IMG/VR virus record: IMGVR_UViG_3300047311_000827
From: a virus
Reading direction: 5' to 3' (one strand)
DNA length: 45,878 nucleotides
How positions within the stretch are numbered: position 1 is the stretch's first letter; each line of letters opens with the position of its first letter. Below are positions 1-45,878 of the stretch, piece by piece. The notes below the pieces were generated by a model. That model ran no database searches. It was not told the DNA's origin and worked only from the letters and a program-made list of their open reading frames with translations. A program made the position numbers and the translations under genes.

Positions 1-127
1 CTCCTTCTCCGCCACGACCATGATGTACTGACGCCTAGGCAGGAGGCTGTGCCTCATGAAGCCGTCGCTCGGCGCCGTCACTCGCTTCCAGATCACGCGT
101 CTCACTTGCCGAACAGCTCCCTCACGT
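1..127. repeat. Terminal direct repeat copy 1 (exact copy of 45752-45878); circular-closure overlap
   Basis: Compared base by base: ctccttctccgccacgacc...gaacagctccctcacgt occurs at both window ends. It cuts through the 3' end of the CDS 102-1028. Confidence 0.9.
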
Positions 128-1028
128 GACGCTCGTTGTCGCGGCGATCCTCGTCGGCCGAGGCCTCGCGCGCCCTGATCTCGGTCGTGGTCCTGGCCTC
201 AGAACCCGGCGCGTAGTACGCGAACTCGGTCGTCACCTTGCGCTCGATCGCGTCAGCGATGAAGAACTTGATCCACCGCATCTCGTGGACGCCTCCAGCC
301 CACAGCCAGCCGGCGAACTTGAACCAGCGTTTACGGTCGGCAATGCCGGCACGCACAAGCATAAGCTGGATCTCCTGTGCGTTGAAACTCTTTCGGTCGA
401 GATCCTTGCCCTCACTGAGGTCCACGAGCAGCCTGCGGACGCCGACCAGGTTCGCCATCGCCGCGTCCTCCCGCTCCGAGACAGGTCCGTCGGCGACGCT
501 GCCGACGATCTTGATTCTTGTCTTCGTGTGGGGGTTTGGTGGGGTAGGGGAAGGAAGGGTCCTAGGGGAGGAAGGGGAAGGGGAGGAAGGGGACCAAGGT
601 GGATCACAGCTGCTGTCAGACGAGGGTTGATTCTGCGGATTGTTCAGAGCTATTTCAGAGTCATGTTGATGGACATCTTCTGATCCGAGGAATGACAGCT
701 GCTCAGCGGCCTCGGAACCGATGGCGGATCGCGTGCGCTTGGCGGCGTCGTGGAACTCGATCAGGAGACGCTTCTGCACGAACTTGCCGCGCGACTTCTT
801 GAAACACGCCATGATCGCGGGGCCGACACGTTGCCACACGTGCTGAGCCTCAGCGAGGCGAGCGATCGTCGGCTCGTCGGCGATCACTCCTGGAGTCGTC
901 GTCTTCCACGACTTGAACAGAACCTTCATGTATGCGCCGAAGGTCTCCAGGTCCATGCCCACCACGTTCTCGTCGCCGAGCAACGCGTCGACCCAGATCG
1001 ACAGGAACTGCCTCTTGCGCGCCGTCAT
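102..1028 (-). CDS. DUF1376/YdaU-like putative replication-initiation protein with Pro/Ser-rich linker and unassigned C-terminal domain
   Basis: ORF-track frame 102..1223 trimmed to the ATG at 1026-1028, the first ATG after the terminator. The N-terminus MTARKRQFLSIWVDALLGDENVVGMDLETFGAYMKVLFKSW...KFVQKRLLIEF matches the DUF1376 pattern as I remember it. A linker SSPSPSSPRTLPSPTPPNP follows. The stop TGA at 102-104 lies inside the terminal repeat. Confidence 0.6.
   Translation of the reverse strand: MTARKRQFLSIWVDALLGDENVVGMDLETFGAYMKVLFKSWKTTTPGVIADEPTIARLAEAQHVWQRVGPAIMACFKKSRGKFVQKRLLIEFHDAAKRTRSAIGSEAAEQLSFLGSEDVHQHDSEIALNNPQNQPSSDSSCDPPWSPSSPSPSSPRTLPSPTPPNPHTKTRIKIVGSVADGPVSEREDAAMANLVGVRRLLVDLSEGKDLDRKSFNAQEIQLMLVRAGIADRKRWFKFAGWLWAGGVHEMRWIKFFIADAIERKVTTEFAYYAPGSEARTTTEIRAREASADEDRRDNERHVRELFGK
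530..592 (+). repeat. G-run tract (about seven runs of G4-5) on the plus strand, with G-quadruplex potential
   Basis: gggggtttggtggggtaggggaaggaagggtcctaggggaggaaggggaaggggaggaagggg. This is the complement of the Pro/Ser linker codons of the 102-1028 gene. Confidence 0.6.
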
Positions 1029-1046
1029 TCTGTCTCTTCCCCAAGT

Positions 1047-1090
1047 AGAAACAAAAAAAGGCCCGGCCTCCCGCGAGGGAGGACCGAGCC
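1047..1090 (-). terminator. Rho-independent terminator inside the early leftward operon
   Basis: Minus-strand read: GGCUCGGUCCUCCC-UCGC-GGGAGGCCGGGCC, a 13-bp GC-rich stem with one bulge and one G-U pair. It is followed by UUUUUUUGUUUC. It sits in the 103-nt gap between the stop at 1132 and the start at 1028. Confidence 0.8.
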
Positions 1091-1131
1091 TTTGTACCAC
1101 TGACCAACGTGAATCGCGAAACTCTTTCTTC

Positions 1132-1401
1132 CTACGCCACCAGCTTGATGCTCCGCGGGATGCGCGGCTCGCGCGTGATGCGGCCCTGCTTCTGCAGTTC
1201 CCGCAACCACACCACGACCGCACTGTGCGAGACCTTGATCGCCTCGCTCAGGTCGCGGATCGACGGCGGGTAGCCATGTGCCTCGCTGAACTCCTTGATC
1301 TTCTCGATCACGTCGTCCAACCGGCCCGCCGTCTTCGAGCTCTTGATCTCGGGCTTCTGCGGCTTCACTTCCTTCTTCGGCGCCTTCTTCCTGGTGCTCA
1401 T
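1132..1401 (-). CDS. LexA N-terminal-domain-like winged-helix DNA-binding protein (no peptidase domain) with Lys-rich tail
   Basis: 89 aa with an ATG start overlapping the upstream stop (ATGA). IEKIKEFSEAHGYPPSIRDLSEAIKVSHSAVVVWLRELQKQGRITR matches the LexA DNA-binding-domain pattern (G.PPS.REI....S.S.V..HL..L..KG.I.R). Confidence 0.6.
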   Translation of the reverse strand: MSTRKKAPKKEVKPQKPEIKSSKTAGRLDDVIEKIKEFSEAHGYPPSIRDLSEAIKVSHSAVVVWLRELQKQGRITREPRIPRSIKLVA

Positions 1402-1877
1402 GCATCCTCCCGTCTGCCGTGTGCTAGATCGTCACGCAACGCAGCGTCTGCGTCGGCGTGCACGTCGAACAGATCGCCCGCGAACGGCAGCGGCTCGACC
1501 TTGAACTTCCTCTTCGTCGCCTCGAACTCGCCCACGTGGCCGACCGCGACCATCTTGCCGTGCTTCACCATACGCGCGATGAAGTCGGCCGTCACCCAAC
1601 CCCTCTGGTCCCACGCCACGTACGCGCTGTCGCACTCGCGAGCCATCGCCTCGTTCCTGCACATCGTCGCCTCGCGTCGCGACTGGCCTTCCTCCTGGAC
1701 GATCGCGTATTGCTCGAACGTCTTGCCGGCGGACAGGATCGCGTCGCCGAGTCGCCGGTAGTCGCCCTCCTCGATAATGAAACTCGCATCCGTGTCGGCC
1801 TTAGCGATCACTTGAGAAAGGCTGTTGATCACCTCCTTGTGCATGCCACGACTGACCATCAGCGCCAGCTTCTTCAT
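1398..1877 (-). CDS. Hypothetical protein (possible nucleoside 2-deoxyribosyltransferase-like/SLOG Rossmann fold)
   Basis: Frame 1398..2171 trimmed to the ATG at 1875-1877, which overlaps the upstream stop (ATGA). MKKLALMVSRG... and ...CRNEAMARECDSAYVAWDQRGWVTADFIARMVKHGKMV weakly resemble DUF4406/deoxyribosyltransferase-like motifs. Confidence 0.35.
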   Translation of the reverse strand: MKKLALMVSRGMHKEVINSLSQVIAKADTDASFIIEEGDYRRLGDAILSAGKTFEQYAIVQEEGQSRREATMCRNEAMARECDSAYVAWDQRGWVTADFIARMVKHGKMVAVGHVGEFEATKRKFKVEPLPFAGDLFDVHADADAALRDDLAHGRREDA

Positions 1878-2392
1878 CGCGTCCCCTTGATGCTCAAGAG
1901 AAGGAGATCCGTGTGCCACAGGTTCCCGATCGGCACCTCGTAACGCTCCTTCTCGGGGTTGAACTTGCCGCGGGCTTTCACTTGATCGTAGGTGAGATAA
2001 CCGAGGCATGCAACCTTGTACAGCCCTCCACTCGGACTCGGCCTCTTCAGGGTGACGAAGAGGATGTTGACGTCGTCGGTGTAGCGATCGCTGCAGCAGT
2101 AAACCAAGCCGTTGTCGAAGCTCACCGACTTCACGTCGACGTTGATCTCCGGGTAGTCCAGCTTGTCCCAACAGTCAATGCTCTTGTTCCACTTGATCGC
2201 GCCCTTGCTGAGAGGCTCCAACACCGACTCAGAGATGGCGCCCTCGCAGTCGTACTCCCACCACCTGCCTCGATCGACCGCCTTGTTCGTCAAACCATTG
2301 ATCCTGGAGCTGACCTGTCGAGCTGCTCCGATGCCGGCTGCCATCGTCGTCCACTCACGCGACATGACGACGTAGACCTGCTGCGGAGTCAC
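1874..2392 (-). CDS. Hypothetical protein with a possible PD-(D/E)xK nuclease motif
   Basis: Frame 1874..2656. An in-frame GTG at 2390-2392 overlaps the upstream stop as GTGA, which is the house style in this genome. The alternative ATG at 2365 has no SD. DYPEINVDVKS fits D...(D/E)xK. Confidence 0.35.
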   Translation of the reverse strand: MTPQQVYVVMSREWTTMAAGIGAARQVSSRINGLTNKAVDRGRWWEYDCEGAISESVLEPLSKGAIKWNKSIDCWDKLDYPEINVDVKSVSFDNGLVYCCSDRYTDDVNILFVTLKRPSPSGGLYKVACLGYLTYDQVKARGKFNPEKERYEVPIGNLWHTDLLLLSIKGTR

Positions 2393-2751
2393 GACTCGCT
2401 CGACGACGCTTCCAACTGGCCCCTCAACCATTTGATGGACTCCTCCTTGGCGTCGTCCAGGAGCCACCTCGACAACAGATCGGTGGCGTCCGGGATCGCC
2501 GCTGACGGTTTGAAGTTGCGGTCCTTGAGCAACTCCTTGGTGGTCGGCCCGCCGGCTCTCGTGAGCTCGCGCACGATCTCGTTGGCGATGCAGATCTTCA
2601 GCACCTCCAGCTGAGGCAGCGGCGGGACTTCGTGATACGGGATGCGCTGCGCCCACGTCTCGATCGCATTGATCGCGATCCTGAGCGCAGCTGACGGATG
2701 CGTGCCTCGTCCATGGCCCCTCATGATCAGGTCTCCGAGTGGTCTCGTCAC
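2389..2751 (-). CDS. Hypothetical protein
   Basis: 120-aa ORF. The GTG start at 2749-2751 overlaps the upstream stop (GTGA). No motif recognised. Confidence 0.6.
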   Translation of the reverse strand: MTRPLGDLIMRGHGRGTHPSAALRIAINAIETWAQRIPYHEVPPLPQLEVLKICIANEIVRELTRAGGPTTKELLKDRNFKPSAAIPDATDLLSRWLLDDAKEESIKWLRGQLEASSSES

Positions 2752-3323
2752 TGGATCACCAACCTCGCGGTCCTGGTCAACCGCGCCCCTTCAACGTGGT
2801 GGCCGCTCTTGATGGCCTCCTTGATCTTGGCCTTGTCGGGGACGAGCGCGGGCGGCGGTGGTACCCGCTTCATGTCGTCCGGGATCAGGTGAGGCTGGGT
2901 GATCTCCACCGACTCGGGATTGAGGCGGCGTACCAGCTCACAGGTGTTGCACACGATCTTGTCCTGATCGCGCATCTCCATGACGCGGAGTACGTACTCC
3001 CGCATGCGCCTCGCGGCGCCGTCGAACCTCTTCTTCCTGGCGGTCACGCGGTCGATCTCGCTCTCCGCGGCCTCGACGCACATGTCCATGTCCAAGATGA
3101 AGTCCGCCACCGCCTCGACCTTCGACAGCAGCGCGTCAGCGGTGCGAGCGAACTCGCGTTGAGCCACCTCCAACTGCTCGACCGCCTCGGGGTTGATGCC
3201 GCCGTCCTCGGCCTCCAGGTTTGCGTTGGCCTCGTCCATGCGCTGGCTGAGGCCGACGAGGGTGTTGTAGGCCACCATCTCGTCGGTGCTGATCTCGAAC
3301 AGACTGCGCTTGCGGAGGCTCAT
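2748..3323 (-). CDS. Siphovirus Gp157-like protein (recombination-module accessory)
   Basis: Frame 2748..3914 trimmed to the ATG at 3321-3323 (ATGA overlap). It is a coiled-coil protein ending ...PDKAKIKEAIKSGHHVEGARLTRTARLVIQ. That ending matches the Gp157 C-terminal pattern (dk..ik..lk.g....Ga.l......l.ir). Confidence 0.6.
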   Translation of the reverse strand: MSLRKRSLFEISTDEMVAYNTLVGLSQRMDEANANLEAEDGGINPEAVEQLEVAQREFARTADALLSKVEAVADFILDMDMCVEAAESEIDRVTARKKRFDGAARRMREYVLRVMEMRDQDKIVCNTCELVRRLNPESVEITQPHLIPDDMKRVPPPPALVPDKAKIKEAIKSGHHVEGARLTRTARLVIQ

Positions 3324-4399
3324 GCGCCGCCCTCCGTCGAGATGATCTCGATCTGCGAGATGAACTCGTCGATCTCGGCATCGCTGATCTGCGAGTACTT
3401 GCGCCACGACTTGCCCATGGTCTCGTTGATCAGATCCATCATCTCGCCGTCGTTGAGACCGCGCCGATCGCGCACTGCGTCGAGCGCCTTCAACTTCTCG
3501 ATCCGCGGGTGGGCCGACTTCTCCGGCGCCTTCGCCGGCGCCTTCGCCGGCTCGGCCTTGGCCTCGGGCTTCGTCTCGGCCTTGAGGTCCGCCGCGGCCT
3601 TGGCCTTCGTCTCGGCCTCGGCCATGTCCTCCAGGTCCTGCGTGAAGAGGTCGCTGCTGCCCGTGGCCGCGATCGTGGCGTCCACCTTGGCCCTCTTCTC
3701 GGCCATCTTCACGAGGGTGTTCTCGAGGTCGTAGGCGTCGGGGTTCGGCACGCGGCCCGCCACCAAGTCCACGAGCCGCGAGTCGTTCTCCGCGAACTCC
3801 ATGCCGCAGCCGCCCGCCTTCTGCATGCACACGAACGGCTTCGTGCCCTTGAACGGACCGCCGCGCGCCTCCCACTTGCTGAGGATGATCGTGGGCTGAC
3901 CGCAGTTCGGGCACTTGCGCCCAGCGTTGCGGAAGCGGTGCTTCACCTCCCAGCTGTTCGCGGCGCCCATGCCGACCCCGACGACCGGCCCGGCCGTCGA
4001 TCCGACGTGGACCGTACAGCGGACGATCACCGAGATCGCCGGCGTCTCGGCGTTGGCCACGTCGCCGCGCACGATCTGAGGCGCCTCGGGGTTCGCGACG
4101 TACTTGTGCAGCTTGAGGAGGAGCTCGGCGCCGGCCTTGAACAAGCCGACGCGCCCCTCGGCCACCGCCTTCTTCAACTCCTCGTCCTTCAACCCCGGCA
4201 CGCCGTAGTGAACGCCGGCCACCATGAGCTCGCGGCAGATCTTCCGCATGCGCTTGTAATGGACGGTCATCTTCTCCAGGAGCGCGGAGAACTGCGTCTC
4301 GTCGAGCTCCGCCAACGGGTACGCGGGCTGCTCGATCACGATCATGCTGCTGCCCGCGTTCGGTCCACGGACTTCCATGCTCTCATCAAGATTCAACAT
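3320..4399 (-). CDS. Putative single-strand annealing protein (ERF/Rad52-superfamily-like) with inserted zinc ribbon and KAEP-rich linker
   Basis: 359 aa with an ATG start. It sits next to Gp157. LFKAGAELLLKLHKY and ENTLVKMAEKRAKVDATIAATGSSDLFTQD resemble annealing-protein core motifs. An insert reads CPNCG...CMQKAGGCG. The linker reads AEAETKAKAAADLKAETKPEAKAEPAKAPAKAPEK. Confidence 0.45.
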   Translation of the reverse strand: MLNLDESMEVRGPNAGSSMIVIEQPAYPLAELDETQFSALLEKMTVHYKRMRKICRELMVAGVHYGVPGLKDEELKKAVAEGRVGLFKAGAELLLKLHKYVANPEAPQIVRGDVANAETPAISVIVRCTVHVGSTAGPVVGVGMGAANSWEVKHRFRNAGRKCPNCGQPTIILSKWEARGGPFKGTKPFVCMQKAGGCGMEFAENDSRLVDLVAGRVPNPDAYDLENTLVKMAEKRAKVDATIAATGSSDLFTQDLEDMAEAETKAKAAADLKAETKPEAKAEPAKAPAKAPEKSAHPRIEKLKALDAVRDRRGLNDGEMMDLINETMGKSWRKYSQISDAEIDEFISQIEIISTEGGA

Positions 4400-4622
4400 G
4401 TGCTCCTCCGATCCGGTTCATCTCGTCGATCAAGATCCTCACCGCCTCAGCCAACACGATGCGCTTCCCCTTCGGACTCACGCCTCCCTTCTCGATCACC
4501 ACTACCGTGACGCTCGGCGCGGGGAGGCGGCGCATCGATCCGACCACGATCTCAACGCTCCCCTCCTCCGCGGCCTCGAACTTCTTGACGCCGTCCTCCT
4601 TGACCACGACGTAGCTGAACAT
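4386..4622 (-). CDS. Hypothetical protein
   Basis: 78 aa, ATG preceded by an AAGGAGA SD. Confidence 0.6.
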   Translation of the reverse strand: MFSYVVVKEDGVKKFEAAEEGSVEIVVGSMRRLPAPSVTVVVIEKGGVSPKGKRIVLAEAVRILIDEMNRIGGAHVES

Positions 4623-4666
4623 GGTGTCTCCTTGTACACTGAAACCGCTGTCAAGCAGAAACTCTT

Positions 4667-5608
4667 TCAGCGGATGGTCTCAGTGAAGCCGCTGCCCACG
4701 TCGCCCGTGAACGAGACCTTCGGGATCTCCATCGGCGGCGGGTTGCCCGCGATGTCGATGACGTCCGTGTACTCCCAACTCTTGAGGTGCCACGCCCCGT
4801 CGTCTCCGCGTGCCGCGATCGCCCGCCACGGCCTGACCGACAGCCGAAACCCCTGCAGGCGGTCCACAGCGACGCGACCAGCGATGACCTCGACGCGATC
4901 CTGCCCGTCGGGCGGACTGGCCCAGAGAACAATCGAGCCGTCCACGGTCTCCAGCCCTCGGTTACGGAGCTGCATGTAGTCGAGGCCGAGGTTGACGCGC
5001 ATATGCGCGACGCCGGTGGCCACGCCCTTCTTGTCGATCGACAGCGTGGACTCCCAGAGGAGGTCGGGCCGCGCGGCGCCGAAGCCGACCGTCAACTGAG
5101 TCGCATACTCGCCGAACTTCGCGCGTCCCTTCTCCGACCCGGGCACCTCGGCCATCTTGTACAGCGCCGTGGCGAACCGACTGGTGATCTCCGACCGCGC
5201 ATCCTGGAGGACGTTGGCGCGATTGGTGTAGGACTCGCTCTTCAACTTCTGATCCGCGGCGAATCGCTCGCGCCACAGTCGGCGCGAGCTGCGGTTCATG
5301 CTCGTTCCCATCGCCTCGGTGGAGAACTCCTTGAACTCCCGCCGCTGCGAGTAGGTCGTCTTCATGCCCTTCACCATGTCGAGGCACTGACACTGCTTGT
5401 CGCCCATCTTCTGGAACATCGCCATCGCGGCGAGCTCCGCCTTGCTGTGATTGTGAGTCGTGATCGGGCCGAGCCGCGTCCAGGAGATGCGGTGCAGCGC
5501 GCCCGAGCATCTGATCCTCGTCGTCTCGACCACCTTCTTGCCCGACAACTTCAGCCTGCGCTTCTCACTGAGCCGGTACGCGAGCGATCTTTCCCACATG
5601 TGGTTCAT
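4667..5608 (-). CDS. Hypothetical protein (313 aa), downstream partner of the ATPase/VWA genes
   Basis: ATG with a GAAGGAG SD. No motif recognised. Confidence 0.65.
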   Translation of the reverse strand: MNHMWERSLAYRLSEKRRLKLSGKKVVETTRIRCSGALHRISWTRLGPITTHNHSKAELAAMAMFQKMGDKQCQCLDMVKGMKTTYSQRREFKEFSTEAMGTSMNRSSRRLWRERFAADQKLKSESYTNRANVLQDARSEITSRFATALYKMAEVPGSEKGRAKFGEYATQLTVGFGAARPDLLWESTLSIDKKGVATGVAHMRVNLGLDYMQLRNRGLETVDGSIVLWASPPDGQDRVEVIAGRVAVDRLQGFRLSVRPWRAIAARGDDGAWHLKSWEYTDVIDIAGNPPPMEIPKVSFTGDVGSGFTETIR

Positions 5609-5631
5609 GGCTGGACTCCTTCATCCGTTGG

Positions 5632-6921
5632 TTACTTGACGTCCACGACCTTGCCGACGTGGATGGGCACGTTGCCCGGTTGACCTGAGACGTTGCAGAC
5701 GATGACCACCATGTCGCGAGGCATCTCGTGCTTCGCGGGCCACGGCGTGATGCAGTCGGTGATCAAGACCATCATGTTGTAGCCCTTCTCCTCGGCGTAC
5801 TTGAAGGCGAGACGCATGTCGGTGCCGCCGCCGCCCTTGAGGAGTTTCTTGATCGCCTCGGCGTCACTCACGGACGCCACCTCCTGGATCTTCGCATCCA
5901 CCGCGAAGCACTCGCATGCGCAGTTGACCGCCTTCAAGATCCCCGCGGCCTCGCTCACCGCGGAGACCAGCAGGCCGGCCATACTGCCCGAGGTGTCGAT
6001 CGCGATCGCGGGCCGCGGTACGCGGGAGATCGTGCTCGGCAACACCGGCGCCTTCGATCCCCACAGGCCTGCGACCGCCCAGCTGCGACGCGACGGCCGA
6101 CGATACGAGAAGTCCGTGGCGCCCTTGACCACGTTGATGCCGTGACGGACGTGCGCGGCGAGTTGCTTGCGCCAGTCGATCGTCGGCGGCTTCAACTGCT
6201 CGTTGGCCCACACGGCCCAACTGCCCGGGACCGTTCCCGGCTGCTGACCACGGATCGCCTCGGCCGTGGTCTTGCGGATCACGCCCTGCTCGATCTCGTT
6301 GTTCTTCGACACGTCGCACGCCTTGCCCTCGATCGGATCGGGGTTCGATGCGCAACCGCCGCAGCGACCGCCCGCTCCGGGCATCGGCTTGCCCAACGTG
6401 ATCTTGACGATGCGGCCGTCCTTCACCGCCTTCTCCGCGCCCTCCAGGAGTGCGAGCACGTAGAACTCCATGGTCTTCCTCTCGGGGAACTTAAACAGCC
6501 GCGGCGTCAACGGCGTGAAGCCGACCGGCCACGCGAATCCCGTGGCCAAGATGTCGTCGTTGATCTCGAGGTCGCCCGCGTAGTTGCACAACGCGTGCAT
6601 GGACTCGATGCCGTACATCGCCATCAACGCGTCCCTCACCTGGTCGTAGCGCGAAGAGATCAACGGCTTGATCGCGTTGCCGCGGGCGTGATGCTCCCGC
6701 TCGTTGTGCTGCAACTCGTGGAGCTGGACCGTGGCCGCGCCGTCCGGCCCGATCGCCTCGGCGAAGTCGGGGTCGTAGAACATGCGCGACCCCTCATCCA
6801 CCGCGAACGTACCGAGACCCTTCGACTCGACGGGCTTGAGATTGTAGACGGCCGTCGTGAACCACGTCAAGATGCTGTGGATCTTGAGACGGCCTGCGGC
6901 GAGGATCGAGAGACCCCTCAT
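5632..6921 (-). CDS. VWA-domain protein with N-terminal HExxH metallopeptidase-like domain (DUF2201-type, MoxR partner)
   Basis: Frame 5632..7053 trimmed to the ATG at 6919-6921 (ATGA overlap). It has HELQH with downstream EREHH, and a MIDAS motif AIDTSGSM. The C-terminus GGGTDMRLAF...MVLITD is typical of VWA. Confidence 0.75.
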   Translation of the reverse strand: MRGLSILAAGRLKIHSILTWFTTAVYNLKPVESKGLGTFAVDEGSRMFYDPDFAEAIGPDGAATVQLHELQHNEREHHARGNAIKPLISSRYDQVRDALMAMYGIESMHALCNYAGDLEINDDILATGFAWPVGFTPLTPRLFKFPERKTMEFYVLALLEGAEKAVKDGRIVKITLGKPMPGAGGRCGGCASNPDPIEGKACDVSKNNEIEQGVIRKTTAEAIRGQQPGTVPGSWAVWANEQLKPPTIDWRKQLAAHVRHGINVVKGATDFSYRRPSRRSWAVAGLWGSKAPVLPSTISRVPRPAIAIDTSGSMAGLLVSAVSEAAGILKAVNCACECFAVDAKIQEVASVSDAEAIKKLLKGGGGTDMRLAFKYAEEKGYNMMVLITDCITPWPAKHEMPRDMVVIVCNVSGQPGNVPIHVGKVVDVK

Positions 6922-7463
6922 GACTGCACCCCCTTCTTCTTCGCGATGCGGTTGTACTCGTCGGAGATCGCCGCCTGCTCGGCCGCGTACATCTCCCTCA
7001 TCCCCTTCAGCACCTCGCCCATGTCGCCCGTGAGGTCGAAGGCGAGGGCGCACTCGTCCGCGGACTTGATCGCGTCCTGGACGCGCTTCATGTGGACCGA
7101 CGCGTAGGCGCCAGCCTTCTTGAAGTCGAGATCATTCCACGACTTCTTGACGGCTGAAAGTCTGCTCTTCGCGACGCTGACTGTGTGGTCCAACGCCCTG
7201 CGGATGCGGCCCGCCTCCTCCATCATCGCGATCTTCGCCATGCGCATCAGCGAGTCCTTCTCATTGGAGTCGAAGCGGACGATCTCCACCTTCGCGCCCT
7301 TGCTCGTCATCTCGTTGATCGGCAGGAGGGCCACGCGGCCCTCCGGCACGATCCAGCACGAGTAGTTGATGCGGACGCCGTGGCGCTTGAACTGCTCGCT
7401 AGGATTGACGATCTCCTTGGTGAGCCGCGCCGGGATGTCGTACACGATCAGGTAGTAGTTCAT
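6918..7463 (-). CDS. Hypothetical protein with Cas2-like (ferredoxin-fold) N-terminal motif and helical C-terminal half
   Basis: MNYYLIVYDIPARLTKEIVNPSEQFKRHGVRINYSCWIV parallels the Cas2 signature (y.lv.YDI......r.....L...G..r.Q.SVf). It sits between the MoxR and VWA genes. Confidence 0.4.
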   Translation of the reverse strand: MNYYLIVYDIPARLTKEIVNPSEQFKRHGVRINYSCWIVPEGRVALLPINEMTSKGAKVEIVRFDSNEKDSLMRMAKIAMMEEAGRIRRALDHTVSVAKSRLSAVKKSWNDLDFKKAGAYASVHMKRVQDAIKSADECALAFDLTGDMGEVLKGMREMYAAEQAAISDEYNRIAKKKGVQS

Positions 7464-7488
7464 TGACGGTTCCCTTCGGTTGGTTGGT

Positions 7489-8649
7489 TTACTTCTTGTC
7501 GAGGGCGATGCCGCTCGCGTTGATCACGGGGTTGACGATCGCCGCGATCTTGACGACGAGCGGGTTGTCGGCCCAGTTGGACGGACGGTTCTTCTCGTTG
7601 ACGAGGATGCGCGTCGCGATCGCGACGAAGTCCTCGCCCATCGGCAGAACCTTGTCGAGCAGAGGCCACGCGGCCGACCAGCGCCGCTTGTACTCGGCGG
7701 TCTTCTTGTTGTCCGCACGGACGGCGGCGCGGCCGATGGCGCCGCACACCGCGAACGTGATGTCGGGACGGTCGGCCTTCGGATTCCACTTCACCTTGCC
7801 GTCCAGGAGGTCGTCGGCGTTGGGGAGGTTCATCTCCTTGCGCGCCTTCTCGAACTGAATGCCGCACGGCTCGCCGATCGTGCCGATGGCGATCGTCGGC
7901 AACAGGTCCTCCATGTCCAGCGCGATCGCGGTCGCGTAGAGGTTGACGAGGTTGCGCCACGACCGGATGGTGGCGTACGCCATGGGGAACCGCCCGCGGA
8001 TCGCGGCCGGCGACTCCTTAGGAAGCGCGCCGAGTTTCCTCGCGTAGCCCTCGACCACGGACTGCACGTGGTCGTACGCGATCTGCCGCTTCTCGGGATC
8101 AACCTTCTCCAACGCGGGCACGTTGTCCTCGCCCGCCAGGTGGGCGAGGAACTCGGTGAGGTCCGGGCCGTCCGTCTGCACGTGCTGCAGGCGGTTGGCT
8201 AGCGGGTACGGCATCTCGGTGCCGTTGGCCGCGGTCTCCGGCGGGTTGCCGATCAACATGTGCCGCGCGGTGTCGGGCAAGTAGTCGTCGTCGATCGCGC
8301 CCTCGTGGACGATGCGCATCGTCGCCGCTTGACACGCGGCCGGGCTCGACGTGATCTCGTCCCAGATGATCAGCGTCGGTTCGCCCTTCATCGCGTCGTG
8401 GAACCACTGCGGCTTGAGGTGCTTGGTGTACTCGTTCTTCTCCGACGGGTACGGCGTACCGCCGATGTCGGTCGGGTCCATCATCGACGTGATCAGAACG
8501 TTCTTCCGCCACTTGTAGCTTTGGGCGAGCGCGTACGCGGCGCTCGTCTTGGCGGTGCCCGGGTCCGACCAAATCATGAGAGGCGGCGCGACATTCTTCG
8601 GCGTCTGCAGGTTCACGTGCATCAGGCGGATCAACTGTTTGAAGTTCAT
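7489..8649 (-). CDS. MoxR/CbbQ-type AAA+ ATPase
   Basis: 386 aa. Walker A-like SDPGTAKTS, Walker B TLIIWDEI, then MRIVHEGAIDD...LIGNPPE. It is adjacent to a VWA partner. Confidence 0.75.
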   Translation of the reverse strand: MNFKQLIRLMHVNLQTPKNVAPPLMIWSDPGTAKTSAAYALAQSYKWRKNVLITSMMDPTDIGGTPYPSEKNEYTKHLKPQWFHDAMKGEPTLIIWDEITSSPAACQAATMRIVHEGAIDDDYLPDTARHMLIGNPPETAANGTEMPYPLANRLQHVQTDGPDLTEFLAHLAGEDNVPALEKVDPEKRQIAYDHVQSVVEGYARKLGALPKESPAAIRGRFPMAYATIRSWRNLVNLYATAIALDMEDLLPTIAIGTIGEPCGIQFEKARKEMNLPNADDLLDGKVKWNPKADRPDITFAVCGAIGRAAVRADNKKTAEYKRRWSAAWPLLDKVLPMGEDFVAIATRILVNEKNRPSNWADNPLVVKIAAIVNPVINASGIALDKK

Positions 8650-8680
8650 GACGGTTCCCCTTCGTGTTGGTTGGTTGGGA

Positions 8681-8908
8681 CTACACTTTTTCCTTGCGGC
8701 GTGCGGCCAGGTCGCGGAGCTTCTGCTTCGCCTCGTCGGTCATCGTCTTCTTGATCGCGCAGAGCAGCATGAACTTCTTGCACGACCGACACTTCTTCCG
8801 GCGCTGCTCCAGCGGCCAACTCGCATTCCACTCGTGCTGGACTTCCTCGTTGCGGTGCTTGCATTCCATCGTGACGCAGACGTACACGCCCATCTCGTTC
8901 GGCATCAT
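8681..8908 (-). CDS. Small Cys-rich (zinc-ribbon-like) protein
   Basis: 75 aa taken from the tail of frame 8681..9289, starting ATGATG at 8903-8908. CVTMECKH...CRSCKK. Confidence 0.5.
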   Translation of the reverse strand: MMPNEMGVYVCVTMECKHRNEEVQHEWNASWPLEQRRKKCRSCKKFMLLCAIKKTMTDEAKQKLRDLAARRKEKV

Positions 8909-8922
8909 TTTGATCCGAGGTT

Positions 8923-8948
8923 GCGGCGGGGGACCATTCCCCCGCCGC
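8923..8948 (-). other. Perfect 10-bp GC hairpin in an intergenic gap
   Basis: gcggcggggg (8923-8932) / cccccgccgc (8939-8948) with a 6-nt loop. There is no U-tract on either strand. Confidence 0.6.
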
Positions 8949-8958
8949 CCTCGCCTCG

Positions 8959-9699
8959 TTACTTCCTCGCCAACTCGTGCAGCGTCTCGAGCGTCTCCAA
9001 GTCGTCGTTCACCAGGAGCACCATGACGCTCGCGATGATCGCTTGCGCCAACACCGCGGCGCGAGATCGCCGCCTCGCTACCTCGGCCATCTGCGCCGCC
9101 TCGCGTTCTCCAGCCGTGGCAACAACTGGCGCTGCGGGGATGCTGCGACTGCGGATGAACTCCCCGAGCGCTTGGTCCGTGAACGTCGTGCCCGTCATGT
9201 CGACCAGGAGCGCGGGGTGGTTGTAGTGGATCACGGTGATCAGCTTGTTCACCGTGGTACGCGGGATGAACCCGTTCTCCTTGATCCATCCGTCAACGAC
9301 CGCCACCAACTCCTGCTTCGGCTTCCAAAGGTGGCGGACCTTCCTCGTCTTCGTCTGCACGACGGCCTCCGCGATCGGACCGACTACGGCGTCGATCTCC
9401 TTGTTGGTCGGTACGTACTCCATGGTCGCCACTCCCTTCACGGTCTTCGACGGCTCCAGGAGCGCGGCCGCCTTCACCGCGAACTTCTCCAAGGCCGGCG
9501 TCGGCGTGTCGCTGCGCTGCCACTTCTTCATGATCTCCTCCTTGTTCCGCTCCCACTTCCTCTTGCATGAATGCCGATCGTGGATCACTCGCGGGTAGCC
9601 TGTCACGCGACGCCCCACAACGATCACCTCGTTGTGGCCGACGCGATCGGGGCACACCTCGCAGACAACCGGGTGCTTGCCACCTCGTCCGCCTTGCAT
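8959..9699 (-). CDS. Hypothetical protein with Cys/His-rich N-terminus
   Basis: 246 aa, ATG with an AAGGAGG SD. The N-terminus reads GKHPVVCEVCPDRVGHNEV...HDRHSCKRKW. Confidence 0.6.
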   Translation of the reverse strand: MQGGRGGKHPVVCEVCPDRVGHNEVIVVGRRVTGYPRVIHDRHSCKRKWERNKEEIMKKWQRSDTPTPALEKFAVKAAALLEPSKTVKGVATMEYVPTNKEIDAVVGPIAEAVVQTKTRKVRHLWKPKQELVAVVDGWIKENGFIPRTTVNKLITVIHYNHPALLVDMTGTTFTDQALGEFIRSRSIPAAPVVATAGEREAAQMAEVARRRSRAAVLAQAIIASVMVLLVNDDLETLETLHELARK

Positions 9700-9918
9700 C
9701 TACCCCTCCTTTGATGTGCGACGGTCCGCTTCGATTTGCTGCGCGATCTCCATGATCGTGTTCTCCAACTTCCAACCGAGTTCGGTGATGGCGACGGTCG
9801 CCCACGCGTAGTCCTTCTGTCCCTTCAACTCCGCGCGCGCTTCTTCCACTGACCGCTCCGCCTCCTTCAACTTCCGGAGCGCGGCGACTGCCCTGAGAAT
9901 CGCTTGGTGGTTGACCAC
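9700..9918 (-). CDS. Small coiled-coil protein
   Basis: Frame 9700..9981 trimmed to the GTG at 9916-9918, which sits 4 nt after a GGAGGAG SD and just past the upstream TAA. Confidence 0.5.
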   Translation of the reverse strand: MVNHQAILRAVAALRKLKEAERSVEEARAELKGQKDYAWATVAITELGWKLENTIMEIAQQIEADRRTSKEG

Positions 9919-9919
9919 T

Positions 9920-10246
9920 TTACTCCTCCACGTTGAACACGCGAACGTTTCGCGCGAGGACATACAGCTTGCGGCGCCCACCGAAGTCGAGCGCCACCTT
10001 CGTCACACCGGACTTGCGGTACACCCGCTCCACGACGTGGACGCCGAACGCCAGCGCCGTGTCGTGCGTGAGTAGCACCGAGTCGCCCTTGCGGACCTTC
10101 CTGTCGTCCGCGTCGTACGCGAACTCGAGATCCACTCCAGGAGCGGGCTTCAACTTCGCGGGGATCGTCATCTTGGATTCCTCCAGTCGCTTGTCGAGAT
10201 ACGCGTTCTCACGGATGATCGCCTTCGCCTCGCTTAGGTAACTCAT
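9920..10246 (-). CDS. Hypothetical protein
   Basis: 108 aa, ATG with a GAAGGAGAT SD. Confidence 0.6.
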   Translation of the reverse strand: MSYLSEAKAIIRENAYLDKRLEESKMTIPAKLKPAPGVDLEFAYDADDRKVRKGDSVLLTHDTALAFGVHVVERVYRKSGVTKVALDFGGRRKLYVLARNVRVFNVEE

Positions 10247-10486
10247 CTAGATCTCCTTCTTGTTGGCAGCGTGCGCAGCGGTGAACTGCTTCATCCCCGC
10301 GTAGCACTTGATGGTCGACTGCATCTCGTTCACGAACTTCCGGCTGAACCTGCCCGCGATCATGTCCTCCAGCTTGTTGATGCAACCGAGCAGCCACTCG
10401 CGCTCGTTCTCGATCGTCGTCTTGTCGCGGAGGTTGCTGATGTCCGTCTGCAGCATGATGACTTCGCGTCTTTGTTGGGTGGTCAT
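10247..10486 (-). CDS. Hypothetical protein, first gene of the leftward operon
   Basis: 79-aa tail of frame 10247..10804, ATG at 10484-10486 with an AAGGAG SD. The upstream part of the frame is Arg-rich nonsense. Confidence 0.55.
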   Translation of the reverse strand: MTTQQRREVIMLQTDISNLRDKTTIENEREWLLGCINKLEDMIAGRFSRKFVNEMQSTIKCYAGMKQFTAAHAANKKEI

Positions 10487-10914
10487 TGAGTTGCTCCTTG
10501 AGGTTTTTGGTTGAGGGTTTTCTTCGTTTGAAGTTGTTGCGACGAGACGGGCGCTACCCCGTCTCGTTCCTTTCGTCGCGTCGCCTCCATAACGAGTGGC
10601 TACCACCGGCGCGTCCGTCACGACGCTCGCGGTCCTTTGAGTCACTCGATCCGATTCCCGTTGCCGCGGTGCTCCGCGGCGTTCACGGTTAGCGCGCCAA
10701 CGGTTCCGCCCTGGTCGGTGCGGATTGCGTTGACGTCGCTTCGGCTTCGCTATGTCCGTTCGGTCAGCGGCCCCGTGCGCTCGTCGCGGCGGTTGCCGGT
10801 TCACTTGCCCCTCGGTCCGCGGTGCCTTATCAGCCCATCCCGCGCAACCTCGATCTGACCTTCCGTTTTCGTCGGCCCGTTTTGCGGTCCGCCGTGCTCC
10901 GTGCTACGTAGAAG

Positions 10915-10944
10915 AATATACAGCAACTGGTTGTCCTTTGTACA
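10915..10944 (-). promoter_or_regulatory. Candidate sigma70-like leftward promoter (TGTACA-N18-TATATT)
   Basis: Minus-strand read of the AT-rich patch. It would give a leader of about 420 nt before the ATG at 10486. Confidence 0.3.
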
Positions 10945-11043
10945 CCTCCATAGGACCCTAGAGAAGCCATCACGGAAAGGGGCTGGCCCGACGGCCCCCA
11001 AAGAGTTTGTCCCGTGGGCGATCGTGGAGTACCTTCGGCGTCC

Positions 11044-11060
11044 GAGGAGCAACGCTCCTC
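11044..11060 (+). promoter_or_regulatory. Inverted repeat GAGGAGC-AAC-GCTCCTC next to TATAGA, a candidate operator/-10 for the plus-strand island
   Basis: A perfect 7-bp inverted repeat is followed immediately by tatagact. That lies 23 nt upstream of the GTG at 11090, and a CAGGAGG SD follows. Confidence 0.3.
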
Positions 11061-11089
11061 TATAGACTAACCAACCAGGAGGCGAGGCG

Positions 11090-11530
11090 GTGGCCGACCA
11101 CGATCTTCTCAAGCGGATGTTCGAGATGCAGCACGATCTCCAAGCGCGACTCGGGACGCCGATGATCGGCGACGACGCGAGGCGGAAACGCGGCGGCATC
11201 CGGATCAACTCACTCGCGGACCTCAACGAGACCGACCGCGCTGTGATCAAGAAGTGGCACAAGGAGTTCTCGCTCGCGCTGATGATGGAGGCGAGCGAGT
11301 TGATGGACTGGAGTCCGTGGAAGCACTGGAGCTCGCGACTCGGCAACAAGGCGGAGATCACGTTCCTCGGACCCGACCACCTGCGCGAGGTCCACATGGA
11401 GATCGTGGACTGCTTCCACTTCCTGATCGATCTCGCCTTGCTGTACGGCTTCACCGCGGAGGATCTCTTCGAGACGTTCGCCGAGAAGAACGCGATCAAC
11501 CACCGCCGCCAGGACGGAGGCTCGTACTAA
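11090..11530 (+). CDS. All-alpha NTP pyrophosphohydrolase (dimeric dUTPase/dCTPase-MazG type)
   Basis: 146 aa, GTG start with an AGGAGG SD. MQHDLQ...EFSLALMMEASELMDWSPWKHW...EVHMEIVDCFHFLIDLAL...FAEKNAINHRRQ fits the dimeric dUTPase pattern (E..E....WK.W....E.vD..hF.......K...N..Rq). Confidence 0.7.
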   Translation: MADHDLLKRMFEMQHDLQARLGTPMIGDDARRKRGGIRINSLADLNETDRAVIKKWHKEFSLALMMEASELMDWSPWKHWSSRLGNKAEITFLGPDHLREVHMEIVDCFHFLIDLALLYGFTAEDLFETFAEKNAINHRRQDGGSY

Positions 11531-12042
11531 TGATCATCGTGGAGGGAGTCGATCGCGTCGGCAAGTCGAGCTTGGTGAAGGTGCTCGCACGGAACCTTGG
11601 ATTCAAGATCGTTCACTGTGTCGTCCCGCCGGACGGCGAGAGCGTCTTCGACTACCACATGCGCATGATCCAGGACGGCGAGGACGCGATCGTCGATCGC
11701 CTCCACTGGTCGGAGTACGCGTACGGCGAGACGTACCGCCAGGGATGTGGGTACACGAAGAAGCAGTGGCGTCAGCTCGAGGACGAACTCCAGGCGGCGG
11801 AGGCTGGCGTCATCCTTCTCAGCGACTCGCTCAAGCTGATCCGCGAGCGTTGGGGACCGGAGGAGCAGTTCGACGTCGCCGGCCTCGTGCGGCTCGACAG
11901 TTTCTTCTTCGACGTGTTCTTCAACCGCGCGCCGTTCAAGTCCGACCTGCCGCGGCGTCACTACAACTGGCGTGACTTCTTCAACCCCGACGGGTCCGAG
12001 CGCGGCGACGCCTTGAAGACCATGACGAAGTCGCTGTGGTGA
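11530..12042 (+). CDS. P-loop deoxynucleoside monophosphate kinase (thymidylate-kinase-like)
   Basis: The ATG overlaps the upstream TAA (TAATG). MIIVEGVDRVGKSS matches the Tmk P-loop pattern (EG.DG.GKsT). Confidence 0.6.
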   Translation: MIIVEGVDRVGKSSLVKVLARNLGFKIVHCVVPPDGESVFDYHMRMIQDGEDAIVDRLHWSEYAYGETYRQGCGYTKKQWRQLEDELQAAEAGVILLSDSLKLIRERWGPEEQFDVAGLVRLDSFFFDVFFNRAPFKSDLPRRHYNWRDFFNPDGSERGDALKTMTKSLW

Positions 12043-12482
12043 AGGACATGCGGCTCGGGGTTGACGAGTACTTCATGCAGATCGCCCACGCGACCAAGAC
12101 GCGATCGACCTGCCCACGCGCCCAGGTGGGAGCTGTCCTCGTGTCTGACGGTAGGATCGTGAGCGCCGGATTCAACGGCGCGCCTCACGGGGCGCCTCAC
12201 TGCAGCGAGTTCGGGTGCTTCATCGTGGACGACCACTGCCGCGGGGCGGTCCACGCCGAGATCAACGCCCTGCTCCACGCCGAGAAGTACGGCGACACGA
12301 TCTACGTGACCCACACGCCGTGCCTCGAGTGCCTCAAGGCGATCATCAACCACGGCGTCATCCGCATCGTCTACGACCTGGACTACCGTGACGACGCGCG
12401 CGAGCAGTTCATCGGCTGGCTCGCGAACAACCCGACCACGAAGGTCCGGCTGGTGATGCAGCGGATCAGGAGGGAGTCGTGA
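12036..12482 (+). CDS. dCMP deaminase (ComEB/cytidine-deoxycytidylate deaminase zinc family)
   Basis: RSTCPRAQVGAVLV...GFNG...HAEINAL...THTPCLECLKAI. GTG at 12036, or ATG at 12048 (MRLGVDEYFMQIA). Confidence 0.85.
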   Translation: MVKDMRLGVDEYFMQIAHATKTRSTCPRAQVGAVLVSDGRIVSAGFNGAPHGAPHCSEFGCFIVDDHCRGAVHAEINALLHAEKYGDTIYVTHTPCLECLKAIINHGVIRIVYDLDYRDDAREQFIGWLANNPTTKVRLVMQRIRRES

Positions 12483-12976
12483 GCGAGCTGACGAAGAACG
12501 AGGAGGCCGCGATCACCGCCTTCAACGAGGCCACCGGGCACGTCGCTCACAACTACGGCACGCGAGCCTCCATTGCTGTCGGCCGCGAGCTGATTAGGCT
12601 CCGCGCCCGCATCGCGGAGCTGGAAGCCGAGACGAAGCGCGCGCGGGACTACTCCATCCACATGGATGGTCTCCTGCGTGCGGAGGAAGCCCGCATCGCG
12701 GAGCTGGAGCGGGAGCGGGACGCCTTCGGGGCTGGGTTGGACAAGGCCAACCACAAGCGGGCCGTCGCCGAGTCACAGCTCGCCGCTGCGCGGGAGGCGC
12801 TGAGCAACGTTCCGCATGAGGACCACTGTCTAGCGGACGCCGTGACCATCGGCCCCGCCGGCATCCGCGGCATCGTCAAGCGCGGGGGAGACCCCGACGC
12901 ATTCCCGCAGCCCTGCACTTGTGCGTTGGCCGCAGTCCGCGCCGCTCTCGACGGGCTCGGGGAGAAAAAGGCGTGA
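12479..12976 (+). CDS. Hypothetical coiled-coil protein
   Basis: 165 aa. The GTG overlaps the upstream stop (GTGA) and has an AGGAGGGAG SD. Confidence 0.6.
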   Translation: MSELTKNEEAAITAFNEATGHVAHNYGTRASIAVGRELIRLRARIAELEAETKRARDYSIHMDGLLRAEEARIAELERERDAFGAGLDKANHKRAVAESQLAAAREALSNVPHEDHCLADAVTIGPAGIRGIVKRGGDPDAFPQPCTCALAAVRAALDGLGEKKA

Positions 12977-13881
12977 ACTACCTCGGCTCGTTCCCGTCGA
13001 TGGATCAGGCGTACCCCATCCTGGTGAGCCGAGTCGTCAAGGACGGCGAGAGGCTGTCGCCTCGCGGGATGGTGTCGATCGAGATGAGGCCGGCGTCGTT
13101 CACGATCACTGATCCGACACGGGCCGTGTACACCGGCGAGAAGCGCAAGATGAGTTACAGGTTCCTCGCGGTCGAGACGCTCAGCTACCTGGCGGGTCTC
13201 GGCGACGAGAAGACTGCGAAGCTCCTGGTCGCGGTGAACAAGAACCTCGATCCATACCTCAACAAGTTGACGATGAAGTTCGACGGCGCCTACGGACCGC
13301 GGCTCAGGCAGAGTCTCCCGGCGGTGGTCGCGCTCCTCGATCGAGATCGCGACAGCAGGCAGGCGGTCGCCGCGATCTGGTCTCCCGGCATACCGGAGTC
13401 GATCGACGTCCCATGCACCGTGTCGCTGCACTTCTACGTCGCCCACGACAAGCTCGAGATGACGGCCTACATGAGGTCCAACGATCTGATGTGGGGAACG
13501 CCGTACGACGTCGCGGCCTTCTGCATCCTGCAGCAGGCGGTGGCGAAGAGCCTCGGCCTCCAGGTGGGCGCGTATCACCACGTCGCCGACTCGCTCCACG
13601 TCTACCAGGAGCGCGTGCCCGACGTCAAGGACGACAAGACGATCGACCTGCCGTTCGAGCCGTTCAAGAAGATGGTGTGCGAGTCCATGCACCCGAGCTC
13701 GATCATCCGTCACATGATGGATGACTCGGCCGACCTGATCAAGCAGATCTACAGGTTCTTGAACCTCGACAGCATCGACGGTCCACCGAAGACCGCCAGC
13801 CACCTGCGGTTCTTGTTCGGGCAGTCCAAGGACCCGGTGGAGAACGCGTGGGTACGCATGCTCAACGGGAAGTGGCTGTGA
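12973..13881 (+). CDS. Thymidylate-synthase-fold enzyme with Asp at the dUMP-specifying Asn position; predicted dCMP hydroxymethylase/methylase-like
   Basis: Frame 12919..13881 trimmed to the GTG at 12973 (GTGA overlap). It aligns without gaps to E. coli ThyA from Cys146 to residue 181: PCTVSLHFYVAHDKLEMTAYMRSNDLMWGTPYDVAAF against [37 protein letters not shown]. The later motif is SLHVY. Confidence 0.7.
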   Translation: MNYLGSFPSMDQAYPILVSRVVKDGERLSPRGMVSIEMRPASFTITDPTRAVYTGEKRKMSYRFLAVETLSYLAGLGDEKTAKLLVAVNKNLDPYLNKLTMKFDGAYGPRLRQSLPAVVALLDRDRDSRQAVAAIWSPGIPESIDVPCTVSLHFYVAHDKLEMTAYMRSNDLMWGTPYDVAAFCILQQAVAKSLGLQVGAYHHVADSLHVYQERVPDVKDDKTIDLPFEPFKKMVCESMHPSSIIRHMMDDSADLIKQIYRFLNLDSIDGPPKTASHLRFLFGQSKDPVENAWVRMLNGKWL

Positions 13882-14981
13882 GGGCGATCGGTTACTTGGT
13901 CGGCGGCGGCTCGATGTCGCTGGGCGTCGAGGCGGCTGGGTTCGAGATCTCCGGCGTGTGGGAGACGCCCGGTTACTCGAAGAACGCTCAGTCGTGGGAT
14001 CTCAACCGCCCGATGCTCGCGCACTCGGTCCAGGAGGTCCGCGCTGGGTCTCGATTCCTGGGCGGTGACGACGTGGATCTGATCTACGGCAACCCGCCGT
14101 GTGGAGGTCTCTCCAACACGACGGGTGCTCAGCACACGAGTCCCACGAACCTCGTCATGCAGAACTGGTTGGGGATGGTGATCAAGGCGAGGCCTCGCGC
14201 GATCCTGATGGAGAACGCGTTCCAGCTCGCCACCGGGGCCGGCGCCCCGATCCGCGATCTCCTCGGCTCACAGCTCGACGACGCGGGCTACAAGTCGACG
14301 ATCTGGCTGATCGACTCCTGGGAGCTCGGTACGCCTCAAGTCCGGCGGCGCGCGTTCCTGGCCGCGGTCAAGGAGGGCTCGATCGTTGACGTCAAGTGGA
14401 GCGTGCCCTACCAGTTGAGGGAGGAGAACTCGTATCCCAAGGAAGTGTGGGCGGAGACGCGCTTGATCGACGCCGACCCGAGCCCCAGTCCCTTCTACGA
14501 CGTCGCCGGGACCAAGATCACGCAGCACTGGTGGAACAAGACGGGCTATCAGCACAACGAGCTGCTCAAGGAACATGGCGATCGGATCACGCTCGGCAAG
14601 TTCCTCACTCCTCACGAGCTCAAGATGCTCGAGGCGCGCGCGGCGGCCGGAATCAAGTCAGCGAAGCGAGAGATCGAGAAGCGGATGCCATTGCTCTGGC
14701 CTGAGGTGCCGCGCGCGTTCTCGAAGCCCAAGCAGTTCAAGGTGATCAGGCGGCTCAGGGCCGAGGCCCCGAGCTTCGTGGTGCTGTCGGAGTTCAACCT
14801 GGCTCACCCGACCTTGAACCGCCTCCTCACGATGCGCGAGATGGCGCGGCTCATGGGCTACCCGGACGACTGGGTGTTCCACGTCCTCCACCCGCGGCTG
14901 GTCGCGCAGGGGGTGCCCGTGGCGAACGCGAGATGGGCGGCGTCAAGGCTCATGGAAGCCTTGACGGCCGCCCACTCGTGA
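13878..14981 (+). CDS. DNA (cytosine-5) methyltransferase
   Basis: GTG at 13878 (GTGA overlap). Motifs: I YLVGGGSMSLG; IV YGNPPCGGLS; VI LMENAF; VIII TPQVRRRAF; IX RLLTMREMARLMGYPDDW; X AQGVPV. Confidence 0.85.
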   Translation: MRAIGYLVGGGSMSLGVEAAGFEISGVWETPGYSKNAQSWDLNRPMLAHSVQEVRAGSRFLGGDDVDLIYGNPPCGGLSNTTGAQHTSPTNLVMQNWLGMVIKARPRAILMENAFQLATGAGAPIRDLLGSQLDDAGYKSTIWLIDSWELGTPQVRRRAFLAAVKEGSIVDVKWSVPYQLREENSYPKEVWAETRLIDADPSPSPFYDVAGTKITQHWWNKTGYQHNELLKEHGDRITLGKFLTPHELKMLEARAAAGIKSAKREIEKRMPLLWPEVPRAFSKPKQFKVIRRLRAEAPSFVVLSEFNLAHPTLNRLLTMREMARLMGYPDDWVFHVLHPRLVAQGVPVANARWAASRLMEALTAAHS

Positions 14982-14982
14982 G

Positions 14983-15387
14983 CTAGACGCCGAACGCCTT
15001 GTCGACGTGAGGCTTCAGCCAGCCGTCCCACAGGACCTTGGCCATCCCGCTGTGGAGGAAGCCGAGCAGGAGGTTGGTCGCGAAGTTGTGCGGCTGGCCT
15101 CCGCCGGTGGCGGCGAGCGCGTTCGTGACGCCGCCCAGTGTCCCTAGGATATAGAGCACGACGTTGACCCAGGGGATGAGATCGTTGGACCAGTTCTTGG
15201 CGAAGGGCGCGAACTTCCAGATCATCCCGACTGCAACCATGATCAGCACCGCACTGCCCTTCAACCACGCGAGCAGGTTGACGGCGATCTCGGGATGGAT
15301 GGGCGACGGCGCCGGCGGCGCCTGAGCGAGGACGGTCGCGGCAACGAACAGCCCGACAACCGCCAGAAGCAGCTTGAGAATCTTCAT
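14983..15387 (-). CDS. Membrane protein with signal-like N-terminus and about 3 TM segments (holin candidate); last gene of the minus-strand unit
   Basis: MKILKLLLAVVGLFVAATVLAQA..., then hydrophobic stretches SAVLIMVAVGMIW and VNVVLYILGTLGGV. AGGAGG SD. Its position is next to the endolysin. Confidence 0.5.
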   Translation of the reverse strand: MKILKLLLAVVGLFVAATVLAQAPPAPSPIHPEIAVNLLAWLKGSAVLIMVAVGMIWKFAPFAKNWSNDLIPWVNVVLYILGTLGGVTNALAATGGGQPHNFATNLLLGFLHSGMAKVLWDGWLKPHVDKAFGV

Positions 15388-15397
15388 CCTGAGCCTC

Positions 15398-15802
15398 CTA
15401 TGGGGTGATGGGGACGACGTGACGTCTGTGCCTGAGATCCTCGATGGCGCTCTTCTGCTCGGCGCTCCCGTCGGGTTCTATGATCGCGACGACCGCGATC
15501 TCTACGACGTCCATCACGCGCTCGAATCGGATCGAGTCTTGGACTGCAGTGTTCCTCTGGGTTCTCTCCAGCCTCTCCAGGCCGGCTGAAGTCTCTGCGA
15601 TGTGCTGTCGGACGTCCATCGTCGACTTTCGGATGATCCAGCCGATGGTCGCAGAGCCGACCGCGACCACCATCCCTCCAGTGAGTATCCACAGCCTCAT
15701 GCGGCGGAACAAATCGTCGATCCGTCCGATGCCGACATGTATCTCGTTCATCTCTGGGCTCACGCGGCCTTCCTCCCTGGTGTCATCCTCGATGTCCGCC
15801 AT
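15398..15802 (-). CDS. Single-pass membrane protein (holin/antiholin or spanin-like lysis accessory)
   Basis: 134 aa with one TM segment, LWILTGGMVVAVGSATIGWII. The ATG overlaps the endolysin stop (TAATG). Confidence 0.45.
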   Translation of the reverse strand: MADIEDDTREEGRVSPEMNEIHVGIGRIDDLFRRMRLWILTGGMVVAVGSATIGWIIRKSTMDVRQHIAETSAGLERLERTQRNTAVQDSIRFERVMDVVEIAVVAIIEPDGSAEQKSAIEDLRHRRHVVPITP

Positions 15803-16323
15803 TAGTCCTCCACCCAGGCGATCCTGGCCGCGATCGCTCCATTCTTCTTGAACAGGGTTGCGTCTGTCTCCTGGATGGCGTCTCCATCGTTCCTATAGTT
15901 ACCAGCGGAGCAGTGGATGACTGCGATCGGACCGAGCTCGTTGCTCAGAGTGACGATGCCGATGTGTCCCTGCTTGTCTCCTCTGTCCGGCCACACGAGG
16001 ACGTCGCCGGGCATCACCAGGTTCCACGGGACCTCTGCAGCGAAGCCGAGAGGCGTCTTGGCGTCCTCGTATACGTTGCTGCACTCCAACCAGTCGCCTC
16101 CAGGGAGGTGAGGGATCGCTCCGTTCGGCAGGTAGCGATCCACTCCCATGGCCCAGGCGACGAAACCGCTGCAGTCGAGCTTCACGTCGGGAAGGCGAAG
16201 CTGGGGCGCGCGACCGCCGGCACCGAGTGAGTAGATCGTCGGCCTGCCGATGGCGCTGCGCGCACGATCGACCACCTGCTTCCTGGTCATGATCCCCAGA
16301 GACTTCGCCACCAGTTCCTCCAC
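15802..16323 (-). CDS. NlpC/P60-type cysteine peptidase endolysin
   Basis: LDCSGFVAWAMG (catalytic Cys) and QGHIGIV (His). The start is uncertain: GTG at 16323, an internal GTG, or ATG at 16290. Confidence 0.7.
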   Translation of the reverse strand: MEELVAKSLGIMTRKQVVDRARSAIGRPTIYSLGAGGRAPQLRLPDVKLDCSGFVAWAMGVDRYLPNGAIPHLPGGDWLECSNVYEDAKTPLGFAAEVPWNLVMPGDVLVWPDRGDKQGHIGIVTLSNELGPIAVIHCSAGNYRNDGDAIQETDATLFKKNGAIAARIAWVED

Positions 16324-16389
16324 TACGCCGGCTCACCGCGCGCTACGACGAGAAGGCGGGTTCCTCGCTTTCGCGCGCGGCTCACCGGG

Positions 16390-17154
16390 TCACTCAGAAT
16401 CGGGTCCGTCTGACTCGTCCTCCGGCGTGCCGGAGCCAATCCCGAAGCGGCCGAGGAGCGTCGCGGCAACGGTCCCGGCGATCGCCGACTGGAGGAGGCC
16501 GGACGCGCCCTTGGCCATCGTGTGGTTCATGGACGCGACCACCTGCTCGTGGAGCATCGCCGGCAGCACCTCGTTGGTGGTGTGGATCGCTACCGAGTAG
16601 AAGTGGAGACGGCGCTGGATGTCCTCGGACGCCACGAACCGATACAGGGTCTTGATCGCGCCGCCCTCCCTGATGAAGACGCCGCGGTTCTTGATCACGA
16701 ACACTGGTCCCATGGGCGACGTGCCGCGAAGTTGCGATCCCTGGCGGTGGAGGTTCAGTCGGCTGAGGTACATCCCTGGAGGGACGCTCTCCCTCTGTGA
16801 CGGCCTGGCGCCGCCCACGATCGGGATCGCGATGTTGGCGCCCAACTCCGGATGCTGGCTGCCGCCCTCCTCGAACTGCGAGAGCCTCAACCTCTTCTTC
16901 TGCCCGATGCGGATCATCGCCCACATGCGTCCGACCGTCGGCCTGGCGAACGGCTTGATGATCGCGATCTGACGGAGGATGAACTTCGACTTCCTCACGG
17001 TGACGTCTTCCTGGATCTTGAGGCGCTGCCTCTCCTGTATGAGTTTCATCGTCGCGTTGATCGAGTTGGAGATGGCATACGCCTTCTGGCGCTCGCTGAG
17101 GAGTAGGGCTTCCAGGACGAAGTTGTCCTTGAGTTCCGCCTCCATGGTGACCAT
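16390..17154 (-). CDS. Hypothetical protein (254 aa), possible virion/morphogenesis protein
   Basis: The ATG overlaps the upstream stop (TGATG). It lies between the tail genes and the lysis genes. No firm motif. Confidence 0.6.
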   Translation of the reverse strand: MVTMEAELKDNFVLEALLLSERQKAYAISNSINATMKLIQERQRLKIQEDVTVRKSKFILRQIAIIKPFARPTVGRMWAMIRIGQKKRLRLSQFEEGGSQHPELGANIAIPIVGGARPSQRESVPPGMYLSRLNLHRQGSQLRGTSPMGPVFVIKNRGVFIREGGAIKTLYRFVASEDIQRRLHFYSVAIHTTNEVLPAMLHEQVVASMNHTMAKGASGLLQSAIAGTVAATLLGRFGIGSGTPEDESDGPDSE

Positions 17155-17588
17155 CAGACGGGGAGGAGGCCGTCCTGCCCCATGTACAGCTTGTCGGTCT
17201 CATTCTCGTACACGACCCACGCATCGACCGTGACGCTGGGAACGTCCGGTCCAGCCACTGCGGCGACGAGACGCAGTGTGATATACGGCCAGCCCATGTA
17301 TGGAACACCGGTCGCCACGGTGATGACCACTGGCATCGGGTTCGTGAGGCTGAGTACGTGACCGCTCACGCCGTCGCCGAGAAGGTTGGTACCTGCCGGG
17401 TTGAAGAAACCGCCGCTCCCCGTGCCAGATCCAATCCACGTGCACGGCTGCGGCGCACCGCCGCCGTTGCCGTACACCAGGAAGTGAATGGCCTTTGCAC
17501 CCAGACACGGGATGTACTTCGTGAACAGCTGGTTGTTGGTCACGAGAGTCTGGTTGTCGATGACCTTCGGGTATTTGAACGTCTTCAC
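17154..17588 (-). CDS. Small tail-module protein, paralog B of a tandem pair
   Basis: 144 aa, GTG start with a GGAGGTG SD. About 60% identical by eye to the 17601-18047 product. Confidence 0.65.
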   Translation of the reverse strand: MKTFKYPKVIDNQTLVTNNQLFTKYIPCLGAKAIHFLVYGNGGGAPQPCTWIGSGTGSGGFFNPAGTNLLGDGVSGHVLSLTNPMPVVITVATGVPYMGWPYITLRLVAAVAGPDVPSVTVDAWVVYENETDKLYMGQDGLLPV

Positions 17589-17600
17589 CGCGCACCTCCG

Positions 17601-18047
17601 TCAGGCCGGCAGCAGTCCGTCCTGACCGTTGACCAGCTTGTCAGTCTCGTTCTCATAGATCACATAGGCATCGACAGTGACGTTGGTGACGTCGTTGGCT
17701 GGAGACGCGCCGGCGTTGCCGATCAGTCTCAAGATCAGGTAAGGCCACCCAAGATAGAAGAGACTGGGGGTGGGGTAGAACGTGACTGACATCGGGTTCG
17801 TCGGAGTGAGGGCGTGGCCGTTCACGCCGTCGGCGGTCGCCAATCCAGCGGGTGCGAAGAATCCTCCGCTAGGAATCCCTGATCCGATGGTGTTGATGGC
17901 CTGAGGCGCGCCGCCTACGGCAGCTCCGACAACGAGGAACACAATCGCCTTGGCTCCCTGGCACGGGATGTACTTCGTGTTGAGTGCGCCGCCAGCGGCA
18001 ACGAGCGTCTGGTTGTCGATGACCTTCGGGTACTTGAATACCTTCAC
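17601..18047 (-). CDS. Small tail-module protein, paralog A of a tandem pair
   Basis: 148 aa, GTG start. It shares MK(V/T)FKYPKVIDNQTLV...TKYIPC.GAKAI.FLV...GGAPQ...GWPY..LRL...TVDA.V.YENETDKL..GQDGLLP with its neighbour. Confidence 0.65.
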   Translation of the reverse strand: MKVFKYPKVIDNQTLVAAGGALNTKYIPCQGAKAIVFLVVGAAVGGAPQAINTIGSGIPSGGFFAPAGLATADGVNGHALTPTNPMSVTFYPTPSLFYLGWPYLILRLIGNAGASPANDVTNVTVDAYVIYENETDKLVNGQDGLLPA

Positions 18048-18054
18048 GGTGTCC

Positions 18055-21000
18055 TCACTCCGCTGAGATCGCGAGGATCTCGGTTGAGTAGTTCGGGCCG
18101 AGACCCTGATCGACCTGCAAGATCCTCATGGTCTTCCCGACCCACGATCCGTCAGAACCATACCTCGGGAACGCCACCTTCGGGTTGATCGTCGCGTCGA
18201 ACTGGAACGTCATCATGCGATGCGCGTCCGGCATCCTGAACGTGTTGAACCTCACGATTGTTCGAGGCTTCGCTGAGAAGTCGAAGAGGCGATTGCGGAA
18301 CTCGACCGCCGTCACCTCGTCGCGGATGAAGTCCGCCACGACCTGATCCTCGTCTCGCGGCCCGTAGTAGCTGACGAATGTTGCGGCGTCGGTCTCCCTG
18401 GTCCCGCGGGTGTATCCACCGGTGTTGTTGTTCACGAATCCGGAATCCGTCTTGTCGTACCCCATCGTCGTGGCGCAGTTGGTCGCAGCGTTGGTGCCGC
18501 TCGACCACTTGTTGTTGAAGATGCTGGACGAGTTGACGCTGAACCAGAAGCGGTCTCGGTAGCGAGGGATCGCCGCAGTGATCGATGCCGCGTAGGTGCC
18601 GCCGCCTGGAGAGATGCTCAGGTTGCCCATGGCCTTGTTCGCAGACGTCCCAGTGCCAGGCGGTACTCCGGCGTCTAGACCGCACATCTCCATCGTGTCG
18701 CCGGCGATCGTCCATGTGAACAGGTTCACGGAGTGGTCGTAGGAGCATCCGATCGTGACGCCGACTGGGACCACGGTATTCATCGCCCGCGCACATTCAG
18801 CAGCTAGACTCTCTGCCGTGTAGTCGCCTGGGTTCAAAGTCGCAGTGTGGTTCGTCGGCCCAGTGGCCCGTATGAACGCGATGACGTCGTTGTAGCCCGC
18901 CTTGATCGAGAAACCCCAGCCGACGCTGAGTTCGGTGCCGCCAGAGGCGACGCGCATCTTCCCCTGGACCTCCGACGCCAAGTCGATCGCCTTGGTATAC
19001 GTGGTTGCAGTCAGAGTGAGGTGCTGGTCCGTGGCAGCGAAGTTGTAGTCGAGACGATCGTTGACGCCGCCGACGATCTTGAGGAGCTGGTCGCGGGTCG
19101 TGGGACTCGTGAAGCCCTGACTGCTGCCGCTGTCATTGACGAAGGCCTCGAACAGCGTCTTACCCTTGAAGTTGTCGTAACCATACTTGATGCGGATCGC
19201 GTGGCGCACGTCTACGGTGCTGGTCTCCTCGGCGGTGAAGGACCCGGTGTCGTCCCACCCGATCGCGATGTCATACTCGGATATTGCGCCGACCTTCCAG
19301 GGGTACGCAAGCCACTTGTTCGAGAGGCGATCGAGATACACGCAGAGACCGCCCTGGAGCGCGATCGCCTGGGCCGCCCTCTGGACCGTCGTGCGATCTC
19401 CGAGCCACGCTGCGAGCTTGATGTCACTCGCCTGGCCGTTGCGGAGAGTGGATCTCACGTCAACGAAGCTGCCGGAGACGCCCGCGCCCGTCTGGAAGTC
19501 GGAACCGGCGACGCCACCGTACGTGACCATCAGGTGCCGGAGTATGTCCGGCGGCTTCTCGATCAGCGAGGCCGATACGCCGGTGAACGTTCCAGGGAAG
19601 TCGTCGGGTTGCCCCTGGATGTTTCCGTAGAACTGACCCTCGAGCTTCAGTGTCGGTTCAACGATGATGTCAACTTCCTTGAGATAGTTCCTGCTGCGCC
19701 GTGACTTGTGGCCCGACTGAACGACGTAAGTCTTGGTCAGCGATCCAGGAGTCACCGTGCTCCTCTGTGGTCTGTACTTCACCACGAGGGCCACCCAGTA
19801 GATGCTAGCCTTGTTCGCCGCGCCGGCGACGAAGTCGATGCGCACATCCCAAGCGTGCGTGGTGCCGCCTGATCCGAAGTCCCACGCCTGAGTCGGCCCC
19901 CAGTCCGCCGTGGCCCAGGTCCCGGTCTGCACAGCGGGCGTCGTCGCGGTGGCGACCCAGTTCGCAGTCGTAGTGCCGAAGCCCACCGCAGGATTGCGCG
20001 ACTGAATCCTGAGGTTGTTCGCGTTGCCGGCATTCCCTGACCAGGCGACGTAGTACTGCACGGACTGGACCTGACCCAGGTTGTTCGCGTTCGGCAAGAT
20101 CAGCTGCAGTATGCCGTGGGTAGTGCTCTGGTCGAGGGACGCGAAGCTCGTCTCATCGAAAGGGTCCATGGCCCTCTTAGGATTGGTGGCGGTGTTCTCG
20201 CTCGCCCTCACGTCCATCGGGATGATCGCGGCGTAGGCGACCGTGTTCTCGTCGGTGATCTCGAGCTTCGACTCGCCCACGGCCAGAGTCGCAGTGATCC
20301 CGGTGACGTCCAGAGGACTGAGGAGGTTGCCGCCAACAATGAACGCCGTCCTGCCGTTCGCTCTGCTCAGAATGTCCGTACACAGGTGGCAGGCGGCGAC
20401 GAGTTTCACTTTCGCGGCGCCGACGCCAGAGTCCACCAGGATCAGCGGCACCGCTCCCAGACCGGCACCAGAGTCTTCCTGGAGAGACTTGTTAGCGAGG
20501 GCCGAGGTCCAGGGCGTGCGCATGTTCAATGCGTTGAAGTTGCCATACGCGATCGGGATGGGCTGACCCTGCGATCCGTCTGGCGAGTCGGGGTAGCTCA
20601 CCTTGTCGACGACCGTCGGCGGCACCAGTTTGTTCCAGGCCATATCCTGGAGCAGGTAGAGGCTCACACCAGACACCGACATCTCGACCGGCCTGGATAC
20701 GCGTCCCTTGAACACCTGGAGAGCATCGCTGAACGAGGTCAGCGTCGCCTCCCACAGGTAGATCGTGACCACCGCGTTCTGGAAGAGGAAGCTGGAGAGG
20801 AGATCGTGGATCGTGCCGCCAGTCGAACTCTGGCTCGCGTCGCGAACCTTCGCGAACCTGATCGTGGCGTCCACTGGGTCCATACCCGTGCCCAGAAGAT
20901 CGACGGACTCCCTGACCGTCTCGCAGGTCACGCCCTCCTGCCACGTATTGCCGTCTGGCGTGTGGGTCTCGTGCGTCGCATATCTCAGGGTCCTGGAACT

Positions 21001-21081
21001 CGGTACCGTGAGATCGATCTGAACGAGCGTGACCCGAGACGCCGTGTAGCTGCGCCACGCGTTCTTGAATGCCGTAGTCAC
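18055..21081 (-). CDS. Large tail tip / host-specificity protein (Tal/J-like)
   Basis: 1008 aa, GTG start overlapping the upstream stop (GTGA). It is the second gene after the tape measure. GQPIPIAYGNF resembles the J/Phage-tail_3 motif. Confidence 0.6.
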   Translation of the reverse strand: MTTAFKNAWRSYTASRVTLVQIDLTVPSSRTLRYATHETHTPDGNTWQEGVTCETVRESVDLLGTGMDPVDATIRFAKVRDASQSSTGGTIHDLLSSFLFQNAVVTIYLWEATLTSFSDALQVFKGRVSRPVEMSVSGVSLYLLQDMAWNKLVPPTVVDKVSYPDSPDGSQGQPIPIAYGNFNALNMRTPWTSALANKSLQEDSGAGLGAVPLILVDSGVGAAKVKLVAACHLCTDILSRANGRTAFIVGGNLLSPLDVTGITATLAVGESKLEITDENTVAYAAIIPMDVRASENTATNPKRAMDPFDETSFASLDQSTTHGILQLILPNANNLGQVQSVQYYVAWSGNAGNANNLRIQSRNPAVGFGTTTANWVATATTPAVQTGTWATADWGPTQAWDFGSGGTTHAWDVRIDFVAGAANKASIYWVALVVKYRPQRSTVTPGSLTKTYVVQSGHKSRRSRNYLKEVDIIVEPTLKLEGQFYGNIQGQPDDFPGTFTGVSASLIEKPPDILRHLMVTYGGVAGSDFQTGAGVSGSFVDVRSTLRNGQASDIKLAAWLGDRTTVQRAAQAIALQGGLCVYLDRLSNKWLAYPWKVGAISEYDIAIGWDDTGSFTAEETSTVDVRHAIRIKYGYDNFKGKTLFEAFVNDSGSSQGFTSPTTRDQLLKIVGGVNDRLDYNFAATDQHLTLTATTYTKAIDLASEVQGKMRVASGGTELSVGWGFSIKAGYNDVIAFIRATGPTNHTATLNPGDYTAESLAAECARAMNTVVPVGVTIGCSYDHSVNLFTWTIAGDTMEMCGLDAGVPPGTGTSANKAMGNLSISPGGGTYAASITAAIPRYRDRFWFSVNSSSIFNNKWSSGTNAATNCATTMGYDKTDSGFVNNNTGGYTRGTRETDAATFVSYYGPRDEDQVVADFIRDEVTAVEFRNRLFDFSAKPRTIVRFNTFRMPDAHRMMTFQFDATINPKVAFPRYGSDGSWVGKTMRILQVDQGLGPNYSTEILAISAE

Positions 21082-21881
21082 GGCAACCTCACGAGCGTGA
21101 CATCGATGTCCCAGGTGTTGGAGAAGCCCTTGGTCTCCGTGTACTGACCGTCTTTCAAGAAGACTTCATAGATGTGGTCTTCCCAGTCCAGGAACGCGAT
21201 CGAGCCGCGCTGGAGGAACGCCTGGACCCAGGCATCCCTGACCGTCGAGGACGCGCTCCTCCAGGGATGCGTGAACATCATGCCGTCGTCTCCCAGGATC
21301 GAGATGACGGTCACCCCTGACGGCAGTGGGATCTCCAGGCGGTTCTTCATCGGCGTGCGCGTGCCGCCAGGCGAGTGGATGCCCCCCAGGTCGGTCATCG
21401 ATCCCACGAAGAACTTGCCCAGGGAGAAGACCACGTTCGCGAGAGACGGGCTGATCGTGAACCTCACCGATCTGACGTTGGCCACCGGCGAGAACGTGAC
21501 GAAGTCATCCCTGAACGAGTTGAGCCCGAGATTCCCCATCGATCCCTGGAACGTCCAGGTGCCGCCTGGAGTGTAGGCTCCGGTCTGAGTCGAGAAGTCG
21601 AGGAAGAAGCCGCCGACGCTCGACAACCTGGACCCGAAAGCCGCAGCCGTGTCGATCGTGAACGCCGCGCCGAGATCGAAGTCGACGTTGTATTGAGTTG
21701 GCGTCGAGAGCGGACTCGACTTCCACAGCGTGTAGCGATCCGGCGTCAGGAGGTTCGCCATGACGTACGGCGCGGTCTCGATCAACGCCGGGGCGCCGCC
21801 GCCGGTGCCGTTCTTGAGCAGCACGCCCGGATTCCGGTCCAGGGTGAGGCGGTTGAGGAGCAGCAGTCTGGTGTTCGACAT
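21078..21881 (-). CDS. Distal tail protein (Dit)-like
   Basis: 267 aa, immediately downstream of the tape measure (TGATG overlap). The call rests on position and size only. Confidence 0.45.
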   Translation of the reverse strand: MSNTRLLLLNRLTLDRNPGVLLKNGTGGGAPALIETAPYVMANLLTPDRYTLWKSSPLSTPTQYNVDFDLGAAFTIDTAAAFGSRLSSVGGFFLDFSTQTGAYTPGGTWTFQGSMGNLGLNSFRDDFVTFSPVANVRSVRFTISPSLANVVFSLGKFFVGSMTDLGGIHSPGGTRTPMKNRLEIPLPSGVTVISILGDDGMMFTHPWRSASSTVRDAWVQAFLQRGSIAFLDWEDHIYEVFLKDGQYTETKGFSNTWDIDVTLVRLP

Positions 21882-23440
21882 CAGGACACCGCCGCGAGTT
21901 CACGAATGCGCGAGTTCGCCGACCGCATCTGTCCGGTGGGCGAGAGCATGGACTGGATCAGATCCTTGGCGCTGATCGTCTGGATGATGAACGTGTCGCC
22001 ACCGCTAGGACTGGTCGGAGCAGAGCTCACGATGTTTCCACCCGCGAGTTTCGAGCCGACGCCGCCGACGAACGGCGCGAGCGGTCCGGTGAACGGCGCG
22101 ATGGCCAGCAAACCGAGACCGATGCCCATCTGCGCCGCGGATTGGATCACGTCGTCCAGGATGGACTTCATGAGGTGGTGGAACGCGGAGCCGATGCTCT
22201 CGGTGCCCAGAATCACGTTGGAGATCGTCGCTGAGATGCTGCTCGCCACGGCCTGCTCGGTCTGCTTCAAGGCCTCGGCGACGGCTTTACCCCTGATCGC
22301 CATCTCGTCCATGGCGGGATCGAACTTCTCCTTGATCACCTTGGTGGCCTCGAGGGTCGACATGTACACCTTGTCCCATGCCTTCGCGGCGTCCTCTGCG
22401 GCGTTCTTGCCGCCCTCGCCACGGAGCTTCATCTTGTCTGCGTCTGCGGCTCCCTTGATGTTGGGCAGGAGCGCGAAAATGCCGTGAAGATCGGGGAACA
22501 GATCCTCAGGCGGCGGCATCGTCGTCTTGGCCTTGGTCCCAGACGTCGTGGGGAATCCCTGGTCGGTCAACTGAACGCCGTGGGCGCCGGCCATGACCCG
22601 AGTCATCAGATCGCTGAATGCCTTGGCTGGATTGGCGACGATCTCAGCGATCGACTGGAAGACGTTGACGGTGGAGTCCCAGAACTTCTTCAGCGCTTCC
22701 TCCAGTTGCCTGATGATGTCGAGTAGGCCAGTGAGGCTCTGCAGGATCACGGTCGTCGGACCGACTGCGATCTGCGAGAACAACAGACCCACTCCGGCCC
22801 AGGCGGCGTGCATGTCCTTGACGCTAGCGGTCAGGGCGGCCGTCTTGTTCACTGCGTCGTTGCCGATTATGGAGTTGAATATCCTGGCGCGGTCGGCGGT
22901 AGCGTCGAGGCCGTCCGCGATGTCCTTTGCGGAGCCGATCAACTCTCCGGCGCCGCGCCCCATCAAGGTCATCGCGTCGTTGGTTGCGTCGAACTGGTTG
23001 GTCGCGTCGGCGACGTGCTTGATCAGATCGGTGAACGCCGAGGCCGTGTCCGTGGTGTTCAGGTGGAGCTTCTCGACCAGCGGGTTGTGCAGGGCGATGT
23101 TTCTGTTGAGCTGCTGGAGTGAAATGTTCAGGCCTGAGGCGCTGCCGCCGCTGTCGATGATCGCCTGCTTGAGGAGTTGGTACTGCTGGATACTGAGGCC
23201 GGTGCGCCGGGACGAGTTCTCGAGCTGGGTCACGATCTCTTCGTAGTGGACCCCGGCGACGGCCAAGGACGTGGCGATCCCAGCTACCGCCACGGCGACA
23301 GCTCCGAGCGGGCCGGCCGAGGCCACAGTCTCGGCGAGACCCTGGTTCATGCCCGTGATCTGCGAGGCGATCTTCTGGATCACCGCGCTAGACTCATCCT
23401 TGGCTCGGATGATGAACTCTACCGCTCCACCGTCTGCCAT
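21881..23440 (-). CDS. Tail tape measure protein
   Basis: 519 aa, Ala/Gly-rich and helical, with hydrophobic segments (GPLGAVAVAVAGIATSLAVAG near the N-terminus, MGIGLGLLAIAPFTGPLAPFVGG near the C-terminus). It follows the chaperone pair. Confidence 0.75.
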   Translation of the reverse strand: MADGGAVEFIIRAKDESSAVIQKIASQITGMNQGLAETVASAGPLGAVAVAVAGIATSLAVAGVHYEEIVTQLENSSRRTGLSIQQYQLLKQAIIDSGGSASGLNISLQQLNRNIALHNPLVEKLHLNTTDTASAFTDLIKHVADATNQFDATNDAMTLMGRGAGELIGSAKDIADGLDATADRARIFNSIIGNDAVNKTAALTASVKDMHAAWAGVGLLFSQIAVGPTTVILQSLTGLLDIIRQLEEALKKFWDSTVNVFQSIAEIVANPAKAFSDLMTRVMAGAHGVQLTDQGFPTTSGTKAKTTMPPPEDLFPDLHGIFALLPNIKGAADADKMKLRGEGGKNAAEDAAKAWDKVYMSTLEATKVIKEKFDPAMDEMAIRGKAVAEALKQTEQAVASSISATISNVILGTESIGSAFHHLMKSILDDVIQSAAQMGIGLGLLAIAPFTGPLAPFVGGVGSKLAGGNIVSSAPTSPSGGDTFIIQTISAKDLIQSMLSPTGQMRSANSRIRELAAVS

Positions 23441-23727
23441 CAGCCCACCTCGTGCAGGATCATCTTCAGGGTAGCGATCACTCGAGCGATGCCCAAGTCG
23501 TCTCCCTCGCTGCAGGAACTCATCGCCAACCTGAACATCGTGTCAACGTAGATGTCGTGAGCCCTCATCACCGTGAAGTCGAATGCGAGCTGCCCAGCCT
23601 CACTGCACTTGAGCCTCATCAGGCTTGCCGGCGACTTCCGTCTGGCCCGCGCCATTCTCCACAGCTCCCACGCCGCCAGGGCTCCCTTCTCCCCCTCCAT
23701 CATGAAAGGAAGCTTCCTTGGCGGCAC
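23440..23727 (-). CDS. Tail assembly chaperone T-frame ORF (frameshift extension or independently initiated at ATG 23703)
   Basis: It overlaps the 3' 128 nt of the upstream ORF in the +1 frame. The track start is a GTG with no usable SD spacing. The ATG at 23701-23703 has AAGGAAG 9 nt upstream. Confidence 0.5.
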   Translation of the reverse strand: MPPRKLPFMMEGEKGALAAWELWRMARARRKSPASLMRLKCSEAGQLAFDFTVMRAHDIYVDTMFRLAMSSCSEGDDLGIARVIATLKMILHEVG

Positions 23728-24127
23728 CTCCGACGCCGCTCAGTTCAAGGACGGCGTTGACCAGCGACAACCTCTCCTCGAGCCTGATGAAGCGGGCATC
23801 GATGCTGCCCTGGACCTTGTGTGCGTCGTCGAAGTGGAACGCCGGCCGGATCGTCGGGTTGCCCTCGGCGTCGGCGAGCGCCGTGCCGGCGTGGATCAAC
23901 TCCGGAGTCATCGCCTCGGCGATCCTCATGACTTCCATCGGGTCTCGTTCCCTCAGTTTGTCGCCGTCGGCACTCCTGAGTCCAGGCATGCCGTACATCT
24001 TGGCCAGCGTCAACTCGTCGATCGGCTCGCAGTAGATCTTCACGGGCTCGCCCGACTTCGTCTTGAGATACTGGAGCGTGACGATCCTGGTGGGGATCGC
24101 CACGTCCTCAGCCTTGGTGACGTCCAT
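23600..24127 (-). CDS. Tail assembly chaperone (gpG-like)
   Basis: 175 aa, acidic, between the tube and tape measure genes, with a low-complexity Gly-rich tail. Confidence 0.6.
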   Translation of the reverse strand: MDVTKAEDVAIPTRIVTLQYLKTKSGEPVKIYCEPIDELTLAKMYGMPGLRSADGDKLRERDPMEVMRIAEAMTPELIHAGTALADAEGNPTIRPAFHFDDAHKVQGSIDARFIRLEERLSLVNAVLELSGVGGAAKEASFHDGGGEGSPGGVGAVENGAGQTEVAGKPDEAQVQ

Positions 24128-24154
24128 TCTTTGAACCCGCCTTTCAGATTGGAC

Positions 24155-25402
24155 CTAGGGGAGAATGACCTCGCTGCCGCGAATCCTCACGACCATCGCC
24201 GCGGTGTCGACCGAGTCGTAGAAACCTTCCCACGTCGCGGTCGACATCAGGCGACCCCAGCGGTCGATCGGGGCCGACATGTCGACCAGGTTGGCGCTGT
24301 TCATCCTGATCTCGAGCTCGCGGTTGGTATTGAAGTTCACGTTGCCACTGACCAGCGACGTCAGGGCGCCGCCGGCGTTGTTGGCGACGGTCACGGTGCC
24401 GACTGCCACGATCGTCACATAGGTCCCGGGCGGGAACACGCCGTTGCCGGTGTCGATGTACATACCGACCTTCACGCCGTTGGCCCCGAAGTCGAAGGCA
24501 GCTCGCGTGATCGTGGTCGCACCGGCACCGCTGACGTTGCAGGTGGTGATCGGAGTCGTAGAGATCTGAGTCGGGGACTGGAAGATCAACTTCGGTGACC
24601 CAACGGTGAACGCTCTCGCCTGCTGCCACTGGGAGACCGAGTTGTACTCCTGGGTGAACTTGATCTTGCCGACGACCACATCGTCGCGAATCGGCTCGTC
24701 CATGAGGAGCGAGCCCAGATACACGCGATCCTCGACGTGCGGACCCTCGAACGTCGCCTCGAACTGGGTGATGCGGAGGTTCAACTGGGAGTCGGTCGTG
24801 CCGTCATCGACCTGGACTGCCTGGTGGAACAGTACCGGGAACAGGTTGGGCAGACCGAGACCGCCGGTGGCGTTGTAACCGACTCCGCCGTTGTTGTCGA
24901 CGTCGCGCGCGACCACGCTCAGGTCGATCATGAGGATGCCGTCGTCGCCCGTGCTGGCGCTGCCCTTGACCGTGATCCCCACGATCTTCAGACCGTTGAC
25001 GTGGACCACCTTGCCGGCAGGGAGATCGCCGTACCCAAGCTCGATCGAGTAGCTGTTGAGAGTGAGGCCTTCCTTGAACGTGTCGTCCAGGGCCGGCGTG
25101 AGCGTCGCGCTGCTGGCGTAGGTGCCGAACGCCGCTCGGAAGATCTCCTTCAAGCCCTCGTAGTTCGCCCTCAGCGTGAGCGTACCCTTGTAGTAGATCG
25201 GCCCCTGGTAGAGGGCTCGCCTGGACAGGTTTCCCCACAGCGACTTGTCGTGGATCACCGCAATCTGCGGCGCCAGGTTCCAGGACACGAGCTCGAGCCT
25301 GTACTTGTACGTCCCGGCGGGCGCAGTGAAGACGCCGAAGGCGCTTTCCTTCGCGCCGAGCTGGATGAAGGACTTATTACCGAACGCAGGAATCGGCGAC
25401 AT
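24155..25402 (-). CDS. Major tail (tube) protein with extra domain
   Basis: 415 aa, AAGGAGG SD. Its position between the terminator-like protein and the chaperones supports the call. No sheath or baseplate genes are present. Confidence 0.6.
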   Translation of the reverse strand: MSPIPAFGNKSFIQLGAKESAFGVFTAPAGTYKYRLELVSWNLAPQIAVIHDKSLWGNLSRRALYQGPIYYKGTLTLRANYEGLKEIFRAAFGTYASSATLTPALDDTFKEGLTLNSYSIELGYGDLPAGKVVHVNGLKIVGITVKGSASTGDDGILMIDLSVVARDVDNNGGVGYNATGGLGLPNLFPVLFHQAVQVDDGTTDSQLNLRITQFEATFEGPHVEDRVYLGSLLMDEPIRDDVVVGKIKFTQEYNSVSQWQQARAFTVGSPKLIFQSPTQISTTPITTCNVSGAGATTITRAAFDFGANGVKVGMYIDTGNGVFPPGTYVTIVAVGTVTVANNAGGALTSLVSGNVNFNTNRELEIRMNSANLVDMSAPIDRWGRLMSTATWEGFYDSVDTAAMVVRIRGSEVILP

Positions 25403-25413
25403 CGCGGACCTCC

Positions 25414-25863
25414 TTAGGGGTTCGAGTCCGTCGTCTGATAGTCGATCTGGATCTGCTGCAGACCAATCCAGACGCCGCCCGACGTCATCGAGTTGTTGAA
25501 AGAGAAGTTAGTCGGGAACGGAACCGCCTCGAACATGGTCGTGAAGGTCGACACGGCTGCATACACCGCCCTCAACACGTCTGCCTTGATGCTGAGGACG
25601 TCGCTCTGCTCGCGAGCGCAGATCCAGACGTTGAAGGTCGAGCGCCACCTATGGCTGCCACTCGGAGTGGGCGGTGATCCTGGCTCAGTCGACATCACCT
25701 GGGCGAACACCTTGGAGACGCCGGTGGGCAGGGTGATCGCGGCCCCGGGCACGCCCTCCTCGATGCTGCTCGGTTGAGTGAGCCAGTTCGGCGGACCCAC
25801 GATCGCGTTGAGCTGGACCAGGAGCTGGTCGAAGACCCGATTCTCGAAGGCGTCAAGGGGCAT
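25414..25863 (-). CDS. Tail terminator / tail completion protein (gpU-position)
   Basis: 149-aa tail of frame 25414..26076, ATG at 25861-25863. The call rests on position only. Confidence 0.4.
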   Translation of the reverse strand: MPLDAFENRVFDQLLVQLNAIVGPPNWLTQPSSIEEGVPGAAITLPTGVSKVFAQVMSTEPGSPPTPSGSHRWRSTFNVWICAREQSDVLSIKADVLRAVYAAVSTFTTMFEAVPFPTNFSFNNSMTSGGVWIGLQQIQIDYQTTDSNP

Positions 25864-26875
25864 AGATCGCTCGGAACTGAGGCATCGAGAACCAGGCGTT
25901 GATCGAGCCCAGGTTGTTGGAGCCAGTGCAGACGAAGAGGCCGAAGTGAACGCCGTCGCCGCCGGCCTCGAAGTCTGGATACTCCGTCGCCAGGCTCTGA
26001 CCAAGGAGGACGCCGTCAGCGAACGCGCTGACGACCTGGGCCGTCGGGTCGAACTCCATCTCGAGGTAGACGCCATGAGGCGCGAGAGGAGCGAGGCTGT
26101 ATGACCTCACGACGGCGTTTGAACCGTCGCTCCTTCCGACGACGAACTCGATCGTCCCATCGGGCGTCGGCACGATCCTCAGCTGGGCTACTGCGATCCC
26201 AGGGGCACTCGGGAAAGGCGGAAACTGCATCCATGATCCGACCTCGATGCCGGCGCACGTGGTGGCGGTCTGATTCGCGACCTCGTACGGTCCGACGAAG
26301 CAGCCGACGCGCCTCTTGAAGTTCGTGAACGTCCCGGTCCTGATCTCGAACGGCTCGTCATCGTTGAAGCCGATCAGGGAGTACTCGATCCACTTGTTCG
26401 CGCCTGGATTCGCCGTCGTGACCTTGAGCGACCCAGATCCAGGGAACGACGCGAAAGCTCCAGGCGTCGCCCTCAAGATCGTCGGCGCCTGGTTGAGCGG
26501 CGAGAAGAAGAATGTCCGCTGGTTGAAGTACTGGTCGATGAGTGCCATGACCTGATCGTTGGTCATGTCATCTGCCTCCTGGAACGCCACGAACGACTCG
26601 ACGATGTTGCCGTCTACGCGCTTCTTGGTGATCAAGACCTTGTGGATGCCACCGTCGAACGTGATCAGCGTCCCCTCGTCGATGTCGACCGAGAACGCGT
26701 CGGACCTGGTGATGACCTTGATCAGTCTGCACGGGAAAGCCGCCGTCCCGTTGTCGTACTGATTGAGACGATCGTACTTGTCGATGATCGCGAACCCGGT
26801 CTCCGCGCCGATCGCGATCGGCTTGCCGGAGTTCTTGATCATGAAGTCGATGTCTGACGGAGAAGTGGTGATCAC
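25853..26875 (-). CDS. FII-like head-tail joining domain fused to a beta-rich C-terminal domain (neck appendage candidate, paralog 2)
   Basis: GTG start. The N-terminal ~110 aa (SDIDFMIKNSG...GFAIIDKYD...LIKVITRSDAFS...GTLITFDGGIHKVL...VDGNIVESFVAF) parallel both the 27679-28962 N-terminus and the lambda gpFII pattern. Confidence 0.5.
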   Translation of the reverse strand: MITTSPSDIDFMIKNSGKPIAIGAETGFAIIDKYDRLNQYDNGTAAFPCRLIKVITRSDAFSVDIDEGTLITFDGGIHKVLITKKRVDGNIVESFVAFQEADDMTNDQVMALIDQYFNQRTFFFSPLNQAPTILRATPGAFASFPGSGSLKVTTANPGANKWIEYSLIGFNDDEPFEIRTGTFTNFKRRVGCFVGPYEVANQTATTCAGIEVGSWMQFPPFPSAPGIAVAQLRIVPTPDGTIEFVVGRSDGSNAVVRSYSLAPLAPHGVYLEMEFDPTAQVVSAFADGVLLGQSLATEYPDFEAGGDGVHFGLFVCTGSNNLGSINAWFSMPQFRAIYAP

Positions 26876-27682
26876 TCACGGGCTCCCCACCGGGAACGGC
26901 GTCAGGTTGGGTCTCGCGTACATGCCGATGAGATCGAAGGACGTGTCGTTTCCCGCGAGGTTGTTGGAATTCGACAGACCCGCCTGCGGAGCCATGAAGG
27001 CTGTCTGGGCGGGCATGGTGGCGCCGACGTTCTGAGTGCGGAGCAGCGACTGGGACAGGACGTCGACCAGGTAGGTCACGATGACATTCTGGTTCGGGTT
27101 GCAGATCATCACGAACTCATAGACGGTGTTCAGAGAGATCGTCAGAGGCAATGGAGTACCGTTCGACAGCAGCATCGGCGTCTTCGTGAAGTGGGTGTTG
27201 CCGCCAGTGCCGTCGATCGTCAGGATCGACATGCTCCCGAGGTCCGTGTCGTCGAACCACAGGCCCACGCTGTTGATGGAGCCGACTGCGGACGAGGCGG
27301 CCTGGCACACGCCGTTGCCGCCGGAGCCGACCAGCTGGGAGAGACCGACGAACATGCGGATCGACATCGGGGACGGCGCCGCGGAGATGAAGAACCTGGC
27401 GGAGAAGTAGAACCCGCCGCGACTCGCGGCGTTGCCTCTCCAGAACTTGCGATCGCTGGCCAAAGTCGGGTGAGTCCCGATCTCCAGGTTCGCGATCCCG
27501 CCAGGACCGATGAAGTTGGTGCGCGGGAACTGGGTAGTGAACCCCGCTCCGAGCGCAGGGCTCGTCATCGTGACGCCGATACTCGTTGACCACGACGGCA
27601 CAGACGGGCCGAAACTCGTGGGTGAGAAGATCGTCGGAGCCTCGTGCATGATCGCGGGCTCGAAGATGCTGGGTTTGTTCAT
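26876..27682 (-). CDS. Hypothetical beta-rich structural protein
   Basis: Frame 26876..27703 trimmed to the ATG at 27680-27682 (ATGA overlap). 268 aa, Gly/Ser/Thr-rich. Confidence 0.55.
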   Translation of the reverse strand: MNKPSIFEPAIMHEAPTIFSPTSFGPSVPSWSTSIGVTMTSPALGAGFTTQFPRTNFIGPGGIANLEIGTHPTLASDRKFWRGNAASRGGFYFSARFFISAAPSPMSIRMFVGLSQLVGSGGNGVCQAASSAVGSINSVGLWFDDTDLGSMSILTIDGTGGNTHFTKTPMLLSNGTPLPLTISLNTVYEFVMICNPNQNVIVTYLVDVLSQSLLRTQNVGATMPAQTAFMAPQAGLSNSNNLAGNDTSFDLIGMYARPNLTPFPVGSP

Positions 27683-28962
27683 CGCGAGTAGTCCTCGATC
27701 CAACTACCGACGTTGACCAGGTGGTTGACTCCCTGGCTGATGTTCTGGCTCGTCTCAGCGACTCTGCAGACGCCCGCGGCGCCCCAGCCCTCGAAGCGGT
27801 TCTCCTCGTAGCGCCCGCTGGCGCAACCGGCCATCAGGAAGCCGTGGACCGCGGAACCCTTGAGGAAGTTGTTGCCGATGATACGGACGCTGTTCACGTT
27901 CTCGAACTCAACAATGTTGTTGATCGCCACGTCCGTAGGATCGCGCTCGAAGTCGACGCCCAGGATAGCCACGACGCCGCAGTTCTCGGCGTAGAACTCA
28001 CCGCCGACCGGGACCCCCAGGACGATTGAGCCGTTGCTCTCCATGTTCCCGCCGTTGAACTCGGCGACCGTGCACGACGTCGTGATCTTCACGCCGTAGA
28101 GAGCGTTCTGGACGAACGAGCACATGTCGAACTTGAGGGTCGTGTTCCCCTCGGCTCCGGTCGAGTCCACGAGCAACCCCTGGCCGGTGCAGAACGCGAC
28201 CGTCAGTTGCTCTGCGAGCAGGACGCCGGCGGCGTCCAGCTGGATGCCGTCGACAGGACCGTCGCCAGCCCCATTGAAGCTCGCGCCCACGAAGACGTGG
28301 TTGAACCAGCACCTGGGGGTGAAGGTGCCGCCGTTGTAGATCCTCATGGCGTACGCGGCGCCTGGAGGCCTCATGAAGAGCTTGCTGAAGCCGACCGACG
28401 ACGAGGCGTTGAGGATCGGGGAGCCGATGCCGCTGATGGAGCCGCCCATGCCGAAGATCTCGATGGGCTTGGTGATCACCAGGGGCGTCGAGGGGTTCAG
28501 GGGGTTCGCGTAGTAGGTCGCGTCACCGATGGCGATCGTGCCGCCCGACGCCGGCAGCGAGTCGTGGACGGCCTGGAGGCCGTCTCCCGGATTGACCGAG
28601 ATGACTGCTGGCGTCATGCTGGCGATGATCGCTCGCACCTGGGCTTCGGTCACGATCGCGGGCTCCTGGTAGACCACGAACGACTCGCAGAGCTCGCCGT
28701 CATTCGTGATCGCCGTCTTGACTACGCCATACACACCACCGTTGAATGAGAGCTGGTCTCCGACCACGATCTGGCTGAACGCCGACGTCTTGGTGGTCAC
28801 CTTGACTAGGTTGCCGGTGAACTCCCCGATGTCGATGTCGAGAACCGTCTCGTCGTAGTCGTCAACGATGCCATAGCCTGACTCCTCGTCTCGCTGCCCA
28901 CGCGCGACGAGCACGCCGGAATCTTTGATGATGAAGTCGATGTCCGGCGTGCTGTCGAACAT
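27679..28962 (-). CDS. FII-like head-tail joining domain fused to a right-handed beta-helix (depolymerase-like) domain (neck appendage candidate, paralog 1)
   Basis: The N-terminus reads PDIDFIIKDSG...GYGIVDDYDE...LVKVTTKTSAFSQIVVGDQLSFNGGVYGVV...NDGELCESFVVY. The C-terminus has repetitive beta-helix-like turns (NGGNMESNGSIVLG..., NNIVEFENVNSVRIIGNNF). Confidence 0.5.
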   Translation of the reverse strand: MFDSTPDIDFIIKDSGVLVARGQRDEESGYGIVDDYDETVLDIDIGEFTGNLVKVTTKTSAFSQIVVGDQLSFNGGVYGVVKTAITNDGELCESFVVYQEPAIVTEAQVRAIIASMTPAVISVNPGDGLQAVHDSLPASGGTIAIGDATYYANPLNPSTPLVITKPIEIFGMGGSISGIGSPILNASSSVGFSKLFMRPPGAAYAMRIYNGGTFTPRCWFNHVFVGASFNGAGDGPVDGIQLDAAGVLLAEQLTVAFCTGQGLLVDSTGAEGNTTLKFDMCSFVQNALYGVKITTSCTVAEFNGGNMESNGSIVLGVPVGGEFYAENCGVVAILGVDFERDPTDVAINNIVEFENVNSVRIIGNNFLKGSAVHGFLMAGCASGRYEENRFEGWGAAGVCRVAETSQNISQGVNHLVNVGSWIEDYSR

Positions 28963-28987
28963 GGTGGGGGCCTTTGCGCCCTCTTTG

Positions 28988-29362
28988 CTACCGGACCTTC
29001 AGGATGCCGGTCGCCGTGACCGCCACCAAGATGCTGGTGCCCGCAAACGTGTTGGTGTAGCGGATGAACCTCTGGCACAACGCCGTGTCGAGCGCGAGGA
29101 TCTGCACTGAGTTGCCCGTGGTGACCGTCGAGAACGCCGCGCCGGTCACGTCGGTCCACACGGAGTTGTCGGGGCTGGACTGAATCTTGCCCGCCAACGT
29201 GCCGCCGACCTGGGCACCGCAGTTCTGGGTGACATGCAGGATGCCGTCGAAGTCGGTGATGTCGACTCCGGCCGGCGTGATGACGCCCGTGACGCTCTGG
29301 GCGTTGACCAACTGTGCAGCCAGCTGGAACAGCGCGGCCGCACTACCAGTTGCAGGGGACAT
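28988..29362 (-). CDS. Hypothetical head/neck protein (124 aa)
   Basis: ATG with an AAGGAGAG SD, beta-rich. Structural placement by position only. Confidence 0.55.
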   Translation of the reverse strand: MSPATGSAAALFQLAAQLVNAQSVTGVITPAGVDITDFDGILHVTQNCGAQVGGTLAGKIQSSPDNSVWTDVTGAAFSTVTTGNSVQILALDTALCQRFIRYTNTFAGTSILVAVTATGILKVR

Positions 29363-29389
29363 CTGTCTCTCCTTGGTTGAGGGCCGCTG

Positions 29390-29605
29390 CTACTTCTTGC
29401 CTCGCTTCTTCTCCTCCGCCTGCTCGCTCTCCTCGTGAGGAGGAGGCGGCGTCTCCGCCACCTCCTCCTTCACCTCGATCGCGGAGCCCTGGCGGATGAA
29501 GAGTCTGCCCATGTACTCGTCGATTTCCACGATCTCGCCGGGGAAGACACTCTTCGAGCCCACGCTGAACCCGAAACCCTCGGGTCCGATGACCTTGATC
29601 TTCAT
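29390..29605 (-). CDS. Small protein downstream of the capsid gene
   Basis: Frame 29390..29644 trimmed to the ATG at 29603-29605 with an AGGAGG SD. 71 aa with an acidic/Pro tail. Confidence 0.55.
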   Translation of the reverse strand: MKIKVIGPEGFGFSVGSKSVFPGEIVEIDEYMGRLFIRQGSAIEVKEEVAETPPPPHEESEQAEEKKRGKK

Positions 29606-29651
29606 CGTCCGACCTCCTGGAACTTCGAAACCCTGGAGCACCACGGCCGAC

Positions 29652-31637
29652 CTACGACGTCATGCCGTTCGTCTTGCAGAACGACTCGGGGTGGCGGATC
29701 AGGATGTCGCACATCTGGAAGCTCGTGAGCTCGATCACGCCCTGCTTCTTGAGCGCGTACGGGTCCACGATGATCTCCATCGCCGCGAACAGGCCGATGA
29801 TCAGGTCATTCCAGTTGCCGAAGATACCGCCGCGCTCCGCACCACCCGTGGCCTCGTTCGTCGACATCGTGATCGAGACCTGGTTGGTCGCGAAGGCCTT
29901 GTAACCGGCGATCGTGCCGCCCTGGAAGGGACCGTCCCAGATCGGACGACCCGGGGCGCTGCCCGCGAAGTCCGTGGTCTGCTTCATGAAGCCGGCCGAC
30001 GTGGGCGACACCAGGTAGCCCAGCGTGCCGTCCAGCGCGTTCAGGTTCGCGACCTGGGTCTGCATGTCCACCAGCTTGCCATACGTGACCGCGCCGCCGA
30101 CGGACACCGTGCGCGTGCCGGTCTGCTTGTAGATGCCGACCGGCTCGCCGTTGGCGCCGAGACCGTGGATCGCGGCGCGATCGAAGGCGAGACCGTGCGT
30201 GATCCCGAACTCGTCCCGGATCCAGGACTCCGCGTCGATCGTCGCCGTGAGCAGGAACTGGCGCGAGTACGCGGTGGTCGCCTGGATCGTCTTCGGGATC
30301 AAGGTCGCCAGCCCGAGGGCCGGGTCGCTCGCGGTCACGTTCGTGCCCGGGTTCTCCGGCACCCAGAACGTCGTGACCGTGCCCGTCTGACGCGGGAACG
30401 AGACCGGCTGCGAGAGACCCGTGAGCACGCGCGCACCGAGCTGGATCACATAAGCCCGGTTCCGCAAGAGCTCGATCAGGTCGCCCTGGATGTCCGGCAC
30501 GAGCTCCACGCCCTTACCGAACGTCTTGGAATCCAGGGCGCGGTTCAGCATCGGACCGTTCATCTCGCGCTCGCGACGCGCCGGGTCCACCAGGCTGAGG
30601 CGGTTCGGCAACAGGAAGCCGCCGTGCCGCTTGACACCGGTGGGGACGTGACGCTCGAGTTCCGTGTTGACCTCGGCCTCGAAACCGCCCTTCTCCTCAC
30701 CCGCCGCGACCAGGATCGCGCGCGCGAACGAGTACCGCTTGATGTCCTTCTTCGACGCGCCCATCGCTTCGACGGACTCGGCCCCGGGCTGCAGGGTCTT
30801 GTCGCCGCGGCTCTGGCGCTCGCTCAGGATCAAGCGCGCAACCTTGTCCGGCGAGTGACCGGCCTTGATCCACTCGGTTGCCCGATTGGAGAGGCCGTTC
30901 GCCTCGCACATCTCCATGATCTCCACGAAGTCGGCGCGGTTGTCCCGCGTCTCGATCGTGCGAGTCGCTGCCGCCGGTGCCGCCGCCGCCGCAGGGTCGG
31001 CTGCCGCACCGCCCCCGCCGCCGCCGGCCGCGCCGCCGTCGAGCTTCAAGCCGCTGCGATGCAGCATCTTCTCCTCCTCGAGTTCGACGGGGAACTGGTC
31101 CCCGTCACCTTCCGCCCTGTTGACACCAACACTTGCGTCCGCCGGCACACCGACGATGCTGATCTCGTACGGCATCCACCTCGTCACCCTGTAGACAGGG
31201 ATGTTCCCATCGGGCGTCACGCGATTCTCGACCTGCTTCATTGAGATCACGCGGTAGCCCAGGCTCGTGTTGCGCCTGATGTTGTCTGCGACGTCCTGCT
31301 CCACCTCCTGGCCCCTGGAGCTCTTGGAGAACCTCACGTCGGCGCGAAGCTTCCGCGCCTGGGTGTCCAGGGTGGCGCTCTCCACGACGCCGACCTGATC
31401 GGAGTAGTGATCGACCAGGACGGCCGCACCGTTGTTCATGCGGCTCATGTCGATCGCATTAGGAGAGTGGTCCAGCACTTCGATGCCGAACCACCGCGTG
31501 ACCTCGGCCTCGCTGCTGACACTCATGCTATAGAGCGCAGGCTTGGCCGCGTCACTCGCGTCTCGCTTCACCAAGACGTCTGCAGTCATCGACCTGAACA
31601 AGATCGGCAGCTTGCGGACGTCCTCGATCCTCTTCAT
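29652..31637 (-). CDS. Prohead protease (HK97/S78-type) fused to HK97-fold major capsid protein
   Basis: 661 aa. The N-terminal ~190 aa resemble a prohead protease (...VGVVESA...RVTRWMPYEISIVGVPAD). A Gly/Ala linker GGAAGGGGGGAAADPAAAAAPAAAT follows, then a delta-like region. The capsid domain ends ...IFGNWNDLIIGLFAAMEIIVDPY. Confidence 0.75.
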   Translation of the reverse strand: MKRIEDVRKLPILFRSMTADVLVKRDASDAAKPALYSMSVSSEAEVTRWFGIEVLDHSPNAIDMSRMNNGAAVLVDHYSDQVGVVESATLDTQARKLRADVRFSKSSRGQEVEQDVADNIRRNTSLGYRVISMKQVENRVTPDGNIPVYRVTRWMPYEISIVGVPADASVGVNRAEGDGDQFPVELEEEKMLHRSGLKLDGGAAGGGGGGAAADPAAAAAPAAATRTIETRDNRADFVEIMEMCEANGLSNRATEWIKAGHSPDKVARLILSERQSRGDKTLQPGAESVEAMGASKKDIKRYSFARAILVAAGEEKGGFEAEVNTELERHVPTGVKRHGGFLLPNRLSLVDPARREREMNGPMLNRALDSKTFGKGVELVPDIQGDLIELLRNRAYVIQLGARVLTGLSQPVSFPRQTGTVTTFWVPENPGTNVTASDPALGLATLIPKTIQATTAYSRQFLLTATIDAESWIRDEFGITHGLAFDRAAIHGLGANGEPVGIYKQTGTRTVSVGGAVTYGKLVDMQTQVANLNALDGTLGYLVSPTSAGFMKQTTDFAGSAPGRPIWDGPFQGGTIAGYKAFATNQVSITMSTNEATGGAERGGIFGNWNDLIIGLFAAMEIIVDPYALKKQGVIELTSFQMCDILIRHPESFCKTNGMTS

Positions 31638-33202
31638 CGACCCCTCCCAACGACGTAAGGCCTGAGTCTGGGGGCCACGTGGCCGTTTCGGTTTCCGCCG
31701 CCGGACTTCTTGCTCGGTGCAGGAGACGCCGTCGCGCTGTCGCCAGACTGATTCTCGCTCCCGACCACCGGTTCGAGCGACGGCTTGATGTTGGGGTCGA
31801 TCGAGACACCGGCCGCATCAGCCATGTCCTCCTCTTCGGCCAACTGCTCCAAGACGTCCTCGAAGTCCTCGCCCTGTTCGGCGAGGAGAGACGACCGCGA
31901 CGCGAGACCCGACTGGACCGCCAACACGCCTGCCTGCGTGTCCTTCAGCGGATCGACCCACGCCCATCCGCGAGGAATCCAGCGAGCGTCCAGGAACTTC
32001 CTCACGTCGCGGTTGTCGAGCTTGATCGCGCCGGCCAGGAGTGAGACGTTGAGCCACTCCTTGAACACCGGCTTCAGGAAGGAGCAGATCCACCAGTCCT
32101 GGTACGTCCGCCACACGTCGCGCTCGGACAGGAGGCCAGAGCGGATGCTCGAGTAGTTGACGCTCTCCAGGTCATTCGCGAGAGAGTTGTAGGAGACACC
32201 GAGACCCGCGGCGATCGACCTGATCTGCGCCTTGATGAACTCGCTGAACGCGGTAGACGGATGATCAGGCGTCCAGTTGGCGACCTCGTATCCGTCAGGG
32301 AGGACTCCGAAGGTCCCAGGGTCTGCGTTCATGGTGAACTGGCCGGGATTCTCTGGATCGCCCTCGAGCGCGACGCCGAGCTCCTGCTTGCGCTGGAAGA
32401 AGCCCATCTTGCTGGCGCCCGTCCTGGCTGCGATCAGCTCGGCCTCGGTGTACGCGCCCAGGTGCCTCATGGCGACCAGGACAGGCGTGAACCAGGACAC
32501 GCCTCGCGTCTGGTTCACGCGATCTGGATCATAGAGATGGATGATCTCGTCGCCAGGATAGACGACTCGGCGCCTGGGTGAGGGGAGCGTGAGCTCTGGC
32601 TGAACGTTCCACCCGTGGTACGCGACCGGGCGGCCGTCACTGTCTACCTCGACGCCGAGTCGGATCTCATTGCCGCCGCCTAGGGCAGAGTGGTTGAAGA
32701 GCTCGTCGATCAGGACCGGATCGATGATCTCGAGCGCGAACTCGAAGCGGTTCTTGCTGAAGCCGATGTGCTTGCGGACGAAACACTCGCCGTCTCGGGC
32801 GATCGTCTTGATGATCAGGCGAGACGCGGCGTTCAGGTCCATCTTGCCGTCGCGCATCGGCGACTCGGCCCATTCTGACCAGGCGTCCTCGATCTTCTCC
32901 TCGAACGCGTCATTCGGCTTGGTCGAGTTGTTCATCACCCGCGACTGGAGCTTGATGCCATCGGGGCCGACGACGTTGATCGCCAGCATGCGCAGGAACT
33001 GCTTGACGAGAGCGTTGTTTCTCTCCAGGTCTCGCGCGCGATCACGGATCTTCGCCAGGCTCCAGCGAAGCTCGTCGTCGGCGCCCATCCTGGACGTGCC
33101 CCAGTCCTTGGTAAGGCGGTTAGCCTCGGCTGCGACGAAGGGCATCGATCGCTTGAATGCGTCGACAGCGAACCCGAGCCGGTGGAAGAAGTTGGGCTTC
33201 AT
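31634..33202 (-). CDS. Portal protein, lambda (gpB) family
   Basis: Frame trimmed to the ATG at 33200-33202 (ATGA overlap). AAEANRLTKDWGTSRMGADDELRWSLAKIRDRARDLERNNALVKQFL...NVVGPDGIKLQ matches the lambda-family portal pattern. Confidence 0.85.
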   Translation of the reverse strand: MKPNFFHRLGFAVDAFKRSMPFVAAEANRLTKDWGTSRMGADDELRWSLAKIRDRARDLERNNALVKQFLRMLAINVVGPDGIKLQSRVMNNSTKPNDAFEEKIEDAWSEWAESPMRDGKMDLNAASRLIIKTIARDGECFVRKHIGFSKNRFEFALEIIDPVLIDELFNHSALGGGNEIRLGVEVDSDGRPVAYHGWNVQPELTLPSPRRRVVYPGDEIIHLYDPDRVNQTRGVSWFTPVLVAMRHLGAYTEAELIAARTGASKMGFFQRKQELGVALEGDPENPGQFTMNADPGTFGVLPDGYEVANWTPDHPSTAFSEFIKAQIRSIAAGLGVSYNSLANDLESVNYSSIRSGLLSERDVWRTYQDWWICSFLKPVFKEWLNVSLLAGAIKLDNRDVRKFLDARWIPRGWAWVDPLKDTQAGVLAVQSGLASRSSLLAEQGEDFEDVLEQLAEEEDMADAAGVSIDPNIKPSLEPVVGSENQSGDSATASPAPSKKSGGGNRNGHVAPRLRPYVVGRGR

Positions 33203-33501
33203 GCGACCACCCACTTGCCGTCGCGGATGAAGCCGTGGTCGCCACAGTCGGTGCGGAGTAACGACGGCTCGAGCGTCAGCGGTGACTCACTGGTCATCGT
33301 CCACGCGTTGGGACCGAGTACCGGGATGAACGAGCCGTCGGGCTCCGTGTGCTTCGCGCAGGTGTGTCTCACCCAGACGCCGCAGATCTTGCCGTCGTCG
33401 GCTCCGGCAGCGGGACCGTCAAGGCGCACGATCTGGTAGCTGTGGTCGTTGCCGAGGTCCACCCACTCGTCGCTGGCGATCTCCTCGGGGATCTCGCTCA
33501 C
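33199..33501 (-). CDS. Hypothetical protein (possibly DUF6527-like)
   Basis: 100 aa, GTG start (GTGA overlap). LTLEPSLLRTDCGDHGFIRDGKWV resembles the DUF6527 C-terminal motif, from memory. Confidence 0.4.
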   Translation of the reverse strand: MSEIPEEIASDEWVDLGNDHSYQIVRLDGPAAGADDGKICGVWVRHTCAKHTEPDGSFIPVLGPNAWTMTSESPLTLEPSLLRTDCGDHGFIRDGKWVVA

Positions 33502-34046
33502 GAGATACCGCCGAACTCGACGTTCACCTGGGCGCCGAACGTCCCAGCCCCGGCCGACTTCGCGCGGAGCTCGGACTTGAGCGTGGACCTGATCCTCATC
33601 AGCTCGTCGATCGCGATCTTGGTGACCATGCGATTGCCGATCTGGTACTGAGCGATGTCGTCCGTGATCCGGCCGGTGATCACGCCCTCGATCGCGACGA
33701 GGGTCTTCTCTGCCCAGGCCTGGAAGCTTCCCGCGACCGCGGTGGCGAAGTTGGGCAGCACGGTGACGTTGGAGGTGGCGGCGGTGTAAGTGTCGGTGCC
33801 GTCGGTCACCACCTCGCCGATCGTGTAGCCACCGGGACCCAGGCTCGCCGTCTGCGCGGCCGTGAGCGTGACCAGGAACCCGGTGCCGCTCTGCGCAGCC
33901 GCGATCGGCCCCAGGATGTTGATGCCGTTGACGAAGACGTTGAGCGCCCAGGTCGGCGCGATGAAGTCAGGGAAGAACCTGCTCACCTTGACGGTGTTGC
34001 CGGCCGTGATCGCGGAGGGCCACTCTGTTGGGATCGAGGGTGCCAT
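33498..34046 (-). CDS. Head-tail joining protein with gpW-like C-terminal domain and N-terminal extension
   Basis: 182 aa. The C-terminus AIEGVITGRITDDIAQYQIGNRMVTKIAIDELMRIRSTLKSEL fits the gpW pattern. It occupies the lambda W position between terL and the portal. Confidence 0.5.
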   Translation of the reverse strand: MAPSIPTEWPSAITAGNTVKVSRFFPDFIAPTWALNVFVNGINILGPIAAAQSGTGFLVTLTAAQTASLGPGGYTIGEVVTDGTDTYTAATSNVTVLPNFATAVAGSFQAWAEKTLVAIEGVITGRITDDIAQYQIGNRMVTKIAIDELMRIRSTLKSELRAKSAGAGTFGAQVNVEFGGIS

Positions 34047-34047
34047 G

Positions 34048-34124
34048 ACCGCGGATCTTCAAGCACCCGCTGGTATGCGCCGGCGCCACGAGTTTTCTCT
34101 TTAGTGTAATAGAGATCCCGCGGT
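34048..34124. other. Long-range inverted repeat enclosing a GCGCCGGCGC palindrome and an AT-rich patch
   Basis: accgcggatct (34048-34058) pairs with agatcccgcggt (34113-34124), giving 11 bp plus one bulge. It lies in the 84-nt gap between terL and the gpW-like gene. Confidence 0.55.
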
Positions 34125-34130
34125 GACTTC

Positions 34131-36029
34131 TCAGAAGTCCTTTACCCAGCTTTTCCCTTGCTTCTTGATGGCCTGGGACGCCTGGACGATAACGGGCGGC
34201 AGATCGGCCTGGCCGGAGTCAGTTGTCAATCGCGTGCTGATGCGTTTCGCCAACTGGCCGAGTGACTTCACGTACAGTGGCCCGCGGATGTAGAGAGCGG
34301 CCAGCGCGTAGACCTCGAGATCGAAGGCTTCGTTGCGATCTCTCAACTTCTCCCACTCGCGGACGGACCCGCGGCCCTTGACGTACTTGAAGACCGCCCT
34401 CTCGGCCGTCAGCTGCTCGATGAACTCGTCATCCAGCCAGTGTGGGAGGTGCATGTAGCCAGGGCCGGGCTGGCCCACCATGAGCCTCGACATAACCATG
34501 TCCTTGCCCGTGTCCACGCAGATGACGAACAGAGGGATGCGATAGCGGTTGGTCTGGGACGGTCTCTCCACGATCGGCTTGCCGACCTGCGTGCCGCCCT
34601 TGATCGCGAAGACGTTGCGGTTGACTCTCGCCGCGCAGTACCTGTACACTGACTCGGTGTGGAGGCCACCAGAGTCCACGACGGTGATGTCGGCGCGGAG
34701 CTTCTTGCCCGACTCGGTGACGAACTCCTGAGCGATGAACTTGTCGAGCTCGCGCCACACCTCGGCCCTGGATGGATCGCCGAAGATCTGGCTGAACGCG
34801 ATCAGCCAGGACTCCTCATCCTGGCCGTAGCCCTTGGCCACAGCCTCCAGACGGTCACCCTGGGTGTCCACGGCGATCACGATCGAACCCACGCCGTCCG
34901 GCACCTCGGCCTTGTAGGTCTCGCGCCGCCTCTTGATCACGCCGGCTTCGATCGAGTCCCCAGGCTCCTCGAACGTCTCCGCGAGCACAGTGTTCACCCA
35001 GGCCTTGAGCTTGAAGCGATCGTTCTTCGAGGAGATGAACTCCTCCGCGCACTCTCGCCACGACTTCCATCCGAGAGGTGAGTACAAGCCGGAGATGTGG
35101 AATCCGACCGTGCGTCCATCACCTTCAGCGGTCGCTCGCCACTCGCCGCGCGCCAGCATGTCGGTCTTGTGCCTCTCCTCGACCTCCTGGGCACAGCCGC
35201 CGCAGACCATGTGGGCGGTGGCTGGGTCGTGGTTGTGCCACTCGATCCTGTGGTGGCCGCCGTCGTCGTGCTTCAAGAAGTCCGAGTAACCGCTCCAGGT
35301 GAGGAAGTCTCTATGCCCGCAGTGGGGGCACGGGATGTAGTACCTCTGCTGGTTACTCTGCTTGTACTCGCGCTCGATCCGGCTGACGTGACGGACGGTC
35401 GGCGTCGAGGCCATGTAGATCTTCTTGCGGGCGAACGTGGTCGTGCGCTTCTCGGCGAGCGAGATCGGGTCTCCCTGGCCCTCCAGGTCTCCTGGATACT
35501 CGTCCACTTCATCCATGAAGAGCTTGCGGATCGGGGCGGACCTGACGCCAGCGGAGCTGTTCGCGCCGGTGATCAGGAGGAGACCACCTGGAAACTCCTT
35601 CGCCCGGATCGTGTTGCTGCTGTCGCGGGTCCTGGCCTCGGACACTCGCTCGCGCAGGACCGGCGTGGAGTCGATCATCGGCGCAATGCGCTGCTTGGAC
35701 ACGCGCTCGGCGACCTCGACCGTCGGCTGGACCATCAGCATCGGGCACGGGTCTCGGTGGATCGTGAAGCCCATCCAGTTGTTCCCGATCTCAGTCTTGC
35801 CCACCTGGGCGCCGCCCACCACCACCACGCGGATCGCCGGGTGCCAGGGCGACAGGCACCTCATGATCTCCTTGACGTATGGCGTGCGCGAGGTGCGATA
35901 CCTGCCCGCCTCGGCCGAGGCGATCGCGCTCAGGTAGCGGTACTCGTCTGCCCACTCGTCGACGTACAGCTGACGGTCTGGGCGGAGGCCGGCGCAGGCC
36001 GAGCTCTCGCACCTCTCAATCAGGCTCAC
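34131..36029 (-). CDS. terL: Terminase large subunit, lambda gpA family
   Basis: 632 aa, GTG start. LYVDEWADEYRYLS...RTPYVKEIM...VVVGGAQVGKTE (Walker A). A zinc motif reads CPHCGH...CGGC. The C-terminal nuclease region includes ITVVDSGG. Confidence 0.85.
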   Translation of the reverse strand: MSLIERCESSACAGLRPDRQLYVDEWADEYRYLSAIASAEAGRYRTSRTPYVKEIMRCLSPWHPAIRVVVVGGAQVGKTEIGNNWMGFTIHRDPCPMLMVQPTVEVAERVSKQRIAPMIDSTPVLRERVSEARTRDSSNTIRAKEFPGGLLLITGANSSAGVRSAPIRKLFMDEVDEYPGDLEGQGDPISLAEKRTTTFARKKIYMASTPTVRHVSRIEREYKQSNQQRYYIPCPHCGHRDFLTWSGYSDFLKHDDGGHHRIEWHNHDPATAHMVCGGCAQEVEERHKTDMLARGEWRATAEGDGRTVGFHISGLYSPLGWKSWRECAEEFISSKNDRFKLKAWVNTVLAETFEEPGDSIEAGVIKRRRETYKAEVPDGVGSIVIAVDTQGDRLEAVAKGYGQDEESWLIAFSQIFGDPSRAEVWRELDKFIAQEFVTESGKKLRADITVVDSGGLHTESVYRYCAARVNRNVFAIKGGTQVGKPIVERPSQTNRYRIPLFVICVDTGKDMVMSRLMVGQPGPGYMHLPHWLDDEFIEQLTAERAVFKYVKGRGSVREWEKLRDRNEAFDLEVYALAALYIRGPLYVKSLGQLAKRISTRLTTDSGQADLPPVIVQASQAIKKQGKSWVKDF

Positions 36030-36501
36030 CGGACATCTCCTCCAGGGCTTGCCTGATCTCAGCCGCCACGAGCCTGTGCATCTCGGCGCTGTCCACCATG
36101 CCGGCGATCATCGGGACCACGCGATCGGGCACGGACATCAGCTTGTCCCTGGTCATCCGGCAGATCGTGAACCACTTCTTGCGGACCTCCTCGGCGTCGA
36201 TCAGCTTGCCACGTAGCTGCTCAAACTCGAGCTTAGCCTTGCGAGCCTTGTAGGTCTCGTGGACCGCCCGGGCCGAGTTGAAGTTCATGGTCTCCTTGCC
36301 GCGGAGACCTCCCTTCCTGGGCGTACCGTTGACGGAGTTCAGCGCCTTCGTGGTGTCCGTGTTCGCGGCCCACTGGCGATCCGCCTCGGCTGGGTCCACT
36401 CGCTTCGGCTTGCCGGTTGTGGAGATCCTGCCCAGCTGCACCGCCCTGGTCACGGCGGTCTTGGAGACTCCGCGGTGCCTGGCGTACTCGACGATCGTCA
36501 T
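36016..36501 (-). CDS. terS: Terminase small subunit, Nu1-like (N-terminal winged helix)
   Basis: Frame 36016..36576 trimmed to the ATG at 36499-36501. MTIVEYARHRGVSKTAVTRAVQLGRIS, then a helical region ...EFEQLRGKLIDAEEVRKKW. It overlaps the terL start. Confidence 0.65.
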   Translation of the reverse strand: MTIVEYARHRGVSKTAVTRAVQLGRISTTGKPKRVDPAEADRQWAANTDTTKALNSVNGTPRKGGLRGKETMNFNSARAVHETYKARKAKLEFEQLRGKLIDAEEVRKKWFTICRMTRDKLMSVPDRVVPMIAGMVDSAEMHRLVAAEIRQALEEMSGEPD

Positions 36502-36596
36502 GAGTTTCACAGCACCCACTCTCCTGATTGCTTGGCAACCTGACTGGAGCCAGGGCTCGCGATCCAGCAGATCCACCAGTGCCCACTCATCGTAAC

Positions 36597-36873
36597 CCTG
36601 GTCTGCCGAAAGCTCTCCAGGCTCAGAGATCCGATACCTGGCTCCACATCCACCCGACCTATGATCCCTGGTTGCCTGGTTGTCCTGCCAGGGGCCGAGA
36701 TCTGGGACCTGGCTGGCGTCCCGTAACCCCTTGATACTGCACGGCCCTTTTGGGCCGTTCCTGGGGTTGTCCTGGCTGGCGATCCCGGGTCCTGGCGCGG
36801 TGGATATGCACCTGGCCGTCGGATCGCCGCCCTGGTCACGTCCTGGAGATCCTGGCGACGTCCTGGTGCCTGG
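36597..36873 (+). repeat. Phased array of 14 same-orientation CCTGG pentamers (cosB/terminase-binding-site candidate)
   Basis: CCTGG starts at 36597, 36637, 36667, 36675, 36708, 36760, 36771, 36791, 36811, 36831, 36842, 36851, 36862 and 36869. CCAGG starts at 36550, 36617 and 36688. The spacings cluster at 9-11 and 20 bp. Confidence 0.8.
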
Positions 36874-37068
36874 GCAATATGCCTTGACACCCTCAACCTA
36901 GACATTCTTCGGGGTCGCCGGCACCCTCGCGGCACGGCGAGGAAGGACCCAACGACGAAGTCAGAGGCCATCCGTCATTCGCGGCCGTCCGTCTCGATCG
37001 AGTCGCGATCTCAGTGTGAGTGTGATCCACACGCATGGACCTCGATCGTACAGCAGCTCTCAGTCCGT

Positions 37069-37115
37069 GAGAGCCGCGCTCGGTCACCTGCCTGTGACCT
37101 CGAGCGCGGTCTCTC
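37069..37115. other. Extended imperfect hairpin (about 19 paired positions) in the non-coding region
   Basis: gagag+ccgcgctcg (37069-37082) pairs with cgagcgcgg+ctctc (37101-37115) with one bulge. The inner arms gtcac/gtgac (37083-37098) also pair. Confidence 0.55.
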
Positions 37116-37390
37116 TCTTCGATCCCTCTGCGTCCTTGTCCATGATCACGCTGTTCATCCATGTACATGAGTGGTCTCTCGCCTGCTCGGTAGAGGGTGC
37201 ACGGTGCTCTTCGTGCCACCTGCCCAACGCTGTAGATAGGGCGACCGAGGAGGGGCGGGATCTTCTTCTTCATCACGATCTGACCATACCTAAGATCTGG
37301 TGCGTGGCTGCGACGGAGTGAAAGGAACAAAGCTCCTTCCAGTGGCAGGAGACCCAGGCCCACCATGCTGGTGCAGCCACGCACTCACTG

Positions 37391-38071
37391 CTACGCGATC
37401 GGCACGGCGAACGTCGCGTCCCCCTGCTCGCTCAACAGCTGGCCCAGCGTGTCCCACGTGAAGAAGAAGTTGCCGGTGCCGTTGAGTCCCCACGATCCCC
37501 AGGAGTTGATGCACCACACGCGCTTCAGCTGTGCATCCACGCCGAGCATCGCGATCTCGTGACCTCCGCGCACGTAGGCGTTCTGATCGAGCGGGCACTC
37601 GCCCGTCTCGAGAGGCGAGTCGAAGCTGCTATACCAGTTGATCCCCAGGATGCCAGGCCTCAACACGAGAGCGCCCAGCAGATGCTTGAGACTGAACGTG
37701 TGCGTGTAGCCCGCGATCAGCTTGAGAGTCTTCGCGACCTTCATCACCGCGAGACCTGAAGACCCGGTGTCGTCGGGCGGGTAGGAGCCCGGATAGCCAT
37801 CGATCACGGTGGCCTTCGAGTAGATCAGCACTGCAGATCGCTCCAGGAGCAGCTTCTTCCGCGGCTTGTGGAACGGTGCGGAGTTCAGAGACTGAGCCAT
37901 CGCGTTGCCCGTGCACGAGCCGAGATCGCCCTGATCCAGAGGCGGCCCGTAGTGCTTGTGCTGCACAGTCACGATCTTGGCTGCCACCTGCGCCTCGAAC
38001 TTGCGTGACCTGGGATCGTGCTCGATGTGGCGACCTAGCCTGAGCATCTTCTCCTGGATCTTCTTCTTCAT
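37391..38071 (-). CDS. Papain-like (C1-type) cysteine peptidase
   Basis: Frame trimmed to the ATG at 38069-38071 with an AAGGAGG SD. QGDLGSCTGNA (Cys), VRGGHEIAMLG (His) and CINSWGSWGLNGTGNF fit the papain-family order Q-C-H-N(SWG). Confidence 0.65.
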   Translation of the reverse strand: MKKKIQEKMLRLGRHIEHDPRSRKFEAQVAAKIVTVQHKHYGPPLDQGDLGSCTGNAMAQSLNSAPFHKPRKKLLLERSAVLIYSKATVIDGYPGSYPPDDTGSSGLAVMKVAKTLKLIAGYTHTFSLKHLLGALVLRPGILGINWYSSFDSPLETGECPLDQNAYVRGGHEIAMLGVDAQLKRVWCINSWGSWGLNGTGNFFFTWDTLGQLLSEQGDATFAVPIA

Positions 38072-38106
38072 CGCGCCTCCTTGATCACTTGAACAGCTTC
38101 TTCGCT

Positions 38107-38472
38107 TCACCCCAGCTTACTTGGATCGTCGGCGTCTTGCCGCCTCCCTTGGTACGAGTGCTGTCCGGGTTGCCACCGTGGCCGTGGTGCTTGTGCGGCT
38201 TTGAGGCTGACATCAGCATCAGCATCAGCAATGAGACGATCAAGATCGTGATCCTTCGCATCGTCCTTCCTCCTCTGCTCTACTACGCGCCTCTCGTCGT
38301 CCAGCAGCATCTCGGTCTTCATCAGCCTGCGCGCTTGGTCGAAGAAGTGGGCGCCGCCATCTGGCTCGATCGACTCGAATACCTGTGTCGAGATCTTCAT
38401 CTCCACGCTCAGCGTGCGACTGTTGTGGGTCGTCGTCACCACGACGTGGTAGTAACCCCACTCGCTCACCAT
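38107..38472 (-). CDS. Hypothetical protein
   Basis: Frame trimmed to the ATG at 38470-38472. 121 aa with an acidic and Arg-rich tail. Confidence 0.5.
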   Translation of the reverse strand: MVSEWGYYHVVVTTTHNSRTLSVEMKISTQVFESIEPDGGAHFFDQARRLMKTEMLLDDERRVVEQRRKDDAKDHDLDRLIADADADVSLKAAQAPRPRWQPGQHSYQGRRQDADDPSKLG

Positions 38473-38903
38473 GTCCTCTCCATCTCGGCCTTCCACTTGC
38501 TCCCAGACTGCATCGCGACCATGGCCGCCGCGTCCTCGATCGAGCGCGCCACCATGGCGATCGCGCCGTTCTGGTGCACGTCATCCAGGAAGTCGCGTTG
38601 ATCCTCGCTCACCATGCCGTCCTTGGTCTTCGCCTCGATCCAGATCGAGCGCCCGTTCGGCGCCACGCCGCACACGTCCGAGATGCCTCGGCGATTGTTG
38701 AGCTTGCGATAGCCCAGGAACTTCACGTTGTCGCCCGACCTGGACAACTGCATCGTCGGCTGATTATTGAATCGAACTGCCACGCACCCGTGAAGAGTGA
38801 GCAGCTCCAAGATCGCTCTGATCAAGCTCGTCTCGATGCCGCGATTCTTCCTGGGAGATCTCTTCCCCACGTCAGTCCCCAGTCTATCCGGATGCGCAGT
38901 CAT
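38466..38903 (-). CDS. VRR-NUC domain nuclease
   Basis: SLIRAILELLTLHGCVAVRFNN...GISDVCGVAPNGRSIWIEAKTKDGMVSEDQRDFLDDVHQNGAIAMVARSIEDA fits D...iE.K...ls..Q..f......G......s.eea. Confidence 0.75.
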   Translation of the reverse strand: MTAHPDRLGTDVGKRSPRKNRGIETSLIRAILELLTLHGCVAVRFNNQPTMQLSRSGDNVKFLGYRKLNNRRGISDVCGVAPNGRSIWIEAKTKDGMVSEDQRDFLDDVHQNGAIAMVARSIEDAAAMVAMQSGSKWKAEMERTW

Positions 38904-38990
38904 CTACGGCTTCCTCCAGGGGTTGTGGATGAACGCGTCCCACAGCCCGTGTATGCCGATGACGTAGAACAGCCACGGATCGTGGCTCAT
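38904..38990 (-). CDS. 28-aa micro-ORF (MSHDPWLFYVIGIHGLWDAFIHNPWRKP), not in the ORF track
   Basis: The ATG overlaps the upstream stop (ATGA) and follows a GGAGGTG SD. Its TAG abuts the next start codon. It fills the gap between two coupled genes exactly. Confidence 0.45.
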   Translation of the reverse strand: MSHDPWLFYVIGIHGLWDAFIHNPWRKP

Positions 38991-39364
38991 GCCTCACCTC
39001 CGTTGAACATGTCCTCGAGCTTCAGCTCCTTGATCATGTAGCGCACTGCGTCAGCCACTGCTGCCTTGTCGATCTTCATGAACTCGACCGAGGCCTCGAC
39101 CGTGGTGTACATGTCGATCTTGATCTTGGCCTTGGTCATCACGCCTACCCAGATCTTGCCCTCCTCGGCCTGCATGATCGGCATGTCCGTGGGCATGAAC
39201 ACGAACGAGGCCTTCTTGCCGTGGATCGTCATCGGCACCGTGATCATCGACTTCGACACCGTCGCCCCTGTTGGCGCGGGATAGATCACGCCCGGTGTGT
39301 AGGTCACGCCCGGGCTGAACATCGGGTTCGAAGGCAGGTGACCGCCCTTGATGTCCTGATTCAT
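38987..39364 (-). CDS. Hypothetical protein
   Basis: 125-aa tail of frame 38987..39595, ATG at 39362-39364 (ATGA overlap). Confidence 0.55.
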   Translation of the reverse strand: MNQDIKGGHLPSNPMFSPGVTYTPGVIYPAPTGATVSKSMITVPMTIHGKKASFVFMPTDMPIMQAEEGKIWVGVMTKAKIKIDMYTTVEASVEFMKIDKAAVADAVRYMIKELKLEDMFNGGEA

Positions 39365-40164
39365 CTCGCCTTCCTCAGCACCCAGGCGCAGTTGCTGGAC
39401 GCCATGGGATACTTGGGAGCCAGGAAGTTCGACAACACCTCGTTGCTCAGGAACTTCCCGAGCTCGTCCAGGAGCTGCCTCTCCTGCTCCGTGCAGGCCT
39501 TGCGGATCTTGTTCGCAGACGCGAACGTGCCGTGCACCGACTCCACGCGGAGACCCGCCTGGATGATCGCTGCGTTCAGCTCGTCGAAGTCCCACTCGTA
39601 GATGTGATTCGCGGCCTGAGCCTTCTTGTTATACACCGGCGTCGAGAGCAGGAACCTGGACTCGCTGTTCATGAAGCTCTCAGCAGCTGCCAGGAGCCTG
39701 AGACCGCGACGCTTGTTCATGTGCTCGATCACCTCGAAGCACGTGATCACGTCGAAGGTCTTGCTGATCTTCGAGATCTCCTGGTAGCGCTCCACGAAGT
39801 TGAACTCACCCAGGAAGTGAGCCCACCTGAAGTTGTAGTGAACGTCGATCTCGTTGATGTCCACGCCGACGTAGATCTTGGGCACCCAGCTCATGTGAGG
39901 CCTGCCCAGCACGTAGGCCAGCGTCTGATCGCGACCGCAACCGATGTCCAGCACCCGCGTGCCGTTGCCCACGAACCGGCCTGCCCAGCCGTAGCGGAAA
40001 AAGTGAGCCGCGTAGTCGCGGTGCACCGTCCTCGTGTAGTGCTTGGCCGGCAGGTACGTGCGATCGTAGTCCCTCTCCAGGTCGATGCCGTTCCTGGCGT
40101 TCAGCACGCGCACGCGACCGCCCCCTCGTGTGACCTTGATCCTCGGTCTCCCGCCCTTCGGCAT
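39361..40164 (-). CDS. Class I SAM-dependent methyltransferase
   Basis: ATG at 40162-40164 (the track start at 40167 is a TTG). Motif I is RVLDIGCGRD. Further motifs: DVITCFEVIEHM and FLLSTP. Confidence 0.75.
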   Translation of the reverse strand: MPKGGRPRIKVTRGGGRVRVLNARNGIDLERDYDRTYLPAKHYTRTVHRDYAAHFFRYGWAGRFVGNGTRVLDIGCGRDQTLAYVLGRPHMSWVPKIYVGVDINEIDVHYNFRWAHFLGEFNFVERYQEISKISKTFDVITCFEVIEHMNKRRGLRLLAAAESFMNSESRFLLSTPVYNKKAQAANHIYEWDFDELNAAIIQAGLRVESVHGTFASANKIRKACTEQERQLLDELGKFLSNEVLSNFLAPKYPMASSNCAWVLRKAR

Positions 40165-40427
40165 CAAGACGCCACCGCCTTCTTGGCGCGGGGCCTCTTG
40201 GGCGGAGCTTCGCCACGAAAGAACGGAGCCTTCCTCACCTCATAGTCCGGCGGCCACTTGTGCGTGGCTTGACGGACATACGACTTCACGCCCTTCTTCT
40301 TGAGCGCGGCCTGGCGCGCCAACAACTCCTCCTCCGGGATCAACGAGCTCCCGTCCTTGTCGACCAACACGAGAGCGATCCGGTCGTTCTGGTTCGCAAA
40401 GTCCTTCGTCTTCACGCCCGCCTCCAT
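40164..40427 (-). CDS. Small basic hypothetical protein
   Basis: 87-aa tail of frame 40164..40544, ATG at 40425-40427. Confidence 0.45.
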   Translation of the reverse strand: MEAGVKTKDFANQNDRIALVLVDKDGSSLIPEEELLARQAALKKKGVKSYVRQATHKWPPDYEVRKAPFFRGEAPPKRPRAKKAVAS

Positions 40428-40789
40428 TGTTCGTGCATCTCGGGTCTGATCAGCATCACCGGCTTCCCCAACTGCTTGGCCAGCGACACGACGTGAGCCG
40501 TGCCGCTGCTCTTGCCGTCCCAGAACGCGACCATCCTGCTGCACGTCTGGGCGATGGTCCGGTTGCGCTCGAGAGGCGCCCTGGGACCATGCTTCAGGTA
40601 GTCGGGCTTGATCACGACCACCATCATCTGCCTCAACCTGGCGACGCGCTCGGCCTCACGATCCACGCCGCGCGCGCCGCCCGTGATCACGATCGTGTGG
40701 TCGGGCAAGGCCATCAGGTAGGCCTCGACCATGCGCATGATCGGGTATTCCCTGCTGCCGACGACTGCGACTCGCTCGGCAGTGATCAC
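40412..40789 (-). CDS. DUF2493/SLOG-family protein
   Basis: GTG start (GTGA overlap). VAVVGSREY...VITGGARGVDREAERVA...VAFWDGKSSGTAHVV matches the SLOG/DUF2493 pattern. Confidence 0.7.
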   Translation of the reverse strand: MITAERVAVVGSREYPIMRMVEAYLMALPDHTIVITGGARGVDREAERVARLRQMMVVVIKPDYLKHGPRAPLERNRTIAQTCSRMVAFWDGKSSGTAHVVSLAKQLGKPVMLIRPEMHEQWRRA

Positions 40790-42912
40790 TTCTCAGTCCT
40801 CTCGATCGCGCCCTTGTCCGGGGCTGATCCGAAGTACAAGATGCCGCCGATCGTGGTGTTGAGTCCCGTCCACCGCCTGCCGGTGTTCCACCAGTCGGCC
40901 TGCTTGATCGGCAGCCAGTTGAAGTGGGTCGAGTCCGCGAACACCAGAGGCGTCTGGTTACCGTTCGTCTCCTGGCCGAACACCTGCATGCCGGTGAGCG
41001 TCCAGTCCGTTCCCTGATAGCGGAAGATGTTGAGGGACGCAGAGTTCGCGAGCACGTCGAAGTTGAACGTGTTCGAGGCACCGCCAGTCGCGGGCATCAG
41101 GATCGTGGTCTGGTTGTTCGAGCCCAGGATGTTGTTCACATAGTGCGTGTTCTCCACGATCCCGCCCACCGCGTAGTCGACCGCCGGCGCCCCGAATCTC
41201 GTCGAGGTGATCGTGTTGCCGACGATCTCCAGGTCCCCAACGTTGCCGCTGCCCTTCATGCCGCGACCGTGGAAGTCTGTCATCTTGTTCCTGAGGATGA
41301 AGATCGGTCCGCCGTCCCAGATCGGCGCCAGCGAGAAGCATGAGTTGTTGTCATGCAGCCAGTTGTCCATGACCAGCACGTTGATCGCGTGGCTGTCGTC
41401 CAACTCGATCGCGTCGTCCGATGTGTGCCTGACGACGTTGTTCGTGATCTCTGCGTCATACACAGAACCCGAGTCAGTCGGATCGCCGGCATCCATGCCG
41501 ATGCCATTGAACACGTTCTCGATCAGGTTGTTGTCGCACACCGTGTTCGTGCCGCGGATCTCGATCTGGTTTGCACTCTCGTATTCGCGGCTCTTAGAGG
41601 CTGAGTAGTGCCAGTCGCCGATGCGCAGGCCGTCCAGGTGGCAGTTGGTCACCGAGCAGTTGTTGGACGTGCCGCCGCCTGCGCCCTTGACCAGGTAGAC
41701 GGCTGGCTGGTTGCAGCCGTAGATCGTGCACGAGTCGATCACGGCGCCGTCGCAGGTTCCAAGCAGACCGCCAGCGATACCGGAGCCCTGCATGTCCGGG
41801 CTCGGGTCGGCTGAATATGCATAGTGAATCCTGGTGCCACCCGAGTAGCGGACCGTGAGGTTAGCGATGCGGACGTTCTTGCGACCGATGTTGATCAGGT
41901 TGTCTAGATACCCGCAGTGAAGAACCATGCCCTGAGGACTCTTGCCGCTGCGGCGCTTCACGTAGAGAGTGTCGTTCTGCCAGATCCATCCCGAGAGCTC
42001 GCCGTAGTTGGAGGATGAGCTCGAGTTCGACACCCAGGTGCTGTCGTCCAGCACTCCCTTGAGCGTCGTCTTGCGGTGGATGAGCTCCGCCCAACCGAGT
42101 ATCACCTGCTGCAGCGAGTCGCCTGGGCCGGTGGCCGCAGGGATGTAGGCCTTCCACGTCGAGTCCTGGTTCGTGTTCAGCCACTTGATCGCCTTGCCCG
42201 GCGCGTAGTAGCCCTTCTCCATCCACTGGTTCGCGCCGCAGATGATCGTCGAGTCACGGTTCGTGCCGTCGCCCTCGATGAACCACGGGCCGCCATCCAC
42301 TGGGAAGTTCGCGGAGCCGAAGTCCAGGCGCTCGTGATACTCACCCGGAGCGATCAGGATGCCGCCGTTGACGCCGTGGTTCGTGGACGCGGCGAGAGCC
42401 GTCTTAGCGGCGTTGATCGTCTTGAACGGATAGGCGAGCGTGCCGTCGTTGGTGTCCACGCCTCGACCCTGATCCACGTAGAAGATCGGGCCGGTGGTCG
42501 TCATCTGCCTGGGCGCGAAGAAGAATACGGTCTGAGGCGCCGTGCTGAAGTTGCCGCCCGGGTCTATGCCCTCGATGAAGAACTCGAAAGGCGTGTTGGG
42601 ATCGCCGAACAGGATGCGGCCCTCGTAGACGTTGCCCGTCGCCTGCTGGGTCTGCCCGTTCGGCCCGAAGCCGATGCGCCTCACCATGACCATGAGGGTG
42701 TCGAACGGGTTGCCCGACGCGAAGACTCTGCCCTTGATCCTGATCACTGCGTTGGAGTCGTCGTCGCCCGTCACGATCGCCTTGATCGCCGCCGACTTCC
42801 ACTGAGACACCACCTGGGTGGAGATGCCGTTGATGCCGTTGCCGGCAATCGCGATCGCAGGCATCACCACGACGAGTGCGATCAACAACCACAGCCTGAT
42901 CTTGCGGTTCAT
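40786..42912 (-). CDS. Secreted right-handed beta-helix protein (pectate-lyase-fold polysaccharide-degrading enzyme candidate)
   Basis: Frame trimmed to the ATG at 42910-42912 with a GGAGGA SD. The signal peptide is MNRKIRLWLLIALVVVMPAIAIAG. IFYVDQGRGVDTNDGTLAYPFKTINAA...ILIAPGEYHE fits a DUF1565-like cap. Repeated N.I/V-type turns follow (NNLIENVFNGIG, ITNNVVRHTSDDAIELD). Confidence 0.65.
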   Translation of the reverse strand: MNRKIRLWLLIALVVVMPAIAIAGNGINGISTQVVSQWKSAAIKAIVTGDDDSNAVIRIKGRVFASGNPFDTLMVMVRRIGFGPNGQTQQATGNVYEGRILFGDPNTPFEFFIEGIDPGGNFSTAPQTVFFFAPRQMTTTGPIFYVDQGRGVDTNDGTLAYPFKTINAAKTALAASTNHGVNGGILIAPGEYHERLDFGSANFPVDGGPWFIEGDGTNRDSTIICGANQWMEKGYYAPGKAIKWLNTNQDSTWKAYIPAATGPGDSLQQVILGWAELIHRKTTLKGVLDDSTWVSNSSSSSNYGELSGWIWQNDTLYVKRRSGKSPQGMVLHCGYLDNLINIGRKNVRIANLTVRYSGGTRIHYAYSADPSPDMQGSGIAGGLLGTCDGAVIDSCTIYGCNQPAVYLVKGAGGGTSNNCSVTNCHLDGLRIGDWHYSASKSREYESANQIEIRGTNTVCDNNLIENVFNGIGMDAGDPTDSGSVYDAEITNNVVRHTSDDAIELDDSHAINVLVMDNWLHDNNSCFSLAPIWDGGPIFILRNKMTDFHGRGMKGSGNVGDLEIVGNTITSTRFGAPAVDYAVGGIVENTHYVNNILGSNNQTTILMPATGGASNTFNFDVLANSASLNIFRYQGTDWTLTGMQVFGQETNGNQTPLVFADSTHFNWLPIKQADWWNTGRRWTGLNTTIGGILYFGSAPDKGAIERTEK

Positions 42913-42930
42913 CTGTCCTCCGTTGACTTG

Positions 42931-43012
42931 GCGGCACCGGCTGCTCGCGAAGGGGTTAGCGAGCCCGAGGTCCTCGGAACCGTCAAGTACGAGGTTCGGT
43001 CGCCGGTGCCGC
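42931..43012. other. 82-nt intergenic element with an 11-bp closing stem and three internal hairpins (cloverleaf-like)
   Basis: gcggcaccggc (42931-42941) pairs with gccggtgccgc (43002-43012). Inner arms: gctcgc/gcgagc, ccgagg/cctcgg and gaacc/ggttc. Confidence 0.5.
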
Positions 43013-43036
43013 ACGATCCTGGTCATCTTACTGCCG

Positions 43037-44416
43037 TCACAGGTTCACGTAGAAGCGACCGTCCTTGCCCTGGATCGTCGCGTTCTGCTCGATGGAGCCG
43101 TCGTTCACCGACGGGAACTGCGTGCCGGTGATGCGTCTGTACTGTGCGCCGAGATTGATGGTGTGGGTGTTCGTCTGGTCACCGTTCACCGCCACGATGC
43201 CGTTCTGGAAGCGTCGAGTCCAGCACCCAGTAGTTCCGGTGAAGTGGGCGGCCTCGATCGGCTGACCCAGCCACCCCATGTGTGCGGCCGTGAAGTCGGT
43301 GACGCCTCCAGGGAGCGCGACGCTGTACTCGTCGGCCCACCACAACGCCGCAGTAGCGTCCTGGTTCCCTTTCCACATCGTGTGCATGCCGCTGAGGATG
43401 CACGACGATGCGAGGCCGAAGCGGCTATTTCGCTCCCACGCATTCGCACCCGGGAAGCCGCCGTCGTTCTCGGACTTGATGAGCGCCGTCCCAGCCGCCG
43501 TCCACGGGCGCGACAGCGCGGTAGTCATGATCTGGTCGAAGCTCTGCGTGCTGTTGTTGATGATCGGCGGCAGGGCGTTTCCACCGCCCTGGCCCGGGTC
43601 CCAACCCTCATAGAGTTCGCCGGTCATCTTGAATGAAGTGGTGTCGTCTAGCACGTTCGAGAAGAACCCGCGATTGAAGTAGCACAGGCCGGTGCCGAGC
43701 ATCGCATTCACGAACGCCTTGCACTCAGCGTCATTCGCTGCATTCAACGCCGCGACCGTGCCGTAGCCCGCTGGGTTCACGTTCGCGAACACGTTGCCGC
43801 CGAACACGTCAAAGAAGTAGCCATCAGCCTTGCCCTGCGCGAACTGCTTCCACAGATTCGCCATGGTAACGCCGATGACAGGGTGGCCGGTACCGCCGTT
43901 TCCATAGTCGATATAGAGACCGGAGATGGGGTTGTTGAAGGCGTAGTAACCCCCGCCGTTCAGAGCGTCGAAGAAGACGCGGCGATCTGGCGGGCCAAGC
44001 ACCTGGAGCCACTGCTGGCCGGCGAGGCTGGTCGTGATCAGAGCTTGAGTGAAGAACTGCCACAACTCGTAGACGAGGATCTTCTGGTCGGGATGGATGC
44101 TCGCTGCGCGGACCAACGGGATGACATTCTGGTTCGACGGCTGCCCCGTGTTCGTCCACGGTCCGGACGCGAACGTCACGAGATGCCGCTTGCCAAGCGC
44201 GGTAATGATGCTCTGGTCAAACACGCCCGGCGAAGTCATCAGCGGAGTTCCGTTGGAGTGGTTGCCCTGGTAGCTCCAGATGCGCGGGAACCCCGACACG
44301 ACCGGCGGCGTCGGTGCCGGCGGCGTCGGATCAGGAACGGGGATTCGAAGGTGCTTCGTCTTATCCTTCATCGTCTCGACGAGCACGCCGATCTGAGCCT
44401 CAACGAACGGCTTCAT
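43037..44416 (-). CDS. Putative glycoside-hydrolase-like (GHL/GH114-type TIM barrel) protein
   Basis: Frame trimmed to the ATG at 44414-44416 (ATGA overlap). 459 aa with a Pro-rich linker PVPDPTPPAPTPP. Aromatic/Gly-rich barrel-like motifs are present (GLYIDYGNGG, DGYFFDVFGG). The family assignment is from memory only. Confidence 0.35.
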   Translation of the reverse strand: MKPFVEAQIGVLVETMKDKTKHLRIPVPDPTPPAPTPPVVSGFPRIWSYQGNHSNGTPLMTSPGVFDQSIITALGKRHLVTFASGPWTNTGQPSNQNVIPLVRAASIHPDQKILVYELWQFFTQALITTSLAGQQWLQVLGPPDRRVFFDALNGGGYYAFNNPISGLYIDYGNGGTGHPVIGVTMANLWKQFAQGKADGYFFDVFGGNVFANVNPAGYGTVAALNAANDAECKAFVNAMLGTGLCYFNRGFFSNVLDDTTSFKMTGELYEGWDPGQGGGNALPPIINNSTQSFDQIMTTALSRPWTAAGTALIKSENDGGFPGANAWERNSRFGLASSCILSGMHTMWKGNQDATAALWWADEYSVALPGGVTDFTAAHMGWLGQPIEAAHFTGTTGCWTRRFQNGIVAVNGDQTNTHTINLGAQYRRITGTQFPSVNDGSIEQNATIQGKDGRFYVNL

Positions 44417-44844
44417 CTCACCCCCGCCGAAGCTGCGATGGCTTCCCTGACGACAATGCACAACCTCTCGACATTCCTGCTGTCGTTCCACATGCGGTTC
44501 ATCCCGCTGGGGTGCGGAACCTTGTAGATCGTCGGCCCGCCCATCCAGACGGCCGACCACCACTCCAATGGTCCCTTGGTGTAGAACGCCGCGGAGACCT
44601 TGGCGCCGAGGCAGACGATGTGTCCCTTGGGATATGCGCCGAGCAGCGCGCTCGCGGAAAAGGATGCATACTTATCACACCACGGATCGCCGTTCATCAG
44701 GTTGTGGCGCTCGAACGTGCTCACGTACTCAGTCTCACTCATGCCGAGCAGGCGACACAGGCGACCACCAGAGGCGCGAGGCGGCAGCGGCCACAGCGGC
44801 TCGCAGCTGTACGGGTTCGACTCGCCAACCAGGACCGGCCTCAC
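44413..44844 (-). CDS. Uracil-DNA-glycosylase-superfamily-like protein with atypical motif A
   Basis: GTG start (GTGA overlap). VLVGESNPYS...ASGGRLCRLLG...IVCLGAKVSAAF...IYKVPHPSGMNRMW follows the order of the UDG family 4/5 motifs (GE.PG...G..L...LG.A...HPS). Confidence 0.4.
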   Translation of the reverse strand: MRPVLVGESNPYSCEPLWPLPPRASGGRLCRLLGMSETEYVSTFERHNLMNGDPWCDKYASFSASALLGAYPKGHIVCLGAKVSAAFYTKGPLEWWSAVWMGGPTIYKVPHPSGMNRMWNDSRNVERLCIVVREAIAASAGVR

Positions 44845-45113
44845 GTAGTTGTCCTCGCCTTGTCGGCGTCACGGATGAGAGCCGCCTTCGCCTTCGTGTC
44901 CGTGATCCTCGACAGCATCTGTTGATACTCGCGGCGCAGAACGTCGGCGCGCCTCTCATGCAACACGGCGAGGGAATCCCAAGCCTGATCCTCGGTGACG
45001 TAGAACTCAGCACCCTTCTCGTCGTTGACGACTTCGGCGATCGTGCATGCCTTCACCGTCTCGTCATTGGCGTACCTCGCCACGATCACGTAGCACGTGG
45101 TGTCCTTGTTCAC
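44841..45113 (-). CDS. Hypothetical protein
   Basis: Frame trimmed to the GTG at 45111-45113 (GTGA overlap). 90 aa. Confidence 0.5.
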   Translation of the reverse strand: MNKDTTCYVIVARYANDETVKACTIAEVVNDEKGAEFYVTEDQAWDSLAVLHERRADVLRREYQQMLSRITDTKAKAALIRDADKARTTT

Positions 45114-45334
45114 CGCGCTTGATCCCGGCACGCGCAGCACTCATAGATCGCGCCCTCAGTGCGCCGCCAGGCGGCGACGTTGCCCGACTTCGCTGGGCCG
45201 GGGAAGATCGTGTCCCAGCAGCACGCGCAGATCTGCATGCCGGTGATCTTGACGAGAGGAGTCCACGTCTCCTTGGCGACCGGCTTCGCGATCTCTCGGA
45301 GGATGCGATCCATCTCAGCGAGCATCTGGGTCAC
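45110..45334 (-). CDS. Small Cys-rich protein
   Basis: 74 aa, GTG start (GTGA overlap). CACCWD...CCACRD. Confidence 0.5.
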   Translation of the reverse strand: MTQMLAEMDRILREIAKPVAKETWTPLVKITGMQICACCWDTIFPGPAKSGNVAAWRRTEGAIYECCACRDQAR

Positions 45335-45744
45335 TCGGTTTCCTTTCTCTTGCTCCTCAGCCAGTAGAACTTCTTGATCGCGCGGCGGTACAGGATCTCA
45401 CAGCCCCAGCATCTCTTCGCAGCGTTGCCGCCGAAGAAACTCTCGCCACACGTCGCGCACTCTCTGCACTTGATCCATCGTCCTGGTCGGTGATGCTTCT
45501 TGCGGCGATGGAGCACGAAGTTCTCGTCCGCAACTCTCTGCTGAGGCTTCAGGTTCTTGAACGCTCTGATCGCTCGCGCCTTCGCGAGCCTGGTCTCGTA
45601 TCCCACGCGCTTCATGATCGCGCCCTTGACCGTTGACCAGTACTGCTTTCGCCAACAGCTATCGTGGCGAGTCCTTTGCTTCCCGAACTTCTTCTTGAGT
45701 GGTATCAACTCGCCGCAGATCTTGCACGGGATTCCCTTCGCCAC
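45331..45744 (-). CDS. Basic Cys-rich (multi zinc-finger-like) protein, first gene of the accessory operon
   Basis: 137 aa, GTG start with a GAAGGAG SD. Cys pairs: CKICG...HDSC, CRECATCG and CWGC. Confidence 0.55.
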   Translation of the reverse strand: MAKGIPCKICGELIPLKKKFGKQRTRHDSCWRKQYWSTVKGAIMKRVGYETRLAKARAIRAFKNLKPQQRVADENFVLHRRKKHHRPGRWIKCRECATCGESFFGGNAAKRCWGCEILYRRAIKKFYWLRSKRKETE

Positions 45745-45751
45745 TCGGAGG

Positions 45752-45878
45752 CTCCTTCTCCGCCACGACCATGATGTACTGACGCCTAGGCAGGAGGCTG
45801 TGCCTCATGAAGCCGTCGCTCGGCGCCGTCACTCGCTTCCAGATCACGCGTCTCACTTGCCGAACAGCTCCCTCACGT
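45752..45878. repeat. Terminal direct repeat copy 2 (exact copy of 1-127)
   Basis: See copy 1. Confidence 0.9.

Follow-up and report, generated by a model that had tools for sequence, protein, structure and literature searches.

A plus-strand operon in a phage with lambda-type head genes, predicted to convert the deoxycytidine pool before replication

In phage T4, ordinary cytosine is replaced by 5-hydroxymethylcytosine before replication, and four of the activities are the gp56 dCTPase/dUTPase, the gp42 dCMP hydroxymethylase, the gp1 dNMP kinase and the cd dCMP deaminase, encoded by scattered genes. Related hydroxymethylases act on other substrates: SPO1 gp29 on dUMP, and Streptomyces MilA on CMP. 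The 5-methyl-dC module of Pamexvirus (XP12, PaMx74, AXL1) consists of an NTP pyrophosphatase, a ThyA homolog, a dCMP deaminase and DHFR, and all 5mC phages of this genus pair the ThyA-type enzyme with DHFR (PMC9206674). In cytosine-modified viral contigs found by MetaGPA, thymidylate synthase, PRA-PH and dCMP deaminase domains co-occur, with diagnostic residues at positions 147 and 177 (PMC8670742; 10.1101/2024.12.05.627091), and a cassette of pyrophosphatase, kinase, deaminase and thymidylate synthase with Asp177 is a published signature of such contigs (10.1101/2024.12.05.627091; PMC8670742). Among ThyA-fold enzymes, Asp at position 177 marks cytosine specificity, while position 143 is acidic in hydroxymethylases and hydrophobic in methylating enzymes (PMC13326640, PMC8670742). 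The position-143 rule is described as a correlation only, the 5mC-type enzyme of PaMx74 carrying Asn rather than a bulky hydrophobic residue. In 5-hydroxy-dCMP synthases Asp169 is replaced by Asn (PMC13326640). Ribose specificity of MilA is due to Ala176 and Lys133', and a C-terminal active-site lid is a feature of thymidylate synthase (PMC5175136).

The DNA analyzed here (the window, 45,878 nucleotides, IMG/VR record IMGVR_UViG_3300047311_000827) is a complete circular phage assembly of 45.75 kb with a terminal overlap of 127 bp. Terminase, portal and capsid are of lambda type; a Pfam search of the genome gave no matches to tail proteins. The codon-usage gene call contains 59 genes, only six of which are on the plus strand, all at 11090-14981 and each sharing 1-7 nt with its neighbor (Table 1). 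The same six genes occur in independent Logan gene calls for this phage, in agreement with the first-pass annotation, which had described six overlapping genes as the only plus-strand block. Clear positive AT skew is confined, within the whole window, to 11-15 kb. The sequence AGGAGG lies 8 nt 5' of the GTG of the first gene, with the Shine-Dalgarno site at ~11068-11073. The preceding non-coding gap is presumed to be a divergent promoter region; a promoter search of it found a single weak sigma-70-like match, on the minus strand.

Table 1. Features of the plus-strand island and the adjoining gap
Feature	Coordinates	Strand	Length	Evidence
Non-coding gap between leftward early operon and plus-strand island	10487..11089	.	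603 bp	Gene call and sequence
ORF1, all-alpha NTP pyrophosphatase, dimeric-dUTPase/MazG type	11090..11530	+	146 aa	PF08761 dUTPase_2, E 1.3e-13
ORF2, P-loop NMP-kinase-fold protein	11530..12042	+	170 aa	GKS P-loop; invariant DRLHWSEYAYG motif
ORF3, dCMP-deaminase-family zinc deaminase	12036..12482	+	148 aa (144 aa from alternative start 12048)	PF00383 dCMP_cyt_deam_1, E 5e-22
ORF4, lineage-specific protein, no assigned function	12479..12976	+	165 aa	Good coding potential
ORF5, ThyA-fold pyrimidine C5 transferase	12973..13881	+	302 aa	PF00303 Thymidylat_synt, E 1.8e-20
ORF6, C5 DNA cytosine methyltransferase	13878..14981	+	367 aa (377 aa from alternative start 13848)	PF00145 DNA_methylase, E 4e-28

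ORF5 scores 73.6 bits against PF00303 (cut-off 24.3), and the residues C148, R168, S169, D171, Y107 and E68, which correspond to the catalytic Cys146, Arg166, Ser167, Asp169, Tyr94 and Glu58 of the ThyA fold, are invariant in the alignment. In E. coli ThyA numbering, its active-site residues are D143, C146, T147, R166, S167, D169 and D177, so that positions 143/147/169/177 read Asp/Thr/Asp/Asp, and the signature at 143/146/147/166/169/177, DCTRDD, is identical to that of T4 gp42. D145, C148, T149, D171 and D179 (ORF5 numbering) are all invariant among 25 homologs. The substitution of Asp for the dUMP-specifying Asn, reported earlier from the letters of the sequence, is borne out by the alignment of 'PYDVA' in ORF5 with E. 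coli 'PFNIA' (N177), T4 gp42 'RNDYA' (D179) and MilA.

Membership of the gp42 clade by overall sequence was rejected: BLAST scores of ORF5 were 115 bits to SPO1 gp29, 76 to MilA, 67 to ThyA, 53 to the PaMx74 enzyme and 28 to gp42, and the family HMM gave 182 bits to gp29, 86 to ThyA and 47 to gp42. MilA is the top PDB match by sequence (2.6e-20) and came first in a Foldseek search with the AF2 model (pLDDT 89; E 1e-18, TM 0.76, compared with ~1e-13 for ThyA); this likeness takes in the helical C-terminal domain, and many thymidylate synthase structures were matched with a probability of 1.00. The hydroxymethylases SPO1 gp29 and MilA are the closest characterized relatives, having Asp143 and the extended C-terminal domain in common with ORF5. 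However, gp29 carries Asn147 and Asn177 (uracil) where ORF5 has Asp177 (cytosine), and the ribose residues of MilA are missing from ORF5. Ser169 and Arg129 occupy these positions; therefore, a MilA-type CMP hydroxymethylase was dismissed and a deoxyribonucleotide substrate is expected. Judging by its active site, ORF5 is predicted to be a dCMP hydroxymethylase (5-hydroxymethyl-dCMP synthase), which probably works like gp42 yet sits in a different clade.

Other activities of the fold agree less well with ORF5. A canonical thymidylate synthase is ruled out, as N177, H147 and L143 are replaced by Asp, Thr and Asp, and the lid is absent, the C-terminus forming a helical domain in which the last 27 residues of ThyA have no counterpart. 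A 5-hydroxy-dCMP synthase of the RB69 gp48 or DLP3 gp80 type was rejected because D169 is kept (Asp171 in ORF5, 'RSND'). An ordinary dTMP supply, with dUTPase, thymidylate kinase, dCMP deaminase and thymidylate synthase next to an unrelated orphan methyltransferase, is what Pfam and PHROG names alone would suggest, and homologs are publicly annotated as 'thymidylate synthase' and 'thymidylate kinase'; with the four ThyA features lacking, ThyX coexisting with an ORF5-type enzyme in the loci of relatives, and the methyltransferase linkage given below, this explanation is hardly credible. The first-pass annotation had preferred cytosine modification to dTMP supply, a preference that these data uphold, together with the gp42 signature, the gp56 homology (below) and the published cassette signature.

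The methylating route of XP12 deserves more attention. The island resembles the Pamexvirus module in combining pyrophosphatase, ThyA-fold (Asp177) and deaminase genes in one operon of a GC-rich tailed phage. Under this reading ORF5 would convert dCMP to 5-methyl-dCMP, a 5mC-selective deaminase would draw dTTP from the methylated pool, and the methyltransferase would top up residual cytosines, both routes leading to 5-methylcytosine, which would make chemical sense of the conserved C5 methyltransferase. For deaminases encoded beside ThyA-fold(Asp) genes a preference for 5mC has been shown, and 5mdCMP was the product of five out of seven of their partner enzymes (10.1101/2024.12.05.627091). We nevertheless regard this route as unlikely. 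First, the invariant Asp at 143 is that of all verified hydroxymethylases, whereas the PaMx74 enzyme, with N143 and P147, ends in a ThyA-like segment missing from ORF5, and is a more distant relative than gp29 or MilA. Second, DHFR is absent from the window and from ~150 related loci, while Pamexvirus encodes DHFR and its own DNA polymerase and lacks the kinase and the C5 methyltransferase; the PaMx74 pyrophosphatase belongs to another family, with no similarity to ORF1. Third, in a relative with a 49%-identical ORF5 enzyme, the gene shares a cluster with those for UDP-galactopyranose mutase and a glycosyltransferase, an arrangement that implies a base carrying a hydroxyl group. 5-Hydroxymethyl-dC is thus a more likely product than 5-methyl-dC.

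The deaminase ORF3 (78 bits to PF00383, cut-off 25) has the zinc motifs HAE and PCxxC ('HAEINAL' and 'PCLEC') of dCMP deaminases. It is 38% identical to PaMx74 cd, a point in favor of the methylating route, and 32% identical to T4 cd; on the other hand, it is nearer to the bacterial dCMP deaminase of S. mutans (2hvv, 3e-26) than to the PBCV-1 enzyme (5e-7), the structure nearest the 5mC-selective deaminase of the mSCD-B5 type. Alternatively, ORF3 could act on 5-hydroxymethyl-dCMP or its triphosphate, so that both 5hmdC and 5hmdU would be made and incorporated. Co-expression of seven cassette-type deaminases with T4 gp42 and gp1 led to 5hmdU in the DNA of E. coli, the deaminase gene sits between the kinase and ThyA-fold genes, and the nearest phage relatives of ORF5 are dUMP hydroxymethylases of 5hmU phages. 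Yet the best match of ORF3 is a canonical dCMP deaminase, and genes for 5hmU tailoring (DNA kinase, aminotransferase) were not recognized in the phage, which makes such a double replacement quite improbable.

The pyrophosphatase ORF1 matches phrog_173 (NTP pyrophosphohydrolase, 8e-19) and T4 gp56 (33% identity over 72 aa, E 1e-13), and possesses the metal-binding motifs E67-A-S-E and E104-I-V-D; PF08761, the ExxE...ExxD motifs and the gp56 similarity place it in the all-alpha dimeric dUTPase-dCTPase family. It is predicted to be a dCTPase/dUTPase turning dCTP into dCMP. For ORF2, a phrog_761 match (9e-11) and a weak Thymidylate_kin P-loop match (5e-5, under the Pfam cut-off) were obtained. By sequence and structure (model pLDDT 83) it is most similar to YorR of the SPbeta prophage (2axp/3kb2), a protein to which no substrate has been assigned; the modeled fold is that of a generic P-loop NMP kinase. 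Homology to T4 gp1 was ruled out (BLASTP E 0.17, not significant). In most related loci an ORF2 homolog adjoins the ThyA-fold gene, and the kinase is predicted to phosphorylate modified dCMP to the diphosphate. ORF4 has no Pfam or PHROG family, occurs only in contigs of the same phage and is missing from the related L007 and L008 cassettes, so it lies outside the conserved cassette; of the coiled coil proposed earlier, just two ARIAELE repeats are visible by eye.

The predicted C5 DNA methyltransferase ORF6 (99 bits to PF00145, cut-off 22) has all motifs of its family; motifs I (GxG), II (Glu), IV (PPC), VI (ENA), VIII (QVRRR), IX and X are kept across 19 homologs. Variants are PCQ to PCG, GGP to GNP and GN to QG, and the 'GNPPCGG' of motif IV assigns ORF6 to a "GNPPC[GS]G" subfamily. 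Among viral contigs, ThyA-fold(Asp) genes adjoin 14 of 30 loci of this subfamily as against 0 of 41 canonical "GGPPC" methyltransferases (P 6e-7). The linkage is non-random, and no published description of it was found in the searchable literature. Linkage to a C5 methyltransferase is absent from the MetaGPA reports as well, and the island further differs from those contigs in having a dUTPase_2 pyrophosphatase instead of PRA-PH.

Profile matches confirm the product types of the first-pass annotation (PF08761, a P-loop NMP-kinase fold with weak Thymidylate_kin, PF00383, PF00303 and PF00145). Its proposal of a T4-type enzyme set is supported, with refinements: the comparison with ThyA, gp42, XP12-type enzymes, gp56 and gp1 supports gp56 homology, cd identity and the gp42 active-site residues, but not the gp42 clade, XP12-type features other than Asp177 or gp1 homology, and ORF5 groups with gp29 and MilA. 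The same four activities as in T4 are predicted, here from one overlapping operon with an added C5 methyltransferase, in a phage that has no glucosyltransferase, td or frd of its own and, by profile searches of the complete genome, no DNA polymerase.

We assign a probability of about 0.6 to a T4-like pool conversion by the six-gene operon, in which ordinary cytosine would be replaced by 5-hydroxymethylcytosine before replication. The order of the genes, their domains, the residues of the active site, the fold and the conservation of the cassette are observed; substrates, products and extent of replacement we infer. Expressed early, the gp56-like pyrophosphatase would hydrolyze dCTP (and dUTP) to the monophosphate, and ORF5 would convert dCMP, methylene-tetrahydrofolate and water to 5-hydroxymethyl-dCMP, which the P-loop kinase and then host NDP kinase would raise to the di- and triphosphate. 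The host replisome would put 5-hydroxymethyl-dC in the place of dC, as a phage without a DNA polymerase must rely on that of the host to incorporate the modified nucleotide. Like T4 cd, the deaminase would turn some of the dCMP into dUMP as a substrate for the thymidylate synthase of the host, or may act on modified nucleotides. The C5 methyltransferase would act on DNA afterwards, most simply on cytosines left unreplaced.

Several observations speak against 5-hydroxymethylcytosine: the exact clade of ORF5 has no member with a verified product; the kinase lacks gp1 similarity; and, with no glycosyltransferase or other tailoring enzyme recognized in the phage, restriction of the McrBC type would be able to attack bare 5hmC DNA. 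Depletion of GGATCC in the genome (1 observed vs 16.2 expected; Poisson P ~2e-6) is likewise unexpected for restriction-immune DNA. The first-pass annotation had suggested wholesale modification, an extent not readable from sequence, and this avoidance hints that protection of the phage DNA is incomplete rather than absolute. Moreover, complete 5hmC would leave the C5 methyltransferase without a substrate, yet its linkage is conserved, and this points to incomplete replacement or to another product. Genes for the pyrophosphatase, kinase, deaminase and ThyA-fold(Asp) enzyme are found together in dozens of viral loci, and, since the cassette signature has already been published, the island is a new instance of it in a new phage lineage.

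The genome is a complete or circular assembly with 45,751 bp of unique sequence, since its first 127 bases (1-127) are identical to its last 127 (45752-45878); given this exact terminal overlap, gene absences hold for the whole genome. Only six of the 59 genes called from the genome's own codon usage lie on the plus strand. The first-pass annotation had described six overlapping genes at 11090-14981 as the sole plus-strand block, and the gene call, a clearly positive AT skew confined to this block, and public gene calls made independently for the same phage all agree with it. Pfam and PHROG also return the products that had been assigned from the sequence. Each gene of the island overlaps the next by 1-7 nt, the first is preceded by a strong ribosome-binding site, and the island is set apart from the leftward early genes by a non-coding gap of 603 bp. 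The repeats in this gap look like chance occurrences, and Rfam, tRNA and promoter/terminator scans revealed no RNA element above background.

Genes of the plus-strand island and the source of their assignment
Product	Coordinates	Strand	Assignment
dUTPase_2-type all-alpha pyrophosphatase	11090-11530	+	Pfam, PHROG
P-loop protein, weak thymidylate-kinase N-terminus	11530-12042	+	Pfam, PHROG
dCMP deaminase	12036-12482	+	Pfam, PHROG
orphan protein (ORF4)	12479-12976	+	
ThyA-fold enzyme	12973-13881	+	Pfam, PHROG
C5 DNA methyltransferase	13878-14981	+	Pfam, PHROG

The phage possesses a gpA-type terminase (45% identical to that of AcaML1) and a protease-capsid fusion, and its portal is of the lambda type. 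When the island was compared by megablast with 50,697 phage records, no match emerged, and the phage is, judging by sequence comparison, only distantly related to known phages. No recognisable polymerase, DHFR, ThyX, integrase or glycosyltransferase was found among all 59 proteins, and the phage shows no host-DNA-degrading genes. A scan of bacterial genomes did not identify the host, all genomic relatives being at most 37% identical and mostly of the uracil type.

The ThyA-fold enzyme was aligned with E. coli ThyA, T4 gp42, SPO1 gp29 (a dUMP hydroxymethylase), the enzyme of the 5mC phage PaMx74, and 70-plus viral homologues. In E. coli numbering it carries Asp143, Cys146, Thr147, Arg166, Ser167, Asp169 and Asp177. 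The Asn-to-Asp replacement read earlier from the sequence is thus present in the alignment, and Asp177 and the other signature residues are invariant among 25 homologues of 29-53% identity. Replacement of Asn177 by Asp changes specificity from uracil to cytosine (PMC8670742); position 143 is acidic in hydroxymethylases and hydrophobic in methyl-forming enzymes (PMC13326640, PMC8670742), and flavin-dependent 5-hydroxy-dCMP synthases are marked by an Asp169-to-Asn change (PMC13326640). The active-site signature D-C-T-R-D-D (positions 143/146/147/166/169/177) is exactly that of T4 gp42. Positions 143/147/177, which are D, T and D in the phage enzyme, are instead L, H and N in E. coli ThyA, D, N and N in gp29, and N, P and D in the PaMx74 enzyme.

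The solved structure that matches best in sequence is that of the CMP hydroxymethylase MilA. MilA is also the best structural match of the confident AlphaFold model (pLDDT 89), with E 1e-18 and TM 0.76 over ~310 columns, helical C-terminal domain included, compared with ~1e-13 over ~240 columns for ThyA structures. Ribose is selected in MilA by Ala176 and Lys133' (PMC5175136), and the phage enzyme has a deoxyribose-type Ser and Arg at these positions. The best prediction from alignment and model is a dCMP hydroxymethylase of the gp29/MilA clade.

The parallel drawn earlier with the T4 enzymes stood in part. The gp42 signature is present, and the pyrophosphatase, which has both ExxE/ExxD metal motifs, is 33% identical to T4 gp56 over its C-terminal half (E 1e-13); a test for homology to the pyrophosphatase of PaMx74 was negative. 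By overall similarity, however, the ThyA-fold enzyme is not a gp42 relative, scoring only 28 BLAST bits against gp42 versus 115 against gp29 (ThyA, 67; PaMx74, 53). The kinase was likewise rejected as a T4 gp1 homologue, no similarity being detected. Both its sequence and its structure come nearest to YorR, a protein of the SPbeta prophage, with generic nucleoside and NMP kinases next, and we infer its role from its fold and from the fact that its gene constantly adjoins that of the ThyA-fold enzyme. The deaminase has an intact zinc site; its closest match is an ordinary bacterial dCMP deaminase (3e-26), and identity is 32% with T4 cd and 38% with PaMx74 cd. ORF4 was found in this phage only and is missing from the cassette of its relatives.

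The order dUTPase_2, kinase, deaminase, ThyA-fold enzyme, C5 methyltransferase recurs in two diverged relatives (L007 and L008), whose ThyA-fold enzymes are 52% and 43% identical to that of the phage. A scan of IMG/VR yielded 67 loci, ~50 of them with the D-C-T-R-D-D signature, most of which have the pyrophosphatase, kinase and deaminase within 8 kb; at loci with a uracil-type signature all three are absent nearby. Some relatives also encode ThyX, so that the ThyA-fold enzyme is not the dTMP source there. A plain dTMP supply module, the ordinary role for such a set of genes, is very improbable.

Methylation consumes folate reducing equivalents, and hydroxymethylation does not. A three-seed HMM search with filters off found no DHFR in the window or in ~150 related loci; in all 5mC Pamexviruses a DHFR gene adjoins that of the enzyme (PMC9206674). 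That the pathway makes 5-methyl-dC, as in these phages, is unlikely. In one relative, genes for a glycosyltransferase and UDP-galactopyranose mutase adjoin those of the ThyA-fold enzyme and methyltransferase, a neighbourhood which fits a hydroxyl-bearing base. As far as sequence goes, the gp42 signature, the cassette and the lack of DHFR support the T4-like cytosine modification first proposed. We put the probability of some pre-replicative pathway to C5-modified dC at about 0.85, and 5-hydroxymethyl-dC would be its favoured product, with somewhat less confidence; we infer both products and extent of replacement throughout. Modified-cytosine phage contigs have an experimentally grounded signature, in which an Asp177 thymidylate-synthase homologue is co-located with an NTP pyrophosphatase and a gene of the dCMP deaminase family (PMC8670742; 10.1101/2024.12.05.627091), and the core finding is a fresh example of this published signature in an otherwise unknown phage.

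Variants of these loci were seen elsewhere. In the 53-kb phage contig L214 (1689-10295) the order is dUTPase_2, Methyltransf_21, UDP-galactopyranose mutase, two unknowns, an Asp177 ThyA-fold enzyme, C5 methyltransferase, GT4 glycosyltransferase, and a capsule-synthesis-like protein. The cluster probably encodes a pathway for cytosine hypermodification of the galactofuranosyl type. Three phages that themselves encode PolIII-alpha (L082, L083 and L215; 50-67 kb) share a conserved block of dUTPase_2, a ~401-aa unknown, a ~330-aa kinase-like protein (weak UDG hit), C5 methyltransferase, deaminase, and an Asp177 ThyA-fold enzyme; ThyX lies upstream in L082 and L083, and a sugar epimerase downstream in L083. 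In bacterial genomes and MAGs (L167-L210; for example, CP085323.1 of Acidobacteriaceae ZG23-2, at ~2.38 Mb), 33 of 49 ThyA-fold genes have the gp29 signature D143/N147/N177. A homologue of the phage P-loop kinase occurs within 10 kb of 26 of these 33, the pyrophosphatase and methyltransferase being absent; such loci may represent a 5-hydroxymethyl-dUMP system of soil bacteria, either cellular or carried by prophages.

The methyltransferase has the full set of C5 methyltransferase motifs, with GNPPCGG as motif IV rather than the usual GGPPCQ. Its homologues (39-56% identical) repeatedly share contigs with Asp177 ThyA-fold genes, as deduced from contigs of matching length and verified on four of them. 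The methyltransferase alignment retrieved 79 IMG/VR loci (L085-L157 among them), and a D-C-T-R-D-D enzyme lay within 10 kb at 14 of 30 loci with the GNPPC[GS]G motif, but at none of 41 with canonical GGPPC (Fisher P 6e-7); some loci are near-duplicates, and the independent lineages are nearer ten. No description of this coupling was found in the searchable literature.

Complete replacement by 5hmC would leave a C5 methyltransferase with no substrate to methylate. First, replacement may plausibly be partial, as the phage relies on the host polymerase and no host-DNA-degrading genes are seen in it. Second, the ThyA-fold clade could possibly make 5-methyl-dCMP after all. Third, the methyltransferase could possibly act in another way on modified DNA. 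We tentatively propose that the GNPPC[GS]G subfamily serves the cassette as a dedicated partner; virion DNA would then bear 5hmC of pre-replicative origin and, at missed sites, 5mC added after replication. More radically, the methyltransferase could act on 5hmC DNA to produce an undescribed hypermodification.

Restriction-site avoidance was used as an indirect test of modification. Under a maximal-order Markov model, 16.2 GGATCC and 6.8 GGGCCC sites are expected in the whole window, which contains one GGATCC and no GGGCCC; GATC and CGCG show no depletion. The pattern suggests that BamHI-like restriction was a selective force in the past despite the predicted base modification. The strong avoidance of GGATCC fits incomplete protection and counts mildly against full protection.

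Several other genes were recorded. The only candidate regulator found is a small protein (1132-1401, minus strand) whose DNA-binding domain is a winged helix of the LexA type. The early operon encodes an AAA_3 (MoxR-like) ATPase and a DUF2201 metallopeptidase/VWA protein (5632-6921 and 7489-8649, minus), a pair also conserved in L008. About 15 presumed tail/late proteins at 16390-28962 (minus) have no Pfam match, bar one weak beta-helix hit, and a tape-measure protein is not evident among them. Just upstream of the packaging genes, also on the minus strand, are a SAM methyltransferase (Methyltransf_23, 39361-40113), a SLOG/YspA/DprA-like protein (40412-40789), a 746-aa beta-helix protein (40786-43026), and a 459-aa protein without matches (43037-44416).

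Whole-base replacement shields phage DNA from restriction enzymes and CRISPR-type nucleases, and is also a source of enzymes for epigenetic sequencing. That coupling to a single methyltransferase subfamily recurs suggests two-layer cytosine protection or a new enzymatic step. If confirmed, the pathway would mean that a polymerase-less 45-kb phage can attempt base replacement using the host replisome and five genes of its own, a minimal, portable version of the T4 pathway.

Follow-up and report, generated by a model that had tools for sequence, protein, structure and literature searches.

A thymidylate synthase-fold gene of a 45.75-kb phage predicted to encode a dCMP 5-hydroxymethylase

The ThyA-fold gene at 12973..13881 (+ strand) of the virus record IMGVR_UViG_3300047311_000827 raises the question of which pyrimidine nucleotide its 302-residue product accepts and what group it attaches to the base. 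A first-pass annotation of the window, by which the whole analyzed stretch of 45,878 nucleotides is meant, had read the protein as a ThyA-fold enzyme whose preference was switched from dUMP to dCMP by an Asn-to-Asp exchange, a reading that receives in silico support from both multiple alignment and phylogeny. As argued below on the grounds of its PF00303 and MilA matches, its signature residues and its gene context, the protein is probably a dCMP-specific, folate-dependent pyrimidine C5-hydroxymethylase (5hm-dCMP synthase), analogous to gp42 of phage T4 and belonging to the lineage of MilA and SPO1 gp29.

Gene, start codon and fold

The gene is part of a plus-strand cassette in a circular phage genome of 45.75 kb, which also carries lambda-type terminase and portal genes. 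Its GTG start at 12973 is supported by the overlap with the stop codon of the upstream gene (GTGA), by a Shine-Dalgarno-like GGAGAAA motif located 7 nt upstream, and by the N-termini of homologs, which align to this start (window protein MNYLGSFPSMDQAY versus P0002 MHNIGTFKSFDDAY).

The encoded protein belongs to the thymidylate synthase (TS) fold superfamily. Its match to Pfam PF00303 reaches 73.9 bits (E 1.5e-20; cutoff 24.3) and stops at position 220 of the 266 profile positions. Among PDB sequences, the CMP hydroxymethylase MilA is the top match (E 2.4e-20), and the AF2 model (pLDDT 93) matches TS-fold structures, with MilA again as the top Foldseek match (TM 0.70-0.74 over about 310 columns). 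A C-terminal helical extension of 80 residues is MilA-like and not ThyA-like. All superfamily residues, namely the Cys nucleophile and the equivalents of E. coli E58, Y94, R166, D169, H207 and Y209, are kept, and the catalytic set is complete in the alignment (E68, Y107, R129, C148, R168, S169, D171, H209 and Y211). Given the PF00303 and PDB MilA matches as well as the invariant Asp described in the following section, the resemblance to ThyA is not due to chance.

Specificity position and product-diagnostic residues

The catalytic nucleophile Cys148 (TGC, 13414..13416, +) corresponds to C146 of E. coli ThyA, C148 of T4 gp42 and C155 of MilA and occupies an invariant alignment column, also in 120/120 best homologs. 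Asp179 (GAC, 13507..13509, +) aligns with the pyrimidine-specificity position (E. coli N177, T4 D179, MilA D186), whose role has been described previously (PMC8670742, PMC5175136, PMC13326640). Both codons, read directly from the sequence, share the reading frame of the GTG at 12973, which numbers the residues 148 and 179, in agreement with the first-pass annotation. The gapless match that it had proposed between residues 148-183 and residues 146-181 of E. coli ThyA is likewise confirmed (14/36 identical), and the superposition of Asp179 on Asn177 holds in a multiple alignment with ThyA, gp42, MilA, SPO1 gp29, Xp12, PaMx74 and RB69 gp48, no alignment putting Asn at this position of the window protein. 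All of the 120 best database homologs share the Asp, whereas Asn occurs in E. coli ThyA, in the validated dUMP hydroxymethylase SPO1 gp29 and in the homolog from Montesquieu, a phage with an aGPT-Pplase (5hmdU-type).

The proposed similarity to T4 gp42 holds in part. The motifs MRSND and SLHVY are found letter for letter in T4 gp42, where E. coli ThyA has QRSCD and DTHLY, and the diagnostic residues point in the same direction, but the 36-residue segment itself is slightly nearer to E. coli ThyA than to residues 148-183 of gp42, with which it shares 11/36 residues in a gapless match. Moreover, the numbers 148 and 179 are indeed those of the T4 enzyme, yet this agreement is a coincidence, since identity to T4 gp42 amounts to only about 20% (19.8% over the core). 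With respect to the sugar moiety, Ser169 and Arg129 of the window protein represent the deoxy-type residues in a published rule (Ser167, Arg126'; PMC5175136) and thereby indicate a deoxyribonucleotide substrate, unlike Ala176 and Lys133 at these positions in MilA, which distinguish MilA/BcmA with their preference for ribo-CMP.

Concerning the product, rules based on diagnostic residues have been established for ThyA-fold enzymes (PMC13326640, PMC8670742). Asp145 (GAC, 13405..13407, +) occupies the position of E. coli L143, where an acidic residue correlates with a hydroxymethyl product (PMC13326640): Asp is present in T4, MilA, SPO1 and Montesquieu, Leu in E. coli, and Asn in Xp12 and PaMx74. 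This rule is correlative and of limited discriminating power, because the validated dCMP methylases carry Asn instead of Leu; a stricter version, according to which methylases always feature a bulky hydrophobic residue at 143, was rejected in view of Xp12 and PaMx74. The rule was applied in its positive sense only, that is, from acidic residue to hydroxymethylase; within the clade, three members have Met and three have Asn at this position. Asp171 (GAT, 13483..13485, +) corresponds to E. coli D169, and the exchange of this residue for Asn, which all validated 5hodCMP synthases carry and which marks the flavin-dependent 5-hydroxy-dCMP synthases (PMC13326640), is absent from the window protein and from 120/120 homologs, all of which have Asp. 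RB69 gp48, by comparison, combines E143 with N169.

At positions 80, 143, 147, 168 and 127 the window protein features L, D, T, N and Q, as opposed to W80, N143, P147, S168 and R127 in Xp12 and PaMx74. The combination of Asp143, Asp169 and Thr at the H147 position with the lack of Trp80 is common to the window protein, T4 gp42 and MilA. Furthermore, a tblastn search revealed no DHFR in the window at E below 0.1, whereas a DHFR gene adjoins the enzyme gene in both 5mC phages, Xp12 and PaMx74. Hence, Asp145, the missing Trp80, the lack of a detectable DHFR and the placement within the hydroxymethylase supergroup (see below) favor hydroxymethyl, to which the choice between methyl and hydroxymethyl can be narrowed in silico. 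The signature as a whole is likely that of a dCMP 5-hydroxymethylase and not that of an Xp12-type methylase, an RB69-type flavin synthase or a true ThyA.

Relatives and gene cassette

The closest characterized relatives are MilA and SPO1 gp29 at about 35% identity (35.7% and 35.5% over the core), while core identity amounts to 26-27% for Xp12/PaMx74 and 23% for RB69 gp48. The phylogeny that the first-pass annotation had suggested was computed as an NJ tree and places the protein in the hydroxymethylase supergroup; Xp12 and PaMx74 branch apart from it, nearer to ThyA. Support for the deep nodes of this tree is poor (bootstraps 1-61%). Membership in the sequence clade of T4 gp42 was considered and rejected, as gp42 forms a separate branch and direct comparison is too weak: a tblastn search of the window with gp42 detected residues 145-181 (37 aa) alone, at E 0.016. 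Megablast of the 9-20 kb region of the window against 50,697 phage records gave zero matches, so that the phage has no close cultured relative among these records; the top tblastn matches in cultured phages are dUMP hydroxymethylases of the SPO1 type. A scan of genome contigs returned six weak loci, all of them in MAGs, which offer no clue to the host.

Comparison with known systems delineates this lineage further. T4 gp42 (PDB 1B5E family) shares with the window protein the fold, Cys148/Asp179, Asp145, Thr149, the RSND and SLHVY motifs and the predicted reaction, and T4 also has the same gene partners, namely a dCTPase-like pyrophosphatase, a dNMP kinase and a dCMP deaminase. On the other hand, the window protein differs from gp42 in its lineage, in Gln for R127 and in the MilA-like extension, and its 45.75-kb phage, in which glucosyltransferases were not found and no DNA polymerase was recognized, differs from the T4-like myoviruses. 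MilA, the CMP 5-hydroxymethylase of Streptomyces rimofaciens (PDB 5B6D/5JNH), likewise has Asp at both 177 and 143 and catalyzes the hydroxymethylation that is predicted here, but serves bacterial antibiotic biosynthesis and not the synthesis of viral DNA precursors. SPO1 gp29 and related phage dUMP hydroxymethylases share the R-Q pair at 126/127, Asp143, RSND and a long C-terminal extension; they are distinguished by their substrate dUMP, by a specificity Asn that follows a one-residue insertion, and by Asn at 147. The dCMP methyltransferases of Xp12 and PaMx74 agree with the window protein in Asp at 177, in the substrate dCMP (predicted here) and in pyrophosphatase and deaminase neighbors, and differ, beyond the positions listed above, in the R126/R127 pair, a ThyA-like C-terminus and the adjacent DHFR gene. 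Finally, metavirome contigs with modified cytosine (MetaGPA, Yang et al. 2021; mSCD preprint 2024) encode Asp-type ThyA homologs that show the same signature, with 177 and 147 as the top discriminators, and co-occur with PRA-PH/MazG pyrophosphatase and dCMP deaminase. The linked decorating enzyme there is a carbamoyltransferase, whereas the accessory genes found here code for two methyltransferases, a C5 DNA enzyme and a class-I SAM enzyme.

The cassette, all on the plus strand, opens with an all-alpha NTP pyrophosphatase of the dimeric-dUTPase/MazG type (11090..11530; Pfam dUTPase_2, E 1.3e-13; PHROG 173), a candidate dCTPase/dUTPase that is 33% identical to the T4 gp56 dCTPase over 72 aa (E 1e-13). 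It is followed by a thymidylate-kinase-like P-loop dNMP kinase (11530..12042), a candidate 5hm-dCMP kinase with weak Pfam and NCBIfam dTMP-kinase matches and a PHROG 761 match (E 1.3e-10), homologs of which adjoin hydroxymethylase genes in 13/82 related loci and are also represented by gp29 of phage AXL3. The zinc-dependent dCMP deaminase (12036..12482; HAE...PCxxC; Pfam PF00383, E 5e-22; PHROG 174, E 1.9e-46) has counterparts that adjoin the hydroxymethylase gene in 30 of the 82 related loci. A module of pyrophosphatase, kinase and deaminase has been described in the literature as characteristic of viral contigs with modified cytosine. Between the deaminase and hydroxymethylase genes lies an ORF of 165 aa (12479..12976), translationally coupled on both sides by GTGA overlaps, for which neither a Pfam or PHROG family match nor a homolog in 162 related loci was found.

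Downstream, the start of a DNA cytosine-C5 methyltransferase gene (13878..14981, +; Pfam PF00145, E 3.3e-28) overlaps the hydroxymethylase stop (GTGA). The enzyme is apparently active, judging from its sequence, in which PPC, ENA and QVRRR motifs are present; its PDB matches are M.HaeIII and DNMT1, and a C5 methyltransferase is found at the same position in a syntenic locus. An active C5 methyltransferase coupled to the hydroxymethylase gene would be hard to square with complete replacement of cytosine by 5hmC. Neither a second ThyA nor a homolog of the T4 beta-glucosyltransferase nor aGPT-Pplase was detected in the window by tblastn at E below 0.1, and NDP-sugar genes were not found in it. 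Pfam and PHROG searches revealed no TET/JBP, carbamoyltransferase, glycosyltransferase or DNA polymerase in the scanned ORFs, which covered the window apart from several tail-region ORFs (within about 17-27 kb) and some short ones.

Predicted pathway, competing readings and a linked methyltransferase

In the proposed reaction Cys148 would, by analogy with the family, attack C6 of dCMP, while hydrogen bonding of Asp179 to N3/N4 of cytosine would select and activate this base over uracil. The methylene group of 5,10-CH2-THF would then be transferred to C5, and the resulting exocyclic methylene would be quenched by water instead of hydride, because the shield formed by Trp80 and Leu143 is absent and Asp145 is present instead, to give 5-hydroxymethyl-dCMP and THF. 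With THF as the product, DHFR would not be required. In the predicted pathway the gp56-like pyrophosphatase would hydrolyze dCTP (and dUTP) to the monophosphate, thereby depleting dCTP and feeding the hydroxymethylase. Phosphorylation of 5hm-dCMP by the P-loop kinase would be a step towards 5hm-dCTP, to be incorporated during replication, and the deaminase would channel some of the dCMP into dUMP and from there into dTMP synthesis. As no phage DNA polymerase was recognized, incorporation would rely on the host replicase. 5hmC, or a base derived from it, could thus take the place of most cytosine in the phage DNA, which would make this DNA resistant to restriction and protect it from host nucleases, a strategy already known from viruses.

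Other activities of the fold have to be weighed against this assignment. A dCMP methyltransferase of the Xp12/PaMx74 type (5-methyl-dCMP synthase), for which CH2-THF would supply both carbon and hydride and which would introduce 5mC into phage DNA, is improbable, even though Xp12 and PaMx74 share Asp at the N177 position, N177D/N229D versions of true thymidylate synthases yield 5mdCMP (cited in PMC8670742), deaminase and pyrophosphatase also accompany the enzyme in 5mC phages, the L143 rule is correlative and the neighboring C5 methyltransferase indicates that 5mC is of use to this phage. What speaks against it are the differences at Trp80, N143, P147, S168 and R127, the separate branch with its low core identity, the MilA-like C-terminal part and the lack of a DHFR in the window. 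Acidic 143 residues and Asp at 177 are also common to the flavin-dependent 5-hydroxy-dCMP synthases RB69 gp48, DLP3 gp80 and HY126, whose 5-hydroxycytosine would serve as an anchor for glycosylation, and the flavin dCMP hydroxylases 9iqu and 9iqc are among the Foldseek matches (TMt 0.77-0.83); the Asp at D169, the low core identity to RB69 gp48 and the lack of glycosyltransferase and NDP-sugar genes among the scanned ORFs of the window nevertheless make such an enzyme very unlikely. Equally remote is an ordinary thymidylate synthase or dUMP hydroxymethylase. The name 'thymidylate synthase' in Pfam and PHROG, the SPO1-type top matches in cultured phages and the adjacent deaminase as a source of dUMP are in its favor, but it is contradicted by the Asp at the specificity position. 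As regards canonical ThyA (dUMP to dTMP) in particular, this candidate was rejected since the protein has L, D and T in place of Trp80, Leu143 and His147 and misses all NCBIfam thymidylate-synthase equivalog cutoffs by a wide margin (best 66 bits versus 327), which places it outside the true ThyA enzymes.

A further possibility, of rather low but not negligible probability, relates to what happens after the hydroxymethylase reaction and is compatible with the enzyme being a dCMP hydroxymethylase: 5hm-dCMP may be an intermediate only, either because the deaminase converts it to hm-dU nucleotides or because a SAM methyltransferase derivatizes the hydroxymethyl group, so that the virion base would not be plain 5hmC. 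Some phage enzymes of the dCMP deaminase family do deaminate 5hmdC or 5mdC nucleotides, but this activity was found in only 7/90 tested deaminases, those beside 5mC-type enzymes. The second branch of this argument involves a class-I SAM methyltransferase (39361..40167, - strand; Pfam Methyltransf_23), which may have an accessory role in the pathway. A ThyA-fold gene lies within 8 kb in 62/80 best IMG/VR loci of its family, with Asp at the 177 position in 62/62 of these genes and D143/D169/D177 in each of the 61 with complete active-site coverage, and the linked hydroxymethylases stem from at least two lineages. In the window, however, this gene is located 25 kb from the cassette, and its predicted structure yields generic class-I Foldseek matches only (FPP C-MTase, BioC, RebM and cap guanine-N7 MTase; TM about 0.5), for which reason its substrate is not inferable from the fold. 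Invariant motifs of the family are HRD..AH, FE.xEH, STP and AA.NH.

The tight linkage between this methyltransferase family and Asp-type hydroxymethylases may be new. It extends to the cultured phage AXL3, which has this operon as well, with the module and an enzyme of identical signature, and whose gp31 is 39% identical to the SAM methyltransferase of the window. AXL3 DNA resists 35/37 restriction enzymes, all 35 of which have G/C in their sites, including enzymes that tolerate some modifications, although its modification could involve G rather than C. On this basis it can be speculated, with a low probability, that the hydroxymethylase takes the first step of an undescribed cytosine hypermodification, in which the SAM methyltransferase acts on the 5hmC pathway, for instance by O-methylation to 5-methoxymethylcytosine; nothing relevant on this base was found in the literature searched.

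The Asp signature and the accompanying module have already been described from metaviromes, and the window protein is one more member of that population. Nevertheless, the gene and hundreds of its relatives are annotated as 'thymidylate synthase', and the PW916 copy as 'deoxyuridylate hydroxymethyltransferase', while their residues point to dCMP, so that such phages probably carry modified cytosine. Consequences would arise for the sequencing and cloning of their genomes, for restriction analysis and for CRISPR targeting, as well as for the evasion or triggering of host defenses. Moreover, the lineage with the R-Q pair at 126/127 and the MilA-like C-terminus is little studied, in contrast to the T4 enzyme, from which it is distinct, and, being devoid of a biochemically characterized dCMP-specific member, constitutes a useful target for enzymology. 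Through the SAM methyltransferase and its culturable carrier AXL3, a DNA base that may be new becomes directly accessible to experiment.

Active-site residues and predicted product of the ThyA-fold protein

The plus-strand ORF at 12973-13881 encodes 302 amino acids from a GTG start, which is supported by a GTGA that it shares with the stop of the preceding ORF, by a GGAGAAA motif ahead of it and by the aligned N-termini of homologs. In frame with this start, TGC at 13414-13416 encodes Cys148 and GAC at 13507-13509 encodes Asp179, as the first-pass annotation had read them. Residues 148-183 align without gaps to both E. coli ThyA 146-181 (14/36 identical) and the T4 dCMP hydroxymethylase gp42 148-183 (11/36 identical), so that Asp179 falls on ThyA Asn177, as proposed in that annotation, and equally on gp42 Asp179. 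The motifs it had named were also found in the actual sequences, MRSND and SLHVY in gp42 and QRSCD and DTHLY in ThyA.

By sequence, homology to the ThyA fold is far beyond chance, given the matches to Pfam PF00303 (E 1.5e-20) and, as best hit in the PDB, to the Streptomyces CMP 5-hydroxymethylase MilA (E 2.4e-20). The protein falls short of all NCBIfam ThyA equivalog cutoffs by a factor of about 5; it has a thymidylate-synthase fold, yet is no thymidylate synthase. MilA is its best solved relative both by sequence and by predicted structure, the AF2 model (pLDDT 93) aligning in Foldseek with a TM of 0.70-0.74 over about 310 columns, C-terminal helices included. Core identity amounts to 35.7% with MilA, 35.5% with the dUMP hydroxymethylase gp29 of phage SPO1, 26% with the Xp12 homolog, 23% with E. 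coli ThyA and 19.8% with T4 gp42. Hence, the shared numbering of Cys148 and Asp179 with gp42, to which the first-pass annotation had pointed, is real but coincidental, and the likeness to gp42 is confined to the diagnostic residues.

For these residues, enzymes of known or published product served as references: E. coli ThyA (dTMP), T4 gp42 (5hm-dCMP), MilA (5hm-CMP), SPO1 gp29 (5hm-dUMP), the Xp12 and PaMx74 ThyA homologs (5m-dCMP) and RB69 gp48 (5-hydroxy-dCMP). According to the published rules (E. coli ThyA numbering), Asn at position 177 selects uracil and Asp cytosine, position 143 is acidic in hydroxymethylases, and Asn at 169 occurs in flavin-dependent 5-hydroxylases only; position 147 is likewise diagnostic, while Ser/Arg at 167/126 denotes a deoxy and Ala/Lys a ribo substrate. 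The window protein features D177, D143, D169, T147, S167 and R126 and lacks Trp80, a pattern identical to that of gp42 and matched by MilA except at the ribose residues. Among its 120 best database homologs, D177, T147 and D169 are invariant and D143 is present in 113. Position 143 is Met in three of these homologs (P0078, P0079, P0106) and Asn in three others (P0026, P0041, P0057), all of the same clade and retaining Asp177; they may represent natural switches from a hydroxymethyl to a methyl product inside one lineage.

These residues support the reading of the Asp-for-Asn exchange as dCMP preference, and they bear on the competing products as well. A dCMP methylase, as in the 5mC phages Xp12 and PaMx74, would share D177; these enzymes differ by N143, W80, P147 and S168, and in a neighbor-joining tree they occupy a separate branch closer to ThyA, though deep nodes are weakly supported. 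Moreover, DHFR adjoins the methylase in both 5mC phages, while none was found on searching the window. A hydroxymethylase regenerates THF, not DHF, and the absence of DHFR therefore fits such an enzyme. Methylation is thus considered unlikely, and 5-hydroxylation, for which RB69 gp48 carries E143 and N169, still less probable. A uracil-specific enzyme is just as improbable on account of Asp177, even though the best matches in cultured phages are SPO1-type dUMP hydroxymethylases (30-37% identity). In the tree, a phylogeny having been called for earlier, the protein groups with hydroxymethylases: its clade of uncultured viral sequences (100% bootstrap) falls within the supergroup of MilA, SPO1 gp29 and the 5hmdU-type phage Montesquieu. 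Taken together, the protein is quite likely a hydroxymethylase, the best reading being a MilA/SPO1-like lineage of dCMP 5-hydroxymethylase within a T4-style precursor module. The initial observation is thereby confirmed and its interpretation supported. As the Asn-to-Asp signature and its tie to modified cytosine have been published (PMC8670742; 2024 mSCD preprint; PMC13326640), the enzyme is of the expected type and a further example of a known one.

Members of this large family are found essentially in viruses: a search of IMG/VR yielded 530 relatives with the MRSND...PYD motifs, whereas 185,579 prokaryotic species, one genome each, yielded six loci only, all weak.

Precursor cassette and coupled C5-methyltransferase

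The first 127 bases (1-127) recur at the end of the window (45752-45878), an overlap typical of the k-mer overlap of circular assemblies, which indicates that the phage genome is complete at 45,751 bp and either circular or terminally redundant. Its products include a terminase and portal of lambda type, an HK97-type capsid and an endolysin, and the same sequence is present in Logan assemblies. Almost all genes lie on the minus strand, the cassette at 11090-14981 being the sole plus-strand block. It comprises, in order, an all-alpha NTP pyrophosphatase (33% identical to the T4 dCTPase gp56 over 72 aa, E 1e-13), a P-loop dNMP kinase and a dCMP deaminase (both by family profile), an orphan ORF, the predicted hydroxymethylase and a DNA C5-methyltransferase, several of them joined by GTGA overlaps. 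Pyrophosphatase, kinase and deaminase correspond to gp56, gp1 and cd, the T4 precursor pathway alongside gp42, and such a module has been reported as a mark of cytosine-modified viral contigs in metaviromes. The orphan ORF (12479-12976; 165 aa, Ala/Glu/Arg-rich) overlaps both neighbours by GTGA, and has neither a family match nor a homolog among 162 related loci. A single base separates the last cassette gene from the stop of a convergent gene for a membrane protein on the minus strand (14983-15387).

From family knowledge and this context, Cys148 would attack dCMP at C6 while Asp179 would position and activate the cytosine, and the methylene of CH2-THF would pass to C5; the site being open (no Trp80) and polar (Asp145), the exocyclic methylene would be trapped by water to yield 5hm-dCMP. 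The cassette kinase and host NDP kinase would then form the triphosphate, while dCTP would be depleted by the pyrophosphatase, and dUMP for making thymidylate would come from the deaminase. No DNA polymerase, primase or helicase was recognised when the larger ORFs were scanned against Pfam and PHROG, so incorporation of the modified dNTP would rest on the host replicase. Among the ORFs examined, no glycosyltransferase, carbamoyltransferase, TET/JBP or second ThyA was recognised either.

The main oddity is the C5-methyltransferase (13878-14981, plus strand; intact PPC, ENA and QxRxR motifs), which is GTGA-coupled to the hydroxymethylase and would be without substrate if the DNA were fully hmC-substituted; with complete replacement of C, the two enzymes seem redundant. 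Since the identical arrangement occurs in one syntenic locus (L014), replacement may be partial, or the methylase may target other DNA. Homologs are found in 8/82 related loci.

Elsewhere, 7489-8649 encodes a MoxR-like AAA ATPase and 5632-7053 a DUF2201 metallopeptidase/VWA protein. Two adjacent paralogous minus-strand ORFs of about 145 aa (17154-17588 and 17601-18047), located downstream of the large tail gene, both start with MK(T/V)FKYPKVIDNQTLV and finish with YENETDKL..GQDGLLP; the likely explanation is a duplicated accessory protein of the tail or of receptor binding.

A SAM methyltransferase linked to the hydroxymethylase family

A class-I SAM methyltransferase (39361-40167, minus strand; Methyltransf_23) weakly resembles the O-methyltransferases UbiG and Hen1. 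Its predicted structure (pLDDT 90) matched generic class-I methyltransferases only and hence does not single out a substrate. Two genes upstream in the same minus-strand gene string lies a SLOG-superfamily protein with a YAcAr/DprA-like nucleotide-binding domain (40412-40789), and a VRR-NUC nuclease is encoded at 38466-38903. In the window, 25 kb separate the methyltransferase from the cassette, so that it is the comparative pattern alone that links the two here.

Homologs lie 1-3 kb from the hydroxymethylase in 14/82 related loci; co-location was noted among the loci L093-L172, L173 and L182, with L173 showing the order pyrophosphatase, methyltransferase, deaminase, ThyA homolog. Much stronger is the reciprocal test on the best 80 IMG/VR loci of 471 relatives found: in 62, a ThyA-fold gene lies no more than 8 kb away, usually with a dCMP deaminase next in line (52/80). 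Each of the 62 linked genes carries Asp177, all 61 that span the full active site combine D143, D169 and D177, and no Asn-type ThyA occurs in these 80 loci. Moreover, the linked genes span two hydroxymethylase lineages, window-like and T4-like.

The methyltransferase/hydroxymethylase operon is also found in two cultured phages, AXL3 of Stenotrophomonas and PW916 of Pseudoxanthomonas. In AXL3, the gene order is methyltransferase (gp31), pyrophosphatase (gp30), kinase (gp29), ThyA homolog (gp28; D143/T147/D169/D177) and deaminase (gp27), and a separate ThyX is encoded as well. Of 37 restriction enzymes, the 35 with G/C in their sites reportedly failed to cut AXL3 DNA, which was digested solely by the A/T-only cutters TasI and Tru1I (PMC7504290). 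These digests provide indirect experimental support that the Asp-type hydroxymethylase goes with modified G/C pairs.

The AXL3 findings also suggest a part for the SAM methyltransferase, whose linkage may be new, in producing the final base. Its family may act on 5hmC in turn, O-methylation being one possibility; methoxymethylcytosine found no mention in the literature searched. While the enzyme itself is of an expected type, the methyltransferase linked to it and phage AXL3, which can be cultured, are the part that deserves experiment.

Follow-up and report, generated by a model that had tools for sequence, protein, structure and literature searches.

A helically phased CCTGG array between the predicted cosN and terS of an uncultivated phage as a candidate cosB-type recognition region

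RESULTS

The terminase genes and the CCTGG array upstream of terS

We analyzed IMG/VR record IMGVR_UViG_3300047311_000827, a viral sequence of 45,878 nt that we call the window and to which all coordinates refer, 5′ to 3′. Its ends form an exact 127-bp direct repeat (1-127 identical to 45752-45878); this terminal duplication indicates a circular assembly at k = 127 and hence a unit genome of 45,751 bp. The packaging genes lie on the minus strand. terS (36016..36501) encodes a 161-aa protein assigned to the small-terminase family phrog_57 (E = 1e-32), and terL (34131..36029) encodes a large terminase with ATPase and nuclease domains whose matches to PF05876 (E = 4e-90) and PF20454 (E = 5e-83) place it in the gpA family. 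Upstream of terS is an 890-bp noncoding gap, which holds an array of short repeats.

The initial annotation had described this array as 14 co-oriented CCTGG pentamers at 36597-36873 with three CCAGG nearby, and our recount gave identical positions. On the plus strand, a group proximal to the predicted cos site starts at 36760, 36771, 36791, 36811, 36831, 36842, 36851, 36862, and 36869, and a cos-distal group at 36597, 36637, 36667, 36675, and 36708; CCAGG occurs on the same strand at 36550, 36617, and 36688, i.e., as three inverted copies. In the sense of the packaging genes, CCTGG reads as CCAGG. The gaps reported from 36760 onward (11, 20, 20, 20, 11, 9, 11, and 7 bp) were reproduced, and the array does begin 96 bp upstream of terS, whose ATG lies at 36501 on the minus strand according to independent gene calls as well.

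The density of the motif stands out against every background that we computed. Base composition predicts ∼0.5 copies per 277 bp, in line with the earlier estimate of fewer than one, and the genome's own strand-averaged frequency predicts 0.97, compared to the 14 observed (Poisson p = 3e-12). Among all 4- to 6-mers, CCTGG was the most enriched word in the interval 36577-36913. A genome-wide count, which the initial annotation had called for, found only 5 copies in the next densest 280-bp CCTGG window, making the array a clear outlier; the densest CCAGG window holds 8 copies, at ∼21.1-21.4 kb inside a gene. Across the genome, CCWGG is present at 279 sites versus 105 in dinucleotide shuffles (2.7-fold), and its excess over an order-3 Markov expectation is just 1.29-fold, which indicates that the high background is codon-driven. 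For the same reason we rejected a signature of VSP repair or restriction avoidance for CCWGG.

The copies are also phased. At a 10.2-bp period, a Rayleigh test gave R = 0.76 (p ∼4e-4 versus random placement), with 12 of the 14 sites lying within 1.2 bp of the common phase, and the proposal that the motif sits on one face of the helix is thus borne out.

Several other sequence features of the window were recorded. The second-densest CCWGG cluster (21107-21423) consists of 8 to 9 CCAGG on the plus strand within a gene for a 267-aa protein (21078-21881, minus strand); we rejected it as a regulatory array since Leu-CTG-G and Trp (TGG) codons account for the motif. GATC is very frequent in the window at 14 per kb, a frequency that trinucleotide content explains, and was dismissed as a second array motif given its 1.11-fold Markov ratio and the lack of local enrichment. 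A 27-nt inverted repeat (36628-36654 and 36799-36825) that seemed to be centered on the IHF-like site described below matches at 19 of 27 positions, no better than the best shuffles, and was likewise discarded. AT-rich words are very rare: AATT and TTAA have one site each in 45.7 kb, several A/T-rich pentamers are absent, and CTAG occurs at 0.51 of its Markov expectation. A GC3 of ∼0.85 to 0.9 probably accounts for the pattern as a whole.

Contig ends place the predicted cosN next to the array

We located genome ends by searching for contigs that encode an identical TerS and then for contigs that carry the gene across the gap. Three contigs from three samples, L063 (Logan, 45,518 bp) and L067 and L068 (both JGI), start at 36925 and run toward terS, and L070 (Logan, 16.7 kb) ends at 36914. 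The two sets of ends share 12 nt, GGTGCCGGCGAC in the terS sense, an overlap far below any assembler k-mer overlap. Shared terminal sequence of this kind is expected from end-repaired 5′ cohesive ends (PMC5557969). A distinct relative, L074 (TerL of 632 aa; C-terminal part of TerS 72% identical to that of the window), starts at the homologous base with GGTGCCGGCGACCCCG, the same 16 nt. From these coincident, overlapping contig ends we place cosN at 36914-36925, inside the interval of ∼36880-37100 that the initial annotation had forecast. The right end is given by one contig (L070) and one similar place, and the 12-nt length of the overhang therefore depends on it too. The far end of L063 falls ∼245 bp short of the unit genome, a point against this placement. 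Taken together, the contig ends point to fixed termini with short 5′ cohesive overhangs, as in a cos site of the lambda type.

The predicted 12-nt cohesive end (36914..36925) reads GTCGCCGGCACC on the plus strand, and a partial dyad, recognized by reading the sequence, is centered in it (CGAGGGTGCC|GGCGACCCCG). The features described next are given on the minus strand, in the terS sense, unless noted. The 12-mer lies within a core, GGGTGCCGGCGACCCCG (36910..36926), that is kept in relatives, and on the right-end side of cosN is a conserved box, GGGTCCTTCC (36941..36950), which is cosQ-like by position alone. Left-end bp 13-52 (36874..36913) form a spacer between cosN and the first repeat, a counterpart by position to the lambda I2 segment; it carries the family-conserved CTAG (36896-36901) and CAAG motifs and has a GC content of 50%, versus 63% for the genome. 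Beyond it follow the cos-proximal cluster (36760..36873), with nine CCAGG at left-end bp 53, 60, 71, 80, 91, 111, 131, 151, and 162, and the cos-distal cluster (36597..36712), with five at bp 214, 247, 255, 285, and 325. Inverted copies accompany the distal cluster at plus-strand 36688 and 36617, with the third at 36550, so that the 14 direct and 3 inverted copies cover left-end bp 53-376. The position claimed for a cosB, between cosN and terS, is thus where the array is found: the ends at 36914/36925 put cosN on one side, the first repeat follows 53 bp from the left end, and terS lies beyond.

An imperfect palindrome (37069-37113; arms of ∼19-20 bp, GAGAGCCGCGCTCGGTCAC ... GTGACCTCGAGCGCGGTCTC) lies 150-200 bp from cos on the right-end side. 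It has no U-run on the gene strand and falls inside the 245 bp that L063 lacks.

The two clusters are separated by a 52-bp gap, which splits the array into 9 + 5 copies and contains a sequence, TATCAAGGGGTTA (36724..36736), that fits the IHF consensus of E. coli perfectly. It is the single match to WATCAANNNNTTR on both strands of the 45.9-kb window, with 0.11 expected, although the IHF of the host may differ from that of E. coli. The same gap region contains a small perfect palindrome, GGCCC-TTTT-GGGCC (36743..36756), read from the sequence. No site of the E. coli consensus was found in the cos regions of relatives. We treat this IHF-like site as a lead only, the consensus being that of E. 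coli and the likely host not a proteobacterium.

TerS carries a predicted winged helix-turn-helix domain

The description of terS as Nu1-like may hold at the level of the predicted fold but does not hold for the sequence profile. With TerS as the query, Pfam gave no match to Phage_Nu1 (PF07471), only a subthreshold hit to DUF1441, and PDB sequence searches found nothing. In AF2 models, residues 1-50 form an N-terminal winged helix-turn-helix whose wing is a beta structure, residues ∼55-72 make up a disordered linker, and the C-terminal half is long and helical. A Foldseek search with the whole chain was uninformative (E of 1 or more); the N-terminal domain alone (pLDDT 78) was more useful and returned BldC (6AMA), the terminase-related 7LWR, Pukovnik Xis (4J2N), and the DNA-binding domain of lambda gpNu1 (1J9I; TM-score 0.66, rmsd 2.5 Å, probability 0.80, E = 1.2). 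All of these matches have E values of ∼1, as the domain is small (50 residues).

Relatives share the cos core and differ in their repeats

We compared relatives from IMG/VR contigs and metagenome-assembled genomes (MAGs), several of the latter labeled Candidatus Eisenbacteria, with TerL 50-64% identical and TerS homologues ∼40-50% identical to those of the window. Nearly all share the cos core GGGTGMCGGCGACCCCG, which is thus kept in about 20 relatives whose large terminases are of the gpA type. With at most 3 mismatches, GGGTGCCGGCGACCCCG is found upstream of terS in L001, L002, L003, L006-L009, L011, L014, L018, and L019, and a scan of viral contigs added true family members that have the core, as do the Eisenbacteria MAG loci. 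Also kept in relatives are GGTMCTTCC, ∼20 bp before the core, and CTAG and CAAG motifs after it.

This conserved cos block is followed directly by a short repeat that is specific to each lineage. The repeat is GGTACC(C) in L007, L008, L009, L014, and L018; GGTAGCC in L002, L093, and L096; TTGCCAC in L079, L080, and L085; GTTTCCAG in L001, L097, and L081; GTWACCACC in L006 and L019; GTAACA in L077; and CGAAC in L084. Relatives have 2 to 7 copies within ∼35-130 bp, often in tandem at 7- to 11-bp spacing, and L006, L079, and L085 have a second, inverted repeat cluster. Counted from the predicted left end, the first copy is always found at bp 47-59, compared to bp 53 in the window. In most relatives, cos and terS are separated by 1.3-1.6 kb and one intervening gene, which shows that the repeats follow cos and not the terS start.

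The window carries an expanded version of such repeats. No relative has a 14-copy phased array, and among L001-L019 there are no CCAGG arrays, other motifs being present instead. Intermediate states are seen in the nearest relatives: within the 75 bp before its contig end, L073 has 5 CCWGG, and L074, the closest relative seen through cos, has just 8 in mixed orientation, so that the 14-copy co-oriented array is not conserved. In L075 (1-92), whose TerS is 57% identical, CTGGATCGCC is repeated ∼4 times just upstream of terS in place of CCAGG; this contig stops short of cos.

The repeat motif broadly follows the TerS helix-turn-helix. Loci that share a motif share this segment (five GGTACC, three GGTAGCC, three TTGCCAC, and two GTWACCACC loci), and it differs where the motif differs, reading RGVTPAAVRKAIKSGRI in GGTACC loci, RGVTHRAVQKAIA[SA]GRI in GGTAGCC loci, and RGVSKTAVTRAVQLGRI in the window. 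The co-variation is not strict, since three loci with GTTTCC-type repeats have three different helix-turn-helix sequences. We regard it as suggestive of recognition of the repeats by TerS and as confounded by shared ancestry.

In L001, L002, L006-L009, L014, L018, L019, L077, and L081, the first gene after the cos repeats encodes a ParB-like N-terminal motif (e.g., ...WPIERVIPYARNPRTHS...); no such gene is present in the window or in L074. Within genome collections, the closest relatives by TerL (57-64% identity) come from MAGs of Candidatus Eisenbacteria (L089-L097), which makes this phylum a possible host. Two of them, whose contigs measure 452 kb and 903 kb, are probably prophages.

Metagenome scans gave 0 matches for a strict cos pattern and at least 120 loci for a loose cos-plus-CCAGG pattern, with no true family cos among the matches listed. 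A fixed-spacing CCTGG pattern found three unrelated tandem arrays in viral contigs, each of at least 30 copies. One (L060:560-1090) immediately precedes a 148-aa ORF and a TerL gene (phrog_38, E = 3e-111), and the other two (L059:11700-12150 and L061:1-450) adjoin primase/helicase-like genes; CCTGG arrays thus have no general link to packaging.

The phage encodes a divergent C5-methyltransferase

As the initial annotation had stated, the phage encodes a C5-methyltransferase (13848-14981; PF00145, E = 4e-28). Compared with E. coli Dcm, its catalytic motifs align and its target-recognition region has no similarity; the best PDB matches, with low scores, are Dnmt1 and M.HaeIII. We dropped the attempt to derive its specificity from PDB chains or from E. 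coli Dcm, as the catalytic motifs alone align. The enzyme is divergent, with PPCGG for PCQ and ENA for ENV, and ends a plus-strand cluster (11254-14981) that also contains a thymidylate-kinase-like gene, a dCMP deaminase gene, an ORF, and a divergent thymidylate-synthase homologue (73 bits). This cluster of nucleotide-metabolism and base-modification genes may mean that the phage DNA contains modified pyrimidines.

DISCUSSION

Our data suggest, with a probability that we put at roughly 0.75, that the CCTGG array functions in a lambda-style cos site as its cosB-type recognition region, expanded, it would appear, from the 2 to 7 copies usual in relatives to 14. Termini, conservation, and geometry were established in silico, and on them we build a model in which binding, bending, and stoichiometry are inferred. 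A TerL of the gpA family would nick cosN at 36914/36925 to leave the 12-nt 5′ cohesive ends seen as contig ends. TerS would bind the phased pentamers, from bp 53 on, through its N-terminal winged helix-turn-helix of the Nu1/Xis/BldC type. The sites are spaced 10 to 20 bp apart, have a common orientation, and share a helical face; a TerS oligomer that contributes several DNA-binding domains, or TerS units joined head to tail in a filament, could therefore occupy one side of the DNA. This complex would anchor TerL over cosN, 41 bp away, for cuts staggered by 12 nt, and after cutting would hold the array-bearing left end, as lambda Complex I does, with packaging proceeding toward terS. More tentatively, a host-induced bend at the IHF-like site might fold the DNA so that the distal cluster comes to lie on the proximal cluster. 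A composite version is a long shot: TerS would polymerize head-to-tail on one face of ∼280 bp, as BldC or Xis might, the DNA would fold at the IHF-like site into a nucleosome-like initiation complex that occupies every DNA-binding domain of a TerS oligomer, and the CCWGG sites would make packaging depend on C5 methylation by the divergent methyltransferase of the phage.

The array might instead be bound by a late-gene regulator or a host nucleoid protein that serves late-operon expression or DNA architecture, and be near cos only incidentally. It does belong to the 5′ leader of the terS-terL-portal operon, being part of the 890-bp noncoding gap, and in most relatives a different, ParB-like gene directly follows the repeats. 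We nevertheless consider this unlikely: the repeats stay at 47-59 bp from the cos core whatever gene follows and however distant terS is, they broadly track the TerS helix-turn-helix, and a scan of the array region yielded no sigma-70-like promoter, although the promoter type of the host may differ. A role of the array as RNA, as a sponge of the CsrB/RsmZ type or a structured terS leader, or else as an iteron replication origin, is barely credible. In the terS sense, 6 of the 14 copies extend to CCAGGA, shuffled versions of the leader fold somewhat less well than the leader itself (z = -2.9), and two unrelated viral contigs have tandem CCTGG arrays by primase-like genes. However, GGA is found in just those 6 of 14 copies and lies mostly in stems of the minimum-energy fold rather than in hairpin loops, no Rfam family matched at E values up to 1, and Rfam, promoter, and terminator scans of the array region gave nothing useful. 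As for an origin, the conserved core is 5 bp, whereas iterons typically span 17 to 22 bp; local GC reaches a minimum of ∼50%, so that an AT-rich region for unwinding is absent, and no replication gene is adjacent, the neighbors being peptidase, VRR-NUC nuclease, and terminase genes. The array thus has the features of neither a sponge RNA nor an iteron origin, and the predicted physical end of the genome is 41 bp from it.

A further reading leaves the cosB function in place and adds a layer to it: the CCWGG identity of the pentamers would matter, with C5 methylation by the phage gating terminase recognition as Dam does at P1 pac. Dcm classically targets CCWGG, a C5-methyltransferase gene is present in the phage, and the genome shows no avoidance of the motif. 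Yet the enzyme resembles Dcm at its catalytic motifs only, and a symmetric methyltransferase site is indifferent to the orientation of its central A:T pair, whereas the 14 copies are co-oriented. Moreover, relatives have GGTAGCC, GGTACC, TTGCCAC, and other repeats at the same position, so the mechanism of the family does not need CCWGG. Such gating is highly unlikely in our estimate, and methylation-dependent recognition, which the initial annotation had itself offered as speculation, stays speculation, with no link between the methyltransferase and CCWGG.

If the cosB reading is correct, the array has some practical value. How small terminases recognize DNA is debated, with proposals that include oligomer wrapping, lateral binding, and readout of DNA shape instead of sequence, and part of the difficulty is that known TerS sites are few, long, and irregular. 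The array would offer a defined natural substrate for cryo-EM and footprinting of a TerS-DNA assembly, with a predicted cut 41 bp away. The relatives would form a specificity series, in which one cos core is combined with varied repeats and helix-turn-helix sequences and which would allow swaps. Further, public assemblies can reveal the cos ends of uncultivated phages, here ones that probably infect Candidatus Eisenbacteria, through contigs whose ends coincide. While cosB regions as a kind are known, the pentamer unit, the 14 co-oriented and strictly phased copies over ∼277 bp, and the bipartite arrangement around an IHF-like site are new, and to our knowledge the cos architecture of this phage lineage has not been described before.

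Three known systems invite comparison. At phage P1 pac, seven Dam-methylated hexamers flank the cut, and headful packaging starts from pac. Like pac, the locus described here has clustered short repeats beside a predicted terminase cut, the repeats include a methyltransferase target, and the phage encodes a methyltransferase. Unlike P1, the contig ends indicate fixed cos ends and not headful packaging, and the repeats of relatives are not CCWGG.

BldC and Xis are among the best fold matches of the TerS N-terminal domain. Direct repeats in varying number are bound by BldC, which oligomerizes head-to-tail along one DNA face (PMC5859096). This geometry fits co-oriented sites at multiples of ∼10 bp. 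BldC and Xis differ from TerS in being small stand-alone regulators or architectural proteins rather than terminase subunits, and the BldC repeat is AT-rich (AATT).

The 12-nt 5′ overhang of lambda is GGGCGGCGACCT, and the overhang predicted here from contig ends is of the same length and of related sequence. The full arrangement in lambda is cosQ-cosN-I2-cosB(R3-I1-R2-R1)-Nu1-A. In lambda, the order is cosN, I2, R3, an IHF site between R sites, and then Nu1 and A, with the I2 spacer at bp 18-50, R3, the first TerS site, from ∼bp 50, and IHF acting at I1 between R3 and R2 (PMC4856287). The two cos regions differ in that lambda has three R sites of ∼16 bp, whereas the phage analyzed here has 14 direct and 3 inverted pentamers in an array of ∼277 bp that is helically phased at 10.2 bp, and in that its TerS has no detectable sequence similarity to Nu1 and its host is probably not a proteobacterium. 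They are alike in their gpA-family TerL, in the partial dyad at cosN, in a spacer of ∼40 bp followed by a first repeat at ∼bp 50 and in having terS and terL immediately downstream. The IHF-consensus match between repeat groups may be a further parallel, and, as far as the structural model can tell, the winged helix at the TerS N terminus belongs to the fold class of that of Nu1.
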